From contig CALHGZ010000002.1 of the NCBI GenBank assembly GCA_938031175.1, forward strand, positions 139,242 to 203,241: a stretch of DNA of 64,000 nt, read 5' to 3'. Below are positions 1 to 64,000 of this stretch, one piece after another. Numbering within the stretch: the first letter of the stretch is position 1; each line of letters opens with the position of its first letter. The notes beneath the pieces are model-generated. The model was not told the DNA's origin and made no database searches. It saw only the letters and a list, made by a program, of their open reading frames with translations. A program made the position numbers and the translations under genes. The DNA is from Candidatus Kapaibacterium sp. Lineage in GTDB: Bacteria > Bacteroidota > Ignavibacteria > Kapaibacteriales > UBA2268.

Positions 1-90
1 GTTTGTTAGAAATTGATCTGACATTATTCAGATAATCCCGTCTGGTAAAGATAAACCACAGCATAATTAATCTGTCAAATTTTAAATTAC

Positions 91-1062
91 TTGATAAATA
101 TTATGAAGAAAAGTGAACTATTGAAAGCGGCAAGAATAGCCTTGAAAGAATATCTTGGATTGGTTCCAGAAGAGAGTTTACTGATAGTAACTGACGAGAA
201 CAAGCGTGAAATAGCATTAGCATTCCACGAAGCTGGAAAAGAACTTGCCTATGAGTCATTTGTTGTCGAAATGAAAGCGAGAAAAGTTGATGGCGAAGAG
301 CCTCCGGAGCAAATTGCTGAGATGATGAAATCCGTCGATGTTGTAGTATGCCCTACAACACGTTCAATAACACACACAGAAGCAAGACGTTCTGCAACAA
401 GAGTAGGAGTTAGAGTTGCAACGATGCCGGGTATCACGGAAGAAACTATGATCAGGTGTCTTAATGAGGAATATGATAAAGTAGCCCAAACTACAGAAAA
501 AATTGCAAATGCTTTGAAAGAAGGTTCAAATATTAGGGTTATTAGCGAAATTGGAACAGATATTACTTTCTCTATAAAAGATAGAAGGGTTTACAAGAAT
601 ACAGGCATAATCCGGCATATTGGAGCTTCGGGTAATTTACCTGCCGGCGAAGTTTTTGTAGCTCCAATTGAGGATTCCCTTAATGGTACTATTGTTTTCG
701 ATGGCTCATTTGGTTACTTCGGTTTACTTAAAGACAATGTCAAAGTTCAGATTGAAAATGGATATGCAGTTAAGTTTACAGGTAAATCAGATGCGAAAAA
801 CATTCAATCCTACTTAAAGAAAATTGGTGAAGATGCTTTACGTATTGGTGAATTTGGAATAGGAACCAACCATACTGCTGTTGTAACAGGTAATATTGTC
901 GAAGATGAAAAAGCACTGGGAACTGTCCATTTCGCTTTTGGTAATAACGTTTCAATGGGCGGTAAAATAGATATACCCTTGCATCTTGATGGTATTGTAA
1001 GGTATCCGACAATTTTTGTTGAAGAAAAAATTATAATTTTACTTGGTCATATTTTGATTTGA
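91..1062 (+). CDS. M29-family (AmpS / aminopeptidase T-like) aminopeptidase
   Basis: 323-aa ORF. The C-terminal half (AGEVFVAPIE, GEFGIGTNH, GTVHFAFGNN) matches Peptidase_M29 signature blocks. The TTG at 91 is the ORF-track start; the ATG at 103 (MKKSELL) is the more likely start. Confidence 0.55.
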   Translation: MINIMKKSELLKAARIALKEYLGLVPEESLLIVTDENKREIALAFHEAGKELAYESFVVEMKARKVDGEEPPEQIAEMMKSVDVVVCPTTRSITHTEARRSATRVGVRVATMPGITEETMIRCLNEEYDKVAQTTEKIANALKEGSNIRVISEIGTDITFSIKDRRVYKNTGIIRHIGASGNLPAGEVFVAPIEDSLNGTIVFDGSFGYFGLLKDNVKVQIENGYAVKFTGKSDAKNIQSYLKKIGEDALRIGEFGIGTNHTAVVTGNIVEDEKALGTVHFAFGNNVSMGGKIDIPLHLDGIVRYPTIFVEEKIIILLGHILI

Positions 1063-1170
1063 TTTCTACCACTTTTTCTATCTAAATCTAATATACTACT
1101 ATTATATATCTTTTACATTTCTTATATTTAAATTTTATTTGAAATGTAATATTTTATTATTGTTTAAAAA

Positions 1171-2292
1171 ATGTGGCTATTTTTAATAGTTTTAATTGTT
1201 TTGCTCCATTCTTGTAACGATAGAGCTGAGGTAACATCAGAAAATGTACCCGAGAATGGCTATACTAATGCTAAATTGGATTCAATATTGAAATCTGAAA
1301 CTGAAAAAAAATATGATATTTATCCTGAAATAAAATACAGCAAACACCATATTGAAAACTGGCGCCATTTTGTAGAAATCTTGAGAGAGCGGAATATTTC
1401 AATTGAAGACCCGAAAGCCAAAAAAATTTTAACTACATTGAACCGTAAAGAATTGCGTTTTTTTGGAAAAGGAGATTCGATTATAATACCTGATTCAATA
1501 ATTGAAGACCCGCGAGCGTATTCAGTATTTCCACAATTCTATTGGGCTGGACGTGATATTCCAAAGATAATTTTTGTAACGAATAAATATCAGGCTTATG
1601 CCTGCTATGAATATGGCAAATTAGTAAGATTTGCAGCAGCCAACACAGGAAAAGAGCGAACTCCCTCTTTTCCAGGTAGATATGCACTAGTATGGAAAAT
1701 AAGGAATCATCGATCATCTTTGGATAGTAATTGGGTAATGCCTTTTACATGGAATTTTCATGCTGAAGCCGGCAGTGCGTTTCATCAGTTTGTAATGCCG
1801 GGACGTCCTGTTTCGCATTCCTGCATTAGACAATTTCTTGATGATGCTGAGTGGTTATTTTACTGGGGTGAGGGAATTAAAAAAGATTCACTGGGTAAAC
1901 CTATACCTCTGTCTGGCACACCAGTGATAATTTTGGATATATTTGATTTTTCCCGTCCAAAATATGGACCTTGGCTTGATCTAACGTCAAATAAAGAAGT
2001 AGAATTGGAACTTCCAGACAATCCTATGGAAGTAGAAGAAGCTTTAATTCCTTGGTGTCAAATACCAGATGAATCTAAAGGTAGCATACGAAACAAGGAA
2101 AGATACATCTATGCAGAAGACACTTTGAGAGCAAGAGGTATAATAAGACCACACGTTAAACTTATTGCAAGTGTAAATTTCAATAAATTGAGACGAGCTA
2201 AAGCCGAACAAGAGGCTAAAAAGCGTGCTGAATTGGAAAAAAAATTAAAAGAAGAACAACAGGTTCCTGAAGTAATTAATCCGGAGGAATAG
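1171..2292 (+). CDS. L,D-transpeptidase (YkuD-domain) lipoprotein
   Basis: N-terminal signal peptide ending LLHSC (lipobox-like). The YkuD catalytic block FHQFVMPGRPVSHSCIRQ fits the H...SH[G/S]CIR motif. K/E-rich charged C-terminal tail. Confidence 0.55.
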   Translation: MWLFLIVLIVLLHSCNDRAEVTSENVPENGYTNAKLDSILKSETEKKYDIYPEIKYSKHHIENWRHFVEILRERNISIEDPKAKKILTTLNRKELRFFGKGDSIIIPDSIIEDPRAYSVFPQFYWAGRDIPKIIFVTNKYQAYACYEYGKLVRFAAANTGKERTPSFPGRYALVWKIRNHRSSLDSNWVMPFTWNFHAEAGSAFHQFVMPGRPVSHSCIRQFLDDAEWLFYWGEGIKKDSLGKPIPLSGTPVIILDIFDFSRPKYGPWLDLTSNKEVELELPDNPMEVEEALIPWCQIPDESKGSIRNKERYIYAEDTLRARGIIRPHVKLIASVNFNKLRRAKAEQEAKKRAELEKKLKEEQQVPEVINPEE

Positions 2293-2300
2293 GAGGTTGC

Positions 2301-3185
2301 TTGAAAGCTTGGAAATCGGAGCTTTGGCTACTGATCATCACATTTATCTGGGGTGGAACTTTTATTTTTACTAAAATTGGTCTTGATTATTGTCCGCCCG
2401 CATTATATCTGTTCATACGAATTTTCATAGCATTTACAATTTCTGTACTTTTATTTGGTAAACATCTTTTAAAATTAAACTCAATTACGCTTAAACAAGG
2501 ATTAATACTAGGATTTTTCTTTGGAGGCGGGTTCCTTTTGCAAACTTATGGTTTGAAATTTACAACTGTATCTAAATCCGCTTTCATTACTGGTATGGCT
2601 GTTGTTTTCACTCCATTTGTTTTTAAATTTTTAATTAAAAAAAGAATTGATAAATGGCATAAAATCGCAGTTATTATCACGTTTATTGGTCTTTATATTT
2701 TTACAAATCCGAGTATTTCGAATATAAATTTGGGCGACTTTTTAACTTTGCTATCAACAATTTTTTGGGCATTTTATATAACACATATGGATATCTTTAC
2801 AAAGGACAAAGCTACATTTGGCGAGACAATACAATTAGTCATTCTTCAATTGTTTACTTGTGGTATTATGTCTTTGGGAGCTTTTTTAAGTTTAGATTCA
2901 GTGGATTTTTATTTTGAATTGAGTAATGATTTGATTTTATCTCTTACTTATAATAGCATCATAGCCTCATTTTTATTAACATTAATACATACGTCAGTTC
3001 AAAAATATACAACTCCAGTAAAAGCAGCTTTGATTTTTTCGCTTGAACCCGTGATTGCTAGTTTCATTGCTTTGTTAGCTATCAATGAGGTGTTAGTGTT
3101 TCGTGAGTATCTTGGTGCGGCAATAATGCTTGCTGGCGTCTTAAGTTCCGAAATGGGCGATTTCATTTTTAAGATAAACAAATAA
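2301..3185 (+). CDS. DMT-superfamily (EamA-like) permease
   Basis: 294 aa, about 10 hydrophobic TM segments in two similar halves typical of EamA/DMT transporters. TTG start. Confidence 0.5.
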   Translation: MKAWKSELWLLIITFIWGGTFIFTKIGLDYCPPALYLFIRIFIAFTISVLLFGKHLLKLNSITLKQGLILGFFFGGGFLLQTYGLKFTTVSKSAFITGMAVVFTPFVFKFLIKKRIDKWHKIAVIITFIGLYIFTNPSISNINLGDFLTLLSTIFWAFYITHMDIFTKDKATFGETIQLVILQLFTCGIMSLGAFLSLDSVDFYFELSNDLILSLTYNSIIASFLLTLIHTSVQKYTTPVKAALIFSLEPVIASFIALLAINEVLVFREYLGAAIMLAGVLSSEMGDFIFKINK

Positions 3186-3252
3186 ATTGTTAATTAATTA
3201 TTAATTGACTAATTTTACAATAAAAATTTTATTAATTACAAACTGTAAAATA

Positions 3253-3594
3253 ATGAAAATAATTATTTACCAAATCATAAGTTTAGCATTTATGTTCCTT
3301 GTTTTAATTTTTGGTTGCAAAAGTACTTCGAATAATTATGAATATAAATTCGATGCAAGATTACGTCAATTAATGAGTGAAAAAGATAGTAATCAAGTTA
3401 TTAGTTGTACGATTCAGTTAACCCGTAATTACGACAGTGAAATTCAGGAGAAATTGGAAAAGGATGGTGTTAAAATTTTGACGAATTTGGTTACAATTAT
3501 CACAGCACAGGCGAATATTACCGTATTAAGAAAAATTGCTGCTTACGATTTTATAAAATTTATTGAAGCTGATAAAGAAATTTATCAAATGTAA
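3253..3594 (+). CDS. small lipoprotein with subtilase-propeptide (inhibitor I9)-like domain
   Basis: The ORF track gives 3205..3594; the internal Met MKIIIYQ at 3253 plus LVLIFGC (lipobox) gives a signal peptide. The C-terminal LEKDGVKILTNL...ITVLRKIAAYDFIKFIEADKEIY resembles the I9 pro-domain consensus (..Gakv...f...l......l...p.VeyvEpD..v). It sits directly upstream of the S8 peptidase. Confidence 0.4.
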   Translation: MKIIIYQIISLAFMFLVLIFGCKSTSNNYEYKFDARLRQLMSEKDSNQVISCTIQLTRNYDSEIQEKLEKDGVKILTNLVTIITAQANITVLRKIAAYDFIKFIEADKEIYQM

Positions 3595-3611
3595 TAATAA
3601 AACAAAGGTGT

Positions 3612-5879
3612 TTGATGTATAAAATTATGATTTCGATAATTTTCATTGCCCTTTTAATCCCGGGCATAGTATTATCCAATAATACCAAAATGGATGCTTA
3701 TTCGAATTATCTGCTCAAAAAAGTTGTTGCAGTAAAAAATCTTTTGAGACAAAAGCCTGATAGCTTCAAAAAAAGTAACTTGCCTATACATTTACAAGAA
3801 GAAAATATTATGCTTGAAATGCTAATTAATATATCGGGATATGAGAAGAGCTTTTTAGGAAAATATGGTGTTAAAATTCGTGCCGAATATGGAAATATAT
3901 TGAATGTTTTCGTACCTATTGAAAGATTTGAAGAATTGTTGAATGACACCAGGATCAAATCAATACAATTAAGCAAACCTGTTAATAAACAACTCGATAA
4001 ATCTCGCAAAGATATAAGAGCTGATGAAGTGCATCAGGGTTTAGATTTACCATCGAAATACGATGGCAGTGGTGTCATTATTGGAATTGTTGATAGTGGA
4101 ATTGATTTTACTCACCCCGATTTTATGGGAGTAAACGGCACAAGAATACTTTATTTATGGGATATGTCTGATGATTCAAATGTTGATGTTCCCGAAGGTT
4201 ATAGCTGGGGTCGTGAATATACAAAAAATCAGATCGATAATATGCCGGAAATAATACTTCAACGAGATGGAAATGGCTCTGGTGGTCATGGAACTCATGT
4301 TGCCGGAACTGCTGCTGGTAGTGGTAGAAGTAACATAAATATGAAAGGGATAGCACCGAATGCTGATATTATCTTTGTTAAAGCAATAAGGGATCAAGAT
4401 AGCTATGGTAATTTCGCATCAACAGATATTTTAGCTGCCTGTCAATATATATTTAAAAAAGCAGATGAATTAGGTAAACCAGCAGTCATTAATTTGAGTT
4501 TAGGTTCAATCGTCGGACCACACGACGGAACTGCTCTCGATGAATTAGCTCTATCATCAATGACTGGTGATGGTCGAATTATTGTTGTAGCAGCTGGCAA
4601 TAGCGGAATAATGCCAATTCACGCTGGTATGGAAGTTCAAGCCGGGGAAAATGTTGAAACTTTGATATTACCTATCAATCTGTGCGAATTTTTCCCTGAG
4701 CTTTGCCCTGATATTCAAAATTTATTTTTGACTGCCGCTGATGTATGGGGTGATGCAGAGATATTCGATTCGGTAGCAGTAGGTGTTTATGATTTTTCCA
4801 ATCCGTTAGAAATGAATTACCTCGGTGAATTTGTTGTGCCTAAGGGTGAATCAATTGAAAACTTGCCATTAATGAATGGAGATGATATTTATGGATTTGT
4901 TTCGATAGATGCTAAATCAACTAACCTGCCAAATAATAATAGTTTCAATATATTTATAACCATTACAAATGCAGGAGATGAAAATATTCAGATTGATAAT
5001 TATTTGTGGTCTTTGCGTTTTGTAATTGCCAAAAATGGTCGTGTTGATTTATGGGCTGGTTTACCTATACCTCAGGCTCTTCCAATTCAAGGTAAGAATG
5101 GCATCCAGATGAAAGGTGACAATTTAATGACAATTTCTAATTATGCTAGTTGTAAAAATGTTATTTCTGTGGCTTCCTACATAAGCAAAAATGAATGGAC
5201 AGACATTGATGGACAAAAGCAAACTACAAATCAAAATATAGGTGATCGATCATTATTTAGCAGCCTCGGTCCTACCCGTGATGGTAGATTAGCACCAACA
5301 ATATCAGCTCCCGGTGATATTATTTTTGCCCCAATGTCTTCACATCTGGATGAATTTGAAGGATATTTAAGGCAGAATGTACTTGAAGGGGGTAATTATA
5401 TTGGTATGCAAGGGACAAGTATGGCATCGCCACATGTAGCAGGTGCTGTTGCATTGATGTTGCAATCGAAACCATTTCTTAATTTTGAAAGGATTGTTAT
5501 GTTTCTCAATTCTTCAGCTAAGAAAGATAATTTTACTGGACCATCAGCAAATATTATGTGGGGAGTTGGCAAACTCGATGTTTACGCTGCTGTAAGAGAG
5601 ACTGCAACAAGTATTGATGATTATAAAGATTTGGAAATTGAGATATTCCCTAATCCAGCTAACGAAAATTTATATGTTGAATATAGTACAAATGCTGATT
5701 TAAAAAATATAACCATTTATGATATATTTGGTTACGAAGTAATTGATAATGGCAGGAAAATTCGGTCAGGTAAAGGTTATTCAGTCATTAATCTGGATAA
5801 TATAGCAAGTGGAGTATATATTATCAAACTTCATTTTAATAATCAAATAATTACAAAACCAGTTACCATTATTAAGTAA
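3612..5879 (+). CDS. S8 subtilisin-family serine peptidase with fervidolysin-like pro-region and T9SS C-terminal sorting domain
   Basis: Signal peptide. Catalytic triad blocks are GIVDSGIDFTHPDF (Asp), GHGTHVAGTAAG (His) and GTSMASPHVAGAVALM (Ser). An N-terminal pro-region is present (KYGVKIRAEYGNILNVFVPIERFEEL...IKSIQLSKPV). The C-terminal EIFPNPANENLYVEY...KPVTIIK is a T9SS CTD. Confidence 0.85.
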   Translation: MMYKIMISIIFIALLIPGIVLSNNTKMDAYSNYLLKKVVAVKNLLRQKPDSFKKSNLPIHLQEENIMLEMLINISGYEKSFLGKYGVKIRAEYGNILNVFVPIERFEELLNDTRIKSIQLSKPVNKQLDKSRKDIRADEVHQGLDLPSKYDGSGVIIGIVDSGIDFTHPDFMGVNGTRILYLWDMSDDSNVDVPEGYSWGREYTKNQIDNMPEIILQRDGNGSGGHGTHVAGTAAGSGRSNINMKGIAPNADIIFVKAIRDQDSYGNFASTDILAACQYIFKKADELGKPAVINLSLGSIVGPHDGTALDELALSSMTGDGRIIVVAAGNSGIMPIHAGMEVQAGENVETLILPINLCEFFPELCPDIQNLFLTAADVWGDAEIFDSVAVGVYDFSNPLEMNYLGEFVVPKGESIENLPLMNGDDIYGFVSIDAKSTNLPNNNSFNIFITITNAGDENIQIDNYLWSLRFVIAKNGRVDLWAGLPIPQALPIQGKNGIQMKGDNLMTISNYASCKNVISVASYISKNEWTDIDGQKQTTNQNIGDRSLFSSLGPTRDGRLAPTISAPGDIIFAPMSSHLDEFEGYLRQNVLEGGNYIGMQGTSMASPHVAGAVALMLQSKPFLNFERIVMFLNSSAKKDNFTGPSANIMWGVGKLDVYAAVRETATSIDDYKDLEIEIFPNPANENLYVEYSTNADLKNITIYDIFGYEVIDNGRKIRSGKGYSVINLDNIASGVYIIKLHFNNQIITKPVTIIK

Positions 5880-5905
5880 AACATATATAATAGAAACAAA
5901 TCATT

Positions 5906-6475
5906 ATGGGACAAAAAGTATCAATATCAAAAAAAACTGTATTGTTGATACATCCGGTATTAGTCATAGGTAGTTATGATAAAAATGAGCAACCAAATAT
6001 AATGACTGCATCTTGGGGTGGTATATGTTGTAGTGAACCACCGTGTGTAGCTGTATCGCTGCGAAAAGCTACTTATACATATCAAAATTTAATTGAACGC
6101 AAAGCTTATACGGTCAATATACCCTCTATTCAATATATAGAACAGACTGATTATGTTGGCATTTACTCAGGACGCAATGAAAATAAATTTGATTCAACAG
6201 GTCTAACAGCCGTTAAAAGTCATATTGTCGATGCACCCTATATTGATGAATTTCCACTAGTTTTACATTGTAAAATAATTCATACAATTGAAATTGGTCT
6301 TCATACCCAATTTATTGGAGAAATAGTAGATATACAATGCGATAAATATTTTCTTAATAATGAAAATATGCCCGATATCAATAAAATACAACCTTTTATT
6401 TATGATAATTCATCCCGATCTTATTATTCCATAGGTGATAAGGTTTTAAAAGCTTTTAGCAGTTATAAAATTTGA
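5906..6475 (+). CDS. flavin reductase-like (FMN-binding split-barrel) domain protein
   Basis: NIMTASWGGICCSEPPCVAVSL matches the N.MT.SW...S.dPP.v.vs motif of the Flavin_Reduct family. 189 aa. Confidence 0.6.
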   Translation: MGQKVSISKKTVLLIHPVLVIGSYDKNEQPNIMTASWGGICCSEPPCVAVSLRKATYTYQNLIERKAYTVNIPSIQYIEQTDYVGIYSGRNENKFDSTGLTAVKSHIVDAPYIDEFPLVLHCKIIHTIEIGLHTQFIGEIVDIQCDKYFLNNENMPDINKIQPFIYDNSSRSYYSIGDKVLKAFSSYKI

Positions 6476-6500
6476 ATGGTGGAAATACATTAATCAAGCG

Positions 6501-7310
6501 ATGATACTAGACAATAGTAATTTACTTTTAGCCTTCATTTTAACATCATTAGCTGGTCTATCCACCGGCATAGGAAGTGCTTTGGCATTTTTTACAAAAA
6601 CAACGAATAAGACTTTTTTAGCAATATCGCTTGGATTTTCAGCTGGTGTAATGATATACATATCATTTGTTGAAATTTTGACCAAAGCAAATGATAGTAT
6701 AAAAGAAATACATAATGATCCGTTGGCATCCTGGTATACTATTGGGGCTTTCTTTGCTGGGATATTGTTAATACTTGTGATAGACAGATTAATACCTAAA
6801 TTTGAAAATCCTCACGAGTTAAAAGCAATCGAAGATTTATATGTCAAACCGGAAGATTTAAAGCTTTACAAAAGTGGTCTTGTAACTGCGTTAGCCATAG
6901 CTATACATAATTTCCCGGAGGGATTAGCGACTTTCTCAGCAGCCTTGGTTGACCCCAAAATAGGGGTGCCAACAGCAATAGCCGTTGCTATACATAATAT
7001 CCCCGAGGGAATTGCAATATCAATTCCAATTTTCTATGCTACAAATAGTAGAATAAAAGCTTTTTGGTATTCATTTTTATCTGGATTGGCAGAACCATTT
7101 GGTGCAATAATCGGTTATTTTATCCTATTTTCATTTGTCAATGAAGTTACATTTGGAATTTTATTTGCTATGGTTGCTGGAATTATGGTGTTTGTCTCAT
7201 TTGATGAACTTTTGCCAACTGCTCGTGAATATGACAAAGGGCATAAAACGATTTATGGCTTGCTGGCTGGTATGTTCGTTATGGCAATAAGCCTTATATT
7301 GATGATGTAA
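6501..7310 (+). CDS. zupT: ZIP-family zinc transporter ZupT
   Basis: Two HN[FI]PEG[LI]A metal-binding motifs (HNFPEGLATF, HNIPEGIAIS). About 8 TM segments. 269 aa. Confidence 0.8.
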   Translation: MILDNSNLLLAFILTSLAGLSTGIGSALAFFTKTTNKTFLAISLGFSAGVMIYISFVEILTKANDSIKEIHNDPLASWYTIGAFFAGILLILVIDRLIPKFENPHELKAIEDLYVKPEDLKLYKSGLVTALAIAIHNFPEGLATFSAALVDPKIGVPTAIAVAIHNIPEGIAISIPIFYATNSRIKAFWYSFLSGLAEPFGAIIGYFILFSFVNEVTFGILFAMVAGIMVFVSFDELLPTAREYDKGHKTIYGLLAGMFVMAISLILMM

Positions 7311-7320
7311 TGAATTTTCT

Positions 7321-9948
7321 ATGATGAATCCATTGTTTTCCATTGTAAATGATCTTACTAAGGCACTAAAAAAATTTTTTGGATTTTCAGATTTTCGAGC
7401 TGGGCAAAAAGAGGTCATTGAATCATTATTATACGGAAATGATACATTGGTTATTATGCCCACTGGTGTCGGTAAGTCACTTTGCTATCAGCTTCCTGCA
7501 TTAATACTCGATGGGACTGCCATTGTTTTTTCTCCATTGATTTCACTAATGAAAGATCAAACTGATGCATTGCATGCATTAAATCTTAAAAGTACTTTTA
7601 TAAATAGTAGTTTGAGCAATGAAGAAATTTCAATTAGAACTAATGAAATAATCAGAGGCGAACACAAAATAATTTATATAGCTCCCGAGCGTTTAGAAAG
7701 CAAAAGTTTTATATCGTTATTGAGCAAAATCAATATTTCCTTTATTGCAATAGATGAAGCTCATTGTGTATCTGAATGGGGGCATGATTTTCGACCATCC
7801 TACTTAAATATCCCAAAATATTTTCCCAATTATGATAAACTCACAAAAATAGCTCTAACAGCAACTGCTACCCCTGAAGTGCAAAATGATATTATTGATT
7901 TGCTCAAAATGAGAAAAGTCAAAAGATTCGTAAGGGGGTTCGACCGACCAAATTTAAAATATGTAACAATTTTATGCAAAAATAAGGAAAAGTTGCTCGA
8001 TTCATTAATCAGAGATAATCCTGGGCAATCTAGAATTATATATTGTGGTTCACGTAAAAGAGTGGAAAAGTATCATCATTATTTGAATAATGTGGGAATA
8101 AAATCCTTATTATATCATGCAGGATTAGACCCTTCGCTCAGGCAGAGAATACAAGATAAATTTTTCAATAATGAAACTCCGATTATTATTGCAACTAACG
8201 CATTTGGGATGGGTATAGACCATCCAAATGTGCGTCAGGTAATTCATTTGGATTATACAGCAAGTCTTGAGGCTTATTATCAAGAAGCAGGAAGAGCCGG
8301 CAGAGATGGCTTACCTGCTGAATGTATGATGATTTATTACCATACAGATAAAAAATTGCAGGAATATTTTATTAATTCTACTTTTCCTGAAATTGATACG
8401 ATCAAGCTCGTTTATAATAAATTATATGATATTCCGCAAATTGCATTAGGATATAAAGCCAGAAAAGAGCAAAATATTAATGAAGTATTAATTGCTAATT
8501 TGATTAATATACCGGTAAGAGCAGTTAGTTCAGTTTTAAGTTTCTTGGAAAGAAATGGTATTATAAAATATGAATTGGCACAAAACAACATATTTATAAA
8601 ATTTAATGATGATTTAAATCATCTTAAGGATTATTTTTATAAAACTGATGATTTTACCCGTAATATTTTAGAATCTATATTGAGAAATATAAGTTCTGAA
8701 GCATTTAACAGACCTGTCCTGTTTAATATCTACAATTTGTATGAGAAATTTAATCTCGATTATACTTCGATATATAAAATTATAAGGAAATTGGAGCTTG
8801 CAGGAATTTTGTCGTATTATGATGAAAATCAATCTTCGATTAAATATCAATTGGAACGAAAAAGATTTGAAGATTTACAGATAGATTGGGATAAGTATAT
8901 TTACCGCAAAGATTTGGCTTTTAAAAAATTGGAAGTTGTAATTAATTACGCCCGCACAAAAGAGTGCAAAAGAGCTTTTATACTTAATTATTTCAATGAA
9001 ATACATGATTTTAATTCTTGTGGTAATTGTAGTTCCTGTTCGAGGAAAGAATACGTAATCCCACAAGATACGCATCAAGATGATGAACTAGCCGATAAAA
9101 TTTTGAAAGCCGCAAAATTCCTGAATGGTAAATTTGGTAGAACTGTTTTCACTAATTTTCTTAAGGGTATAAAAAATAAAATTATAGAAAAATATAATCT
9201 CCATACTACAAAATATTTTGGAATTTGCCGGAATTATACAATTGAGCAACTACAAGACAAAATTGAAGATCTTTTGGAGAATAGTAAATTATTTTTCAGT
9301 GTAGGGAAATATCCTAAAATATATACAAAAGTTGATTTGCAAGAAGATAAAGAAATACTGGATGTTAAATATTTTCAAAACAATATTGATGAAGATCTAT
9401 TAATAGAATTGAAAAAATTAAGAGATTCCATATCAATTAGAGAAAATCTTCCCTTGAATCTAATTGCCGATGATAAATCACTTGAGAGATTGGCTCAATA
9501 CCTTCCTAAACATCGAGGAGAATTGGGTGAATTAAGAAAATATGAAGTTTATTTAAATCAAAATTTTAGTAATCTATTTATAGATTGTATTTCTAAATAT
9601 CTTGATATACCTGAAAATCAACAGATCTACCATGAATCTGAACCTTTGCTTGATATAGTAATTGATTTGATGCAATCAAGTAATAATATATCCCAAGTTG
9701 CTCAAAAACTGTCGCTATCTAAAGGTGAAGTGGCTTTCTATTTGGAAAAAGCAATTGACCGGGGCTATCAATTTAATAATTTTACCAAAGAAAATCAATC
9801 ATTAATAAATAAAGTAAAATTTTTGATTTCGAAGAATATCAACCTTCCTTTGAGGGCAATAAGAGCTAATCTTGAGTTGGATATTGATTTTGCTGATTTG
9901 AGATTGATTGTAGCAATAGCCCGTAATGAATTAAATCATTCAAGATAG
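7321..9948 (+). CDS. recQ: ATP-dependent DNA helicase RecQ (long form, 875 aa)
   Basis: RecQ N-terminus (FGFSDFRAGQKEVIESLL), Walker A MPTGVGKS, DEAH box (IDEAHCVSEWGHDFRPSY) and helicase motif VI (YYQEAGRAGRDG). Zn-binding RQC block KECKRAFILNYFNE...CGNCSSC. HRDC-like segment (ADDKSLERLAQYLP). The 3' end overlaps the convergent speA by 13 nt. Confidence 0.85.
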   Translation: MMNPLFSIVNDLTKALKKFFGFSDFRAGQKEVIESLLYGNDTLVIMPTGVGKSLCYQLPALILDGTAIVFSPLISLMKDQTDALHALNLKSTFINSSLSNEEISIRTNEIIRGEHKIIYIAPERLESKSFISLLSKINISFIAIDEAHCVSEWGHDFRPSYLNIPKYFPNYDKLTKIALTATATPEVQNDIIDLLKMRKVKRFVRGFDRPNLKYVTILCKNKEKLLDSLIRDNPGQSRIIYCGSRKRVEKYHHYLNNVGIKSLLYHAGLDPSLRQRIQDKFFNNETPIIIATNAFGMGIDHPNVRQVIHLDYTASLEAYYQEAGRAGRDGLPAECMMIYYHTDKKLQEYFINSTFPEIDTIKLVYNKLYDIPQIALGYKARKEQNINEVLIANLINIPVRAVSSVLSFLERNGIIKYELAQNNIFIKFNDDLNHLKDYFYKTDDFTRNILESILRNISSEAFNRPVLFNIYNLYEKFNLDYTSIYKIIRKLELAGILSYYDENQSSIKYQLERKRFEDLQIDWDKYIYRKDLAFKKLEVVINYARTKECKRAFILNYFNEIHDFNSCGNCSSCSRKEYVIPQDTHQDDELADKILKAAKFLNGKFGRTVFTNFLKGIKNKIIEKYNLHTTKYFGICRNYTIEQLQDKIEDLLENSKLFFSVGKYPKIYTKVDLQEDKEILDVKYFQNNIDEDLLIELKKLRDSISIRENLPLNLIADDKSLERLAQYLPKHRGELGELRKYEVYLNQNFSNLFIDCISKYLDIPENQQIYHESEPLLDIVIDLMQSSNNISQVAQKLSLSKGEVAFYLEKAIDRGYQFNNFTKENQSLINKVKFLISKNINLPLRAIRANLELDIDFADLRLIVAIARNELNHSR

Positions 9949-11825
9949 GTGTAACCATACAATCCTGAGCGATAGTTCGAGAGGAATTCCTTACCTTCTT
10001 GTGCGGAAATTTTTCCAGCTTTGACAGCACTTGTAACCCATACCTCCATTTTTCTTACCAAATTTTTAGAATTGTATTGTACATAACTTAGTACCTCTGC
10101 AATAGTTTCTCCGTCAATAATTTGTTTTATTTCGTATTTATCATCTTTAATGACAACGTGAACAGCGTTGGTATCTCCAAATAAATTATGTAAATCCCCG
10201 AGAATTTCTTGGTAAGCTCCAATTAAAAATACACCTATATAATAGGATTGATCTTTTTTCAATTCGTGAACGGGCAGATAATGAGAATAGTTGCGGACAC
10301 CGATGAAGTTGTCAATTTTTCCATCTGAATCGCAAGTGATATCCTGAAGTGTAGCAACCCGCGTAGGTTTTTCATTCAATCTATGGATTGGCATAATAGG
10401 AAATATTTGGTCAATAGCCCAGGAATCTGGTAATGACTGAAAAAGAGAAAAATTGCAAAAATATTTATCCGCTAATAGTCTTGATAAAATTCGTAATTCC
10501 TCTGGTGGGTGTTTCATTTCCTGACTTAGCAAGAATACCTCTTTAGCTATTGTCCAAAAGAGTTTTTCTACTGAAGCACGAGTTTTCAGATCAAGCAAGC
10601 CCAGACTGAACCTATCCAAAGCTTCTTCTCGTATTTGTTGAGCATCATGCCAAGTTTCGAGCATTCTTGGTGGTGAAAGCTCGTCGAGTAAGTTGTATAA
10701 TTCTTTTACTAATTCGTGGTCATCATCGCTTATTTCATCGTCATCGGTCCAGGTTGGTAGAGATGCTGTTTCCAAAACATCAAATACTAAAATTGAGTGA
10801 TGTGCTGTAAGGGAACGTCCGGATTCAGTAATGATATTTGGATGTGGTAGTGAATTTCTGTCTGCTGCATCTACAAATGTTGAAACTGTATCGTTAACGT
10901 ATTCTTGGACTGAATAATTTATGCTACTTGGATTTGATGAGCGAGAACCGTCATAATCTATGCCTAATCCTCCTCCTACGTCAACAAATTCGATGTTACA
11001 GCCTAATTTCATCATTTCGACATAAAATTGGGATGCCTCTCTCAATGCACTTTTGATTTTACCGATTTTGGTAATTTGGCTACCTAAATGAAAATGTATT
11101 AGTTTTATGCAATCAAGGTAATTTTCAGATTCGGCAATATCAATAGCATCTAATAATTCGCTTGCAATAAGTCCGAATTTGCTTTGGTCACCACCGGAGA
11201 ATTCCCATTTACCGCTGCCTGAGCTTGCTAATTTTATTCTAATGCCGATATTTGGGCGGATTTTTATTTTTTTGGATAATTTGATGATTAATTTTAATTC
11301 GTTTAATTTTTCGACGACTAAGAAAATCCTTTTTCCCATTTTTTGGGCTAATAAAGCAAGCTCTATGAAGTCTTCGTCTTTATAGCCATTACATATTATA
11401 AGTGCATCGGGATTGCTTGTGAAAGCAAGTACTGCGTGTAGTTCTGGTTTTGAACCTGCTTCGAGTCCAATATTGAATTTACTTCCATATTGTATGATCT
11501 CTTCAACTACAGGTCTAACTTGGTTTACTTTGATTGGATAGACGGTAAAGTATTGCCCTTTGAAATTGTATTCTTCAGCAGCATTTTTGAAACAATTAGT
11601 AATTGATTCGATTCTATCGTCCAATATATTGGGAAATCTAAGCAAAACGGGTGTGGAGACATCTCTGAGTAATAATTCATCAATCAACTCTTTTAAGTCA
11701 ATAGCTATACCGTTTCGTTTTGGGGTAACTTCAACATTGCCTTTGTCATTTATTCTAAAGTATCCAACTCCCCAGCTATTTATATTGTATAATTCTGCCG
11801 AATCATCAATCTGCCATTTTCTCAT
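9936..11825 (-). CDS. speA: biosynthetic arginine decarboxylase
   Basis: 629 aa, typical SpeA length. N-terminus MRKWQIDDSAELYNINSWGVGYFRIN, as in SpeA. Fold-III PLP decarboxylase blocks are present. There is a 290-nt AT-rich leader upstream. Confidence 0.85.
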   Translation of the reverse strand: MRKWQIDDSAELYNINSWGVGYFRINDKGNVEVTPKRNGIAIDLKELIDELLLRDVSTPVLLRFPNILDDRIESITNCFKNAAEEYNFKGQYFTVYPIKVNQVRPVVEEIIQYGSKFNIGLEAGSKPELHAVLAFTSNPDALIICNGYKDEDFIELALLAQKMGKRIFLVVEKLNELKLIIKLSKKIKIRPNIGIRIKLASSGSGKWEFSGGDQSKFGLIASELLDAIDIAESENYLDCIKLIHFHLGSQITKIGKIKSALREASQFYVEMMKLGCNIEFVDVGGGLGIDYDGSRSSNPSSINYSVQEYVNDTVSTFVDAADRNSLPHPNIITESGRSLTAHHSILVFDVLETASLPTWTDDDEISDDDHELVKELYNLLDELSPPRMLETWHDAQQIREEALDRFSLGLLDLKTRASVEKLFWTIAKEVFLLSQEMKHPPEELRILSRLLADKYFCNFSLFQSLPDSWAIDQIFPIMPIHRLNEKPTRVATLQDITCDSDGKIDNFIGVRNYSHYLPVHELKKDQSYYIGVFLIGAYQEILGDLHNLFGDTNAVHVVIKDDKYEIKQIIDGETIAEVLSYVQYNSKNLVRKMEVWVTSAVKAGKISAQEGKEFLSNYRSGLYGYTYLE

Positions 11826-12114
11826 TTTCCTAACCGATAATATTAATTTAAATGCGATATTTTAAAAAAAATTATAGACGTGATTTATATGTCATTTATT
11901 TAATGAGCTATATAAAAATTCATAAGTTATGATTTGAAACTTTTAGTTATATAAAATTATAATTACTTTTAGAAATGAGTAAATTCCAATTTGGAAAAAT
12001 TCTTATATCATATCAATTGGATTTAAATAAAAGCCCATAATACTTGAATTTTAAGAGCTAAATTAATATTAATATTTTTTATATTAGCTTACGATATGGA
12101 TTTTTTATCAATTA

Positions 12115-14952
12115 TTATTTTATCAGAGTGAAAATAGTTTTGATAACTTCGCTTCCGTCGCTGAATACACAAAGATAAGCACCACTATGAAATCCATTCA
12201 AAGATATTTTTAAATCATAACTTCCTTTTGGTAAATTCTGATTTATTAAATCAGCAACTAATAAGCCATTTGCATTGTATATTCTTAGAATACAATGATT
12301 ATCAAATGGCTTAGTAAATGTTATATTAATATTTTCATTTGCAGGATTAGGATATACATTCATTGAATACTGATTTGATGGTATGACTATTTGTCTGATT
12401 TTTGTGGCACATACATCGCTCAAAGCTACAGTGTCAATATGAAGTTTGGTATGGGTGCATCTTCCTTCATTTATGATTATTTTATGGTTTATGTTAGCAA
12501 CTTTACTTTTGAAATTTTCATCAGATGATGAATACCAAGGAAGATATGCTAAAAATGTAAGCTTAAGAATATCGCCATTACCATTTAAAATACTGTTTCC
12601 AATTGATTCAAATTTAAAAGTTACTTTCTCGAGTTCACGTTGAGAATAGATTTTTTCTTTTTTTACTTCTTGAATATTGAATTTTGCTCGTAATAAATCA
12701 TCGGAAGAAGACCTTGACAAATCAAGATACAGGAAATCATTAGGATAAACAATTTGTATTTCGAACATTTTAATATGTGCTTTAGTTAAATCAGGGAAAT
12801 TGTCGCTTTGAATAGTATAAATGAAATTTTCACCTGCCTGTATATAATTTTTATCGAATTTTGCTTTGCTTGCAATTTCAAATTTCAAGGACTCAATCCA
12901 TATATATAGAACTAATGGTTCATTTAAAAAACTACTATAAATTTCAAGTTTTGCAATTTCGTTATGAATTCTTCCTGTTGGATTGAATTCTATAAATATG
13001 TCTTTCTCAGAGTTAGCTTCAAGTATGAATTGAGTATTAGCATCAGCAGGGTTTTTAAATTTTAGGAAATCTGAGTTTTGTATTATTTTAATTGAATCTA
13101 TTTGAATGGGATTGTTCGAGTAATTTATGATAATAGGCTTCAAATCAACTACTTCATCAGCACAAATGGAAATTGTATCACCGATTCCAGTTAAATTTCT
13201 TTCTAAACCTTCTCCAATTAGAGTAATTTCAGTGATTTCATAAGAGTTGGTTTCTGGCTTTAGCTTTGCTGAATGTGTACCGAAACGCTGTGCAACAAAA
13301 TCTATATTGATCAATATTTTCTCGCCCGGAGGTATTGATAAATGTGTAGCAGGTAGCCCAAGTGTACTTTTATTAAGGCGGAATCCTTCTGTGCCGTAAT
13401 TAATTCCATCAGTTGAGATTTCATTGCCTGTTGGCACACTGATAAGGTCGTAAATATACAAGGTATCTTCAAATTGCCATCTTAAGTTTTCAATTTCAAT
13501 TATACTACTTTTGGGATTGTTATAATCATTGATAAATGTTGTTCCAATTTGATATATCTGATTTTTTGTATTGGCAGCGGTACCGGTACCAGTTAATTCA
13601 GTTTGTAGAGGGAGATTGTATTCGTTTATAAAATTGAGTATTAATCGGTGTTCTCCAATTTCAAGTGGATGAAATGTTACTGGAATTGTGATACTTGTTT
13701 GTGCTGGAATAGTTAAATTGTCAAAAGCACTACGGTTGAATTTAAAAGCATCGCTTTTATCTGAAATGGTTGAATCAATTCGAATAATTTTGAAGTCGAC
13801 ATTATCAGAATTCGTTATTTTGATAATTTCTTCTTCAGGTGGATATGGTCCACTTGGAGCTCTGGGGGATAGATCTATGCGTTTGCGTCCCCAGTTATAT
13901 CGTTCTGTAACAAAGATATTTTCAGCCGAACCTTCACCTCTAATGTAACAAATGCTGTCAGATTTTGATGCATCACTCCTGAAAATAATTGAATCAAGGA
14001 ATAAACCGCTTGTATTTGGAGTGAATCTAATTTTGAATGTATCTTTGGATAAGGGGTCTAATTTGAGTGGATTTAAGTCTGATATTTCAGTGATAGTTTT
14101 GGGAAGGATTAATTGAAAAACCGTACTATTGAATGGCCCGCGATAAGAATTTACAACAAGTTCGGTATTTCCAGTATTTGTCAATATGAACATTTTTTCA
14201 GAAGTATTCCCAATTTTTACTTTCCCAAAATCAATATCACTTATTCTAATTTCTGGTTCGCCAACTTTTGCTTCTATAAATGCGGAATAATATGTTGCAC
14301 AAGAATCTGACGCACCAATTGAATCACGAAAAACTCCATATTCTTTTGCTTCGAATTGAAGGTAAAAGTTTGTAAACTCGCCGGGTTTTAGAATAGTTGG
14401 ATTTCTTAAGCCATTGATTTTATAGTTTTTACCACTGCTTTTGAAATCCACTGAGGAGATGAACGCAATATGCTTATTTGAGATATTTCTGATTGTAAAT
14501 TCATTTTCCGATGTGCTGCCAAAAGGCACATTGCCAAAGCTATAAAATTTCGGTTCAATTATTAATTCTGGTGCTATGTATTCGATCGTGATGGTTGTAT
14601 CATTATTGGCAGCATCACTAAAAGTTATAACAGCTTTGGCATCAGCAAGATAATTTTTGACTTTAAGTTTCCAGGTAGTCGTTACAGTAACACCGGGGAT
14701 AAACTCAGCCCATTCAAGTATATAATTATAACTTTTCTGCGAATCTAGCTCAATTTTGGCTAAATTAGAGCGTATCGAAGGGTCATTGGGCATATCTGTT
14801 ACTGTGGCACCATTGACAGCTCCCTTGCAAGCAAAAGTCCATTGTGGGCGTGGGGGATCTTTGTCAAGTGAATAGCTAAAATACGAAGAAAAGAAAAATA
14901 GAATTGTTATAATTTTTATCCAGAAAAATATGACTTTGGAATTATTGAGCAT
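12115..14952 (-). CDS. T9SS-secreted protein with multiple ASH/Hydin-like Ig-fold domains
   Basis: 945 aa with N-terminal signal/TM. There are repeated about 100-aa modules (FGNVPFGSTSENEFTIRNIS..., IDFGKVKIGNTSEKMFILTNTGNTELVV...) typical of ASH/choice-of-anchor-D beta-sandwich domains. The C-terminal MNVYPNPANENINITF...IFTLIK is a T9SS CTD. Confidence 0.6.
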   Translation of the reverse strand: MLNNSKVIFFWIKIITILFFFSSYFSYSLDKDPPRPQWTFACKGAVNGATVTDMPNDPSIRSNLAKIELDSQKSYNYILEWAEFIPGVTVTTTWKLKVKNYLADAKAVITFSDAANNDTTITIEYIAPELIIEPKFYSFGNVPFGSTSENEFTIRNISNKHIAFISSVDFKSSGKNYKINGLRNPTILKPGEFTNFYLQFEAKEYGVFRDSIGASDSCATYYSAFIEAKVGEPEIRISDIDFGKVKIGNTSEKMFILTNTGNTELVVNSYRGPFNSTVFQLILPKTITEISDLNPLKLDPLSKDTFKIRFTPNTSGLFLDSIIFRSDASKSDSICYIRGEGSAENIFVTERYNWGRKRIDLSPRAPSGPYPPEEEIIKITNSDNVDFKIIRIDSTISDKSDAFKFNRSAFDNLTIPAQTSITIPVTFHPLEIGEHRLILNFINEYNLPLQTELTGTGTAANTKNQIYQIGTTFINDYNNPKSSIIEIENLRWQFEDTLYIYDLISVPTGNEISTDGINYGTEGFRLNKSTLGLPATHLSIPPGEKILINIDFVAQRFGTHSAKLKPETNSYEITEITLIGEGLERNLTGIGDTISICADEVVDLKPIIINYSNNPIQIDSIKIIQNSDFLKFKNPADANTQFILEANSEKDIFIEFNPTGRIHNEIAKLEIYSSFLNEPLVLYIWIESLKFEIASKAKFDKNYIQAGENFIYTIQSDNFPDLTKAHIKMFEIQIVYPNDFLYLDLSRSSSDDLLRAKFNIQEVKKEKIYSQRELEKVTFKFESIGNSILNGNGDILKLTFLAYLPWYSSSDENFKSKVANINHKIIINEGRCTHTKLHIDTVALSDVCATKIRQIVIPSNQYSMNVYPNPANENINITFTKPFDNHCILRIYNANGLLVADLINQNLPKGSYDLKISLNGFHSGAYLCVFSDGSEVIKTIFTLIK

Positions 14953-15152
14953 TATATTACCTTCTATTAATCAAATTAATTAAATTATATCTTGAATTTA
15001 TTGTAATAATATTAGATTATACATTATTGTAAAACAAAATAATTTTTACAAAGTTACACAAATTGATTGAAAATTAATACGAAGTATATTTTTTCTTATC
15101 TTTGCAGAATTTTGATATAAATTATTTTATTGACAAATATTTGAGGTAGATT

Positions 15153-16583
15153 ATGGATGAAAAGAAAAAAGTTCGCTTAAAAGATTTTCCGTTTACATTC
15201 TGGGTAGTTATAGTTTTTGAATTTTTTGAGCGGGGTTCATATTATGGTGTGATGAGTATATTATCTGTATATTTAACTGACCATCTTGGATTTTCTAAAG
15301 AGAATGTTGGTCTAATTAAAAGTACTATTCAGCCATTATTATATTTTTTACCGATATTTGCAGGTGCAATTGCTGATAGAATGGGATATCGAAAGACTTT
15401 AATGATAGCTTTTTCTTTACTTGGATTGGGTTATTTTCTAACAAGTCAAAACACTGAATATACTTTGGTATTTGCTTCGCTTGTAATAATGGGCTTTGGT
15501 GCAGGTACATTTAAACCGATTATAAGTGGTACTATTGCTAAACTTACTGATGAAAGAACAAGTACTGTGGGTTTTGGGATATTTTATTGGTCAATTAATC
15601 TTGGTGCCTTTTTGTTTCCCTTGATACTTGTACCTATACTGAAAGCTATTGATTGGTCCTATGTATTAATTGCCTCAGCTATTTGCACAGGTCTGATGGT
15701 GATTCCTACTATATTTATTTATAAGGAACCTCCGAGAGAAGAAATAAAGAAAGCTGGTTTTGGCCAAGCTTTAGTTGATGTCTTAAATAAAATCTGGCAA
15801 GTCGTTCTCGATTGGAAATTTATACTTTTCATTGTTATTTATTCTATGTTTTGGATTCTCTATTTTCAAATGTTCGATACTGTTTTGTGGTACGTTAATA
15901 TGTTTGTTGATGCGACGCCGTTGAATAATACTATATCGCCGGTGTTGGAATCTTTATTTGGTTTCAAATGGGAATTTGGTGTAGAACACGTTACTGTAAT
16001 AAATGCTATGACTATAATTCTATTGCAATTAATTGTATCGGCAATTGTCAAAAATACTAAGGCTCTTCCTACAATGATTGCAGGTATTTCGATGGGCATT
16101 TTAGGAATGGGAATTTTAGCATTAGATTCGAATATATGGATTTTTATGTTAGGTATATTTATTTTTTCTATCGGTGAGATGACTGCACATCCCAAATTCA
16201 TTTCCTATTTAGGTACAATTGCCCCTCAAGATAAAAAAGCCACATATATGGGATTTGGTTTTCTCTATGGTGTACCAAGTTCATTGATTGGTCCCATTCT
16301 CGGTGCTAATTTATATGTTTTGCTCGTTGATAATCCTATGATCTCATTTATAAGAACTAAACTTGCTGAAGTTGGTTCGGAAATTACTTTGCCAGCAAAT
16401 ATAAGTATTACTGAAGCTATTCAAGCAGCAGAATCTATTGGATTGACTAAACAGGACATCTTACCATACGCCCATACCTCCGAATTATGGCTTATATTTT
16501 GTGGTATTGGTGTCTTGTGCATAGTGGGATTAGTCTTGTACGATAGATTGATTGGTGCCAGAAAAGCTGGAGACCTGAAATAA
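15153..16583 (+). CDS. POT/PTR2-family proton-dependent oligopeptide transporter (MFS)
   Basis: EFFERGSYYGVMS matches the PTR2 signature ExxERFxYYG. 476 aa with about 14 TM segments. Confidence 0.75.
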   Translation: MDEKKKVRLKDFPFTFWVVIVFEFFERGSYYGVMSILSVYLTDHLGFSKENVGLIKSTIQPLLYFLPIFAGAIADRMGYRKTLMIAFSLLGLGYFLTSQNTEYTLVFASLVIMGFGAGTFKPIISGTIAKLTDERTSTVGFGIFYWSINLGAFLFPLILVPILKAIDWSYVLIASAICTGLMVIPTIFIYKEPPREEIKKAGFGQALVDVLNKIWQVVLDWKFILFIVIYSMFWILYFQMFDTVLWYVNMFVDATPLNNTISPVLESLFGFKWEFGVEHVTVINAMTIILLQLIVSAIVKNTKALPTMIAGISMGILGMGILALDSNIWIFMLGIFIFSIGEMTAHPKFISYLGTIAPQDKKATYMGFGFLYGVPSSLIGPILGANLYVLLVDNPMISFIRTKLAEVGSEITLPANISITEAIQAAESIGLTKQDILPYAHTSELWLIFCGIGVLCIVGLVLYDRLIGARKAGDLK

Positions 16584-16585
16584 TC

Positions 16586-18544
16586 TTAATCCGAGGGAAT
16601 GCGGATTATTACACTGCGGTTGAGTATCCTTGTAAAGGGATATTCATTTGAAAATATTTGTTCTTGAGGTATAGCAATGTGATAGTTATTACTTTGCAGT
16701 TGCAGTTCTTTAATTATAGCAAGCGCTCGTGAACGTGCAAGATTTAAATTATATTCAACTGTACCAATATTATCTGTAAGCGGTACAATTTCAATTTTCT
16801 TTCCGCGTGCAATGCTTTCTTTTACATAGTTGGTAATTGTTGTATCTAAATAATAGAAATCGGATTTATCAAATTCAAAATATGCAATAATAAATTGCTC
16901 CATTGTGGTTCCATTTAAGTTAACTGGATTTATTATCTGTGTATCAGTATTTATTCTTTTGCCAAGATAAATCTTTAGGCTAGTGTCAGCATTAATGATA
17001 TTGCCAAAATCATTAGCTCTTGTTGTCAATTTAAATGTCAAATAGTTAATAGTATTTAGATTGCTAAGTTCTTTGAATTTTGATGGTCTAAATACGAAAT
17101 TAGTTTCTTTATTTGTGAATTCGCCAATTTTTAAATTAGCAACTGAGTATGTTATTATACCATTGACTTCAAAATTATCGTAATTAGTTTCTACTTTGGG
17201 TAAAATAGTAAAAACAATATCATCGATTGTGATTATTTCTTCCTGTTGGTAAACCTCCAGTGAGCTAATTCCATCAACTTTTATTTCTATCCTATTGAAT
17301 TCATCTTTGATTAGGGGATTTGGCAAATTGTTGAGGTTCACTTTTTTAATTTCAGTATTGATTTTTTGGGCGTTAATAGCATTGTTTTTAAAAATATTTA
17401 GCAACTTGTCAAGCCTTGCTTTAGCGATTTGCTCATTTCCGTCTTCGGTAATATAAGTTATCAAGGTTAAATCGTTTAAAGATTTAAATCTGTAAATTTC
17501 TAAAAATGTTTCTAATGCCTTAGCCTGAGCCTTTTCCATATCATTAAAATTAGGATCATCTAAATATTCAGGTTCAATTTGATTATTTTGATAAAATATA
17601 TAAGGTAAAATTTTATATTTTTTTATAATTTTTTTTACATTAAAATTCATATCAACCGTATCAGCATTTTGTAGTTTTTTATCATTTTGCAGAAGCGATA
17701 AATCAATTGATAGAACTTTAGGTTTTGGTGGTTCTGGAAGAATCAATGGAGGATATGGTGGATTTAAAGGTGGAGGTGGAAGTGGTTTTGGAAAAGTGTA
17801 GGTAAGTGCTAATCCCGCAGTAAGATTTATATATTTCCAATTTAGCGAGTTAACTAAATTGTTAAGTCCTAACCTGAAGTCAATAAATGATTTGATTTTC
17901 CAATTATCCAATTCAAACGTATAATAGGAAGCACCAAAGTTTAAGCCATATAAGATGTTTGTGAATTGGGGTAATTCAGCAGAAATTGAGTTGCGAGTTT
18001 TACTACCATCTATGAAAAAAGCATCCTCTGGTGATTTTAATTTTTCTTCGTATGAGAAATTATAATCTATTGGGATACCCAAATGGAAACCTAACTGAAA
18101 AGATACTAGTTGTTTCGTAAATGGATGAAGACTGATAGCTGGTCTCAGAATAATTGCATTAATCTTGGTTTTAAGACGGTGTTCTGTAATTGTTTTTAAA
18201 TAATCATTGTCTCGTATGTAATGGCCAATAAATTCCTCGACAAAGTAATTTGCTGATATATCAGAATAAGAAATTTTTAGTGCGGTAGAGTTTTTTATTC
18301 CAAATAAATTGCGTGGATTGTAATATTCTGCTTCAAATAGGAAATCTGGCGCTAAACCAAAAGCGAAACGATAATCTGCTGAACATTGATTATAATTTGT
18401 TAAAGTTGTAAATTTTGAATGATATATATTACCTGAGAGAGAAGCTCCAAAGGAAATATTAAATGGGGATAACTCGCTGCTTTTAGATATCGAAATAAAT
18501 GTAAAATGAAGAATTAAAATTTTTAATATTAGTTTGATACTCAT
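16586..18544 (-). CDS. outer-membrane protein: N-terminal beta-barrel-like domain, poly-Pro linker, C-terminal OmpA-like domain
   Basis: Signal peptide. The first 250 aa have an alternating amphipathic beta-strand pattern. Pro-rich linker PKPLPPPPLNPPYPPLILPEPPKPK. The C-terminal IVPLTDNIGTVEYNLNLARSRALAI resembles the OmpA_C peptidoglycan-binding block (..TD..G....N..LS..RA.AV). The start ATG overlaps the stop of the upstream T9SS cargo gene (ATGA). Confidence 0.55.
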   Translation of the reverse strand: MSIKLILKILILHFTFISISKSSELSPFNISFGASLSGNIYHSKFTTLTNYNQCSADYRFAFGLAPDFLFEAEYYNPRNLFGIKNSTALKISYSDISANYFVEEFIGHYIRDNDYLKTITEHRLKTKINAIILRPAISLHPFTKQLVSFQLGFHLGIPIDYNFSYEEKLKSPEDAFFIDGSKTRNSISAELPQFTNILYGLNFGASYYTFELDNWKIKSFIDFRLGLNNLVNSLNWKYINLTAGLALTYTFPKPLPPPPLNPPYPPLILPEPPKPKVLSIDLSLLQNDKKLQNADTVDMNFNVKKIIKKYKILPYIFYQNNQIEPEYLDDPNFNDMEKAQAKALETFLEIYRFKSLNDLTLITYITEDGNEQIAKARLDKLLNIFKNNAINAQKINTEIKKVNLNNLPNPLIKDEFNRIEIKVDGISSLEVYQQEEIITIDDIVFTILPKVETNYDNFEVNGIITYSVANLKIGEFTNKETNFVFRPSKFKELSNLNTINYLTFKLTTRANDFGNIINADTSLKIYLGKRINTDTQIINPVNLNGTTMEQFIIAYFEFDKSDFYYLDTTITNYVKESIARGKKIEIVPLTDNIGTVEYNLNLARSRALAIIKELQLQSNNYHIAIPQEQIFSNEYPFTRILNRSVIIRIPSD

Positions 18545-21500
18545 CTTACAATCACCAAAAAGCCAACATCAAAGCTAGTATTTGAACGCACCATAATTTT
18601 ATATGAAGCTGGTGGTAAATGGCTGATATCGAGTACGATATCATTTACACCCATATTAGCATAAGACTTGTGTTCATCCATTATCATACCTATCTGATTG
18701 AAAATCATTATTTTATATTCGTCTTGATTTTCAGAATAAAAATTGATTTTTACTTGTTCAGAAGCTGGATTAGGTATGATTGAATTTATTTGTATTTTTT
18801 TGTCATTATGAATAATAAGCCTATCTTTGCAAACTCCGATTATTTGCAATGACCCATTTTTAAATTCGATTGAAATTGCATTGCCCCAATAGTTCATTTT
18901 ATCAGAGAATGAAATATCAGTATAGGTAGTATCAGCAATACCAGCAACTCCGATAATTTCAGTAACATTACCTTCAACAGGGAAATCACCTTCTACTCTG
19001 AACTTGATATACCTGAATTGATTATCGGTATAATTGTTTATTATTTCTGCTTTACCATATTGACTGCTTATTTCCGTAGGGAAAAATAGTTTTTTGTTTA
19101 GAATAATTTCAGCGTTAAAAAATCTTATTCCAGAATAATGACCATTCTCTATATTAATGTATTTAATTGGAATTTTTGTAAATTCTTTTGGGTCGGCACT
19201 AATATTTGGTATTGATATAATCGAATGAGCAATATATCTTCCTAAAAAAATATTGAAATATTCTATGCAAGGTTCTGTTTTAAAAGTTAATTTAGTTTGT
19301 TTATCTCCCGTGCCATTCCATTTTATTTTAATTGATGTTTCTTGCAAGGGAGGAATTGAAATTGGAAATGTAGTTAAAAGAACATAATCACTATTATTGT
19401 TATCAAAAGCAGCTTCAATTAATTTTATAGTATGGTCGCTGTTATTTTTTATTTTTAACTCTCTTTCGGGGATTTCTGGGATGAATAACAGTGGATTGTG
19501 ACTGAAAGATAAATTATTTCCAATGCCTTTTCCTGATACAGGCAACTCTAAAAATATTTTTTTCTGATTGGAATGATATATTCGTAATTTGGCATCATAT
19601 CTTATTGTTTCAATTGGTCTAAAAATGAGAGCCAGAGAAAAAGTGGATTCTGCATCTATTATTGTATCGTAGATTGAATATTTAGTAAAATATGGTGAAT
19701 ATTTGTCACTAATAAATTCAATGTAATTAATTTTTAATGGTACAGGATCTGAATTGACGAATAAATCAATAATTTTCTCATTAATGGTACCGACACATTT
19801 TTCTCCGAAATCAATATTTCCCACCAAAAGTTTGATGTTTCGATTTTTGCTGTATTTTTCCAATGGTATATAGAATTCACCATAACATTCAGAAAAGATT
19901 ATGATTGTATCACGAATTATACCTGTATCAAGAGGAGTAAATCTGTATTTTAAATTTAAACATTCATTTGGTAAAAGCAATTTTGTATCGCTAAAATTAT
20001 CAATATAGAAATGCACACCATATTTCATTCGGGCTGAATTAAAGCGGATATTGGTGGTTCCGATGTTACATACCGCAGATGTTATTGTGTATTCTTTTGT
20101 TTCACCTATAAATGAAGAATCGAATTCTGTTTTGGCTAATTCGATCTTGGGTTCAACAATGCTGAATGTTCCGGGACTTATATATTCTTCTGGATAGGCA
20201 AAATATTGGATAACAAGATTTTTGAAACCTGATGAAACTGCTGTAAGCGAATGCCCATCGGGAGATAATTCAAAATCATTTAATGGTTCATTTGTAATAT
20301 CAATAGCTCCAACATAATCCCCTGAGACTAAGTCTAAATAGGCTATTTGAGGATTGTACTCAGAGCCAATAGCAAGTACAGTCGAATTAGGACTGAACTG
20401 AAGTTTTACCGGATCAGTAAAGGTTTTTCTGAGCGTGCGGACTATTTTATTTAAATCTAAATGTAATACGTGAATTTCGTTTGTGCTTATACTGGTTGGA
20501 GTTGGTATTGGTTTTTTACAACCGAGAGCTAAAAATTTACCACTTGAGGAAAAGCTCATTGTCAAAATTATTGGTAAATGAGAAAAATCAATGCGTTTGA
20601 AGATTGAGTACTCAGGAATTTTCATTAGTAATAATTCTCCATTTAATAGATAGACCGCAGCTGTATCGCCATTTTGATGGTATTTCATTGTGCCAATGGG
20701 ATAATCAAATGTAATATGCCTTAAAAATGTACCATCTTGAGATGAATGTATAGCGATTTGATTGCCAAGTCTAGGAATAAGAGCAATATGATTTTTTCTG
20801 TAATCCACAATCATCTCTTTTATTTTGAAATTGCTATCTATTTGGATTTTGGAAAAAGGTGTTGATATGCCTTTGTGAAAGAAAGCAAGTGTGTCTGATT
20901 TATTGGAATTAATTTGGTTGTAAGCAAGTACAAAAACTGAATCACCGCTTAAATAGCTAATACCGTATATATTGTAAATAATTGATGAATTCTGAATATT
21001 ATTAAAGTAATAAGTATTTATTAGCCTATAGCTTTTTGTATCCCATTCAGTAATTTTGCCAGATGAGTAAACTGCTAATATTTTCAATCCATCAGGACTA
21101 TATATGACTTTTTTGATTGGTCGAAGGTCGTCATTGAGTGCAATTTGATTTGTCTTGGAAAATTCATTTTTAATCTTAATTTTTGCGTTATTAGTATAGG
21201 TTTTTGGCACAAGCCAATGGAACAGAGAATCATCGCTGGAACCAAGGTAAGTCCAATTGCTTCCACCATTGGAACTAAAGTAAACTTTTATAGGTAATTC
21301 GGGCCCAGAACCTTTCCATTTAACTGGATAAATTTCGCATGGGGATAAAATTTCTCCACCAATCGGTTGTTCGAGTTTTAATAATGGGTTATAGTCAATT
21401 TGGAATTTATTAGCAGTAAGGTATAAATGTTCACGGAAACCGTTTTCGTAATGAACGGTAAAAACATCACTATGAAAATCGTTTGAACCGGCTTTGAAAT

Positions 21501-22155
21501 AGATATCAACAAGGTTATTTGAACCTAAAGATGATTTGATCGGTGGAGGGGTTCTGTCGAATTCATTCCCCTGCCATTGATAAGTAAAATAGGGTGTTGT
21601 GAGTGTGATCGAATCAATTTGAACAGGCATTTCAATTTTGTCTTTGTTCAGTTTGCCCCTTAAAGCGGTAATTTTGACTTGCCGCAAAGTTTGGATTCCT
21701 TCCGGGATAGTTCCGAAATGCTGTTCTTGTATGGTTTGTCCCTGTGGATTGCGTATATATATTTTGGGATAGTGGAATTTTGTATAAAAGCCACTAATTT
21801 TAGCACTTGTATTATTATGTGTTACTATGAAATCAACGTAATTAAATTCATTGTAACCTTTTAATTGAGATATCCATTTAACTTCGTACCAATCACCAGA
21901 TTTCAATACTGAAAATGGCTTATAGGCGCGATTACTTTCAGTAATGATGATATTTTCTACATTAAGATTGATGGGGGTGTTGTTGTAGTAAGCCCTAAGA
22001 AAAGCTTTAAAACGAGGCATATCAGCAACATCAACAAATTGATAAATTGAATCAATATACCTTAATTCTAAATTTAGTTGTGCGTATGAGGGAATAATTA
22101 AAAAAAATAACGACAAAATTATGTAAATTTTTAAAACCAATTTCAACTTATCCAT
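18541..22155 (-). CDS. large T9SS-secreted protein (beta-propeller/WD40-like region plus Ig-like domains)
   Basis: 1204 aa with signal peptide. It has WD40/PD40-like segments (YSPDGLKILAVYSSGKITEWD, SPDGHSLTAV) and ASH-like modules (IDFGEKCVGTINEKIIDLFVNSDPVPL). The C-terminal IIPNPASEQVKINFYS...GFLVIVR is a T9SS CTD. Confidence 0.6.
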   Translation of the reverse strand: MDKLKLVLKIYIILSLFFLIIPSYAQLNLELRYIDSIYQFVDVADMPRFKAFLRAYYNNTPINLNVENIIITESNRAYKPFSVLKSGDWYEVKWISQLKGYNEFNYVDFIVTHNNTSAKISGFYTKFHYPKIYIRNPQGQTIQEQHFGTIPEGIQTLRQVKITALRGKLNKDKIEMPVQIDSITLTTPYFTYQWQGNEFDRTPPPIKSSLGSNNLVDIYFKAGSNDFHSDVFTVHYENGFREHLYLTANKFQIDYNPLLKLEQPIGGEILSPCEIYPVKWKGSGPELPIKVYFSSNGGSNWTYLGSSDDSLFHWLVPKTYTNNAKIKIKNEFSKTNQIALNDDLRPIKKVIYSPDGLKILAVYSSGKITEWDTKSYRLINTYYFNNIQNSSIIYNIYGISYLSGDSVFVLAYNQINSNKSDTLAFFHKGISTPFSKIQIDSNFKIKEMIVDYRKNHIALIPRLGNQIAIHSSQDGTFLRHITFDYPIGTMKYHQNGDTAAVYLLNGELLLMKIPEYSIFKRIDFSHLPIILTMSFSSSGKFLALGCKKPIPTPTSISTNEIHVLHLDLNKIVRTLRKTFTDPVKLQFSPNSTVLAIGSEYNPQIAYLDLVSGDYVGAIDITNEPLNDFELSPDGHSLTAVSSGFKNLVIQYFAYPEEYISPGTFSIVEPKIELAKTEFDSSFIGETKEYTITSAVCNIGTTNIRFNSARMKYGVHFYIDNFSDTKLLLPNECLNLKYRFTPLDTGIIRDTIIIFSECYGEFYIPLEKYSKNRNIKLLVGNIDFGEKCVGTINEKIIDLFVNSDPVPLKINYIEFISDKYSPYFTKYSIYDTIIDAESTFSLALIFRPIETIRYDAKLRIYHSNQKKIFLELPVSGKGIGNNLSFSHNPLLFIPEIPERELKIKNNSDHTIKLIEAAFDNNNSDYVLLTTFPISIPPLQETSIKIKWNGTGDKQTKLTFKTEPCIEYFNIFLGRYIAHSIISIPNISADPKEFTKIPIKYINIENGHYSGIRFFNAEIILNKKLFFPTEISSQYGKAEIINNYTDNQFRYIKFRVEGDFPVEGNVTEIIGVAGIADTTYTDISFSDKMNYWGNAISIEFKNGSLQIIGVCKDRLIIHNDKKIQINSIIPNPASEQVKINFYSENQDEYKIMIFNQIGMIMDEHKSYANMGVNDIVLDISHLPPASYKIMVRSNTSFDVGFLVIVR

Positions 22156-22402
22156 AATTAATTTATAAGAGACGATACAATAAAAAATAGCTTTGATTCA
22201 AATTTGAAACCAGAGCTTTCTTAAGGTTTATTTATGTGCTTACAAATTTAATTCAATGTACTTTAAAAACATTAATTCACATCTGATTAAAATTTGTTGT
22301 TCAACAAAGTAATCAGAAAAAATTGTTATCGAATAAGTATATACACATAAATTTGATTTTAGTAACAAACAATTTTTAGGAAAACTTTTCCGGAGATTTT
22401 CG

Positions 22403-23710
22403 ATGAAAGTTATGAAATTCGGAGGTGCTGTACTTAAGGATGAAGCAGGATTCAATGCTATGTTTGAAATTTTGAAAAAAACTGCTGATGAGCCTTTACT
22501 CCTTGTTGTATCAGCATTGTCAAAAGTTACCCGTCAATTAAATGAAATTGCAATGATTGCTAAATCTGGCAATGAAGAAGATGCTCTAAACAGATTAGAC
22601 CATATTGTTGAATGTAATTTAGATCTAGGAACTAAACTACTCAATCCGGAAAATCAATTTATGTTGAAAAATGATCTGCTTCAGCTTTCAGTTAAATTAA
22701 AATCAATACTACGGGGAATTGCCATAACAAAAGAATTAACACTTAGAACACTTGACTATGTCTTAAGTTTCGGAGAATATTTTGCTTTGAAAACTGTATT
22801 TCATTATTTAAAAGAGAAAAATTTCGATGTAGAAATAGTGGACGCAACTGACATAATTATAACGGATAATAATTTCGGGAACGCTACTCCTGATTATAGG
22901 CAGAGCTTGCGAAATTGTATGGAATTTTTAATGCCAAAATTAATTAAGAATCGAATAATACTTACGCAGGGATTTGTAGCCCGTACAAGATCAGGTGAAA
23001 TATGTACGATGGGATTGGAAAGTTCTAATCTCACAGCTACATTTTTTGCATCTGCACTAGGAATTGAGGATATTTTATTCTGGACTGATGTTGAAGGGCT
23101 GAGAACGGCTGATCCAAAAATTGCTGAAACCACAAAATTAATTCCAGAAATGAATTACCAAGATGCATATAAATCCTCATTGTTGGGATTGAAATTATTG
23201 CATCACAATATGATTGAATTTGCTGAAAAAAATAATTTAAATCTCATTTTTCGTTCTGTTTTTAATCCTGAAGGTGAATATACCAAAATTCATAGAACTG
23301 CTCCAAGTCAATCTCTAATCATCTATGTTAATAATTTGATACAATTAGATTATGACTTAGTTGAAATTAGTAAATATCTTACAAGTAAAACATTTTTAGA
23401 GGGTTTTGATTATCGCTTTTTCAAGCATTTTATATTCATTGCAAATTATCTGACTGCAATAACTTCGAATCTAAATATTAAAACGGGTTATGAAAATGAG
23501 GAACAGTTAATATCAGTTCAAAATATTAGTCTTTTATCAATATTAAATCCAAAATTTGGGCAAGTTTTAGAGAAATTGAGCTATTTGTCTTCAAAAATTG
23601 ATATACTGAATATGAGCTATTCTAAATCAACTTCAGTACTAACAATTTCATTGCAGGAAAAATATCTCGAATATGCGATTAAATATCTTAATAAAATTAT
23701 GATTATTTAA
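22403..23710 (+). CDS. aspartate-kinase-family (amino-acid kinase plus ACT-like C-terminal) protein, divergent
   Basis: MKFGGAVL N-terminal nucleotide loop. LLVVSALSKVT. WTDVEGLRTADPKIAETTKLIPEMNYQDAYKSSLLGLKLLHHNMIEFAEKNNLNLIF aligns to the aspartokinase block DVDGVYTADPR...SYDEMLELASLGAKVLHPR. The canonical GRGGSD loop is replaced by GLESSN. Confidence 0.6.
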   Translation: MKVMKFGGAVLKDEAGFNAMFEILKKTADEPLLLVVSALSKVTRQLNEIAMIAKSGNEEDALNRLDHIVECNLDLGTKLLNPENQFMLKNDLLQLSVKLKSILRGIAITKELTLRTLDYVLSFGEYFALKTVFHYLKEKNFDVEIVDATDIIITDNNFGNATPDYRQSLRNCMEFLMPKLIKNRIILTQGFVARTRSGEICTMGLESSNLTATFFASALGIEDILFWTDVEGLRTADPKIAETTKLIPEMNYQDAYKSSLLGLKLLHHNMIEFAEKNNLNLIFRSVFNPEGEYTKIHRTAPSQSLIIYVNNLIQLDYDLVEISKYLTSKTFLEGFDYRFFKHFIFIANYLTAITSNLNIKTGYENEEQLISVQNISLLSILNPKFGQVLEKLSYLSSKIDILNMSYSKSTSVLTISLQEKYLEYAIKYLNKIMII

Positions 23711-23824
23711 TTATTCAACTTGTTGATTACACATTTAAAATATTATTCATCAATGATACAGAATAATGAAAATTCTTTTTATCTTTGAAGGTGTCATTAG
23801 CTTAATTTATTAAAAGGAGGTCTT

Positions 23825-24271
23825 ATGGATAGCTTAAAAGAAATTCTTGATTTTGCAATAAAAAGAGAAATCGAAGCAGCTGAATTTTATCAAGCTCTTC
23901 AGGGTAGAGTAAAACATCAATGGAGTAAATCAGTGCTTCAAGAACTTGAAGAGATGGAATGGGGACACAAAAAAATATTGGAAAATCTCAATACCCAAGG
24001 TATAGAAGATTTTGTACCGCCAAAAATTCAAGATCTTAAAATTGCTGATTATTTGGAACAAATTGAACCCAATGAGGATATGGGGTTTCAAGAAATATTA
24101 ATAATAGCGATAAAGAAGGAAGAATCTGCAAAAAATCTCTATCTCGATTTAGCAAAACGTTCTGATCATATACCTACACGTAATTTATTCCTAAAATTAG
24201 CTGGCGAGGAAGCAAAGCATAAATTACAACTTGAAACTATCTATGATGATGAAATTTATGCTGAGAACTAA
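23825..24271 (+). CDS. rubrerythrin-like ferritin-fold diiron protein (no rubredoxin domain)
   Basis: 148 aa with four helices. It has paired E...ExxH-type ligand motifs (EIEAAEFY, EEMEWGHKK, EESAKNLY, EEAKHKL). A GGAGG RBS lies 7 nt upstream. Confidence 0.6.
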   Translation: MDSLKEILDFAIKREIEAAEFYQALQGRVKHQWSKSVLQELEEMEWGHKKILENLNTQGIEDFVPPKIQDLKIADYLEQIEPNEDMGFQEILIIAIKKEESAKNLYLDLAKRSDHIPTRNLFLKLAGEEAKHKLQLETIYDDEIYAEN

Positions 24272-24447
24272 TGTAAGGTAAACAAAACAACAAAATATTT
24301 ACAAGCAAATATATTTTTGTAATATTTTTGTGTTTAATGTGTTTAATTAATATATTCCAAAACAAGAAACTCTAATAAGGCCCCTTCACCCTCTCGGGGG
24401 TAATATATAAGAATGTAATTTTTTGACATAATACGTAGGGGTCTGAG

Positions 24448-26370
24448 ATGAAAATTAAAAATTTAGGGACTCATTTCATTATTATTTTAATTCTTTTTCT
24501 GTTTAGCTACCAAGCATACACACAGGCTATTTATTTTTATAAGATTTTCGATGACCGCTTCCCAACAATGAGAATACAATGGATAGCACGTCAGGACGGT
24601 GCTGATTCATTAAGGTTACCTTGGGATCAGTTTAGAATTTCAGAAAATAATATCCCCAAAACCGAAACAATTACAGTTGATTGTGGAGAAAAACCAATAC
24701 CAGAAACATCGGTTCTATTATTAATTGACGCTTCCATTTCGATGGCAGAAAAGCTAGATCCAAAAACTAATGAAACTAAACTTGATTGGGTTCGTTTAGC
24801 TGTCTATGATTTCCTTGATTCACTGAAATTTATTGGGGAAACAAAAGTTTCAATGGTCTTTTTTGCTAATGGTACCAAATGGGCTGATGGGCAAACACCT
24901 TGCGTTGGTTGGAAAGGTGGGGATGATATAGAAACAATGAAAAAAGCAATCGAAACAGTAAAATATTCTCCTGGAAAAACGGACTTTGGTCTTGCATTTT
25001 ATGGTACAACAATTCGACCATTCCACGAATTGATGAACAGACCATGGGATATTCAAAGACATTTAATTTTTATCACTGATGGTGAGCCAGAAGTACTATT
25101 TACAACTGTAATTCAGGATTCGGTTGTAAAATTAGCACGCAGAAGCAGAACTTTCGTACATTGCATTTCTATTAAAGAACCAGTCCCTCAGGGTGTACAA
25201 TATGTTACAGCTCAAACCGGTGGAGCTAGATTACACGCAACAAACAAAGCAGACGTTCGAAGGCATCTACTAAGTTTAGTTACAAAAGTGCAAAGAAAAT
25301 GGTTCTGTGAACTACTTTGGCAAGCTGATTTTACCTGTGATGAATCAGGACGTAACAGAACAGTATCCATATCGAGAGAATCACCAGCAGGTTCTGAAAA
25401 ATTGCACGATACAGCTTACACTGCACCAGCATTTAGCGTCAATACGATGAAATTGTCCAAATCGCAAATGCTTTTTGGTACACCTGAAACTGCAAAGGGT
25501 CAAGGCACAGTTACACTAAATTATACTGGTGGCAATTATCAAGTAAGTGATTTAGAATTCACTCCAAAAGGATTCCTGGAGGTTAAAAACTGGGGAGGTT
25601 CGCCACCACCATTTAGATTAAAAATAAATGAAACCAGAAATATTGTTATTGGATATCCGGCTGGTACACAGCAAACAACATCGAGAGTTATTAAAGCAAA
25701 TTTGAAAGTAGATGAGTATCCCTGTGATATTCCACAACTTGAGTTAATAACCTTATGTGGTGGAATTGTTGTTGAATCCCTGAATTTCGATGAAACTTTG
25801 AATAATACAACAACCAAACAAACTTTACAATGTGCATTTAAAAATAGAACAGCCGTGCCAATTGAAGTAACTGCTGAAATAAAAGGCGCCAACGCAGATG
25901 AATTCAAAATTTTATCACCTAAAAGCCAAGTATTAAATCCTGCTGGATGTATGGAAATTGAAGTTGAATTTGCTCCTAAATCCGTTGGTGACAAAACAGC
26001 TTATATTGAATATAAATTGCCGGAAAATTGTGATTCAGATTATAAAACTAATTTAACGGGCAAAGCGATCTTTAATTCTGTTGAGGGAGAATACATCGGT
26101 TTAGGAAATTTAAATAATATTATTGAATTAAGTCCTAATCCGGTTTCAGAAATTTTGAATTTGAAATTTTATGTTCCAGGTTTTTCAACAACAAAAATTG
26201 AATTATTCAATTCAATCGGTGTAAAAATTGAAACTATAATTGATCAAGAATTAGTTGAGGGTATTTATGAAGCTGGATTTTCAGTTTCTAATTTAGAAGC
26301 TGGGCTTTACTTTATCAAAATTTCAGCTGCTAATATCTCCGAAATTGAGCGTATTATTGTGATAAAATAA
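24448..26370 (+). CDS. secreted von Willebrand factor A (VWA) domain protein with T9SS C-terminal sorting domain
   Basis: Signal peptide. MIDAS motif LLLIDASISM (DxSxS) with FITDGEP downstream. The C-terminal LSPNPVSEILNLKFY...IIVIK is a T9SS CTD. Followed by a strong terminator. Confidence 0.65.
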   Translation: MKIKNLGTHFIIILILFLFSYQAYTQAIYFYKIFDDRFPTMRIQWIARQDGADSLRLPWDQFRISENNIPKTETITVDCGEKPIPETSVLLLIDASISMAEKLDPKTNETKLDWVRLAVYDFLDSLKFIGETKVSMVFFANGTKWADGQTPCVGWKGGDDIETMKKAIETVKYSPGKTDFGLAFYGTTIRPFHELMNRPWDIQRHLIFITDGEPEVLFTTVIQDSVVKLARRSRTFVHCISIKEPVPQGVQYVTAQTGGARLHATNKADVRRHLLSLVTKVQRKWFCELLWQADFTCDESGRNRTVSISRESPAGSEKLHDTAYTAPAFSVNTMKLSKSQMLFGTPETAKGQGTVTLNYTGGNYQVSDLEFTPKGFLEVKNWGGSPPPFRLKINETRNIVIGYPAGTQQTTSRVIKANLKVDEYPCDIPQLELITLCGGIVVESLNFDETLNNTTTKQTLQCAFKNRTAVPIEVTAEIKGANADEFKILSPKSQVLNPAGCMEIEVEFAPKSVGDKTAYIEYKLPENCDSDYKTNLTGKAIFNSVEGEYIGLGNLNNIIELSPNPVSEILNLKFYVPGFSTTKIELFNSIGVKIETIIDQELVEGIYEAGFSVSNLEAGLYFIKISAANISEIERIIVIK

Positions 26371-26388
26371 TTTTTACTCTTAAAATTA

Positions 26389-26428
26389 AACGGGTTCTAT
26401 TAGCTAATGGCCTAGAACCCGTTTTTAA
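26389..26428 (+). terminator. rho-independent terminator
   Basis: AACGGGTTCTA (26390-26400) pairs with TAGAACCCGTT (26413-26423), loop TTAGCTAATGGCC, followed by TTTTT. It lies 20 nt after the stop of the VWA/T9SS gene. Confidence 0.65.
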
Positions 26429-26592
26429 TTACATTGTAGATTATTTTTAAACTATTTATTAATTAATAAATCATATACTTTGTTAGATTAAACGCAATTA
26501 GAATCTTGATTAGGAATAATTGTTAATATAAAATCTGAGTAAATTATTTTTAAGCTAGTTCAATTGGGGTTTAATTAAATAAATGTTTTGAT

Positions 26593-27597
26593 TCAGGGCA
26601 TTTTGCGTAAAAAAGTATAGCGCAGAATTTGTTCGAGAAGAAAGATTAAAAATGCAGGCAGTGCATAAATCCAAAATTCCTCTGTGTATTTTGTGAAATA
26701 AGCAACATCGATTTTTGTTTTTTCCATTTGGTCAATTTCAGCATAAATATTTTCGAGCGCTTTATTGTTAGTAGCCCTAAAGTATTTACCACCAGTCATA
26801 TTTGAAATTTGTTTTAAAAGTTCTTCATCTATTTGGACATCAACATAAACATATTGTGTTACTGTTTGGCCAAACCAATTACGAAATTGTTGTGGATATG
26901 GTGCTTTACCTCTTGTACCAACGCCGATAGTATAAACTTTAACATCGAATTGCTTGGCAATTTCTGCCGCTGTTATGGGTGCTATGTTCCCCATATTATT
27001 GACTCCGTCAGTGAGTAAAATAATTACCTTGCTTTTGGCATCGCTTTTTCTCAATCTAGAAACTGCAGTTGCTAAACCATCACCAATTGCAGTACCATCT
27101 TGTATATCTCCACTTTTGATTTTTGTCAATAAATTTTTTAGCACACTGTGGTCTATTGTTATTGGGCATTGGGTAAAGCTTTCACCTGCAAATATTACTA
27201 AACCAATGCGGTCGTCCTTTCGATTTTCTATAAATTGTAAAGCGGTTGATTTTGCAGCTTCAATACGGTTAGGTTTAAAATCTTCGGCAAGCATTGAGGT
27301 TGAAACATCTAATGCGATAACTATATCAATACCTTCTGTTGAAATAGATTTTTCACTTGAACTGGACTGAGGTCGAGCTAATGCCAAAATGACAAGCCCT
27401 ATGGATATCAATCTTAACAGAAATGGCAAGTGTATTAATCTTTGCCTTATTGATGGCTTAATTTTCATTATCGTATCAAATCCTGGGTAAGTTATGCTGG
27501 GATTGAATTTGTTCCAACGAAATATATACCATATAATCATCAAAGGTATGATTATCAGCGCGTACAAAAATTCTGGATTTGCAAATTTATATTCCAT
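26593..27597 (-). CDS. batA: BatA-like VWA-domain membrane protein
   Basis: Two N-terminal TM helices, then a VWA domain with MIDAS DVSTSM and LLTDG. C-terminal TM. The architecture is that of Bacteroides aerotolerance BatA. It is the last gene of the moxR operon. Confidence 0.7.
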   Translation of the reverse strand: MEYKFANPEFLYALIIIPLMIIWYIFRWNKFNPSITYPGFDTIMKIKPSIRQRLIHLPFLLRLISIGLVILALARPQSSSSEKSISTEGIDIVIALDVSTSMLAEDFKPNRIEAAKSTALQFIENRKDDRIGLVIFAGESFTQCPITIDHSVLKNLLTKIKSGDIQDGTAIGDGLATAVSRLRKSDAKSKVIILLTDGVNNMGNIAPITAAEIAKQFDVKVYTIGVGTRGKAPYPQQFRNWFGQTVTQYVYVDVQIDEELLKQISNMTGGKYFRATNNKALENIYAEIDQMEKTKIDVAYFTKYTEEFWIYALPAFLIFLLEQILRYTFLRKMP

Positions 27598-28586
27598 TAC
27601 TTGTCCTCTTTTTTATTTCCATTTGATATTTCAACCGGAATTGTACTTTTGACAAATTCGACAGCAGAATTGAAGCAAAAAGAATGCTCGTCGGGTAATG
27701 GCAGAAATTTTGCAAATTTGACAAGGTCGGCAATCTGGTACATTTTTCTTGAAGTTTCAATAAGACCATTATCTAAATTTAACTTTTCTAATTCGTATAA
27801 AATTTCATCTGATGTCATTTCTAATGCCATAATGTTAAAACGGCGTTCTATATATGTTCTAATAATATCGGTCAGTTTTGTGTAGTATAATTTTATTTCT
27901 CCCTTTTGCCATAATTTTTCATCGTTAAGTTTTCTCAATTCATCTAATGCAATTATATGAGGTGGTATTTTAGGGTCATAGTCTTGCAATAACTTATGTT
28001 TTGGTTTTCTTCTTTTGAGAAATTGAATAACTAAGTATATAGTTAGTGCCAGTAATAATAGCCCTATTATATATGGTAAAAATTCTTCGAAGGTATATGG
28101 GACATCAAGGGGTGGTTTTATGTCTCTTATAGTATCAGCTGTATCGATTGGTATTGTGGAAAATTTAACCATTAGTGGGGAAGTAGCTATCGGATATAAT
28201 TCCTTGGTATCTTCCTTCTCGTAAATGAAATAGAATGGAGGAATTTCAAAGTAACCTGAATCAAAACTTGTGATAATGAGGTTTTGCCGCATTATTCTTT
28301 GAGCATTTGAATCAATTGTATCGATTGGAGTACGTGCTAAAATTTCAATTTTTCCGATTGTGTCTGGAATTGTTGGGAAATTTAACCTTAAATTTTTAGG
28401 GAAAATGACTTCTAAAGAAAGCTTAATTTGGTCGCCAATTAAAACATCGTTTGTATCAATTTTTGCATTGGTTTGAATATCCAATGAGAGCAAAATATTG
28501 CTGCTGAATAAAACTAAAATTAGAGTTGATATTATAAATCTATATTTAGTTTTTCTATGTTTATTATAATTCTGTATTTTTTTCAT
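27597..28586 (-). CDS. Bat-operon-associated 2-TM membrane protein (DUF4381-like?)
   Basis: N-terminal TM, a 150-aa extracytoplasmic segment, a second TM (YIIGLLLLALTIYLVIQFL) then a cytoplasmic tail. The likely start is ATG 28586 (MKKIQNYN), which forms an ATGA overlap with the upstream gene stop. The ORF-track start is 28619. The family assignment is from memory of Bat operon synteny only. Confidence 0.4.
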   Translation of the reverse strand: MKKIQNYNKHRKTKYRFIISTLILVLFSSNILLSLDIQTNAKIDTNDVLIGDQIKLSLEVIFPKNLRLNFPTIPDTIGKIEILARTPIDTIDSNAQRIMRQNLIITSFDSGYFEIPPFYFIYEKEDTKELYPIATSPLMVKFSTIPIDTADTIRDIKPPLDVPYTFEEFLPYIIGLLLLALTIYLVIQFLKRRKPKHKLLQDYDPKIPPHIIALDELRKLNDEKLWQKGEIKLYYTKLTDIIRTYIERRFNIMALEMTSDEILYELEKLNLDNGLIETSRKMYQIADLVKFAKFLPLPDEHSFCFNSAVEFVKSTIPVEISNGNKKEDK

Positions 28587-31500
28587 TTGACAATAATTAT
28601 ATTTTTGCTTAATTGACATCCCTGGTGCTCAATTACAAGATTATATAATCCGTTGGATATTGACGAGAGATTGATTTTGTTTGTTTTTAGTCCGTTATAT
28701 TGAAATCCTATTTTTAAGTCATAAATTTTTTGAGAATTGAGATTATACAGGGAAATTTGGGTAAATCCGAATTGTCCTATTTCATATTCTATCGTAATTT
28801 CATTGTTTGCGGGTTGTGGATAAATATTAATAATTAGAATTGAAGGCAAAGTTAAATACTTTGGAACTGAAACTATTGATTTTGTTCTAAAAAAATTAAT
28901 TTCTGAAAATATTCCTTGACCATATTCATCAATTGAGGCAACTCGCCAATTGTATCGTTGATTACTTTGCAAATCGTTAAGTTCAAATTCATTTACTTTT
29001 ATAATTGTATCAATTATTGGAGAAGTCATTACTATTTTGTCTGAAACCTGTAATCTATATTTAATTGCATGGGGAACTTCTGACCATTTAATTAAAGTAT
29101 TGACATCGACGTCAGTTGCTCCAAATTGAGGAAATTCTAAAGTTGGGGGATTAATACCTGTTGTGAATTCGAATATCTGATTTGAGATAGATTCTCCACC
29201 TGAGGATAATGCTTTGACTTTCCAGAATAGTTTTTTACGTCCTTGAGGTAATCCCTCTACTAAATATGTGTTTGATTTTATACCATTGTACTCTTTAATT
29301 ATGTTTTTAAATTCAATATCTGTTGCTATTTCAAGTTTGTAAAGAGAAGCTTCATTAACATTTGACCAGACAAATGTAACTGTATCGAGTATCGCTCCTT
29401 GTTTTGAAACAGGATAGATAAGTTGAGGAGCAGAAGGCAAAGGCGGAAGTGATTTTAAATAAGCATTAAAAATTCCTAATCCATGGGTAGCTACAGCTGT
29501 AAAACCATCCGATGGCCGAGCATCTATCATTTTGACTACTGTATTACCGATAGTCTCGGCGCCTTCCTGTTGCCAAACCGTGTAAATACCATTTAAATAA
29601 GCAGTCGAATACAAGCCAGTTGAGGTTCCAACTAAATATAATCTTTTATTTCCGATTGGTAATATTTCCAACCAGTGAACTGCAGGACCTCTGCCCAAAC
29701 CGCTTGGGAATTCTTCTAAATTACCAGCTACAGGTGTCCAATTTGAACCGGCATCTGTTGAGTGGAATATACTTATCACGTTGTAATTTGAAAAAACTAC
29801 GAAAATCTCATCGGCATTTTCCGGATCAATAGCGATACAAGAAACCCAAGCATTTTGTGGAAAATTTTTCCCTGTGATATTTTTTGGAATTGGATTACCA
29901 ATATGAGCATTATCTAAACGGAATACTTCACCGGATGAAGTGCCATAATATACTATATTTGCTGGCTTTCGTGATATATCACCAGCAGTTATAAGTCCAT
30001 CTCGAGTTACAACAGTATTGGATAAATCTATCCGTGTGTTACTTAAGCTATCCCAATTTATTGATGTGGAATCATTAGAATTGACAAAAGGAATTTCGTC
30101 TAAATTATTATTTCTCCAAATTATTTTACCACCACCTACATACATTCTTTTGTTATCATTTGGGTCAAGTCCGAAAAAATGATTCCAGATAAAACCAACA
30201 CCACCTGCTGGGTCAATTCTTGTTTTTACAAGATTGTTGCCTTTATCATCCATTAAAATACGCCACATTTTTACTTCTACTGGGCTTGTGGAGGTATTTT
30301 GTGAAGTGTAAAATATTTGCCCCCCGTCGGCTATTTTACAGGTTAGACCGTCTCCGTGAGATGGATAAGTCCAAGGCATCATTAAATCAGATGAATATGA
30401 ATAAAGAGTACCATTATCCTGAGTTCCTCCAATAATTTGTTGGCTACCACCGGGAGCATTATCAATAGCACAAGTATAAAATTGAGTTGTGAAAAAGCCA
30501 TTATTGAGCGAGATCCATTCAACTCTATCTGCAAGGCAGTTTAAAGTTTTATGAACACCGCCATCAGTACCAGTAAACATTACATTTGGGTTTGATGGCA
30601 AAAACACAATTGCATGTTGGTCAGCATGTTGATTTGGGTATCTGTAAGTGTACCAGCATTGTTCGTCGGGATCGGGACAAGTTCCTCCGATCCAAGCAAA
30701 ATTATTTGAAGAGAATCCATCATTTGAACGATAAAGGCATACACCACCGAGAAAGATTATATTTGTATCTTGTGGATGTACCTTAATAACTAGGTTATAG
30801 GAGGTTTGTGAATTCATTTGACCTCGTACCAAATCCGGTTTTGGGACATAAGCTGATTTGTTAACCCATAAGCCGCCATTGCCTGAGCCATCGCCCGACA
30901 AATATTTATATTTCCAGATACTGTGCCAAAGTCTATCACCACGTGAATTTGTAGTTTCTTTGCCACTATTAGGCGTTTCTGCTGCAAAAAAAACCTGATT
31001 TTCATCTGAAGGAGCAATTGCTATAACAATCCTTCTAAATTGCTCAGGCATAAAATTAGGTGTTATATTAACCCAGTTTTCGCCATCAGTAGAGCGGAAA
31101 ATTCCTTTTACAACAGAACCAGTAGCTTGGTATGCGACTTGACTCATTGTAGCATAAAATGTTCCCTTCGAGGTTACAGCTATGTCAGTAAAGAAACTGT
31201 AATTATTACCAAATCCACCCAGGACGGTTTTCCAGCTATTTCCACCGTCTGTAGAACGGACAATGGCACCAGCAGTTGTGCTTGCATAGATTTCATCTCT
31301 TTCTAAAGGAGCTACTGGATTGACTACTATGTTCCAGATATAGTCAAAAGGGTTTTCCCAGCTATTTGGTCTGCCTGTTGATGTTGAAGGAAGAATGAAC
31401 CAATTTAATCCACCATCAGTTGATTTATAAATACCATCACCGCTGATTCTTGCCGAATTGCCCCAAAATTCACCTGTACCTGCGTACCATATATTTTCTT

Positions 31501-31978
31501 TGCCGGGTCTTGTGTCTTGAACAATACAAGATATAGATTTTAATTGGTCAGGTTTAGTGACTTTTTTCCAACTTTTACCTCCATCGGTGGAACGCCAAAT
31601 ACCACTGGAGACACCAGCAGCTATTATTATATTTTCATCTCTTATATCCAGAGCCAAAGCACGTGTGCGACCTCCAATTTCATATGGTCCGCGCATTTGC
31701 CAATCATAGCTTAAAATACGTTGATTATTGAATTTGATATTATAATATGAGCCGGGTAAAGTTTTGGCAAATTCTAATTCATCGGTGCTTATATTGCGTG
31801 GTATAAGACCAGTGCGTGGGTCTCTCAATTTAAGATACTCCCAATTATCTCTTGCTGAGAGAACAGGACCATCTTCGATCAGGTATTGAGATTTTTGTTT
31901 TGTTTTAAATGCAATTATAAATATTATTGGAATTAATAATAATGCAATGATTAGCGCTGATAAAATTTTAGTTTTCAT
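28583..31978 (-). CDS. BNR/Asp-box beta-propeller plus fibronectin-III-like domains, T9SS-secreted
   Basis: 1131 aa. There are six Asp-box motifs S-x-D-x-G-x-x-W (STDGGKSW, STDGGLNW, STDGGNSW, STDGENW, SNDGFSS, STDAGSNW). Two FN3-like modules are present (...FVWSNVNEASLYKLE..., ...LIKWSEVPHAIKYRLQV...). The C-terminal INIYPQPANNEITIEYEIGQ...IIIVK is a T9SS CTD. Confidence 0.65.
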   Translation of the reverse strand: MKTKILSALIIALLLIPIIFIIAFKTKQKSQYLIEDGPVLSARDNWEYLKLRDPRTGLIPRNISTDELEFAKTLPGSYYNIKFNNQRILSYDWQMRGPYEIGGRTRALALDIRDENIIIAAGVSSGIWRSTDGGKSWKKVTKPDQLKSISCIVQDTRPGKENIWYAGTGEFWGNSARISGDGIYKSTDGGLNWFILPSTSTGRPNSWENPFDYIWNIVVNPVAPLERDEIYASTTAGAIVRSTDGGNSWKTVLGGFGNNYSFFTDIAVTSKGTFYATMSQVAYQATGSVVKGIFRSTDGENWVNITPNFMPEQFRRIVIAIAPSDENQVFFAAETPNSGKETTNSRGDRLWHSIWKYKYLSGDGSGNGGLWVNKSAYVPKPDLVRGQMNSQTSYNLVIKVHPQDTNIIFLGGVCLYRSNDGFSSNNFAWIGGTCPDPDEQCWYTYRYPNQHADQHAIVFLPSNPNVMFTGTDGGVHKTLNCLADRVEWISLNNGFFTTQFYTCAIDNAPGGSQQIIGGTQDNGTLYSYSSDLMMPWTYPSHGDGLTCKIADGGQIFYTSQNTSTSPVEVKMWRILMDDKGNNLVKTRIDPAGGVGFIWNHFFGLDPNDNKRMYVGGGKIIWRNNNLDEIPFVNSNDSTSINWDSLSNTRIDLSNTVVTRDGLITAGDISRKPANIVYYGTSSGEVFRLDNAHIGNPIPKNITGKNFPQNAWVSCIAIDPENADEIFVVFSNYNVISIFHSTDAGSNWTPVAGNLEEFPSGLGRGPAVHWLEILPIGNKRLYLVGTSTGLYSTAYLNGIYTVWQQEGAETIGNTVVKMIDARPSDGFTAVATHGLGIFNAYLKSLPPLPSAPQLIYPVSKQGAILDTVTFVWSNVNEASLYKLEIATDIEFKNIIKEYNGIKSNTYLVEGLPQGRKKLFWKVKALSSGGESISNQIFEFTTGINPPTLEFPQFGATDVDVNTLIKWSEVPHAIKYRLQVSDKIVMTSPIIDTIIKVNEFELNDLQSNQRYNWRVASIDEYGQGIFSEINFFRTKSIVSVPKYLTLPSILIINIYPQPANNEITIEYEIGQFGFTQISLYNLNSQKIYDLKIGFQYNGLKTNKINLSSISNGLYNLVIEHQGCQLSKNIIIVK

Positions 31979-31987
31979 TTTTAATTA

Positions 31988-32863
31988 TTATTTTCTTCTA
32001 CTTCTCATTTTGAAGAAATTTCTCAAAGGTGCAATGTATGATTCATCTGTTCTGATTTTTATCATATCAACGCTGTTCCTTTGAAACATTTCGACTATAT
32101 TAATAAAAGTATTACGTCGCCATTCATTGTATTGATTTTGGATTTTTTTATCAGAGGTATCGATTATTCTAAAACTGTCCAGTTCAGGTTCATAAATTTG
32201 TACAAGTCCTAAATTAGGCAGGATTTCCTCCATTGGGTCATATATTTTTACAGCAATTGTATCATGTTTTCTGGCTATGATTTTTAAAGCACTTTCAAAT
32301 TCAGGTGCAATAAAATCAGATAGAATAAATGATATACTGCGTTTTTTTATCACATTTGAGAAAAATCGAAGAGCATCACTAATATTTGTTTTTCTACCTA
32401 CCGGAGTGAATTCAAGTAATTCTCTGATTATTCGTAAGACATGTGTCTTGCCTTTTTTGGGTGGAATATATTTTTCTATTCTATCTGTAAAGAAAATAAT
32501 CCCAATTTTATCGTTATTTAGTAATGCAGAAAAAGAGATAACAGCACAAATTTCTGTTATTAAGTCCTTTTTAAATTGATTTACAGTTCCAAAGGATTGT
32601 GAGGCAGAAAGGTCAACCAGAAGCATTACAGTTAATTCTCTTTCCTCTTGGAAAATTTTAACGTATGGATGATTAAATCTTGCAGTTACGTTCCAATCAA
32701 TTAATCTGATATCGTCGCCGGCTATATATTCTCGGACCTCGCTAAAAGTCATTCCTTTACCTTTGAATACGCTATGATATTCGCCAGAAAATAATTGATT
32801 GGAGATTCCTCTAGTTTTTATTTCGATTTTTCTTACTTTTTTTATGAGTTCCGTAGCGTCCAT
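31988..32863 (-). CDS. DUF58-family protein (vWA-like, MoxR partner)
   Basis: GEYHSVFKGKGMTFSEVREYIAGDDIRLIDWNVTARFNHPYVKIFQEERELTVMLLVDLSASQ is a near-consensus DUF58 N-terminal block. It lies 1 nt downstream of moxR. Confidence 0.8.
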   Translation of the reverse strand: MDATELIKKVRKIEIKTRGISNQLFSGEYHSVFKGKGMTFSEVREYIAGDDIRLIDWNVTARFNHPYVKIFQEERELTVMLLVDLSASQSFGTVNQFKKDLITEICAVISFSALLNNDKIGIIFFTDRIEKYIPPKKGKTHVLRIIRELLEFTPVGRKTNISDALRFFSNVIKKRSISFILSDFIAPEFESALKIIARKHDTIAVKIYDPMEEILPNLGLVQIYEPELDSFRIIDTSDKKIQNQYNEWRRNTFINIVEMFQRNSVDMIKIRTDESYIAPLRNFFKMRSRRK

Positions 32864-32864
32864 T

Positions 32865-33851
32865 TTATGGTACTTCGATAGTATTCAATATTTCGTTAAT
32901 AATATCTTCAGAGTTGATATTTTCTGCTTCAGCTTCGTAAGTTAAGCCAATTCTATGTCTTAAAACATCGTGGCAAACAGCTCTGACGTCTTCGGGTATA
33001 ACAAAGCCACGTCGTTTGATCAAAGCAAATGCTTTTGAGGCAAGTGCCAAATATATTGAAGCACGAGGGGAAGCTCCGAAAGATATTAATTGCTGTAGTT
33101 TTTCGAGTTTGAATTCAGATGGTTTGCGGGTTGAAAATACAATGTCAAGTATATAATTCTCAATTTTTTCATCCATATATACATCCTTGACAAGTTCCCT
33201 AGCTTTGAGTATGTCCTGAGGGTTTAGTATAGGATTAACTGAAGGGAATTCTGTTGCTAAATTGTTTCGCATTATAATTCGCTCTTCTTCTTTGCTTGGG
33301 TATGTGATTACAATTTTGAGCATGAATCTATCTACTTGAGCTTCTGGCAGGGGATATGTGCCTTCTTGTTCAATAGGGTTTTGTGTTGCTAATACAAGGA
33401 AAGGTTCTTCGAGTTTAAATGTTTCTTCACCAATAGTAACCTGACGTTCTTGCATAGCCTCGAGCAGAGCTGATTGAACTTTTGCCGGAGCTCTGTTTAT
33501 TTCATCAGCAAGAATGAGATTTGCAAAGATAGGACCTTTTCGGACGGTGAATTGTTCGTGTCGTTGATTATATATCATAGTGCCTGTTAAATCAGCTGGT
33601 AATAAATCAGGAGTAAATTGAATTCTACTGAATTTAGCATTTATCGCAGATGCTAATGTTTTTATTGCCAGAGTTTTAGCCAATCCAGGTACACCTTCAA
33701 TCAATATATGTCCATTAGAAAGTAATCCGACAAGTATTCTGTCAATCATTGCTTTTTGACCGATGATTACTCTAGCAATTTCTTTAACCAAAACGTCGAT
33801 AAATACACTTTCAGATTGAATGCGATCATTAAGTTCTTTAATATCAATCAT
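32865..33851 (-). CDS. moxR: MoxR-family AAA+ ATPase
   Basis: Walker A GVPGLAKT, Walker B LILADEINRA. VLATQNPIEQEGTYPLPEAQVDRF is typical of the MoxR/AAA_3 family. 328 aa. Confidence 0.85.
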   Translation of the reverse strand: MIDIKELNDRIQSESVFIDVLVKEIARVIIGQKAMIDRILVGLLSNGHILIEGVPGLAKTLAIKTLASAINAKFSRIQFTPDLLPADLTGTMIYNQRHEQFTVRKGPIFANLILADEINRAPAKVQSALLEAMQERQVTIGEETFKLEEPFLVLATQNPIEQEGTYPLPEAQVDRFMLKIVITYPSKEEERIIMRNNLATEFPSVNPILNPQDILKARELVKDVYMDEKIENYILDIVFSTRKPSEFKLEKLQQLISFGASPRASIYLALASKAFALIKRRGFVIPEDVRAVCHDVLRHRIGLTYEAEAENINSEDIINEILNTIEVP

Positions 33852-34002
33852 TGTGTTTCCCTTTTAGTAATAAATTTTAGATTTGCTTTATTTAATTTTA
33901 TCAAATATATTGTAACGAAAAAAAAACCGATTTTATTTGAACGAATCTAATTATAATCGAAATCATTTATTATCGTAAATTTGTAATAAATTAAATAATA
34001 AC

Positions 34003-35310
34003 TTGCTTTTTCTTGAAATGAGAAAATTACTAATATTAGTTTTAACATATTTTTTAACGATAAATTTAAGCGAATCGGAAAATCGTGTATTTGTGATAAA
34101 TGTTAAAGCCGGTATAGGTCCCGGTATTTCTGATTATATACAAAGCTCGTTAAGATATGCAGAAGAACAGAATGCCGAGGCATTTATAATTGAATTAAAC
34201 ACACCGGGCGGTTTGCTTGAAACTACTCGTGACATAGTACATACAATATTAGATGCAAAAGTCCCAGTAATTGTTTTTGTATATCCAAGTGGAGCAAGAG
34301 CTGGTTCCGCAGGTGCATTTATCACATTAGCTGCTCATATAGCAGTGATGTCTCCTGGAACAAATATAGGTGCTGCTCATCCAGTAGGCATTGGTGGCGG
34401 AAGTGATTCGAGTGCTATGTTCGATAAAGTTACAAATGACGCTGCTGCTTTTATGCGGACAATTGCACAAAAGCGTGGAAGAAATGTTGATTGGGCTGAA
34501 CGTGCTGTTCGTGAAAGCATATCTGCTACCGATCAAGAAGCACTTAAAGAAGGTGTTATTGATTTAATCTGCCCAAATATTGATTCTTTATTGAGGGCAG
34601 TTGATGGATGGGAAGTTGAAACTTATGATGGTTTTAAGAAAATTAACTTAAAAAATGTTAGAATTGAAAGGGTTGAAAAAAACTGGAAGCAGGAATTATT
34701 GACTTTTTTGTCTGATCCAAATATTGCTTACATTTTTCTGATGTTAGCAATTTATGGAATATTATTCGAATTATATAATCCCGGTTCAATTTTTCCAGGG
34801 GTAATAGGAGTTATTTCGGCAGTTATTGCGGGTTATTCGCTTCAGATGCTTCCTGTAAATATTGCCGGCTTAGCTCTTATCATTCTTGCTACAGTGATGT
34901 TTATTCTTGAAATTAAAGTTCAAAGTTATGGTTTGCTTACAATTGGTGGTATTGTTTCCTTTCTAATTGGTTCCATTATGTTAATAGATTCACCATTTGA
35001 ATTTTTGGATATATCATTAAGTATCATCATTACCGGTACAATTTTGACGACATTGTTCTTTTTGCTTTTAATCGGTCTTGGTATAAAAGCACAAACCAAA
35101 AGAAGAGCTAGCGGAGTTGATGCTCTTGTAGGAATAGAAGGCATAGCTTTAACTGATATTTCACCCCAAAGTCCAGGAAAAGTTAAAGTTAACGGTGAAA
35201 TATGGAAGGCTGTTTCTGATTTCTTTATCAAAGAAAATGAGACTATAATAGTTAAAAAAGTTGAAGGACTGAAATTAATTGTAGAACCATTTAACAATCT
35301 ATCACAATAA
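34003..35310 (+). CDS. NfeD-family membrane-bound ClpP-class serine protease
   Basis: Signal peptide. A ClpP-like domain (IELNTPGGLLETT...SGARAGSAGAFITLAAHIAVMSPGTNIGAAHPV), a multi-TM segment and a C-terminal OB-fold-like tail. The ATG at 34018 is the likelier start. It is followed by a stomatin gene. Confidence 0.75.
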   Translation: MLFLEMRKLLILVLTYFLTINLSESENRVFVINVKAGIGPGISDYIQSSLRYAEEQNAEAFIIELNTPGGLLETTRDIVHTILDAKVPVIVFVYPSGARAGSAGAFITLAAHIAVMSPGTNIGAAHPVGIGGGSDSSAMFDKVTNDAAAFMRTIAQKRGRNVDWAERAVRESISATDQEALKEGVIDLICPNIDSLLRAVDGWEVETYDGFKKINLKNVRIERVEKNWKQELLTFLSDPNIAYIFLMLAIYGILFELYNPGSIFPGVIGVISAVIAGYSLQMLPVNIAGLALIILATVMFILEIKVQSYGLLTIGGIVSFLIGSIMLIDSPFEFLDISLSIIITGTILTTLFFLLLIGLGIKAQTKRRASGVDALVGIEGIALTDISPQSPGKVKVNGEIWKAVSDFFIKENETIIVKKVEGLKLIVEPFNNLSQ

Positions 35311-35340
35311 AATTTTTATCATCTACAATCTGGAGGTATT

Positions 35341-36093
35341 ATGGGATTGGAATTACTTGTCATCATCATATTTATAGTGATGATAATTGGCTCAGCTGTA
35401 AAAGTTATGCGCGAATACGAGCGGGCTGTCGTATTTCGTTTAGGCCGATTAATTGCAGTTAAAGGTCCGGGATTGATAATTCTTGTGCCGTTCATTGATA
35501 AAATGGTTAAAGTCAGCCTTAGAACTATAACTATGGATATTGAACCACAAGATGTAATCACAAAAGACAATGTCTCAATCAAAGTTAATGCAGTATTATA
35601 TTTTCGTGTGATGTATCCAGAAAAAGCAATAGTTGAAGTAGAGAATTATTTATTTGCTACTCATCAAATCGCACAAACAACTTTGCGAAGTATATTAGGA
35701 CAATCTGATCTTGATGAATTGTTGTCAGAACGAGAAAGTATCAATCGTAGACTACAGGCAATTATTGACGATCATACTGAACCTTGGGGTATTAAAGTCT
35801 CAGCCGTTGAAGTAAAACAAATTGATTTACCAATAGAAATGCAAAGAGCAATGGCAAAACAAGCCGAGGCTGAACGTGAAAGACGTTCAAAAATAATTAA
35901 TGCAGACGGTGAATTTCAGGCTGCTCAAAAATTATCCGAAGCTGCTACAATGCTTGAGAAACATCCTGTAGCTGTTCAGTTGAGATTTTTACAGACACTT
36001 TCTGATATCGCAACCGAGAAAAACTCTACAACAATTTTCCCAGTTCCGATAGAATTATTAACGCCATTTATTAAGCAAAATCAAAAGGAATAG
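35341..36093 (+). CDS. SPFH/band-7 (stomatin-like) protein
   Basis: N-terminal TM, then [18 protein letters not shown] and the SPFH core. [17 protein letters not shown] coiled coil. Classic nfeD-stomatin pair. Confidence 0.85.
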
Positions 36094-36116
36094 TAAACTC
36101 CACTTGGTTTAAATCA

Positions 36117-37010
36117 ATGGCTTTCAAAAGAGAAATATGTAAAAAAATTGTAAGTGAGCCTGAAAAAATTAATTTAGGCTCACATTTTATCTCATTGATC
36201 AATGAAATGTGGCATTATTATACTTACCAAATAAATGAATGCCATGAACATTTCTCGGAGGAAGCTGTTCATGATCTAAGAGTTTGTATAAGAAGATTCC
36301 TTTCTCTTAACAGCCTCATAAATCAAATTACACCAAATCAATATTTCAATGATATAAAAAGCTTCTTAAAAAATCAAATAAAGAATTTATCAAGATTAAG
36401 GGATGCTCAAGTTCAGATTCTTATTGTCAAGGAATTAAGACTAAATTTCCCCGAATTGAATTTATATTATTATGATCTATTGAGGAAAGAGGAAAAATTA
36501 GTAAATAGAATTAGGGAAAATATTGATATTCTATCAAGCGATGAACTTGAGGGGAATATATTTTTTTTGAAATTACATATTAATCGATTTTTACAAAGTG
36601 AAAAACAAAATTTTGATTCATTGAAGGAAATTATTAAGAATCAATTTGAAAGTATCCTAAAAATTAAAGACAATATCGTCCCTGAAAATCCTAATACTAT
36701 TCATAGGCTTCGCCTTGCTTTTAAGGAATATCGCTATATACTTGAGCATTTGCAAGGCTTATTTAATTTAAGCGATAAACTTATTGCCAATTTGCGAAAA
36801 TATCAGACTTATATGGGTAATATACAAGACTATCAGGTGCTTTATATAGATATATCAAAATTTGCTAAAAAGCAAGGTGAAATCCCGCTTAAGGCATTTG
36901 AATCAATTTTGCTTTTTATTGATGAAAAAAAAGTAGGATTAATTAATGAGTTTATGAATAACTCTGATATGATTTATGAGTTCAATATTTTCAATGGCAG
37001 ATTACACTGA
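36117..37010 (+). CDS. CHAD-domain protein
   Basis: EEAVHDLRVCIRRFLSLNSL matches the CHAD conserved-histidine helix (..vH.lRva.RRlR..l.lf). All-helical, 297 aa. Confidence 0.5.
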   Translation: MAFKREICKKIVSEPEKINLGSHFISLINEMWHYYTYQINECHEHFSEEAVHDLRVCIRRFLSLNSLINQITPNQYFNDIKSFLKNQIKNLSRLRDAQVQILIVKELRLNFPELNLYYYDLLRKEEKLVNRIRENIDILSSDELEGNIFFLKLHINRFLQSEKQNFDSLKEIIKNQFESILKIKDNIVPENPNTIHRLRLAFKEYRYILEHLQGLFNLSDKLIANLRKYQTYMGNIQDYQVLYIDISKFAKKQGEIPLKAFESILLFIDEKKVGLINEFMNNSDMIYEFNIFNGRLH

Positions 37011-37041
37011 GTAAATTATCAATTGGAAGAGACTAATGTAA

Positions 37042-39030
37042 GTGAGAATATGTCAAATGTTTAAATTTAAAATTTTTTGGGCACTTTTAACATTAATTCC
37101 ATTAATTCATCAATCTTCCTATTCAAGCCAGCGTTGGACAGCACCAATAAATCTACAAAATCTCAATTCAGAATATGATGAGTTTGCACCTTTTTGGGAT
37201 AAATGGAATGAAATATTATATTTCAATTCAACACGAAATGGTTACTCGCAATTTTTTATATCAGCACGCATTGATTCGATAAATTTTACGAATCCTAAAA
37301 TCATACAGGACAAGTTGAATAAGAAAAATAGTAATCGCTCCTATATAACAATGAATTCTCCTGAAGAAGCAATAATATCATCTTTTAAATTGTATGAACG
37401 TCGTTCATATTTAAATCTCCATAGAGTTTATCGAACTGGTAATAACTGGGGGGAACCGATATTAGATGATAGTCTGAAATGTGAATGTTTCGTTTCGCAT
37501 CCGACAATTTCCCCTGATGGTAAAATTCTGATTTTTTCATCCGATAGATTTAGCGAAAATGGTGATACTGATCTGTGGATGGCAGTAAGACAAGATGATG
37601 GAACTTGGGGGGCTATATTAAATTTATCGGAGATTAATTCACCAGGTAATGAAATTACCCCTTTTTTGGCAAGTAATGATACTCTTTATTTTGCGACAGA
37701 CGGACAAATAGGTCCAGGTGGATTTGATATATTTTACTCTGTTTTAATTGATGGTATCTGGCAACGTCCTAAGCCATTAATCGGAATCAACACAGAATAT
37801 AATGAAAGTGACCCAATTATACTTCCTAATGGAGACTTAATTTTTGCTTCTGATAGAACTGGCGGAAAAGGGGTCTTGGATTTGTACTTATCAAAACCGA
37901 TAATTGATGACTCCCCGACTAAAATCCCCCAAAAACCAGTAATTGAAACATTTATCAGTTCAATACAAATGAAAGTAGAAGTTCAACATGAGTCTTTTCC
38001 GATAGTTCCATTATTTTGGGCTGATAATGTCTCAACTGAAGGTAATTTAGTTTATAGTGGGATGGGATTGAAAAACTCCAAAGGAATTGTCTCGGCTGAC
38101 AGCATATATGCTGCATCGCTTGGATTAATAGCTGAGAGATTGAGCTATGTCAAAGATGCTATTTTATATATAAATCCGCAAAATTTTCAATTTCCGTGGA
38201 GCATTGATGAATTCAAAAATAAATCTAATGATTTAGATGTTAAAATTGGGGACTTAAATTATCAACTAAATTTAAATACTATTGGAGATTTGCAGGAATT
38301 TTTTATTAAAAGATTTTCAATAGACAGTTCACAAATTTCTATTTCTGATAACATCCCAAGGGAAGTTCCAGTCTTTTATTTATATTCAAATAAACCAGAA
38401 ATATTTAAACCATTGGAGGTAAAATGGGAACGAGCAGAATTTCAACCTCCTTTCATTGAGTTGTTAATTAATGCAGAAACGGAAAATTTATTAAGTTGCC
38501 AATGTTTATTTAAGATCGGAAATGACACACTTTTAGTCCATTCAGATGTTAAAACTTTTGAAAAATTAAGAATTGACATCGACAATTATTTGAATTATCT
38601 TATTAATCTTGATATTCTGAAAATCATCATAAGTTGCAGATATAAAAACAATATCATAACAAGTCAGGATTTCGAAATTCCAGTAATTAAATCAAAAATT
38701 GAAGGCCGTAAGATTTACAAAAATGATAGACAATTTACAAGGTACTTTTTTATTTTGAATGACATAGACGATATTGACAGATTTCCGCACTATAAAGCTG
38801 AATTGGAGGATATAATCAAATCTGCTGCATATTCTAAAAAAATTCGTATTATTTATTTTGATGCTGGTAATCCAAAATCAAAGACTAATAGCGAATTGCT
38901 TGCAAAAAAACTGAAAGATTCATTAAAATCAAATGCAATAATCGAGATAAATGCCTTAAAAGAGTCACAAATTCTTGAAATAAGCTCAAATTTGAAGCCC
39001 TTTGTAATACAAATTTTATTGGAAAGATAA
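37042..39030 (+). CDS. periplasmic TolB-like (PD40 / WD40-like beta-propeller repeat) protein
   Basis: Signal peptide. There are repeated PD40-type blades (SPDGKILIFSSDRFSENGDTDLWMA, NEITPFLASNDTLYFATDGQIGPGGFDIFYS, ESDPIILPNGDLIFASDRTGGKGVLDLY). The C-terminal 350 aa is unassigned. Confidence 0.5.
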   Translation: MRICQMFKFKIFWALLTLIPLIHQSSYSSQRWTAPINLQNLNSEYDEFAPFWDKWNEILYFNSTRNGYSQFFISARIDSINFTNPKIIQDKLNKKNSNRSYITMNSPEEAIISSFKLYERRSYLNLHRVYRTGNNWGEPILDDSLKCECFVSHPTISPDGKILIFSSDRFSENGDTDLWMAVRQDDGTWGAILNLSEINSPGNEITPFLASNDTLYFATDGQIGPGGFDIFYSVLIDGIWQRPKPLIGINTEYNESDPIILPNGDLIFASDRTGGKGVLDLYLSKPIIDDSPTKIPQKPVIETFISSIQMKVEVQHESFPIVPLFWADNVSTEGNLVYSGMGLKNSKGIVSADSIYAASLGLIAERLSYVKDAILYINPQNFQFPWSIDEFKNKSNDLDVKIGDLNYQLNLNTIGDLQEFFIKRFSIDSSQISISDNIPREVPVFYLYSNKPEIFKPLEVKWERAEFQPPFIELLINAETENLLSCQCLFKIGNDTLLVHSDVKTFEKLRIDIDNYLNYLINLDILKIIISCRYKNNIITSQDFEIPVIKSKIEGRKIYKNDRQFTRYFFILNDIDDIDRFPHYKAELEDIIKSAAYSKKIRIIYFDAGNPKSKTNSELLAKKLKDSLKSNAIIEINALKESQILEISSNLKPFVIQILLER

Positions 39031-39033
39031 AAA

Positions 39034-41454
39034 TTAAAAGATATCAGAAGGTTCAATTTCACTGTCTCTTGTTTTTCTGGGTATAGATTTCTTTGTATTT
39101 AATCGGTAAGTAATATTAAAGTTTACAATACTTGTTTCCCGCTTAAATTGCCTTCGAGTAAAGAAGTCCTTTCCATAAACATTCACGCTAAATTTGCGTA
39201 TATCGAAAATATCGCTCCAATTAAGGGATAAGGACAATTTATTGTCGAAAAGGTCATATTTTAATCCAGCATCGAGAGCATACATAGCAAGTCGAGTACC
39301 TTGCAAAGTTGCAGTTGGGGCATTATAAAAGCCCGAAATTTGAAAATTAAGATTATCAATAATTTTGAAATTGCTGTTAAGTCGTAAATACCATTGAAAA
39401 TTCTCGTTACTAATGTTAGAGTATTTTTCGCCACCATCGAATTTGGAATAATAATATGAAAAGTTAGCATTTAAATTCCACCATGGCTGTATTTCACCTG
39501 ATATCCCTAATTCAAGTCCAATTTTATAATCTCTATCAATATTGACAAATGTCATTGCGATTGTATTATTTCCCTCAAGTTTTAAAAATCTTGACATTGA
39601 CTGGTTGGTGTTACGATAATATAGTGTTGAAATGATTGACAACTTGTTGAATAAAGTCAAATAATTAATTTCAAAAGAATTTATGTATTCGGGTAATAAA
39701 TCGGGGTTGCCGTAGCGTACGTTGTATGGATCACGCAAATCTTTATGTGGATTGAGATAAAATAAATAAGGACGGCTTATTCGGCGACTATAATTTAGAC
39801 TCAATTCGTTAGTAGGATTAAATTTATGACTTATACCAACATTAGGAAAAAAATCCATATATATTTGTGAATTTTTTTCATCGCTTTTTTTCTGTTCAGT
39901 GTTTACGATACTGTGTTCTATTCGCAATCCAACTTCTAAATAAAAATCAGATATATTACGGTTTAAAATAAAATAAAATGCGTTAATATATTCATTATAA
40001 ATAAAATGGTTCGATACCATATAAGGGTCTAGCCACAAAGAGGATGAAGGATCAAAAAGCTTATATGAATAATTCCCATCGCTCGAGCGGAAAGAAGATT
40101 TTACGCCTGATTCAAAAGTGATATCAAAAAAGTTATCCTGGTACATAATCTCGATGTAACCATTCGAATATTTCTCAATGTAATCTGTATTTTGGCAGAA
40201 TGAACTATCGATGACTATAAAGGTTGGAGTAAAAGAATTGTAAGTAAGGTGCGTATTTTCATTTTCATCGGATTGTGAATATACTAAGTTTATGAGCAAT
40301 GAATTATCATCACTATTAAATTTTTTATGAAATGAAGCCGATAAATCAAAGTTAAATTCAGGCGTGGAGCTGCTATAAATCCCTTGTCTGATTGTTTCAA
40401 TTGTGCCGATATTATTAATAAAGTTAAAATTCGACAGTTCATTAAATTTAGAGTTATTCGCAAAGATTAGAGATGAGACAGAGTAGGAGGTTGATTGATC
40501 AGGAGCATAACTTAAAGCCGTTTTAAAAGAATGATTGTAATATTTTCGCCTTCGATTATTTATTTGGTTGGAGTTGCTCTGAGAATTATAAGCGGGTTCA
40601 AGAATTTCCCGAATTATAGATAAATCCATAGTCATAATTTCACTTCTAAAATCATACCCACTGTTTATTGTGAAATTATCAAAACTATAATCTAAATTGA
40701 TAGCGCCGCCATATTTATCTCGAGTACCAGCATTGAGTGAAAAAAATCCATTGAAGCCGGGATTGAGATTTTTTTTCAGCACTATATTAATAATTCCGGC
40801 AACACCTTCGGCATCATATCTTGATGATGGATTGGTTATTATTTCAATTTTTTCAATCATATCAGCCGGTATTTTCTCAAGTCCATTATTTTCGGATTGG
40901 AAAAGAGAAGAAACTTTACCGTCAATAAGAATTCTGACATTTGAAGAACCTCTGAAAAGTATATTCCCATCTTGATCAACATCAATTGAGGGTATATTTT
41001 TCATAATATCTAATGCGGTTCCACCGGTTGAAATCAAGTTTTTATCAACATTGAAAATTTTTTTACCGGATGCCATTTCGATAATAGGTTTGTCTGCAAT
41101 AATCAGAATTTCAGATAACTCAGTGGATATTGGACGAAGGGAAATTATCCCTAAATCATAAGGAAGGTCGTTTTTTATTTCGAAATGCATCACTGGTGAA
41201 TCGTCATAACCAATGTAGGATACTTTCAGAAGGTATTGACCATTATTTAGGTTTCCTATCGTAAATCTGCCTTTTAAATCGGATTTGCCACCGCTTATAA
41301 CTAGACTATCTATTGAGTTTAAAATATAAATTGAGGCAGAAGGTAAAGGCTCGTTTGTTGTGGCATCTTGAATAATTCCGGTAATGGCTGAAGCAATTAC
41401 TTTCTGGGTAAATACCGTTATCAAAATTAATAAAATCAAAAATCTTATTAACAT
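39034..41454 (-). CDS. TonB-dependent receptor / OM beta-barrel with N-terminal CarbopepD_reg-like domain
   Basis: Signal peptide. ITGIIQDATTNEPLPSASIYI...GRFTI..L..GQYLLKVSYIGYD is a carboxypeptidase-regulatory-like fold. Plug-like region (GGTALDIMKNIPSI). Long beta-barrel ending in a C-terminal Phe. Its stop is 3 nt from the convergent upstream gene. Confidence 0.7.
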   Translation of the reverse strand: MLIRFLILLILITVFTQKVIASAITGIIQDATTNEPLPSASIYILNSIDSLVISGGKSDLKGRFTIGNLNNGQYLLKVSYIGYDDSPVMHFEIKNDLPYDLGIISLRPISTELSEILIIADKPIIEMASGKKIFNVDKNLISTGGTALDIMKNIPSIDVDQDGNILFRGSSNVRILIDGKVSSLFQSENNGLEKIPADMIEKIEIITNPSSRYDAEGVAGIINIVLKKNLNPGFNGFFSLNAGTRDKYGGAINLDYSFDNFTINSGYDFRSEIMTMDLSIIREILEPAYNSQSNSNQINNRRRKYYNHSFKTALSYAPDQSTSYSVSSLIFANNSKFNELSNFNFINNIGTIETIRQGIYSSSTPEFNFDLSASFHKKFNSDDNSLLINLVYSQSDENENTHLTYNSFTPTFIVIDSSFCQNTDYIEKYSNGYIEIMYQDNFFDITFESGVKSSFRSSDGNYSYKLFDPSSSLWLDPYMVSNHFIYNEYINAFYFILNRNISDFYLEVGLRIEHSIVNTEQKKSDEKNSQIYMDFFPNVGISHKFNPTNELSLNYSRRISRPYLFYLNPHKDLRDPYNVRYGNPDLLPEYINSFEINYLTLFNKLSIISTLYYRNTNQSMSRFLKLEGNNTIAMTFVNIDRDYKIGLELGISGEIQPWWNLNANFSYYYSKFDGGEKYSNISNENFQWYLRLNSNFKIIDNLNFQISGFYNAPTATLQGTRLAMYALDAGLKYDLFDNKLSLSLNWSDIFDIRKFSVNVYGKDFFTRRQFKRETSIVNFNITYRLNTKKSIPRKTRDSEIEPSDIF

Positions 41455-41591
41455 TTTTACATAAAAATATTTTATTAAAGTTTACAGACAATTAAAATAA
41501 AATTAACTTAAAATAATTTGAATGTCAAATTTTTTTTGAACAAATTTTTTATACTGAGAAGTTATATTTTTTGTAAGTTTAATATTTTGTA

Positions 41592-43013
41592 ATGAAAGGG
41601 ACATCAAAATGTAATTTTGATAAAAAAGGTAATGATGTTATGAAAACACAAATTGAGCCATTCAAGATCAAATCAGTTGAAGCAATACCTATAACTACAA
41701 AAGAGGAGAGAATAAGGTATTTAAAAGAAGCTTTTTTAAATCCATTTTATCTACGATCTGAACATATTACTATCGATTTATTAACAGATAGTGGAACAAC
41801 AGCAATGAGTGCAAGCCAGTGGGGAAACATTATGCAAGGGGATGAAGCATATGCTGGTTCAAAAAGCTATTACAAATTCGAAGAAGTTGTTAAGAAAATA
41901 ACTGGATTCAAGCATATTATACCGACACATCAAGGCAGAGCAGCAGAAAGAATTTTGTTTTCCATTTTAGGAGGTAATGGTAAAATTATACCAAATAACA
42001 CTCACTTTGATACAACACGCGGCAATATTGAATATAGTGGTGCTGTTGCTGTTGATTTACCTACGAAAGCCGGGATTGATCCCTCAACAGTTGAGGATTT
42101 TAAAGGGAATATGGATATTGATGCTTTGCAAAGATTAATTGAAGAAGTTGGTAGTGAGCGAATACCTCTTTGTATAATTACTGTAACAAATAATAGTGGT
42201 GGTGGACAGCCAGTTTCAATGCAGAATATCAGAGAAACAAAGGAATTGTTAAGTAATTATGGTATTCCGTTATTTCTTGATTGTTGTAGATTTGCAGAGA
42301 ATGCCTATTTTATCAAAAAACGAGAGAAAGGGTATCAAAATAAATCCATTCTTGAAATCGCTCAAGAAATGTTTAGCTACGCCGATGGTGCAACAATGAG
42401 TGCGAAAAAAGATGGTATGAGCAATACAGGAGGATTTTTAGCTACAAACGATGACTCGCTTGCCGAAAAAGCAAGAGTAAATCTGATTATTACTGAAGGT
42501 TTTCCAACTTATGGTGGACTTGCTCGGAGAGATTTAGAAGCTTTAGCTGTTGGTTTCGAAGAAGCATTAGATGAGAAATATCTCGAATATAGAATTGGAC
42601 AGGTCGCATATCTTGGGGATTTATTGATTAAAGCCGGTGTACCTATTCTGGTTCCAACTGGTGGGCATGCAGTTTATCTTAATGCAAAATTATTTGCACC
42701 ACATATACTACCAGAGCACTTCCCCGGACAAAGTATTGCTTGTGATATTTATCTCGAGGGTGGAATCAGATCTTGTGAGATTGGCTCTGTAATGTTTGGG
42801 AAGAAAACACCTGATGGCAGACATATACCTCCACCCATGGAACTTGTTCGTATGGCTATACCTCGTAGGGTTTATACTAAAAGCCATATTGAGTACGTTG
42901 CGGAAAGTGTCATCAAAGTCTTTAATAGAAGGAATGAACTTAAAGGAATGAAAATTATCTACGAAGCACCTCTTTTAAGGCATTTTACAGCTAAATTTGA
43001 TTATATTAAATAA
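41592..43013 (+). CDS. beta-eliminating lyase (tryptophanase / tyrosine phenol-lyase family, PLP-dependent)
   Basis: EPFKIKSVE...IDLLTDSGTTAMS...GDEAYAGSKSYY...IPTHQGRAAE and the PLP-Lys block MSAKKDGMSNTGGFLATND align closely with TnaA/TPL. The likely true start is ATG 41641 (MKTQIEPFK). Confidence 0.8.
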   Translation: MKGTSKCNFDKKGNDVMKTQIEPFKIKSVEAIPITTKEERIRYLKEAFLNPFYLRSEHITIDLLTDSGTTAMSASQWGNIMQGDEAYAGSKSYYKFEEVVKKITGFKHIIPTHQGRAAERILFSILGGNGKIIPNNTHFDTTRGNIEYSGAVAVDLPTKAGIDPSTVEDFKGNMDIDALQRLIEEVGSERIPLCIITVTNNSGGGQPVSMQNIRETKELLSNYGIPLFLDCCRFAENAYFIKKREKGYQNKSILEIAQEMFSYADGATMSAKKDGMSNTGGFLATNDDSLAEKARVNLIITEGFPTYGGLARRDLEALAVGFEEALDEKYLEYRIGQVAYLGDLLIKAGVPILVPTGGHAVYLNAKLFAPHILPEHFPGQSIACDIYLEGGIRSCEIGSVMFGKKTPDGRHIPPPMELVRMAIPRRVYTKSHIEYVAESVIKVFNRRNELKGMKIIYEAPLLRHFTAKFDYIK

Positions 43014-43032
43014 TAAGAAATGGAATCAAAAT

Positions 43033-43254
43033 TCAAATTTTAATATCCAAAAAGCCTTTGTTTAGCTGATTTCGAGCTGTTTCTTGCACTTGTTGTATCG
43101 GCTGAACATTGGCAATTAACTGCATTATTTGATGTTGTGGGTTTGTACCTGTAACAGCTTCTTTTTGAATATCTTTTTGAGTTTCATTTTGAACTGTTAA
43201 TGAAGGTTTTTCCCCATCATTATGCTTTTGCTCAGTAATTTTATCAATAGTCAT
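43033..43254 (-). CDS. hypothetical small Gln-rich protein
   Basis: 73-aa ORF convergent with the lyase gene. No recognisable motif. Coding status uncertain. Confidence 0.2.
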   Translation of the reverse strand: MTIDKITEQKHNDGEKPSLTVQNETQKDIQKEAVTGTNPQHQIMQLIANVQPIQQVQETARNQLNKGFLDIKI

Positions 43255-43364
43255 ACTTGCCCCCGGATAATATGAGATTATAATCCTTAATGATCATTTT
43301 CGGAGATAATCAAAATTTCTTTAATTTGAAAGTCAAATTATATTATAACAATTGAAATTTTATT

Positions 43365-45161
43365 ATGGAACATATTATAATACTTGCTATAATAATTTTT
43401 GCCTTGATTTTATTTGCAACAGAGTGGATTCGTGCAGATTTTGTAGCAATTACAATATCTTTGATTTTAATGATTTTAGGTTATGTTACTATAAATGAGG
43501 GATTTTCTGGATTCAGCAATCCTGCTGTCATTACTGTGATTGCGATGTTTATATTAAGTGCTGGGCTTGTAAGGACAGGCATAGCCGATTATATGGCAGA
43601 TTTGATAGTCAAATACGGTGGGAAAAATCCAATAACATTGACATTGGCTGTTATGCTCGTTGTTGGAAGTATGTCGGCATTTATGAATAACATTGGTGCT
43701 GTGGCTATACTTTTACCTGCGATTTTTATCATTTCAAATAATATGAATTACCCAGTTAATAAATTATTGCTTCCGCTATCCTTTGGCTCTCTTTTAGGTG
43801 GATTGATTACAATGATAGGTACACCACCGAATTTGTTAATATCTATAATGCTGGAAGATCACGGTTATAGTGGTTTCAAACTATTCGATTTTGCTCCTAC
43901 TGGTGTTTTAATTTTAATTGCTGGATTAATCTATATGGTATTTCTTGGGAGGCATTTAATTCCTGCAAGAGAAACGGAAAAGGAATTAACAAAACAATTT
44001 AAGCTGGAAAATTATATAAGTGAATTGATTATTCCCGAAGGTTCAAAGTATCATAATAATACTATTAAAAACTCAAAAATCAGTGAAACCTTGAATATTA
44101 CTATATTAATGATAAAAAGATATGGCGATAAAGGTATGGAAAACATAGAACCATTTCCTGATACTGTCCTTAAAACTAATGATCATCTCATAATTGAAGG
44201 TGATATAGGTAAGCTTATCAAAGATGTTAATCCAAAAGACCTTGAATTTACAGCTATAAAAAAATTTACTGATAAAGATTTAATAGCTGAGAATATTGAA
44301 TTGTCCGAAATAGTGATTTCGCACGATAGCTACTTAATTGGACGTTCAATAGTAGAAAATGATATCAGGAAAATTTATGGTGTGATTGTACTTGCAATGA
44401 AAAAAGGACGAAAAATTTTTGCTGGTGATTTTCAACATCTTCCACTTGAAGCAGGCAATGTCTTGCTAGTGAAAGGAACAAAATCGGCAATTACACATTT
44501 AGCTCAAAGTCCAAATTTTGTGGTTATTAATCGCTTGGAACACGAAACAAGACTTCACAAAAAAGCCTGGCTGGCATTGTTAATTATGTTTCTCACTATA
44601 TTTACAGCTGCTTTAGGAATTTTACATATTTCAGTCGCTGGTATGTTGGGTGCAATTATCATGACATTAACTGGTTGCGTTAAACTTGTGGATGTTTATC
44701 ATAATGTCGAATGGAAAGTGATATTTCTAATTGCCGGCATGATTCCGTTGGGCATTGCAATGGATTCTAATCATATAGGAACTGCCGAGTGGCTTGCAAA
44801 TAATATTGTTTCAATTGCTGGTGAAATTGGGCCAGTGTTTATGATGGCAGCATTGTATTTATTTACAACAATTTTGACGCAAATTATGTCAAATGCAGCA
44901 ACTGCACTTTTAGTTGGACCGATAGCAATTGCTATATCAGCAAGTTTCGGATTGCAACCGCATCCATTTGTGATGGCTATTGCAATATCAGCTTCAACAT
45001 CTTTTCTTACCCCAATCAGTCATCAGTCAAATATGCTTGTCTATGGAGTCGGTAATTTTAGGTTTATTGATTTTGTAAAAGTTGGTGGATTGCTGAATAT
45101 CATTATATTAATAATAAGCTTAATATTTATTCCAATTATTTGGCCCTTTAAACCGTTATAA
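43365..45161 (+). CDS. SLC13/DASS-family anion permease with two central TrkA-C domains
   Basis: 598 aa. The N- and C-terminal TM bundles are separated by about 200 aa of soluble sequence with two TrkA_C-like repeats (...LIIEGDIGKLIKDV..., ...LLVKGTKSAITHLAQ...). Confidence 0.7.
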   Translation: MEHIIILAIIIFALILFATEWIRADFVAITISLILMILGYVTINEGFSGFSNPAVITVIAMFILSAGLVRTGIADYMADLIVKYGGKNPITLTLAVMLVVGSMSAFMNNIGAVAILLPAIFIISNNMNYPVNKLLLPLSFGSLLGGLITMIGTPPNLLISIMLEDHGYSGFKLFDFAPTGVLILIAGLIYMVFLGRHLIPARETEKELTKQFKLENYISELIIPEGSKYHNNTIKNSKISETLNITILMIKRYGDKGMENIEPFPDTVLKTNDHLIIEGDIGKLIKDVNPKDLEFTAIKKFTDKDLIAENIELSEIVISHDSYLIGRSIVENDIRKIYGVIVLAMKKGRKIFAGDFQHLPLEAGNVLLVKGTKSAITHLAQSPNFVVINRLEHETRLHKKAWLALLIMFLTIFTAALGILHISVAGMLGAIIMTLTGCVKLVDVYHNVEWKVIFLIAGMIPLGIAMDSNHIGTAEWLANNIVSIAGEIGPVFMMAALYLFTTILTQIMSNAATALLVGPIAIAISASFGLQPHPFVMAIAISASTSFLTPISHQSNMLVYGVGNFRFIDFVKVGGLLNIIILIISLIFIPIIWPFKPL

Positions 45162-45200
45162 TTGTAACTTATTCTAAGTTTTATTGTTATTGATTTAAGT

Positions 45201-45764
45201 ATGAAAAAGTCATTGGAAGAATATAGCGATGCAGAATTATTTTATCTGATGAAATCAGATAAAAAGTTGCGCGATAAAGCTTTTGCCGAACTATATAATC
45301 GATTGTCGCCAAGAGTATATGCTTATTGTAGACGTTTCGTCGGGGACAAAGAATTAGCAAAAGATATTTTTCAGGAAACATTTGTTAAGTTCTTTGAAAG
45401 TAGTAATAAAGATAGAATCATGACCAATGTACCTGGTTTTATCATAAAAATTGCAAGAAATATTTGTTTAAATTATAAAAGAAAAGATGAACCGACTTAT
45501 TCATACGAAGATTATATGGCTATGACGGAGGATAATAAGACTGAACAAGATGAATTGCTCAATTTAATTAGAAGTGCATTGGTTTTATTACCTGATGAAT
45601 ATAAAGAAGCATTTATATTAAGAGAATACGAAGGTTTTTCATATTCAGAAATTGCTGAAATAACTAATTCAACGCTTACGACTGTGAAGGTTAGAATTTT
45701 CAGGGCTAAACAAAAAATAAGAGAAATTTTAAGTCCATATTTAGAGGATTTAGCTAAAGCTTAG
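45201..45764 (+). CDS. ECF-subfamily RNA polymerase sigma-70 factor
   Basis: Region 2 (ELAKDIFQETFVKF) and region 4 HTH (LPDEYKEAFILREYEGFSYSEIAEITNSTLTTVKVRIFRAKQKI). Confidence 0.85.
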   Translation: MKKSLEEYSDAELFYLMKSDKKLRDKAFAELYNRLSPRVYAYCRRFVGDKELAKDIFQETFVKFFESSNKDRIMTNVPGFIIKIARNICLNYKRKDEPTYSYEDYMAMTEDNKTEQDELLNLIRSALVLLPDEYKEAFILREYEGFSYSEIAEITNSTLTTVKVRIFRAKQKIREILSPYLEDLAKA

Positions 45765-45796
45765 AAATTTATATCAATATACATAAAGTTAGTAAA

Positions 45797-47011
45797 ATGA
45801 GCGACTACATTAACAAAACACCATCGGAATTATTAACTCTCCTTGTTGACGGAGAACTTCACGATAGCGATGCTTCTTTACTTTTTGATTCCTTATCAAA
45901 AAATGAGGAATTAAGACGTGAACTATTAGAGCATCTAAAAATCCGTGAATCAATAAGAAATGATGTTGAAGCATTCACACCTCCAATAGAAGCAACACGG
46001 GGAGTATTCGAACAGCTTGGTATAGCTACCTTTGTGGGATCAACATCTACTACTGGTTTTAGTAATGGCAAATTTATGCCCATATTTTTCAGATTCGGCT
46101 TGCCTCTAATTGCTGTAATAATAGCATCCCTTATCACTGCAAAGGTTGTCTCTGACCATTATGAATCAAAAATTGCTGAAATAACAAGTAAAACTACAGA
46201 CATTTCAGCGGTTAATTCTGAGTTAGTACCTGAGGACAAGAACCTTGAATCTGCTTTGATTGCTGGTGAATTCAATTCAAAACCCATAAAAGGAAACACA
46301 ACTAAATATAGTTCATCAACTCAAAATAATATTTTAACTGATAACTTAATTTCTGATAATTTAATATCAGAAAACGAAAATTTCAGGAATAATTTAGTAG
46401 ATGTTAAACCTATATTACAATCTGAAAATAACTACAGTTATAATAAATATAACACATCCTCAATCAGAGATAACAAAATAAATCAATTGGGATTTTCGCA
46501 AATTTATACAGATTTGCCAGTTTATGGGAATTCAATTATTGTCAAAAATTATACATTGAGTTTTGCTGGTGTTGTGGGGAAAAACATAAATAGTCAAATC
46601 AATAATTTTATTACTGGATTCAATATAGGTTTTTATCCAATACTTTCTAATGATTTAAAAATCGGATTTGTTGTTGGGCGTGAGCCATTTGGAATTGAGT
46701 TATTGAATAGTAGCAATAATCAATATGAAAATGATCCTAAAATGCCCGTTTTTTGGGCTGGTGTTTCCGGGCATTATGGCTTTTCACAATTTAGAATTTT
46801 TGATAATCTTACACCTTACAGTCAGGTAACTATTGGAGCTAATGAATATGGGATGCTAACAAAATTATCTGCTGGTTTACAATTCGGTTTATTTCCAAAT
46901 ATTGAAACGGCTATTGGTGCCGAGTATTCACTTTTACGTTATAAGAATCAACTGCAAACATTATACAATAATAAATTGAGTTTTACAGCTAATTTATTTT
47001 TTAACTTCTAA
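45797..47011 (+). CDS. RseA-like anti-sigma factor with single TM and beta-rich C-terminal domain
   Basis: The N-terminus LLTLLVDGELHDSDASLLFDSLSKNEELRRELLEHLKIRESIR matches the RseA_N pattern (L..mDGEl.....l.......e...w..y.lirD.lR). TM helix LPLIAVIIASLITAKVV. The C-terminal 160 aa is beta-strand-like and ends FTANLFFNF. It lies 32 nt downstream of the ECF sigma gene. Confidence 0.55.
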   Translation: MSDYINKTPSELLTLLVDGELHDSDASLLFDSLSKNEELRRELLEHLKIRESIRNDVEAFTPPIEATRGVFEQLGIATFVGSTSTTGFSNGKFMPIFFRFGLPLIAVIIASLITAKVVSDHYESKIAEITSKTTDISAVNSELVPEDKNLESALIAGEFNSKPIKGNTTKYSSSTQNNILTDNLISDNLISENENFRNNLVDVKPILQSENNYSYNKYNTSSIRDNKINQLGFSQIYTDLPVYGNSIIVKNYTLSFAGVVGKNINSQINNFITGFNIGFYPILSNDLKIGFVVGREPFGIELLNSSNNQYENDPKMPVFWAGVSGHYGFSQFRIFDNLTPYSQVTIGANEYGMLTKLSAGLQFGLFPNIETAIGAEYSLLRYKNQLQTLYNNKLSFTANLFFNF

Positions 47012-47042
47012 TTTATGGCTTTTGTCCCAGGCATGAAATTTC

Positions 47043-47070
47043 AGGCGGGTTTTAACCCGCCTTATTATTT
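47043..47070. terminator. bidirectional rho-independent terminator between convergent genes
   Basis: AGGCGGGTT (47043-47051) pairs with AACCCGCCT (47054-47062) as a perfect inverted repeat. It is flanked by T-rich sequence on the plus side (TATTATTT) and by A-rich sequence on its 5' side (ATGAAATTTC), which reads as T-rich on the minus strand. Confidence 0.6.
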
Positions 47071-47247
47071 AATTGATTTTTTAATCTTCTCGGCAGTTTT
47101 TGAGGAGTAATAACTGCATTTGCCCTTTTGGCTATCGGCTTGAATATTTAATTCTTCGATAGCTTTTTTGAATTTAGCTGTTGGAATTCCAAATTTTTCA
47201 GCCCATTTTGCAGCTGTTAATAATTCTTCTTTTAGTTTTTCTGCCAT
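47065..47247 (-). CDS. hypothetical 61-aa protein co-transcribed with the LRR protein
   Basis: MAEKLKEELLTAAKWAEKFGIPTAKFKKAIEEL... It has an AAGGTG RBS 6 nt upstream of ATG 47247 (the ORF-track GTG start is at 47256). It lies 14 nt downstream of the LRR gene. No known motif recognised. Confidence 0.35.
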   Translation of the reverse strand: MAEKLKEELLTAAKWAEKFGIPTAKFKKAIEELNIQADSQKGKCSYYSSKTAEKIKKSIK

Positions 47248-47270
47248 GAAATTCACCTTTATTGTTATTG

Positions 47271-48206
47271 TTACAATTCTAATTGAATATTTTTGAATTG
47301 GGATTGAATTTTTGCTTTGGTGACTTCTGAGAATTTATTTTTTGTTATAGAAAGTACTTTCAAATTGTTTAAATTATAGAAGCTTTCCGGTAAATCGCTT
47401 AGTTCATTATAACTTAAATCCAGTTCTTCCAAAGATACTAGATCTCCGAAATTCTCGGGTAAATTATTAAGTTCGTTTTCGTAAAGTAAAAGTTTTTTAA
47501 GATTTCGTAAATCAGTGAAAGAATCGGGTAATTGGGTTAGTAAATTTTTGTAAAGTCTGATTTTTTCAAGTTTTTGCAAATTTCCAATATCTTCAGGTAG
47601 TTTTACTATATTGTTTTCTTGGATTTCCAGCTTTTCGAGGGAATCCAATTTGGTAATGGCATCAGGCAGAAAGGTTAATTTGTTTGCTGCTGCACGTAAT
47701 TTAATGAGATTTTTCAAATTTCCAATTGATTCAGGTAAGGCAGCGAGTTCGTTTTCATTAATTATAATTTCAACCAAGGCTTCAAGTTCACCAATGCTTT
47801 CCGGTAATGTGCGGATATGATTATTGCTAAGAGCCAATCTCTTTAAATTCTTTAAATTACCTATTTGTTCAGGTACTTTTTTTAAATCATTCCAACTTAC
47901 AACAAGTGTTTCGAGATTTGTCAATTTGCAAATTGATTCGGGTAATTCGCTAATATAGTTCCCACTCAATTCGAGAACTTTTAAGTTCTGTAACTCATAA
48001 ATTTTTTCTGGAATTGTTGCAATCTCGTTATTCCATAAAATCAGCTCTTCAAGATTAGGGAAATCGAAAATTTGCTCAGGGAATTCCTCCAAACCTTTGA
48101 AGTGTAAATCAAGTTTAATTACTTTTTCAGGAGTTTGACTTGCCTCCTCTAAGGAAAAAAAGATTAGCTCATTATCAATATTATTTTGATTAAAAATTTT
48201 AGACAT
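47271..48206 (-). CDS. leucine-rich repeat (LRR) protein, cytoplasmic, no other domain
   Basis: 311 aa. It has about 11 tandem 23-aa repeats of the form LxxLxxLxLxxNxLxxLPxxIGx (e.g. LKNLKRLALSNNHIRTLPESIGE). No signal peptide or TM. Confidence 0.8.
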   Translation of the reverse strand: MSKIFNQNNIDNELIFFSLEEASQTPEKVIKLDLHFKGLEEFPEQIFDFPNLEELILWNNEIATIPEKIYELQNLKVLELSGNYISELPESICKLTNLETLVVSWNDLKKVPEQIGNLKNLKRLALSNNHIRTLPESIGELEALVEIIINENELAALPESIGNLKNLIKLRAAANKLTFLPDAITKLDSLEKLEIQENNIVKLPEDIGNLQKLEKIRLYKNLLTQLPDSFTDLRNLKKLLLYENELNNLPENFGDLVSLEELDLSYNELSDLPESFYNLNNLKVLSITKNKFSEVTKAKIQSQFKNIQLEL

Positions 48207-48379
48207 TTTTTGTCCTTTATATTGTTGAAGAAATTAGTTCTAATTTAATTGAATTATGACGAATTTTAATCGAAAATCTTAATTCAGAATAATTTGTTTT
48301 ACTTTAGCAATATAAATATTATCATTTAAAATCAAAAGTATTATATTTGAGAACTTGTATAAAAGACGGGTAAATCAAG

Positions 48380-50353
48380 ATGATAAAAAAAATTATATAT
48401 ATCCTACTTCAGATAGTTATTTTGATATATATTACACCCTTTTGTCTTCGCTCTGAGATATCCAAACCAACTGAATACAAAGAACAGGAATTTGATGTAA
48501 TAAAATATGATGTTTCACTCGACTTAACCAAGGCACCAGAGCTTACCGATGTTATAGGGAAATGCGATATATATTTCATTTGGAAAGAAATTGGAGATGA
48601 TAAGAAATTTTATTTGCACTTATATGATTTAACAATAGATTCTGTTTTATATAACAATTTAGAAATATCACTAAAAAAGATAAGCTTGACAGAAAAGGAA
48701 TATTATTATGAATTTACAGAAAATGTTCTTTCGATATCTGATACAAATAAAATAACAGTATTTTACAGTGGTAAAATGACAAACGAAGGTGGGGATAAAC
48801 CTTGGGGAGGAGTATCCACAAACGGTGATATTTTGTTCTCTTTAGGTGTCGGATTCCGTAATGATTATGTATCAGCAACTCGTCATTGGATGCCTTGTTA
48901 TGATCATCCCTCTGATAAAGCTCTATTTCGAGGAGAATTCATAGTTAGAAAAAATATGTTTGTTGTTTCCAATGGTGAGTTGATTAGCAATATTGAAATA
49001 GATGATTTTAGTAAGTTTATCTGGGAACATAACTATCCCACTTCAACTTATTTATTAACATTTGCCGTAGGTAAATTTATTCCCATTGAATTTTATTCAG
49101 ATTCAACTGATGTGCCAATGATAATTTATACACCTCAAATCTACGAAGACAAAGTTAAATTTGCTTTCAAATTACTACCTGATATGTTACAAGCCTTTGA
49201 ATTAAGATTCGGAAAATATCCATTCGAAAAAATAGGATACGTACTTACCCCTATTGGCTCAATGGAGCATCAAACTATGATTTCCTATGACATTAATGCA
49301 TTGAACTATCATTATTCCATAAGAGACACAATGAATTCAACCGCTGCTCATGAGCTATCACATCAATGGTTCGGTAATTACGTAACTTGCAGGGATTTTA
49401 GCGATGCATGGCTGAATGAGGGATTTGCAACTTTTTGCGAGGCTCTTTGGCAAGAGTATAAGTTTGGTTATGATAGATATCTCAGAACAGTGAATAATTA
49501 TATATTGCGGTATATTAATTCAGTATCAGAATTGGAAGGAGTTTTTCCATTATATGACTTTCCACGCCAGTATCCATCATCGAATTATCCTGCAACTATT
49601 TATTTTAAAGGTGCAGTAGTTATTGCAATGCTAAGATATGAACTCGGTGATGATATCTTTTTCTGGTTAGTGAGGGAATATCTCGAGAGATTTGCTTATG
49701 GTACATCTACAACTGAACTTATGCAAAATATTTTTCAAGAGTTGAGCGGAAGAAATTTAAATCAATTTTTCGAACAATGGGTATTTGGTAAAGGATATCC
49801 AATTATTAAAATTGAAGCTGAAAAAGAGCCTGTACTTAATTATTTTAATCTTAATTTGAGGATAACTCAAATACAACCAGAAGAATATGGTATATATAAA
49901 AATCTCAATCTCGAACTTGATTTAGTTGATAACTCAGGAGTCTCGGAATATAAATTAATAAGATTAGATAGTATTGTGCAGGATTTTAATTTTGAAAAAC
50001 TCAATGATATACAAACTATAAGAATCAATACGGGAAAAACATTAAGAAGTCTTGTAAAATTAGCAGAAACAAAAATATACACAACAGTTTCAAATGATAA
50101 ATCAACACGTGGAATATTTGTATATCCAACGCCAGCCGATAATGAATTAAATGTAAAGTTGCCCGATAATTTTAATGCAAATTTGATTATAATGGATTTA
50201 TCAGGTAGAGTATTGAAAATTATCAATAGTAAGAAATTTATTGATGCTGAAAGTGTAACAATTGATGTATCTGGATTATCCCCTGGTGTCTATATTCTAT
50301 ATTCTACTGATGGTTTTGAAAATTATAAAAAATTGTTTTCAATTGTGAAATAG
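48380..50353 (+). CDS. M1-family aminopeptidase (aminopeptidase N-like) with T9SS C-terminal sorting domain
   Basis: Signal peptide. Zinc-binding HELSHQWFGN plus LNEGFATF, i.e. HExxH-(18)-E. The C-terminal IFVYPTPADNELNVKLPDNF...LFSIVK is a T9SS CTD. Confidence 0.85.
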   Translation: MIKKIIYILLQIVILIYITPFCLRSEISKPTEYKEQEFDVIKYDVSLDLTKAPELTDVIGKCDIYFIWKEIGDDKKFYLHLYDLTIDSVLYNNLEISLKKISLTEKEYYYEFTENVLSISDTNKITVFYSGKMTNEGGDKPWGGVSTNGDILFSLGVGFRNDYVSATRHWMPCYDHPSDKALFRGEFIVRKNMFVVSNGELISNIEIDDFSKFIWEHNYPTSTYLLTFAVGKFIPIEFYSDSTDVPMIIYTPQIYEDKVKFAFKLLPDMLQAFELRFGKYPFEKIGYVLTPIGSMEHQTMISYDINALNYHYSIRDTMNSTAAHELSHQWFGNYVTCRDFSDAWLNEGFATFCEALWQEYKFGYDRYLRTVNNYILRYINSVSELEGVFPLYDFPRQYPSSNYPATIYFKGAVVIAMLRYELGDDIFFWLVREYLERFAYGTSTTELMQNIFQELSGRNLNQFFEQWVFGKGYPIIKIEAEKEPVLNYFNLNLRITQIQPEEYGIYKNLNLELDLVDNSGVSEYKLIRLDSIVQDFNFEKLNDIQTIRINTGKTLRSLVKLAETKIYTTVSNDKSTRGIFVYPTPADNELNVKLPDNFNANLIIMDLSGRVLKIINSKKFIDAESVTIDVSGLSPGVYILYSTDGFENYKKLFSIVK

Positions 50354-51078
50354 TGAAAATGAGTGAAAAAATTGACTCAAAATATTATTATATAATCAAG
50401 AACTGGCTCGAAATAAAGGAAAAAATACACATTAAGGCTTTGTCCTGTGGTCGAAGGCCTGAAGAAATCAAAGTCATCGCAGTATCAAAAACTCATGATA
50501 CTGAAAAGATTGAAGTAGCATTTAAGGCGGGAGTAGAGTTTTTTGGAGAAAATTACGTACAGGAATTGGTTTCAAAATATGAGTATTTTGCTAATAGGGG
50601 ACTAAAACCTAAATGGCATTTTATCGGTCATTTACAAACTAATAAAGTAAAATATATCGTACCGTTCATTGATATGATACATACTGTCGATTCAATTAGA
50701 TTAGCGAATGAGATAGAAAAACGAGCTGAAAATTATAATAAAATCATAGATGTTCTCATACAGGTAAACACTTCGGGTGAGGAATCTAAATCTGGTTGTG
50801 AGCCATATGAAACAGAAGAGTTAGTCAAATATTGTCTATCTTTAAAACACTTGAAGGTAAAAGGATTAATGACTATTGGAACTTTTTCTGAAGATGAAAT
50901 TATCATTCGTTCAGAATTCCAATTATTAAGAAATTTATTGTATGAAACAAACAAAAATTTAAGTTTGAATCTTACTGAACTTTCAATGGGAATGACTCAC
51001 GATTATGAAATTGCAATTGAAGAAGGAGCTACATATTTACGAATTGGAACTGCAATATTCGGGCAAAGAATTTATTAG
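50353..51078 (+). CDS. yggS: YggS-family pyridoxal-phosphate homeostasis protein
   Basis: KVIAVSKTHDTEKI (PLP lysine), FGENYVQEL, WHFIGHLQTNKVKYI. 241 aa. Confidence 0.8.
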   Translation: MKMSEKIDSKYYYIIKNWLEIKEKIHIKALSCGRRPEEIKVIAVSKTHDTEKIEVAFKAGVEFFGENYVQELVSKYEYFANRGLKPKWHFIGHLQTNKVKYIVPFIDMIHTVDSIRLANEIEKRAENYNKIIDVLIQVNTSGEESKSGCEPYETEELVKYCLSLKHLKVKGLMTIGTFSEDEIIIRSEFQLLRNLLYETNKNLSLNLTELSMGMTHDYEIAIEEGATYLRIGTAIFGQRIY

Positions 51079-51105
51079 TTATGTTTAATAAACTTTTCAT
51101 GGCTT

Positions 51106-51942
51106 ATGGAAAATTCAAACCAAAACCTTTTGCAAATGATAGACGAAGCATTAGTTTTTATTAGAGAAAGAGTAAAAACAAATGCAAAAATAGCACTTAT
51201 TTTAGGTAGTGGGCTTAGTGACTTTGCTAATGAAGTTAAAGGGACTGCAATTTCTTTTGCTGAAATACCAAATTTTGTCCCATCAACCTTACCATTTCAT
51301 AAAGGTAGTCTGATTTTTAGTGAATACGTTGACAAGGAAATCATTTTAATGTTTGGGCGTTTGCATTTGTATGAAGGTTTTACACCACTACAAGTAACAT
51401 TTCCAATAAGGGTACTAAAAGGTTTAGGCATTGAAAATTTAATAATAACCAATGTAAGTGGTAGTATGAATCCGTATTTTAGAAAAAAAAGTATAATGAT
51501 AATTGATGACCATATAAATCTTATGGGTGTTAATCCATTGGTTGGTAAAAATTATGATGAGCTTGGACCTAGATTTCCGGATATGAGCGAACCATACTCC
51601 AAAGAGTTGATTGAATTAGTAGAACAAATCGGAATAGATTTAAAAATACCTTTACACAAGGGGGTGTATGTATCAATGTTAGGACCATCGCTTGAGACAA
51701 GAGCTGAATACAGATTTTTGCGTGCTATTGGTGCTGATGTTGTAGGAATGAGTACTGTACCCGAAGTTATTACCGCTGTTCATTCAGGAATGAAAGTATG
51801 TGCATTATCTGTCATTACCGATGAATGTTATCCCGACAATCTTATGAAAATTGAATTAGAGAATATTCTTGAAATTGCAGCTGAAGCCGATAAAAACCTA
51901 ACTAAAATATTAAAAGAATTGATAAAAAGAATACAAATTTGA
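51106..51942 (+). CDS. purine nucleoside phosphorylase (PNP/MTAP family, PunA-like)
   Basis: IALILGSGLSDFA...HKGSLIFSEY...ILMFGRLHLYEG...VVGMSTVPEVI blocks typical of the trimeric PNP family. 278 aa. Confidence 0.75.
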   Translation: MENSNQNLLQMIDEALVFIRERVKTNAKIALILGSGLSDFANEVKGTAISFAEIPNFVPSTLPFHKGSLIFSEYVDKEIILMFGRLHLYEGFTPLQVTFPIRVLKGLGIENLIITNVSGSMNPYFRKKSIMIIDDHINLMGVNPLVGKNYDELGPRFPDMSEPYSKELIELVEQIGIDLKIPLHKGVYVSMLGPSLETRAEYRFLRAIGADVVGMSTVPEVITAVHSGMKVCALSVITDECYPDNLMKIELENILEIAAEADKNLTKILKELIKRIQI

Positions 51943-52001
51943 AATTTATTTATTTTAAAGTGTTAATTTGATATTATTAATTACTATGTCAAAGTTATAA
52001 G

Positions 52002-53063
52002 ATGCTTACAAAATATTCAAAGTTATCAATAGTTTTTTCTATAATAAGTTTGATTCCCTTTTTATTATCATGTAGTGATGAGGAAAAGCTTGTTGACAAT
52101 ACAAAAGAAGTGTGGCGAATGCTTATTGCACGTGATTATCCAAACCCGAGAATAGAAATGTTAGAATTTCCTTCAATCAAAGTAATTTCCAATGATATTG
52201 TTAGCGAAAATAATAATTTTAACTTAAGTTCAACTCCTACTAAAATCAAAATATTTAGAAATATGATTTACTTTTTGATGTCATCTGATTATAAGATACT
52301 TGTTTTTAATTTGATCGATTTCAAACTAGCACATGAATTTGATTTTTCTGATGAGAAGCTTGAACCTACTGATATATGTTTCCTGACAAATGGCACAACA
52401 GCTTATGTTTGTCATAAAAATAGTTCGCTTGTAACAGTTTTGGATATATACTTTTTCAAAAAAGCAAGACAAATAGAAGTTGGTAATGGACCTATAGCTA
52501 TTGCTTGTTCAGGTAATCAAGTATATGTTGCTAATTATAATGACAATTCGGTCTCTGTTATTGATTCAAGAACGAATGAACAGCTTGAATTAATTAAATT
52601 ATCTCCTAAACCAATTTATATAGGCTTTGATTATACAGGTAAGACCGCTGTTGTTGTTTCAATGGGGTTTGGTAAGGATGGTGCAATTAATGAAAAGACA
52701 CCAGCAGTTGTTACATTTATAGATGTTGAAAATAAGTTAATTGAAAATAGTTTGGAACTAGGCTATCAAATGCAGAAATCAATAGATCAGATACCGACTG
52801 GTTTAGGTATAACAGAAACAAACTGGGCTTTCATTCCCACCAATGAAATGCTCGTCCGAATTGATTTAAGAAGAAAAGACAGAGTAATTTTCGTTAATCG
52901 CTCAAAATATAGCGGAGCTCTTTATAATTATTTCAAAAAAGAAATCTGGATTATTAGAGATGATGGGAATGAGTATTCACTCTTAATCTCAAATCAAACA
53001 ACTGGTACAGTTCAACAACGATTTCAATTGGGAAAAGATATTAAAGCAATTCATCCCCTATAG
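52002..53063 (+). CDS. lipoprotein with YVTN-type beta-propeller repeats
   Basis: Signal peptide with LLSCS lipobox. Repeated segments (GNGPIAIACSGNQVYVANYNDNSVSVIDSRTNEQ, LSPKPIYIGFDYTGKTAVVVS). Confidence 0.5.
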   Translation: MLTKYSKLSIVFSIISLIPFLLSCSDEEKLVDNTKEVWRMLIARDYPNPRIEMLEFPSIKVISNDIVSENNNFNLSSTPTKIKIFRNMIYFLMSSDYKILVFNLIDFKLAHEFDFSDEKLEPTDICFLTNGTTAYVCHKNSSLVTVLDIYFFKKARQIEVGNGPIAIACSGNQVYVANYNDNSVSVIDSRTNEQLELIKLSPKPIYIGFDYTGKTAVVVSMGFGKDGAINEKTPAVVTFIDVENKLIENSLELGYQMQKSIDQIPTGLGITETNWAFIPTNEMLVRIDLRRKDRVIFVNRSKYSGALYNYFKKEIWIIRDDGNEYSLLISNQTTGTVQQRFQLGKDIKAIHPL

Positions 53064-53077
53064 AATATTTTATTAGT

Positions 53078-54748
53078 ATGGAATCAGAGCAGCAATTAGT
53101 AAATTTAGATGCACTAATTAATTTTAGTGCGAGTTTGACTGAGACCTACGACATTGAATTCATATTGAATGCAGCCTTATTGAGTATAATGGGTAAGTTG
53201 AAAATAGTCCGCGCTTGTGTATTGATGCCTGATGATGTAGGTCACCTTTCAATTATGTTGGTAAAGGGTAAATTACCACAGGATACAATTAAATCAAATT
53301 CAGGGTTATCAAATTCTGAAATTAAAAAAATCGAGAATTTACTCAATCAATTTGGGATCAAATATTACCTGCCGATAATATATCAAAATCAAACTCTTGC
53401 TATTCTATGCTTGGGGCAAAAATTAACAGGTGAAAGAATCAATAAAGAAGAGGAGCGCTATTTAAGCCTCATTGCTTCAATTACAGCAAATGCACTGCAA
53501 AATGCAATTAACCATCAATCCTTACTGAAGGAAAAGCTATTAGTCGAAGAGCGTAGTCAATTACTTACAACTCTCTTCGAGATCTCACGCGATTTCAGTA
53601 ACCTGATGTCAAGAGAAGAAATTTTAAAAATGCTATCGTTCCATCTGATGGGACAATTGATGATAAGCAGATTTGCAGTTTTAATCCTAAAAGAAAAAGA
53701 CACTTTTTATTCAATTTTTAATAGATTCAATTCTGATCAAAATTTAAAGATCCAATGCAGATTGGAATTATTCAATAAAGTTAGATTTGTAGATAATATT
53801 CAATGTGATTATGAGACAATCTCTAAACTCAAAGAATTGGGTGCTGAAATAATCGCACCTATGATGATACAGAATCAAATTAAAGGACTTTTAATTGTCG
53901 GTAAAAAACTTGCTGGCGGTGATTTTACTTCGCAAAATATTAGCTTTATTGAAGCTATTGCAAGTATAGCTATGATGTCACTAGAAAATGAACGTCTGTT
54001 TAAAGAAGAGATTGACAAAAAACTGCTCGAAAGAGAAGTCAAACTTGCCCTTGAAATTCAAAGGAATTTACTCCCTGGAAAAATGCCATCGTGTGAAAAT
54101 TTTGACATTTATGGAGCAACATATCCCTCAAGGTATGTTGGCGGTGATTATTTCGATTTCATAAAATTATCGGACGGGAGGTTATTCGTTGCTATTGCTG
54201 ATGTTTCTGGTAAAGGAGTTCCTGCCTCATTGATTATGGCAAGTGTACAAGCTGTTTTAAAAATTTTGACTCAATTACCAATTTCTCTCATCGAGATTGT
54301 GAATAGACTAAACAGACTAATTTATGAAAATACAACAGCAGACAAATTTGTTACTTTTTTCTGCTGTATTATTGATGATAAAAACCGAACCATCGAATAT
54401 GTCAATGCAGGTCATAATCCACCAATATTGTTAAGACATAATTTTGAAATTGAAAGGCTTAGAAAGGGTGGCTTAATCATGGGATTTATGGATAATCCTC
54501 CTGATTATGAAAAAGAGACAATAAAACTTGAATTAGCCGATATAATCTTGCTCTATACTGATGGGGTCTCGGAAGCTATGAATCAAGATGATATTGAATT
54601 TGGCGAAGATCGAATAATTAATATCATGAAAATGAATAAGGATCAAAGCTCGGAGCAACTTTTAATGGCTCTTTTGGACTCAGTAAAGAATTTTTCCGGC
54701 GAAAAGCAATTTGATGATATTACAGCGGTTGTGATTAAATCAATTTGA
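53078..54748 (+). CDS. GAF-domain-containing PP2C-type (SpoIIE/RsbU-like) protein phosphatase
   Basis: Two GAF-like regions. The C-terminal PPM fold has REVKLALEIQRNLLP, RYVGGDYFDF and FVAIADVSGKGVPASLIMA (SpoIIE family). 556 aa. Confidence 0.7.
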   Translation: MESEQQLVNLDALINFSASLTETYDIEFILNAALLSIMGKLKIVRACVLMPDDVGHLSIMLVKGKLPQDTIKSNSGLSNSEIKKIENLLNQFGIKYYLPIIYQNQTLAILCLGQKLTGERINKEEERYLSLIASITANALQNAINHQSLLKEKLLVEERSQLLTTLFEISRDFSNLMSREEILKMLSFHLMGQLMISRFAVLILKEKDTFYSIFNRFNSDQNLKIQCRLELFNKVRFVDNIQCDYETISKLKELGAEIIAPMMIQNQIKGLLIVGKKLAGGDFTSQNISFIEAIASIAMMSLENERLFKEEIDKKLLEREVKLALEIQRNLLPGKMPSCENFDIYGATYPSRYVGGDYFDFIKLSDGRLFVAIADVSGKGVPASLIMASVQAVLKILTQLPISLIEIVNRLNRLIYENTTADKFVTFFCCIIDDKNRTIEYVNAGHNPPILLRHNFEIERLRKGGLIMGFMDNPPDYEKETIKLELADIILLYTDGVSEAMNQDDIEFGEDRIINIMKMNKDQSSEQLLMALLDSVKNFSGEKQFDDITAVVIKSI

Positions 54749-54749
54749 G

Positions 54750-55088
54750 TTACTCACCAGGTTGCTGTGGGAATGGAATTGGCTGTATCGGATTGGGATT
54801 GATTGCAGGCAATTCTGCTCCTTCTGTTATAGGTTTACGGATATCTTCATCACCACCAACAAACCATAAATTTGCAATAAGAGCTAAAAGCATAATTGTT
54901 GCGGCAAACCCGATTGTTAGTTTTGATAAGAAATCAATTGCTCGGCGGGTACCAAACATTGAAGAAAATTGTCCTGTCAAACCTCCTAAACCAGCGCTCA
55001 TAGTTCCGCCTTTACCAGGTTGTAGCAAAACTACAATTATCAACAATATTGCAATAATAATAGATATAATTGATATGAAAGTCAGCAT
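54750..55088 (-). CDS. secG: preprotein translocase subunit SecG
   Basis: 112 aa. TM1 followed by LLQPGKGGTMSAGLGG (the SecG signature LLQ.GKGGG) and a second TM. Confidence 0.75.
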   Translation of the reverse strand: MLTFISIISIIIAILLIIVVLLQPGKGGTMSAGLGGLTGQFSSMFGTRRAIDFLSKLTIGFAATIMLLALIANLWFVGGDEDIRKPITEGAELPAINPNPIQPIPFPQQPGE

Positions 55089-55233
55089 AATTTTCTCAAT
55101 TGATTATTTTAACTAAATACAAAATTATAAATTTTTTGAATTTTGAACAATTATATATTACGACGAGTTGATTAAAATTAAATTTCTTAACTTTGAAATT
55201 TAATATCAATATTTTAAAAAGATAAATTTTTCG

Positions 55234-56694
55234 ATGAAAATACTAGACAGATATATAATCAAAGCCCATATAGCACCATTTATATTCGGTGTTTCGGTTG
55301 TTGTATTTATCTTTTTAATGCAATTTATTTTAAAGTACATTGATCAGCTGTTGGGAAAAGGCTTGAGTTATCTGACAATATTACATCTGATATCTCTTAA
55401 TCTTGCTTGGATAGTTGTATTAGCAGTACCAATCGGAGCCTTATTTTCTACTTTATTAGCTTTTGGTAGTTTATCGGCTACATACGAAGTAACTATTTTT
55501 AAAGCTAGTGGTATAAGTTTAATTCGAATGATGTTGCCTATAATTTTTCTGGGGATGATTTCCTCAGCATTTCTTTTTTGGTTTAATGATGATATATTGC
55601 CAGATGCAAATCACAAACTGAAAACTCTTTTGAATGATATTCAAAGGAAGAAACCAACCTTTTCAATTGTTGCTGGGCAATTTACAACAGAATTGGAAGG
55701 ATGTACGATTCTTGCTCGAAATATTGATTCAATTACTGGTATGATGACAGATTTAACAATTTATGACCATAGAAGGCAGAATTTAATTAATGTTGCAAAT
55801 GCTGATTCCGGTACAATTGTATTTAATTATGATTATACAAAATTGATTGTGACTCTTTACAATGGAGAATTGCATCAACTTTATCATAATCAACTTAAAG
55901 ATTACAGAAAAGTATTATTTGAAAAATATCAATTGTATTTGCCCGCAAGTGGTTATGCTTTTGTTAGAACTGATGAAAACGTTCTTTCACGGGGAGATAG
56001 AGAAATGAGTATTGATGATATGAAAAAAATTGTCGAATCAACATATGCAAGAAAAAATGAAAACTACAAACGATTTAGAGATGAGTTAGAACACCATTGG
56101 AGTTATTTAATTGGATTGGCTAACGAAAAAGTACAAAAATCAAGCGAAAGACAACCCATAGCTTTACCCGTTGAAGCAAGAACGAAACTGAAACTTACAA
56201 GTGACTCACTAGTTAATATAAGTAACTTAGAGCATAGAATAGATTCATCACTGATTAAAATATTAGATAATGTTGAACGAAGAGTTAATTTTTTTCGCTC
56301 GAATATATATTCAGATGTTCTCCAAATGAACAATTATGATGAGGTGATAAGGCAATATCAGGTCGAGATACAAAAAAAATATGCAATACCTGTTGCCTGT
56401 CTAATTTTTGTGCTTGTAGGATGTCCCTTAGGAATAAGAACACGTGGCGGTAATTTCGGAATCAGTGCTGCAATTACCCTCGCTTTTTATATTTTCTATT
56501 GGATTTGTCTTATAGGTGGAGAAAAATTAGCTGACAGGGGCTTCATTAGTCCATTCATTGGTATGTGGGCTGGTAATATTATTATTGCATTACTTGGATT
56601 TTTTTTGATTATAAAAGAAAACAATGAATCCTTTTCAATTTTCTTAGAACAACACTTGAAGTACTTTAATTTATTCAAAAGTTTTAAATCTTAA
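55234..56694 (+). CDS. LptF/LptG-family (YjgP/YjgQ) permease
   Basis: N-terminus MKILDRYIIKAHIAPFIFG is typical of LptF/G. There are three N-terminal TM helices, a large periplasmic insert and three C-terminal TM helices. 486 aa. Confidence 0.7.
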   Translation: MKILDRYIIKAHIAPFIFGVSVVVFIFLMQFILKYIDQLLGKGLSYLTILHLISLNLAWIVVLAVPIGALFSTLLAFGSLSATYEVTIFKASGISLIRMMLPIIFLGMISSAFLFWFNDDILPDANHKLKTLLNDIQRKKPTFSIVAGQFTTELEGCTILARNIDSITGMMTDLTIYDHRRQNLINVANADSGTIVFNYDYTKLIVTLYNGELHQLYHNQLKDYRKVLFEKYQLYLPASGYAFVRTDENVLSRGDREMSIDDMKKIVESTYARKNENYKRFRDELEHHWSYLIGLANEKVQKSSERQPIALPVEARTKLKLTSDSLVNISNLEHRIDSSLIKILDNVERRVNFFRSNIYSDVLQMNNYDEVIRQYQVEIQKKYAIPVACLIFVLVGCPLGIRTRGGNFGISAAITLAFYIFYWICLIGGEKLADRGFISPFIGMWAGNIIIALLGFFLIIKENNESFSIFLEQHLKYFNLFKSFKS

Positions 56695-56719
56695 AGAAAA
56701 AAGTTATTTTTGTTATTCA

Positions 56720-57733
56720 TTGTTTCACAATAATTTAATAGTCATGGTAGATATAACGACAAAGTATCTCGGATTAAAACTAAAATCTCCAATAATTGTG
56801 GGTAGTTGCGGTTTAACTAATTCTTTAGAAGATATCCAACATCACGAAGCTAATGGAGCCGGAGCAGTTGTACTTAAATCTTTATTTGAAGAGGAAATAA
56901 TCCTTGAGCTTGAACACAGCAAAGCGCAAATGATGCAACATGGGCCACTTTATCCTGAAATTTTTGATTTGTTTGATTACGATACAGTAGAAGATAGCTT
57001 AAGTAAATACATTTATTTAATTAAAGATTGTAAAAAAAACGTTAAGATCCCAATAATAGCAAGTATAAATTGTGTCAGTGCCGATGAATGGATTAATTTT
57101 TCGAAACAACTTGAGGATGCTGGTGCAGATGCTCTTGAATTGAACTTATTTATTCTACCTTCTGATTTTACACGTTCTGCTGAAGAAAACGAAAGAGTCT
57201 ATTTCGAAGTTATAGAAAAAGTAAAAAATACTGTTAACATACCTGTTGCACTGAAAATTAGCTATTTTTTCTCCAATTTAGGAACAATGATACAAAGATT
57301 ATCTGAAACAGGCATTGATGGTTTAGTTTTATTCAATCGATTTTATAATCCAGATTTCAATATTGATAATCTTACAGTAACAGCCGCTAATATTCTTTCT
57401 AATCCATCAGATTTGCCCATATCATTGCGTTGGATAGCAATTATGGCTCATAGAGTTAAATGCGATTTAGCAGCTTCTACCGGTGTGCATGATGGTACTG
57501 CACTAATTAAACAACTGCTTGCTGGAGCTAATGCTGTACAGGTAGTCTCTGCAATTTACAAAAATGGTTCTGAAGTAATCAATGAGATGAATAAGGAATT
57601 AATCGAATGGATGGATAAGCATCATTACTCTAAAATCGATGAATTTAGGGGTAAATTAGCTCAGGTTAAAAGTAAAAATCCAGCTGAATACGAAAGAGCT
57701 CAATTTATGAAACATTTCAGCGGTAAATTTTAA
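56720..57733 (+). CDS. dihydroorotate dehydrogenase-like (class 1 DHOD fold) protein
   Basis: It aligns end-to-end with family-1 DHOD (GAGAVVLKS; C-terminus LLAGANAVQVVSAIYKNG...EFRGKL versus LLCGATMLQIGTALHKEG...DFHGKL). The catalytic NLSCPN block reads NLFILPSD here. The internal Met at 56741 is a possible start. Confidence 0.6.
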   Translation: MFHNNLIVMVDITTKYLGLKLKSPIIVGSCGLTNSLEDIQHHEANGAGAVVLKSLFEEEIILELEHSKAQMMQHGPLYPEIFDLFDYDTVEDSLSKYIYLIKDCKKNVKIPIIASINCVSADEWINFSKQLEDAGADALELNLFILPSDFTRSAEENERVYFEVIEKVKNTVNIPVALKISYFFSNLGTMIQRLSETGIDGLVLFNRFYNPDFNIDNLTVTAANILSNPSDLPISLRWIAIMAHRVKCDLAASTGVHDGTALIKQLLAGANAVQVVSAIYKNGSEVINEMNKELIEWMDKHHYSKIDEFRGKLAQVKSKNPAEYERAQFMKHFSGKF

Positions 57734-57753
57734 TTGAGAAAATTCAATCTCAC

Positions 57754-57776
57754 GGGGCTTAAAAGCCCTTTTTTTG
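57754..57776 (+). terminator. rho-independent terminator
   Basis: GGGGCTT AAAAGCCC hairpin followed by TTTTTTT, 20 nt after the stop of the DHOD-like gene. Confidence 0.6.
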
Positions 57777-58008
57777 TTGGAATACAAGTTTTTTGACTAA
57801 CTTTTGCAGATTTAAAAAAATATATGCTATTAATATTGGGAAAAATGAAATCGAATTATTTGGATTATGTATTTATTCACTTCAAATAATACAAATGGAA
57901 AAGATGTATTTTAATGATTTAATCCGCTTTTTTTACTGAATTTAAAGCTCTTTATTTTGTCAATCCTTAATGTTATTAAACATTCGATTCGAAAAATTTT
58001 AAACAAAA

Positions 58009-59310
58009 ATGTCAAAATCAAATATATTAAAAAAATTATTTTCCTTACAGCGTTTTGGTATAAAACCCGGATTAGATCGTACTCAATATTTATTAAAATA
58101 TTTATCCAATCCTGAAAAAAAATTCAAGTCAATACATATTGCAGGAACTAATGGTAAAGGGACTGTTGCGTCACTTTTAGCATCAATTTTTAAGGAAGCT
58201 GGTTACAAAACCGGGCTTTATACCTCTCCACATATATTGGAATTTAATGAACGAATCAGAATTAATGGTGAAAAAATACCTGATGAATATCTAATTGATA
58301 TAGCCAGCGATTTATTGCCAGTTTCAGAGAAAGTCAATGGCACTTTTTTCGAAATTACTACAGCAATTGCTTTTAAATACTTTGCTGATAAAAATTGTGA
58401 CATAGTTGTTGTTGAAACTGGTATGGGTGGCAGATTCGATTCAACAAATGTTATTGATCCAATTATCTCAATCATTACATCCATTGGATTAGAGCATAGA
58501 GAATATCTTGGGGATACATTAGAAGCAATTGCATTGGAAAAAGCTGGTATTATCAAAAGAAATGGCAAAGTTATAATATCTGAGGAAAAGATTAATCTTA
58601 AAAATATCTTCAAAAAAGTTGCCATCGAACTCGGAGCCAAATCGTTTTTTACTTTTGATGATTGTAAGTTAATTAATTTAATATTTAATGAAAATTTCAC
58701 CTATCAGACAATTTTTAATTGTGCTGGGGTTGAATCTTTTAATATTAAATTTGATTTTGGCGGTTCGAAGGCTATGGAAAACATTATAACTGCAATTTAT
58801 AGTCTTTATAAAGTAAATGATATACTACCTGTTAAAACTATCGATATTGTAAATGGGATAAAAAATATAAGGGCAAATACGGGCTATCACTTCAGAATCG
58901 AATTATTGCGAGAATCACCACCATTGGTAATCGATGTAGCTCATAATCCAGATGCAATAGATGAGTTAGTAAATACTGTAATAAAATGCAGAGGAAGAGG
59001 TGAATCCTGGCTTGTGCTTTTTGCTGTGATGAAAGATAAAGATATTGAGGAAATGATGAAAAAGCTGAGATTAATTTCAAAAGAGATAATTTTAACACAG
59101 CCTCAAAATGAAAGGGCTTGTAATATTGATGAATTAAAAAAGTTCGCAGAAAATTGCAAATTTGATATTATACATTGTCAAAAAAATGTTGAAGAAGCTG
59201 TAAAATTTGCCTTAGCTTTAAATAAAGCTCTGATTATAACTGGTTCTTTTTATCTCATTGGTGAATCAATAAATTCATTGAAGAATTATGGCTTCAATAC
59301 TGAAATATGA
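58009..59310 (+). CDS. folC: folylpolyglutamate synthase / dihydrofolate synthase
   Basis: N-terminus LQRFGIKPGLDRTQYLL. Mur-ligase P-loop HIAGTNGKGT. 433 aa. Confidence 0.8.
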   Translation: MSKSNILKKLFSLQRFGIKPGLDRTQYLLKYLSNPEKKFKSIHIAGTNGKGTVASLLASIFKEAGYKTGLYTSPHILEFNERIRINGEKIPDEYLIDIASDLLPVSEKVNGTFFEITTAIAFKYFADKNCDIVVVETGMGGRFDSTNVIDPIISIITSIGLEHREYLGDTLEAIALEKAGIIKRNGKVIISEEKINLKNIFKKVAIELGAKSFFTFDDCKLINLIFNENFTYQTIFNCAGVESFNIKFDFGGSKAMENIITAIYSLYKVNDILPVKTIDIVNGIKNIRANTGYHFRIELLRESPPLVIDVAHNPDAIDELVNTVIKCRGRGESWLVLFAVMKDKDIEEMMKKLRLISKEIILTQPQNERACNIDELKKFAENCKFDIIHCQKNVEEAVKFALALNKALIITGSFYLIGESINSLKNYGFNTEI

Positions 59311-59333
59311 AATAATTTATCTATAAATAAAAA

Positions 59334-60899
59334 ATGGAGAGTGATATGTATAAACCCGATGATCACAAAATTAAAACAGCATTAATATCTGTATCCGATA
59401 AAATGGGTATTGTTGAATTCTCAAAAGAATTAGAAAAGCTCAACATAACGATATATTCGACTGGTGGCACAGCAAAAGAGCTTATTGCTAATGGAATTAA
59501 AGTTAAACCTGTAAGTGAACTAACCAAATTTCCAGAAATTCTGAATGGGCGTGTTAAAACATTACATCCCGCAATTCATTCTGGTTTGCTTGCAAAAATG
59601 GACAATGATGAACATTTGAAGCAATTAGCTGAAAATGAGTTTCAATCTATTGACTTATTGGTTGTTAATCTATATCCATTCGAAGAGACTTTGAATAAAA
59701 CGGGTATTAGTGATGAGGAAGTAATAGAAAATATTGACATAGGTGGACCAACGATGCTACGAGCAGCTGCAAAAAACTATGAATGGACCGTTGTTATTGT
59801 CAATCCATCGAGATATGATGAGGTAATTAAAGTATTGAAAAACAATGATAATACGGTTCCTTTATCGCTACGTAAAGCACTTGCATGCGAAGTATTTGAG
59901 CTTACTTCTTATTATGATTCGATCATTGCTGAATATTTTCTTCAATCATCGAATAAAATTTTCCCTCAAAAGAGAGGAATTGGTCTCAATTTAATTCAAA
60001 AACTTAGGTACGGAGAAAATCCACATCAAGAAGCTGGATTGTATGGAAAATTTGACGAAATCTTCGAGAAATTACATGGTAAGGAGCTTTCATATAACAA
60101 TATTTTAGATATAGATTCAGCTGCACGTTTGATAATTGAATTCAATGACCCAACTTTTGTCATTATTAAGCATACCAATCCTTGCGGTGTTGGCAGTGCC
60201 GAAAATTTAATCGATGCTTATGATAAAGCATTTGCAACTGATACAGTTTCCCCTTTTGGTGGCATTTTTGTTGTAAATAGAACTTTTGACTTGGAAATAG
60301 CTGAAAAGGTACATCAGATTTTCAGCGAGGTTATAATAGCTCCGGATTTTACAGAAGATGCCTTAGAACTGTTGAGAACGAAAAAAGATCGTCGTTTGAT
60401 CAAAATGAATAATGATAAATTGAAGCAACACTTAAAGTATGATTTACGATCGGTTGTCGGTGGATATTTAGTGCAGAATACCGATTTATTGCTAATTCAG
60501 GAAAGCAATTTAAGAGTAGTTACTAAACGAGTTCCAACAGAAGATGAAATGAAGGCGTTGATGTTTGCCTGGAAGGTAGCCAAACATGTGAAATCAAATT
60601 CAATTGTCTTTGCAAAATCAGATAGAACCTTAGGAATAGGAGCCGGGCAAATGTCTAGAGTAGATTCTGCAAGAATAGCAGTTCAAAAAGCTAAAATGAT
60701 GGGGCTTGATTTACAATATTCAGCAGTTGCATCAGATGCCTTTTTCCCATTTGCCGATGGTTTACTTCAAGTTATTGAGGCGGGAGCAACAGCAGTAATC
60801 CAGCCTGGTGGCTCCGTGCGTGATGAGGAAGTAATTCGTGCAGCTGATGAAAATAATATTGCTATGGTATTTACAGGAATGAGACATTTTCGACATTAA
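59334..60899 (+). CDS. purH: bifunctional AICAR transformylase / IMP cyclohydrolase
   Basis: MGS-like N-domain ([20 protein letters not shown]...[17 protein letters not shown]). The AICARFT domain extends to a C-terminal His (...GMRHFRH). 521 aa. Confidence 0.9.
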
Positions 60900-62143
60900 G
60901 AGTCAGGAGTAATTGTAAGCAAATAGAGTCTGTTGTTAATTCTGCCAAGGGCTTCATATTGACCTGTACGCCAATTATAACGTGGTTGTGAAGTTTCATC
61001 AACCATCATACCTGAGATTAATTCATTTGAATCTAAATAAGCCATAACTATGTTAGAATTTGTTGTATAAGCGTAGGTTTGACTATTGGGTTTAAGAGCG
61101 ATTACTGTATTAATAATATTATTATTATGGAGACGGAATTTTTCTCCATTTTTCACAAGAAAACAACTTAATTCACAGTAAATATAATACATTGCAGAAC
61201 CATCATAAGTGAATAATGGCTGGTTCACTTCTCTACCAGCATAAAATTCAATGCTATTGTATAAAATGAGATAATTAACCCAATCTTTAACTTTTGCAGC
61301 AATAAGCGGTGCTTCGGGATGCAGGGCAATAGATTCAATAATGTTATATCTTTTACTAACAATTGGTTCGTAATAATCATCTGAAATTATGATTATATAA
61401 CTATCGCCAGAGAAATCAGTTGCAATAAAAGCAGCTACGGTCCCATTTATATTTATTAAAGGATTGCGTATACTTACATATGCGTTGGATATTATTTTAT
61501 TTCCTTTATAAAGTTCTATATATTGTTCAGTACCAGCTGCATAAATTAATTCTCCTGTATGCCAGAATCCGAAAATGATAAGTTTTTCAAAAGAATTAAA
61601 TTCTTTACCATTGACGTAAAGGAAATATTTGTCAAGTCTTTTTATTTGGAAAGCTAAATTTGCTCCATCAGGGCTTAAATATAGTTTACCAGTCCGATAG
61701 TATGTTCTAATAATTTTATCATTGTGATGAATAAATTCTTCATCATTGAAGTAATATGAATAAACTAAAACTTTAGAATCGGAGCTAAATAAAATTGTTC
61801 CGTGCTTATTACCGGGAAGTAACATTATTGTATCTAAGGTAATAAGATATAATTGAGTGTTATCATAAGCAAAATAAGCCCAATTATCGCCATTTGGAGA
61901 AAAGGTTAATTCAGCAAATTTTGTAAATACGCCGTCATCTTCTCCATTTATATACAATCGGTATTGATTGTCATAAGGTGAAGTAATAGCCCACCAATTG
62001 AATGTTGTATCCATTCCATAGGAAATTAGCTGTTCTGATCCATTTAATAGAAGATAATCTTTACTTAAATTTGAATGAACTAATAAGGGGAAATAAGTTA
62101 TTAATAGTAAAAACATATATATCGATGGTTTAAGATTTATCAT
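60896..62143 (-). CDS. hypothetical secreted beta-rich repeat protein
   Basis: Signal peptide MINLKPSIYMFLLLITYFPLLVHS. There are repetitive Y/F-rich beta-strand segments (YLSPDGANLAFQI..., FSPNGDNWAYFAYD...). No catalytic motif recognised. It lies 15 nt downstream of the PTP-like gene. Confidence 0.4.
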   Translation of the reverse strand: MINLKPSIYMFLLLITYFPLLVHSNLSKDYLLLNGSEQLISYGMDTTFNWWAITSPYDNQYRLYINGEDDGVFTKFAELTFSPNGDNWAYFAYDNTQLYLITLDTIMLLPGNKHGTILFSSDSKVLVYSYYFNDEEFIHHNDKIIRTYYRTGKLYLSPDGANLAFQIKRLDKYFLYVNGKEFNSFEKLIIFGFWHTGELIYAAGTEQYIELYKGNKIISNAYVSIRNPLININGTVAAFIATDFSGDSYIIIISDDYYEPIVSKRYNIIESIALHPEAPLIAAKVKDWVNYLILYNSIEFYAGREVNQPLFTYDGSAMYYIYCELSCFLVKNGEKFRLHNNNIINTVIALKPNSQTYAYTTNSNIVMAYLDSNELISGMMVDETSQPRYNWRTGQYEALGRINNRLYLLTITPDS

Positions 62144-62157
62144 ATTACCAATTGAAT

Positions 62158-62907
62158 TTAATTTTTATTTTTTTTTAAACAAGGGCAAATATCCTTCTTT
62201 ATTTCTTCGCTAATTTCGAATTCGTTGAATTTATGGAAATTTTGAATTTCTTTTTTAATATTATCATAACCTTTATAATTTCCATCGGTGTTGTCAATCC
62301 AATATTGCAAAGCATCGTCATTAGATATATCGCAAAATTGCATCAGTAAAACGGATGCAATATAGCCGGATTGATGCCAACCATTCCAGCAATGTAAATA
62401 AATAGGTCCGAGTTCAGGACGCATTATCACGTCAAATACTTCGTGGAAAATTTTTTTTAACTCATCCTGATTATTTCCAGAAATTTGTAAATATTCTAGG
62501 GTATTGTGAGTAAGTTCATCAAATATCAGCTTTTCTGCTCTGTAATAATTCTTCTTGTAGAGGTATATAGCTTTAGAGAAGCGATTTGCGCATAGATTAA
62601 TTAATCCATCTTCGGGTAATGGATTTTGATTATCTCTTTTATTTTTTTTATGAAAAGCATTATTAGCACCGCCTCTATATGCAATTCCATGCAAAATAAC
62701 TCTCATATTTCTTGTACCATACAATGCATCAAATCCCCTACCACGGTTATCTGTAATTTTTTCATCGGCACAGTCGACAGCGAACATACTTTTATAGTAT
62801 TGAATTTTCTCATCTAATGTTGAAAATGGTGTTGATTTTTGGGATAGTAAATTTGGAAAAGGGTAAATAAAAATTAGTAATAAGAAAATCAGTATTTTTT
62901 TTATCAT
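62158..62907 (-). CDS. secreted protein-tyrosine/dual-specificity phosphatase-like protein with CX5Q P-loop
   Basis: Signal peptide. LHCWNGWHQSGYIAS fits the PTP signature HCxxGxxRSG except that Arg is replaced by Gln. 249 aa. Confidence 0.45.
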   Translation of the reverse strand: MIKKILIFLLLIFIYPFPNLLSQKSTPFSTLDEKIQYYKSMFAVDCADEKITDNRGRGFDALYGTRNMRVILHGIAYRGGANNAFHKKNKRDNQNPLPEDGLINLCANRFSKAIYLYKKNYYRAEKLIFDELTHNTLEYLQISGNNQDELKKIFHEVFDVIMRPELGPIYLHCWNGWHQSGYIASVLLMQFCDISNDDALQYWIDNTDGNYKGYDNIKKEIQNFHKFNEFEISEEIKKDICPCLKKNKN

Positions 62908-63029
62908 ATTAAAATTTAAATTATTATATTACAAAAATTAATAATTTAATTGCTCTTACAATGAACTTAAACAGTTATGTAAATATATAAAATTTTTAAA
63001 TTTTCACATATTAAACAGGACGGAAATTA

Positions 63030-64000
63030 ATGCTAAAAACTTTATTTAAAATCATTGCCATTGTATCCTTATCAAATCTATTATACTCACAAGATATCAA
63101 ATGGTGGTACGATACAAAAGATGGATGCTTTGGGCAAACTGCATCAGCAGACTTAGATGGAGACGAATATTTAGAGTTAGTTTTTGGATGTTATAGAAAT
63201 GATGGTAAAGTTTATGCTTTGAGATCAACTGATGGTAGTTTACTTTGGAGTTTTTTTACAGGCATGAATAATTATGCAGGTTGTAATGATGCGGCACCAC
63301 TGATTTATGATGTTAATAATGATGGTAAACCTGAAGTTATTGTTGCAAGTTCATGTACACCCAGAACATATTGTTTATCCGGTATAGATGGATCAATCAA
63401 ATGGGAAGCATCAACTCGTGGGAGCGATTCTCCACCAGTGATTGGCGATATTAATGGAGATGGCAATTTAGAAATACTTCACGGGCAATTCCTTGGCTAT
63501 GTAATTTGTATTGATGCAAAAACAGGTAACGTGAACTGGGAAATATTAGTGCAAGAGAATACGTGGATACAAACTGCTCCAACTTTGGTTGACATTGATG
63601 GAGATGGGGTTTTAGATTTTTTAGTAGCTACGTGGTGCTTGAACAAGAACGATACAAATAGATTATATGCTTATAGAGGATATGATAGAAAGATCATTTG
63701 GACTTACGATCTAAAAGGTGTTGTCTATCATGGGACTACTGTTGTCGATTTGGATAGAGATGATGAGTTAGAGGTGGTTATTGGTGATTATAGTGGTACT
63801 ATTTATTGTCTTAATGCAAAAAATGGAACTTTGAAATGGACTCATTCAGATCCCTTGTATTATTATGTTGGAAGTCCTATTTCAGTCGGTGATTTAGATG
63901 GAGACGGCTTTTGTGATTTGGTCTTTTCAACTGCTTCTGAAATAGTTGCTTTGAATTATGATGGTACTTTGAAATGGAAGTATGTTATACCATATTATGC
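63030..64000 (+). CDS. FG-GAP/VCBS-type beta-propeller repeat protein (partial; runs off the window end)
   Basis: AGGA RBS then ATG 63030. Signal peptide. There are six or more repeats each carrying a Ca-binding-like Dx[DN]xDG motif (DLDGDEYLELVFG, DVNNDGKPEVIVAS, DINGDGNLEIL, DIDGDGVLDFLVAT, DLDRDDELEVVIGD, DLDGDGFCDLVFS). Confidence 0.55.
   Translation, partial: MLKTLFKIIAIVSLSNLLYSQDIKWWYDTKDGCFGQTASADLDGDEYLELVFGCYRNDGKVYALRSTDGSLLWSFFTGMNNYAGCNDAAPLIYDVNNDGKPEVIVASSCTPRTYCLSGIDGSIKWEASTRGSDSPPVIGDINGDGNLEILHGQFLGYVICIDAKTGNVNWEILVQENTWIQTAPTLVDIDGDGVLDFLVATWCLNKNDTNRLYAYRGYDRKIIWTYDLKGVVYHGTTVVDLDRDDELEVVIGDYSGTIYCLNAKNGTLKWTHSDPLYYYVGSPISVGDLDGDGFCDLVFSTASEIVALNYDGTLKWKYVIPYY

Follow-up and report, generated by a model that had tools for sequence, protein, structure and literature searches.

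The window (the whole 64-kb stretch of DNA that was analysed) carries two adjacent genes on the minus strand. The upstream one, referred to hereafter as the cargo gene (18541..22155), encodes a 1204-aa, all-beta protein in which Pfam recognizes a type A T9SS C-terminal domain (CTD), and the downstream one, the partner gene (16586..18544), encodes a 652-aa protein that its AlphaFold2 model places among OmpA-class outer-membrane/peptidoglycan-binding proteins. The final 4 nt of the cargo gene, which include its stop codon, are shared with the start of the partner gene (18541..18544, minus strand), where plus-strand bases TCAT read ATGA on the coding strand; this overlap had been proposed by a sequence-only reading of the DNA, and is borne out with the clarification that both ORFs lie on the minus strand. 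Neither ORF is a chance occurrence, because both have full-length homologues, found down to a lower limit of 23-30 % identity. A promoter and terminator scan returned counts equal to the shuffled expectation.

The AlphaFold2 model of the partner (mean pLDDT 94.1) has a hydrophobic, signal-like N-terminal segment followed by 10 long beta-strands at aa 25-252 (17789..18472, minus strand), predicted to form a barrel of ~10 strands; the signal peptide and ~250-aa beta-strand region read earlier from the letters are thereby recovered. A poly-proline spacer follows (aa 253-277, 17714..17788), the sole low-confidence stretch of the model; the proline stretch itself, PKPLPPPPLNPPYPPLILPEPPKPK, falls at aa ~251-275 and has a comparable counterpart in every family member inspected, confirming the linker that had been noted. 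Beyond the spacer, a first periplasmic unit (aa 278-425, 17270..17713) combines a beta-sandwich, seen in the secondary structure of the model, with a degenerate OmpA-like domain: hhalign aligns aa 305-428 to the C-terminal OmpA-like profile (probability 93.5 %, E 2.4e-7), and the domain is without the TD..G..N motif while keeping R377. A second beta-sandwich (aa 426-545, 16910..17269) is the least conserved part of the protein. The C-terminal OmpA-like peptidoglycan-binding domain (aa 546-652, 16589..16909) was assigned by Pfam, profile comparison and motif conservation; the partner family profile matches Pal (E 8.8e-7), the Asp and Arg of the peptidoglycan-binding motif (D591 and R606) do not vary across 148 sequences, and Pfam OmpA is matched by 60 of 73 partner relatives, the window partner alone scoring 21.4 bits, under the threshold of 27.2. 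The OmpA-like C-terminal motif of the sequence-only reading is thus well founded, and we infer that the partner binds peptidoglycan through this last unit.

No curated family model matches the partner beyond the OmpA domain. Its family comprises 929 representatives at E<=1e-30 (~900 clusters at 50 % identity); a word-indexed homologue search with the 73-sequence alignment found 4 proteins only, probably swamped by proline-rich words, and a metagenome scan with one alignment returned a single locus (L042). The fusion had been presented as out of the ordinary, a view that does not hold: a small N-terminal transmembrane beta-barrel, a proline hinge and a C-terminal OmpA-like domain with the Asp/Arg motif make up the classical OmpA/OprF layout. 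What separates the partner from OmpA of E. coli and OprF of Pseudomonas is a predicted ~10 strands rather than 8, ~270 extra periplasmic residues (two beta-sandwiches and the second, degenerate OmpA-like domain), a conserved CC motif in a barrel loop, and obligate pairing with one T9SS cargo gene. The surface loops of OmpA are usually variable; in the partner barrel, loop conservation equals strand conservation.

The cargo opens with a signal peptide (aa 1-24, 22084..22155, minus strand), a hydrophobic N-terminus read by eye and ending in SYAQ; cleavage, placed between SYA and Q, would expose an N-terminal Gln. Beyond an N-terminal region, a beta-propeller-like region (~aa 336-655, 20191..21150, boundaries approximate) is indicated by weak WD40/beta-propeller Pfam matches (THOC3 2.8e-8, EML 6.6e-8, ANAPC4_WD40 24.9 bits), with no PD40/TolB-type Pfam match to the cargo, and is followed by Pfam-matched Ig-like repeats of the ASH/HYDIN/Cep192 type (~aa 656-965, 19261..20190). 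After an intervening module described below, the chain ends in the type A sorting domain (aa 1126-1204, 18544..18780): Por_Secre_tail (PF18962) matches aa 1126-1193 at 32.3 bits, its gathering score being 27, TIGR04183 reaches 14.3, under its cut-off of 23, and none of the type B CTD models matched at E<=1. Cargo orthologues can be aligned end to end at 27-43 % identity, and a T9SS CTD is recorded in all of them. AlphaFold2 run on a 4-sequence alignment of the cargo gave a pLDDT of 49.9; a Foldseek search with this low-confidence model, which returned only generic strings of Ig-like domains (TM 0.06-0.13), was discarded. A viral-contig scan for the cargo gave no matches. No T9SS machinery or core genes were seen within the 64-kb window; the window does encode at least six CTD proteins, which implies that a T9SS is present in the genome. 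The cargo is probably secreted via Sec and then the T9SS.

The pairing of the two genes, for which the sequence-only reading had called for a co-occurrence check, extends well beyond this genome. A ~1200-aa orthologous cargo lies directly upstream of the partner, on the same strand, in 12/12 contexts sampled in the clade of the window (~10 independent lineages; the contexts were drawn from different subclusters, one of them from the cargo side), and the genes flanking the pair otherwise vary among the 12. Cargo-partner junctions run from -4 to 47 nt, the same 4-nt overlap recurring in L007 and L047 and the remaining pairs being separated by gaps of 2-47 nt. Such a partner adjoins only one of the at least six CTD genes in the window, and in the P0005-like branch of the partner family such a cargo is not adjacent. 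The cargo and partner are a genuine conserved two-gene module of Ignavibacteria/Kapabacteria-type bacteria (FCB group). Cargo and partner identities correlate in a mirror-tree comparison (r = 0.93), but this was set aside as evidence, because shared phylogeny explains it. Clade-B partner genes precede DUF1800 and DUF1501 genes, the DUF1501 protein having a sub-threshold CTD; with CTD genes so common in these genomes, this adjacency means little.

Between the Ig-like repeats and the sorting domain lies a pre-CTD module of ~150 aa (aa 966-1125, 18781..19260, minus strand), which shows the highest conservation within the cargo (0.378, as against 0.25-0.36 elsewhere). Run against every ORF in the window and in 55 loci, an HMM of the pre-CTD alignment matches partner-adjacent cargos only; the module is absent from the other CTD proteins of the window and those loci, and from the DUF1800/DUF1501-type neighbours of clade-B partners. 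It occurs again at L016, together with its Cys-x-x-DR motif, in a 1287-aa CTD protein that is otherwise unrelated to the cargo and is encoded ahead of a distant homologue of the partner. Pfam and PDB profile searches gave no sequence match to the module; a cohesin-like identity was a guess that found no support in either. The distribution of this segment suggests a family-specific, candidate docking module.

Two cysteines, one in each protein, vary together. Cargo Cys1109 (18829..18831, minus strand) belongs to the motif G-V-C-K-D-R and precedes the CTD by 17 residues, within a linker that the cargo model predicts at low confidence; partner Cys54 (18383..18385, minus strand) sits in the first inter-strand loop (aa 46-57), predicted to be at the surface from standard barrel topology. 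The consensus of this loop in the partner family is LPGxxxCC, the window partner having a single loop cysteine where the consensus has CC. Among 118 window-clade partners (those found among the top 150 representatives), CC is found in 81, a single Cys or CxxC in 12, and no loop cysteine in 25 (~21 %). Eleven pairs have the loop cysteine as well as Cys1109 and two have neither (L007, with Ser in place of Cys1109, and L053, with Val), with no discordant pair (n=13; Fisher's exact test, 1/78, on a basis of two loss events among the 13 pairs). L053 was fetched only after co-loss had been predicted, and the two losses sit in different subclades of both the cargo tree and the partner tree. That L007 and L053 had lost exported cysteines in general was considered and rejected, both cargos keeping the other six conserved cysteines. 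The cargo has seven conserved cysteines in all, an odd number; the Ig-like region holds a co-varying pair (Cys696/Cys732) and the conserved Cys757, Cys787 and Cys963. Cys1109 and the first-loop cysteine(s) of the barrel possibly form a disulfide, one that cannot be essential because ~21 % of the window's clade is without loop cysteines. Formation of a disulfide at the cell surface would need an explanation.

Taken as one reading, docking, disulfide and wall tie would make the partner an anchor dedicated to a type A cargo, running from barrel to wall and possibly bonded to that cargo by a disulfide, and we lean modestly towards this account. The cargo would be exported by Sec and then by the T9SS through its type A CTD, and would stay on the cell because the pre-CTD module docks on the surface face of the partner barrel; in most lineages this contact would be locked by a disulfide between Cys1109 and the first-loop cysteine(s), while the rigid poly-proline spacer would reach into the periplasm and the last OmpA-like unit would tie the complex to the cell wall. 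The domain architectures, the strict pairing, the partner-specific module and the cysteine co-variation are what the data show; secretion, the surface orientation of the loop, any physical contact, the disulfide and the wall binding are inferences from them. The anchor role first proposed for the partner survives as the best-supported reading, to which the pre-CTD module of partner-adjacent cargos and the co-varying cysteines add weight, while the sprB-sprF/PorP analogy attached to it does not stand as homology. Counting against an anchor, the type A CTD cargos of P. gingivalis are anchored via anionic LPS and not by protein (PMC9143113). It is conceivable, if somewhat doubtful, that here a type A cargo is held by protein and not by lipopolysaccharide, through pre-CTD docking and a covalent Cys1109 link to the same chain that binds peptidoglycan, giving a continuous surface-to-wall tether in the form of a portable module.

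An explanation without any contact is that the partner is the general OmpA-type outer membrane-wall tether of the lineage, sharing an operon with an abundant surface protein for co-regulation only. The classical OmpA/OprF architecture fits this, as do the branch of the partner family that stands without such a cargo and the ~21 % of the clade without loop cysteines; we nonetheless judge it unlikely, given that adjacency persists in 12/12 contexts at 23-30 % identity while flanking genes turn over, that the pre-CTD module is specific to partner-adjacent cargos and recurs on a different passenger in L016, that the cysteines are co-lost in two independent lineages, and that the barrel loops are conserved. 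The conserved linkage of cargo and barrel genes (12/12) resembles sprB-sprF and other type B pairs of Flavobacterium johnsoniae and Porphyromonas gingivalis, in which a cargo gene is likewise linked to the gene of a cargo-holding barrel (PMC12618676, PMC9143113), and might suggest a dedicated PorP/SprF-like secretion carrier that takes up its cognate cargo at the T9SS translocon and on which export, and not retention alone, would depend. This is improbable, and membership of the partner in PorP/SprF was rejected: the PorP_SprF profile (PF11751) has no match in the window partner at E<=1 and matches 0/73 relatives at E<=0.01, so that the sprB-sprF analogy cannot be upheld as homology. PorP/SprF are predicted to be 14-strand, PorV-like barrels (bioRxiv 10.1101/2020.05.13.094771), whereas the partner has a small barrel of ~10 strands of the OmpA/OmpW class; the CTDs that PorP/SprF carriers serve are of type B (PMC9143113, PMC12618676), whereas the cargo matches type A models only, and type A CTDs are handled by PorV in studied species (PMC12618676). 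The pair thus differs from SprB-SprF in barrel family and size, in CTD type, and in the fusion of its barrel to wall-binding domains.

The CC consensus of the partner family recalls SprF-GldK and PorG-GldK, where conserved twin cysteines of T9SS-associated outer-membrane barrel proteins form functionally important intermolecular disulfides with GldK (Liu et al. 2025, PMC12635249). The loop cysteines might correspondingly be periplasmic and bonded to a GldK/PorK-like structure, coupling the pair to the motor or hub and not to the cargo. We consider this very improbable: the motif lies between strands 1 and 2, in a loop that standard barrel topology places at the surface, whereas SprF carries its motif in a C-terminal tail within the periplasm (PMC12635249), and the loss of Cys1109 in exactly the same genomes would be left unexplained. 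In the known systems periplasmic cysteines bond a track lipoprotein; here they are placed in a predicted surface loop, the co-varying cysteine belongs to the secreted cargo, and the bond is putative. Beta-propellers and OmpA-like domains are repeatedly found together, as in TolB-Pal, and the propeller of the cargo could bind an OmpA-like domain of the partner in the periplasm, the CTD being vestigial or used later. PorE, which has both elements in one chain (PMC9143113), and the second, degenerate OmpA-like domain of the partner would suit such a pair, but the CTD, which scores above the Pfam threshold, is retained by every orthologue, a PD40/TolB-type match is absent, and what the L016 cargo has in common with that of the window is the pre-CTD module and not the propeller; we give this arrangement hardly any credence. 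The partner is itself no PorE (PG1058)-like T9SS wall anchor: it has no TPR, WD40 or CRD architecture and no lipoprotein signal, and resembles PorE no more closely than it does any other OmpA-like domain. It also departs from the PorP-PorE-PG1035 system of P. gingivalis in that barrel and wall binder are here one chain.

An anchor built from this pair would resemble the PorU-PorV and PorZ-PorQ attachment complex, in which CTD proteins are kept at the surface by outer-membrane barrels; those barrels are of the 14-strand PorV type and retention is through the uncleaved CTD, whereas here retention is proposed to use a separate pre-CTD module. Two retention routes are known, both worked out in a few Bacteroidota: cargos with type A signals are attached to anionic LPS, and those with type B signals depend on PorP/SprF carriers. 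The ordinary reading alone would still leave an uncurated, well-modelled OmpA subfamily with a duplicated, half-degenerate wall-binding unit. On the anchor reading, the pair suggests a third route of T9SS cargo retention, in a branch of the same superphylum that has received little study, whereby a type A cargo may be docked, perhaps covalently, on a wall-bound OmpA-class barrel. The proposal can be tested directly, with exact residues named for the candidate docking module and for both candidate cysteines, and the module, if portable (the L016 passenger differs), might be of use for displaying proteins on such cells.

The two open reading frames lie on the minus strand of the window, where coding is dense and G+C is ~32 %: a gene for a 1204-aa putatively T9SS-secreted protein (18541..22155 (-), referred to hereafter as the cargo) and, downstream, one for a 652-aa OmpA-class outer-membrane protein (16586..18544 (-), the partner). 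Both frames were confirmed as first read from the sequence, as was their overlap, in which the cargo stop and the partner start share 4 nt (18541–18544, ATGA on the coding strand). A convergent MFS/POT transporter gene (15153–16583 (+)) stops 2 nt short of the final base of the partner stop codon (16583–16586), leaving no space for separate terminators of the two genes; this layout is also present in the close relatives L001–L006.

An exhaustive profile search places the partner in a large and uniform family, with 929 cluster representatives at E<=1e-30; almost all of the top 150 match over their full length (610–720 aa). The top members cluster into the window's clade (118/148) and a second clade (30/148), and contexts were drawn from different subclusters. 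In all 12 window-clade contexts (the window, L004, L005/6, L007, L042, L043, L045, L047, L049, L051 and L053, with L052 reached from a cargo homologue), an orthologous 1187–1218-aa β-propeller/Ig/CTD gene (CTD, T9SS C-terminal domain) lies directly upstream of the partner on the same strand, bearing out the pairing proposed by the sequence-only reading. Three contexts are mutually close relatives, so these represent about ten independent lineages. Cargo–partner junctions span −4 to 47 nt, and the other flanking genes vary (HSP33, ribosomal S6/L9, NADH dehydrogenase 30-kDa subunit, PKD-CTD, Ig-CTD, amino-acid kinase). No such cargo gene precedes the partner homologues of the second clade (L009/L010/L013, L014, L015, L020). 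Relatives, close and distant, come from MAGs labeled Ignavibacteria, Kapabacteriales/Kapaibacterium or “Bacteroidetes bacterium”, and our search of the literature on Ignavibacteria and type IX secretion found no paper on the pair.

Taken alone, the window partner gives a sub-threshold Pfam OmpA match (21.4 vs 27.2 bits) and weak Pal/OmpA-type NCBIfam matches only; across the family, OmpA is matched by 60/73 members and OMP_b-brl_2 by 8/73, and the family profile matches Pal (E 8.8e-7). An AlphaFold2 model built on an alignment of 148 family sequences (mean pLDDT 94.1) predicts ten long strands (residues 25–252), a disordered proline spacer (253–277; a proline-rich stretch recurs at about residues 250–275 in each member inspected), a β-sandwich (278–318), an α/β domain (~335–423), a second β-sandwich (429–545) and a C-terminal α/β domain (546–652). 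The barrel, spacer and last domain are conserved, the middle being more variable. The predicted wall-binding domain is well supported, and D591, G594, N599, L602, R606 and R643 are invariant. The middle α/β domain matches the profile of the C-terminal one (hhalign, probability 93.5 %, E 2.4e-7), making it a second OmpA-like domain; it is degenerate, lacking the TD..G..N peptidoglycan-binding motif but keeping near-invariant Arg377 and Glu415. With its β-sandwich it spans 17270–17713 (-) (residues 278–425), and the periplasmic arm resembles a duplication of one (β-sandwich + OmpA-like) unit. The layout is that of classical OmpA/OprF with an enlarged arm, and on the features tested the partner sorts with this class.

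The cargo has a signal-like N-terminus as read from its sequence, a β-propeller-like region (residues ~320–640, weak Pfam matches), Ig-like domains of ASH/HYDIN/Cep192 type (~670–960, Pfam matches) and a Por_Secre_tail (1126–1193) that exceeds the Pfam gathering score at 32.3 bits; among the type B CTD models of Pfam and NCBIfam, none matches it. Likely signal-peptide cleavage at SYA|QLNLE would expose Gln25 (22084–22086 (-)), in agreement with the “Q-rule” of Bacteroidetes SPI substrates, a rule not valid across the whole FCB group (PMC5837995). Compared in the same genomes, the cargo is more conserved (79/69 %) than the partner (65/51 %). Its best-conserved part is residues 966–1125, just before the CTD. 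This pre-CTD module has no sequence match in Pfam or PDB. Its HMM, run on all ORFs of >=100 aa in the window and >=120 aa in 55 other loci, matched partner-adjacent cargos exclusively, with zero matches among the many other CTD proteins there. The pattern extends to Ignavibacteria GWF2_33_9 (L016), where a 1287-aa Ig-like/type A CTD protein precedes a distant partner homologue (from a CC-bearing subgroup of the second clade) and resembles the window cargo in the C-terminal module only, including the motif GSLKI-NIC-KNGG-DRL. A 908-aa Peptidase_S41 (tail-specific protease) gene follows that homologue (L016 8318–11041) in an overlapping open frame, and could be the third member of a variant operon.

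A candidate point of contact emerges from the cysteines. The first inter-strand loop of the partner has the consensus LPGxxxCC; within the window's clade, CC is present in 81/118 members, one Cys or CxxC in 12/118 and none in 25/118, with the window partner holding a single Cys54. Seven cysteines are conserved in the cargo, among them Cys1109, which precedes the CTD by 17 residues and falls in a linker that is unstructured in a low-confidence model (pLDDT 49.9, from an alignment of four sequences only). Across the first 11 pairs, L007 alone lacks the loop cysteines and L007 alone lacks Cys1109. A partner without any cysteines (P0017) was then picked deliberately as a check, and the cargo paired with it (L053) carries Val in place of Cys1109. 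With L016 included, the 13 pairs comprise 11 with both features, 2 with neither and 0 discordant (Fisher's exact test, 1/78). In the cargo tree and the partner tree alike, L007 and L053 sit in separate subclades, and each retains all six of the remaining conserved cysteines of the cargo. Separately, Cys696 (20068–20070 (-)) and Cys732 (19960–19962 (-)) co-vary within the cargo (both Tyr in L049 and both Cys in the 11 remaining orthologues), which fits an intramolecular disulfide inside an Ig-like domain.

The evidence best supports a reading of the partner as a dedicated outer-membrane and cell-wall anchor for the cargo. The secreted cargo would bind the partner via the pre-CTD module, usually strengthened by a disulfide, while the C-terminal domain of the partner would grip the wall. 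Under standard barrel topology the two ends of the barrel face the periplasm, an orientation that the OmpA-like domains require if they are to reach the wall and that would place the first loop on the surface. Functionally the pair resembles the PorP–PorE–PG1035 complex, here compressed to two chains (PMC9143113, PMC7192894), and the proposed disulfide echoes the SprF/PorG–GldK bonds (PMC12635249). Co-expression without contact would also place the genes together, and we regard it as unlikely given the matched cysteines and partner-restricted module. That the partner is a PorP-like carrier is improbable: none of 73 family members matches the PorP_SprF profile, and the partner departs from PorP/SprF in three of the four features tested. 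PorP has a predicted barrel of 14 strands (bioRxiv 10.1101/2020.05.13.094771), and the CTDs served by PorP/SprF carriers are of type B (PMC9143113, PMC12618676). The sequence-only interpretation holds in part: a cargo–anchor module is supported, PorP/SprF kinship and an unusual layout are not. Attachment to a periplasmic track seems more doubtful still, since the first loop would face outward, and a TolB–Pal-like periplasmic pair is very improbable.

At least six type A CTD proteins are encoded in the 64-kb window, and the cargo alone among them has a barrel/OmpA partner and the pre-CTD module. The others include an S8 subtilase (3612–5879), a 945-aa ASH-Ig protein (12115–14952), a VWA protein (24448–26370, on the strand opposite to the adjoining Bat operon), a 1131-aa BNR/Sortilin + fn3 protein (28583–31978) and an M1 peptidase (48380–50353). 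The ASH-Ig protein corresponds to two consecutive genes (714 and 225 aa, the second with the CTD) in two related MAGs (L005 11680–14525, L006 11493–14338); the gene is either split or frameshifted there, or misassembled. The BNR/Sortilin gene sits amid a Bat/MoxR-type operon (26593–33851 (-)) of MoxR AAA_3 ATPase (32865–33851 (-)), DUF58 (31988–32863 (-)), a 340-aa protein with no Pfam match (27597–28619 (-)) and BatA/VWA (26593–27597 (-)); a secreted CTD protein within a Bat operon is, to our knowledge, unusual.

The other branch of partner homologues (~660 aa, one loop Cys; loci L009 7127–12247, L013, L020 1631–6826, L014 5414–8979) has a LysE gene upstream and a DUF1800 gene next, at a 3-nt gap or overlap, followed by a DUF1501 gene whose product matches Por_Secre_tail below threshold (24.4 and 18.6 bits); a second ~660-aa paralogue lies nearby in L009, L013 and L014. 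The L013 contig (JAGFIZ010000028.1), labeled “Bradyrhizobiaceae bacterium”, shares the L009/L010 gene order (partner homologue, DUF1800, DUF1501-CTD), with DUF1800 and DUF1501 Pfam scores identical to those of L009, and is probably mis-binned.

The partner represents an uncurated OmpA subfamily whose pairing with a single type A T9SS cargo is obligate and for which candidate contacts can be named at the level of residues.

Follow-up and report, generated by a model that had tools for sequence, protein, structure and literature searches.

Bat operons of the MRP-MoxR type are widespread in the Bacteroidota, the spirochaetes, Francisella and other bacteria, and affect stress tolerance and virulence. 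In the canonical operon the genes follow one another as moxR, DUF58, a membrane protein gene, batA, batB, batC, batD and batE. The Bat loci of Francisella and Riemerella are examples of MRP-subfamily MoxR/VWA pairs (PMC11834572). Bat-type systems have no known client, and "Bat function remains elusive" (PMC3557215). In the MoxR1-RipA-TAT system of M. tuberculosis, the ATPase is required to export a specific secreted protein (PMC4810496). A third kind of system, the MoxR-vWA-beta-propeller ternary conflict systems, is characterized by a vWA protein with a C-terminal propeller fusion and a P-loop of the form GxxxTAKS (Kaur et al. 2020, PMC7159879), and by a third component, a TPR/propeller protein with a variable N-terminus (PMC7159879).

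The locus described here lies in the window, by which we mean the whole 64-kb stretch of Candidatus Kapaibacterium sp. DNA that was analysed. Like the MRP MoxR/VWA pairs, it encodes an AAA_3 ATPase together with VWA/MIDAS proteins; unlike them, it holds a candidate client gene inside the operon itself. The predicted route of this client is Sec and T9SS, in contrast to the TAT route of the mycobacterial system. An initial annotation of the sequence had listed five minus-strand genes for MoxR, DUF58, a 1131-aa protein, a membrane protein and BatA, and the open reading frames match it exactly: moxR (32865-33851; 328 aa), the DUF58 gene (31988-32863; 291 aa), the BNR propeller gene (28583-31978; 1131 aa), the gene for P4, a membrane protein corresponding to the canonical third Bat gene (open reading frame 27597-28619; 27597-28586 and 329 aa from the start preferred below), and batA (26593-27597; 334 aa).

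The genes are tightly packed. One nucleotide separates moxR from DUF58 (TAA-A-ATG, read from the sequence), nine separate DUF58 from the BNR gene, and the BNR gene and P4 overlap by ATGA, provided that P4 starts at the ATG at 28586. This start is backed by the MK... N-termini among orthologues; the alternative P4 frame, a mechanical call from the ATG at 28619, would give a 37-nt overlap with the BNR gene. These three junctions are as first annotated; the last one, between P4 and batA, is a 1-nt overlap (TAATG) with no gap. The next gene past batA is on the plus strand and convergent. Between the two lies, on the minus strand, a terminator-like hairpin (26381-26424; RNA fold of -19.4 kcal/mol, z = -4.6 relative to shuffles), followed by UUUAAUUUU. 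The only sizeable non-coding gap 5' of the five genes is the intergenic region upstream of moxR and divergent from an NfeD gene (33852-34002, minus strand), the presumed promoter region of the operon. Its best sigma-70-like site (minus strand, 33979-33950) matches 10/12 positions of a consensus that leaves out Bacteroidota-type promoters. In this consensus scan, promoter-like sites near the locus were no commoner than in shuffles, Bacteroidota-type promoters being outside the model. Terminator-like sites were overall at chance level relative to shuffles, and the single one on the minus strand (30211-30195) falls inside the BNR open reading frame. Because the junctions are tight, we infer that the five genes are co-transcribed, from a presumed promoter upstream of moxR to the hairpin past batA.

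The ATPase is of the MRP type, with AAA_3 (1e-67) and AAA_lid_2 (2.2e-20) domains in Pfam, Walker A GVPGLAKT and Walker B DEINR. Its sequence contains no discernible hydrophobic segment, and it is predicted to be cytoplasmic, as is the VWA-like DUF58 protein (DUF58, 1.7e-74; VWA_2, 1.5e-16; Pfam), in whose sequence a search for transmembrane segments likewise found none. The MIDAS motif DxSxS reads DLSAS in DUF58 and DVSTS in BatA. BatA consists of an N-terminal double-transmembrane domain, a VWA domain and a C-terminal hydrophobic tail (BatA N-terminal, 4.3e-13; VWA, 2.1e-23; TIGR02226 two_anch; Pfam/NCBIfam). The prediction for its VWA domain is a periplasmic location, because the loop at residues 27-55 is rich in positive charge (6 K/R residues) and would stay inside by the positive-inside rule. 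In the BatA homologue BB0173, the VWA domain has been found to be periplasmic by experiment (PMC5700661). Across the BNR-type operons MoxR, DUF58 and BatA are 53-91% identical (MoxR alone 73-91% among the eight compared), and P4 31-70%.

P4 had been annotated simply as a 2-TM membrane protein. It is predicted to lie in the inner membrane, and the label can be refined: judged by its sequence, P4 is what Bat operons of the Bacteroidota ordinarily carry in third place, being 39% identical to P0233, the third gene of the full eight-gene operon L089. Pfam gave no match for the P4 of the window alone. At relaxed thresholds BatD (PF13584) was matched by 3/6 P4 orthologues (best 4e-4) and DUF4381 by 2/6, and the C-termini of canonical BatD and P4 align (E 1.7e-5). 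The AF2 model of P4 shows a beta-sandwich (residues 38-143), a transmembrane helix (166-192) and a helical bundle (209-314), for a predicted layout of an N-terminal helix, a periplasmic BatD-like beta-sandwich, the transmembrane helix and a cytoplasmic DUF4381-like bundle. P4 thus looks like a small BatD, or a BatD paralogue.

The BNR protein begins with an N-terminal hydrophobic Sec-type segment, followed by a conserved RDPxTGxIP region. The segment is present in nearly all aligned orthologues too and shows no clear cleavage site, and may be an uncleaved anchor instead of a cleaved signal. Next come a GH74-like tandem BNR beta-propeller (residues ~90-845; nt 29444-31711, minus strand), two fn3-like modules (~850-1035; nt 28874-29431, minus strand) and a type A CTD (1047-1131; nt 28586-28840, minus strand). 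The CTD, as first proposed, belongs to the T9SS type, with Por_Secre_tail (PF18962; 3.4e-8, 34.1 bits, cut-off 27, residues 1052-1129) and TIGR04183 (27.1 bits, cut-off 23) both over their cut-offs. The protein is predicted to be exported via Sec and T9SS. Two more CTD proteins are encoded nearby in the window (18541-22155 and 24448-26370), consistent with a T9SS-bearing host. The two fn3-like modules also held up: they matched the fn3 domains of titin and PTPRD in a PDB profile search, and the AF2 model of the whole protein (pLDDT 85.9, pTM 0.74) places beta-sandwiches at 853-940 and 947-1032, ahead of the CTD at 1048-1129. The count of six Asp-box/BNR motifs was generous but defensible, as four are strict (residues 130, 186, 242 and 740) and two were recognized by eye as degenerate (RSTDGENW and RSNDGFSS). 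In Pfam, the Sortilin-Vps10, PSII_BNR, BNR and fn3 models each stayed under their own cut-offs.

The HMM alignments of the PDB profile search span only blades 2-4 of the propeller. In a Foldseek comparison of the model with the PDB, all 17 top matches were GH74 enzymes (E 1e-21 to 1e-22, target-normalised TM-score 0.59-0.67), among them the xyloglucanases 6P2M, 2CN3 and 5FKQ. The modelled propeller thus has a GH74-like tandem fold, with two seven-bladed BNR propellers as in these enzymes. Sequence identity to GH74 is only 14-16%, and no GH74 family model matched the protein. Unlike the enzymes, it also has the N-terminal conserved region, the two fn3 modules and the T9SS CTD. The matches listed for the protein number at least 120 and are all near full length (1004-1160 aa, 41-100% identity); most orthologues retain the CTD.

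A propeller encoded together with a MoxR and VWA proteins recalls the ternary conflict systems. The MoxR of the window in fact scores 50.5 bits on PF20030 bpMoxR (cut-off 27), a Pfam family that we take to have been built for the ternary systems of Kaur et al. Its score on AAA_3, however, is 226 bits against 50 on bpMoxR, and its P-loop is GVPGLAKT and not GxxxTAKS. Neither DUF58 nor BatA carries a propeller, which is instead a separate secreted protein, and the variable third component is missing. That the locus belongs to the ternary systems is hardly credible, and we rejected this assignment for want of the features that define them in Kaur et al. A PADLOC scan for defence systems gave nothing relevant.

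The locus instead compares closely with canonical Bat operons. Relative to the canonical locus L089, its proteins are 74% (MoxR), 60% (DUF58), 39% (P4) and 56% (BatA) identical, and its MoxR is 71-79% identical to those of full eight-gene operons. Order and orientation are common to both, with MoxR first, DUF58 second and batA present. Two differences stand out: batB, batC (TPR), batD and batE (TPR/SH3) are missing after batA, and the third gene does not directly follow DUF58 but is separated from it by the 1131-aa T9SS propeller gene. The absence of batB-E, already claimed in the initial annotation, is borne out in the 64-kb window, where tblastn with BatB-E of L089 yielded only cross-matches to BatA and P4 and batA is followed by the convergent gene. 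We recovered the canonical moxR-DUF58-P4-batA-batB-C-D-E operon many times, never with a BNR gene. The arrangement therefore does differ from the described operon, and the BNR protein is a non-standard Bat member. No account of it turned up in literature searches that combined MoxR or DUF58 with BNR, T9SS, Kapabacteria or Ignavibacteria.

The initial annotation had suggested synteny in relatives as a check, and this comparison shows the BNR gene at the same slot. The order moxR-DUF58-BNR-P4-batA recurs in ten further complete loci (L081, L082, L084, L085, L087, L112, L172, L173, L170 and L171) and two partial ones (L095 and L097), with BNR proteins 41-78% identical to that of the window. Seven of eight BNR orthologues looked up directly lie within the operon. 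A further 19 BNR and P4 matches pair up by the identical length of their longest assembled piece, which gives indirect support for linkage. In addition to the window, batB-E are missing in L082, L084, L085, L087, L170 and L171; L172 and L173 lack them as well, judging by their gene lists.

These loci bear on an alternative that had been raised alongside the first annotation, namely the recent insertion of an unrelated cargo gene into a bat operon already in decay. The missing batB-E would fit such a history, as would L170, where the BNR gene is broken into two open reading frames. The conservation of the slot argues strongly against it. There are at least 11 complete loci in which the BNR protein is kept down to 41% identity, with changed flanking genes in every case except the closest relative, L081. 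All four core genes remain intact and keep their Walker and MIDAS motifs, and GC3 is uniform across all five genes (0.24-0.27). BNR divergence also follows that of the core, with pairwise identities correlated at r = 0.89 (0.70 without the closest pair). A recent insertion is accordingly very improbable, and that the locus represents a conserved operon variant seems to us highly likely.

In a phylogenetic tree built on 1235 concatenated core columns, seven complete BNR-type operons form one clade together with L094 and L103, two short operons without BNR, in 100% of 200 bootstraps. Because they all fall in one clade, the BNR-type operons appear to go back to a single evolutionary event that was then kept over time. 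In this Kapabacteria/Ignavibacteria-like FCB clade the four core genes are kept and batB-E are gone, and the gene for a ~1120-aa GH74-like propeller, predicted to be T9SS-exported, is fixed between DUF58 and P4.

A single acquisition would also suit an explanation by co-regulation only, in which the propeller gene landed once and stays for a stress- or envelope-responsive promoter, its product making no contact with MoxR, DUF58, P4 or BatA. Several observations can be read in this way. The link between BNR and core can break either way: in L086 a full-length BNR orthologue occurs alone, outside the operon, and L103, inside the BNR clade, has the four core genes without BNR or batB-E. Unrelated genes also sit inside the operon: L171 carries an ABC transporter and a toxin-antitoxin pair there, and L173 a transposase of the IS200 type. 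These insertions argue against obligatory translational coupling. Among the matches listed, finally, the distant propeller relatives (at most 46% identity, 38 genomes) never adjoin MoxR, DUF58 or BatA.

Other observations fit co-regulation less well. The gene lies mid-operon, with the cytoplasmic components encoded on one side and the membrane components on the other, and keeps this slot down to 41% identity while the flanks change everywhere except in the closest relative. The proteins encoded in the operon constitute a subfamily of their own, fixed in length and with two additional fn3 modules; the distant relatives, among the matches listed, resemble them in the N-terminal and propeller part alone and stand outside any Bat operon. 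(A contig scan with the BNR alignment returned, among the matches listed, only such distant relatives and no operon-type orthologues.) In L126 and L140, which are sister canonical operons, a distant BNR-family gene lies ~1.8 kb past batE, behind an opposite-strand gene; since members of this family are common and both loci belong to a single lineage, this proximity is compatible with chance.

The presence of BNR also coincides with the absence of batB-E. Among operons sampled via P4, batB is missing in 7/7 informative BNR-containing loci and present in 44/46 BNR-less loci, most of the latter being full eight-gene operons (Fisher p = 2e-7, a value that ignores phylogenetic kinship). None of the 46 BNR-less operons scored has a propeller gene between DUF58 and the third gene, which lie no more than 251 nt apart there; in the window the 3.4-kb BNR gene fills this position. 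Replacement of BatB-E by BNR is not a strict rule, however, because L153 has lost batB-E without BNR. Taking both sides together, we regard co-regulation alone as a serious though rather unlikely explanation.

We favour, as the probable reading, that the locus is a variant Bat operon of the Bacteroidota type, specific to its lineage and inherited vertically, with the propeller as its proposed partner. The gene linkage supports a functional tie and falls short of a chaperone-client relation. It had been suggested at the outset that the MoxR/VWA pair may serve specifically to mature the propeller or load it with metal; we keep this as a hypothesis, and a physical partnership between the two seems plausible. 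The ATPase could act on the propeller only indirectly, because MoxR and DUF58 are predicted to be cytoplasmic and Sec/T9SS cargo folds outside the cytoplasm. In the mechanism we propose, MoxR and DUF58 would form a cytoplasmic AAA+/VWA engine that docks on P4 at its DUF4381-like bundle in the cytoplasm. The envelope-facing side would be made up of the periplasmic beta-sandwich of P4 and the periplasmic VWA-MIDAS domain of BatA. The propeller, as it crosses the periplasm between Sec and T9SS, would be a client or partner of this periplasmic side and would fill the place held by BatB-E in the canonical complex. The mycobacterial MoxR1-RipA-TAT system offers a precedent, a MoxR at work on an exported protein (PMC4810496). 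Such a physical step between the Bat core and the propeller is possible, and we put it forward tentatively.

Were the link merely regulatory, the locus would amount to a modest note in comparative genomics. At the other end is a broader and more speculative idea, which we think unlikely as a whole: that the Bat core is an inner-membrane AAA+/VWA machine that retains, matures or passes on a specific T9SS cargo at its periplasmic face, that the propeller is the first Bat client and the first link between MoxR and T9SS, and that BatB-E are an interchangeable periplasmic module. What the favoured reading offers is one defined secreted protein held in the operon over deep divergence, and hence a candidate working partner for the Bat machine. 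The variant points to a minimal four-gene core with a concrete candidate partner, and indicates that the Bat operon is modular, with a conserved four-gene core and an exchangeable envelope module.

The five minus-strand open reading frames lie exactly where the initial annotation had placed them: moxR (32865–33851), DUF58 (31988–32863), the gene for the 1131-aa propeller protein, here called BNR (28583–31978), a membrane protein gene, P4 (27597–28586), and batA (26593–27597). Read from the sequence, the moxR/DUF58 junction is TAA-A-ATG (gap 1 nt), DUF58 and BNR are 9 nt apart, BNR and P4 overlap at ATGA, and P4 and batA overlap by 1 nt at TAATG. The P4 start at ATG 28586 was preferred over the upstream ATG 28619 based on the N-termini of orthologues. 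On its 3′ side batA is followed by a strong, U-tailed hairpin (~26381–26424; −19.4 kcal/mol, z = −4.6), and the 151-nt gap 5′ of moxR is the sole space for a promoter; a consensus promoter scan was uninformative there. GC3 is equal across all five genes (0.24–0.27). We infer co-transcription of the five genes, based on how they join and on there being one terminator.

The gene convergent on batA (24448–26370, plus strand) codes for 640 aa that include a VWA domain (1.4e-7) and, C-terminally, a T9SS sorting domain (4e-9); its product is a putative secreted VWA protein directly beside a VWA-based operon, and the gene is not kept there in other loci. A candidate second large propeller-type T9SS cargo, 1204 aa long, with WD40-like propeller signals and its own T9SS CTD (18541–22155, minus strand), is encoded less than 10 kb from the operon, and a rubrerythrin gene (23825–24271, plus strand) is found 2.3 kb from batA. 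The region 5′ of moxR holds a divergent NfeD-SPFH(Band_7)-CHAD-PD40 block (34003–39030, plus strand), kept in the close relative L081 and absent at more distant BNR-type loci.

In Pfam/NCBIfam searches MoxR matched AAA_3 (1e-67), the DUF58 gene product matched DUF58 (1.7e-74), and BatA showed a BatA N-terminal domain and a VWA domain. The Walker A and B motifs are intact, as are the two MIDAS DxSxS motifs. MoxR and DUF58 should be cytoplasmic, as neither contains a hydrophobic segment; in BatA, a K/R-rich loop between the first two hydrophobic segments predicts a periplasmic VWA domain, a topology established by experiment for the Borrelia homologue BB0173 (PMC5700661). The window P4 alone had no Pfam match. 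Among six orthologues, three matched BatD (PF13584, best 4e-4) and two DUF4381; canonical BatD and P4 align over their C-terminal parts (E 1.7e-5), and the AF2 model (pLDDT 85.6) comprises an N-terminal helix, a beta-sandwich (38–143), a TM helix (166–192) and a helical bundle (209–314). Together these features characterize P4 as a predicted small BatD-like protein spanning the inner membrane. P4 has 3165 homologues at E ≤ 0.001, including one 39% identical in a full moxR-DUF58-P4-batA-batB-batC-batD-batE operon (L089), and it is the third gene of the canonical Bat operon.

Compared with that operon, the one in the window lacks batB–E, and its DUF58 and third gene are not adjacent. No batB–E homologue was found across the entire 64-kb window. 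The initial annotation was thus right that these genes are absent and that the arrangement is not the described one; our literature searches turned up no MoxR/DUF58 operon described as carrying a BNR or T9SS cargo gene. A PADLOC scan gave no relevant match. What defines the MoxR-vWA-beta-propeller ternary conflict systems is a vWA protein with a fused propeller, together with a GxxxTAKS P-loop (PMC7159879); membership of this group was ruled out, the window MoxR scoring 226 bits against AAA_3 and 50 against bpMoxR, with the P-loop GVPGLAKT.

The T9SS C-terminal domain of the BNR protein exceeds threshold (PF18962 34.1 bits, TIGR04183 27.1 bits), while its BNR, Sortilin and fn3 signals are all sub-threshold (Pfam/NCBIfam); four strict Asp-boxes are present, plus two degenerate ones readable by eye. 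The confident AF2 model (pLDDT 85.9, pTM 0.74) predicts, from N to C terminus, a hydrophobic helix, a conserved helical region, a propeller part of about 750 residues, two fn3-like sandwiches and a CTD sandwich. Its best 17 Foldseek matches in the PDB were all GH74 xyloglucanases (TM-score normalised to target 0.59–0.67, identity 14–16%), by which the modelled core is a GH74-like tandem seven-bladed BNR propeller, sharing the fold of these enzymes. Invariant motifs of the subfamily are RDPxTGxIP (in the helical region that precedes the propeller), HADxH and GGxQDNG, at residues 53–60, 451–455 and 517–523 of the window protein; HADxH is also present in distant Acidobacteriota and Verrucomicrobiota relatives found by pattern scan.

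The 120 BNR matches listed are all near full length (1004–1160 aa, identity 41–100%), and the named hosts among them are Kapabacteria, Ignavibacteria or 'Bacteroidota' MAGs. Seven of the eight orthologues examined sit in moxR-DUF58-BNR-P4-batA (L081, L082, L084, L085, L087, L172 and L173), with batB–E absent after batA wherever sequence extends beyond it. The flanks of these loci are unrelated except in L081, which shares the window's upstream neighbours. For 19 further matches, a P4 homologue has an identically sized longest contig, an indirect sign of one shared contig. The eighth orthologue, P0085, stands alone: in L086 (GCA_942493235.1, a 4.2-Mb genome) a full-length BNR gene (8001–11366, 45% identity) occurs by itself, with no DUF58 or batA within the flanking stretch covered. 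A MoxR 69% identical to that of the window (18001–18993) lies ~7 kb away on the opposite strand.

Some loci show interruptions. At L170 (5819–8978; Ignavibacteriae MAG, GCA_016219595.1) the BNR gene, in its usual slot, is broken into two ORFs (581 and 468 aa, matching residues 1–598 and 658–1131); the break may reflect pseudogenization, be genuine or stem from faulty assembly. In L171 inserts at 1484–2115 and 6579–8912 interrupt an otherwise intact operon: moxR is parted from DUF58 by a nucleotidyltransferase/HepT toxin-antitoxin pair, and BNR from P4 by the genes of an ABC transporter (ATPase, ABC2 permease, 283-aa protein). In L173 an IS200-type Y1 transposase (4463–4915) separates moxR from DUF58, the operon being otherwise intact.

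For an unbiased view, P4-bearing loci were also sampled by scanning metagenome contigs with a P4 alignment and scoring by tblastn, which added L112, a complete BNR-type locus, and the partial loci L095 and L097. Among informative loci, batB was present in 44 of 46 without BNR, the majority being full eight-gene operons, and in none of seven with BNR, window included (Fisher p = 2e-7, not corrected for phylogeny). The DUF58–P4 gap was at most 251 nt in all BNR-less loci of this sample. The two exceptions, L103 (8118–11952) and L153 (8019–12015), belong to separate lineages and consist of moxR-DUF58-P4-batA only, lacking both BNR and batB–E, which suggests that these four genes can work as a minimal unit.

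MoxR, DUF58, P4 and BatA were concatenated for a neighbour-joining tree (49 loci, 1235 columns, 200 bootstraps), in which all seven complete BNR-type operons fell in one clade with 100% bootstrap. Also inside this clade are L094 and L103, both short operons without BNR; a grouping of the BNR-bearing operons to the exclusion of these two received a bootstrap of only 10%. Pairwise identities of BNR and core genes correlate (r = 0.89; r = 0.70 without the closest pair). Distant BNR relatives in 38 genomes (L001–L038) share the N-terminal region and propeller only, vary in length, and have no MoxR, DUF58 or BatA within 10 kb. The BNR-type arrangement is real, conserved and restricted to a single, well-supported clade of Bat operons. 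It goes back to one old insertion, of a gene from a widespread stand-alone T9SS propeller family, followed by vertical inheritance, and it coincides with the absence of batB–E. This history rejects the earlier suggestion of a cargo gene inserted into a decaying bat operon. Because the tree does not fix the placement of L094 and L103 inside the clade, two orders of events fit: loss of batB–E followed by insertion of BNR, or a secondary loss of BNR in those two loci. In two sister canonical eight-gene operons, a distant BNR-family relative (L126 11992–12780, L140 10624–13218; 25–28% identity, N-terminal region included) lies ~1.8 kb past batE, beyond an opposite-strand gene; this is probably chance but, should it recur, would represent an independent second case of Bat and BNR genes as neighbours.

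What might the propeller do there? The most economical reading is as follows. The products of the four conserved genes would form the core machine: a cytoplasmic engine of AAA+ and VWA proteins, linked via P4 and BatA to a face in the periplasm made up of VWA-MIDAS and beta-sandwich; this face would bind or handle the propeller en route to the T9SS; and the propeller would fill the place held by BatB–E elsewhere. The initial idea of a MoxR/VWA chaperone with the propeller as client is a plausible hypothesis, and M. tuberculosis MoxR1-RipA is a precedent in which MoxR is needed to export a specific secreted protein (PMC4810496). The main rival is that the BNR gene is linked to the Bat core purely by co-regulation. 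Counting against strict partnership are the lone BNR gene in L086, the cores without BNR or batB–E in L103 and L153, the foreign insertions tolerated in L171 and L173, and the fact that the entire pattern is a single evolutionary event. We therefore grade the two claims separately: that the BNR operon is a conserved variant we hold with high confidence, and that the propeller is a physical client or partner of the Bat core proteins we propose tentatively, as the less probable case. The evidence to date is linkage of genes in a single lineage of uncultured bacteria. The function of the Bat system is still termed elusive (PMC3557215), and the BNR variant points to one defined protein as a candidate partner for it and to a minimal core.
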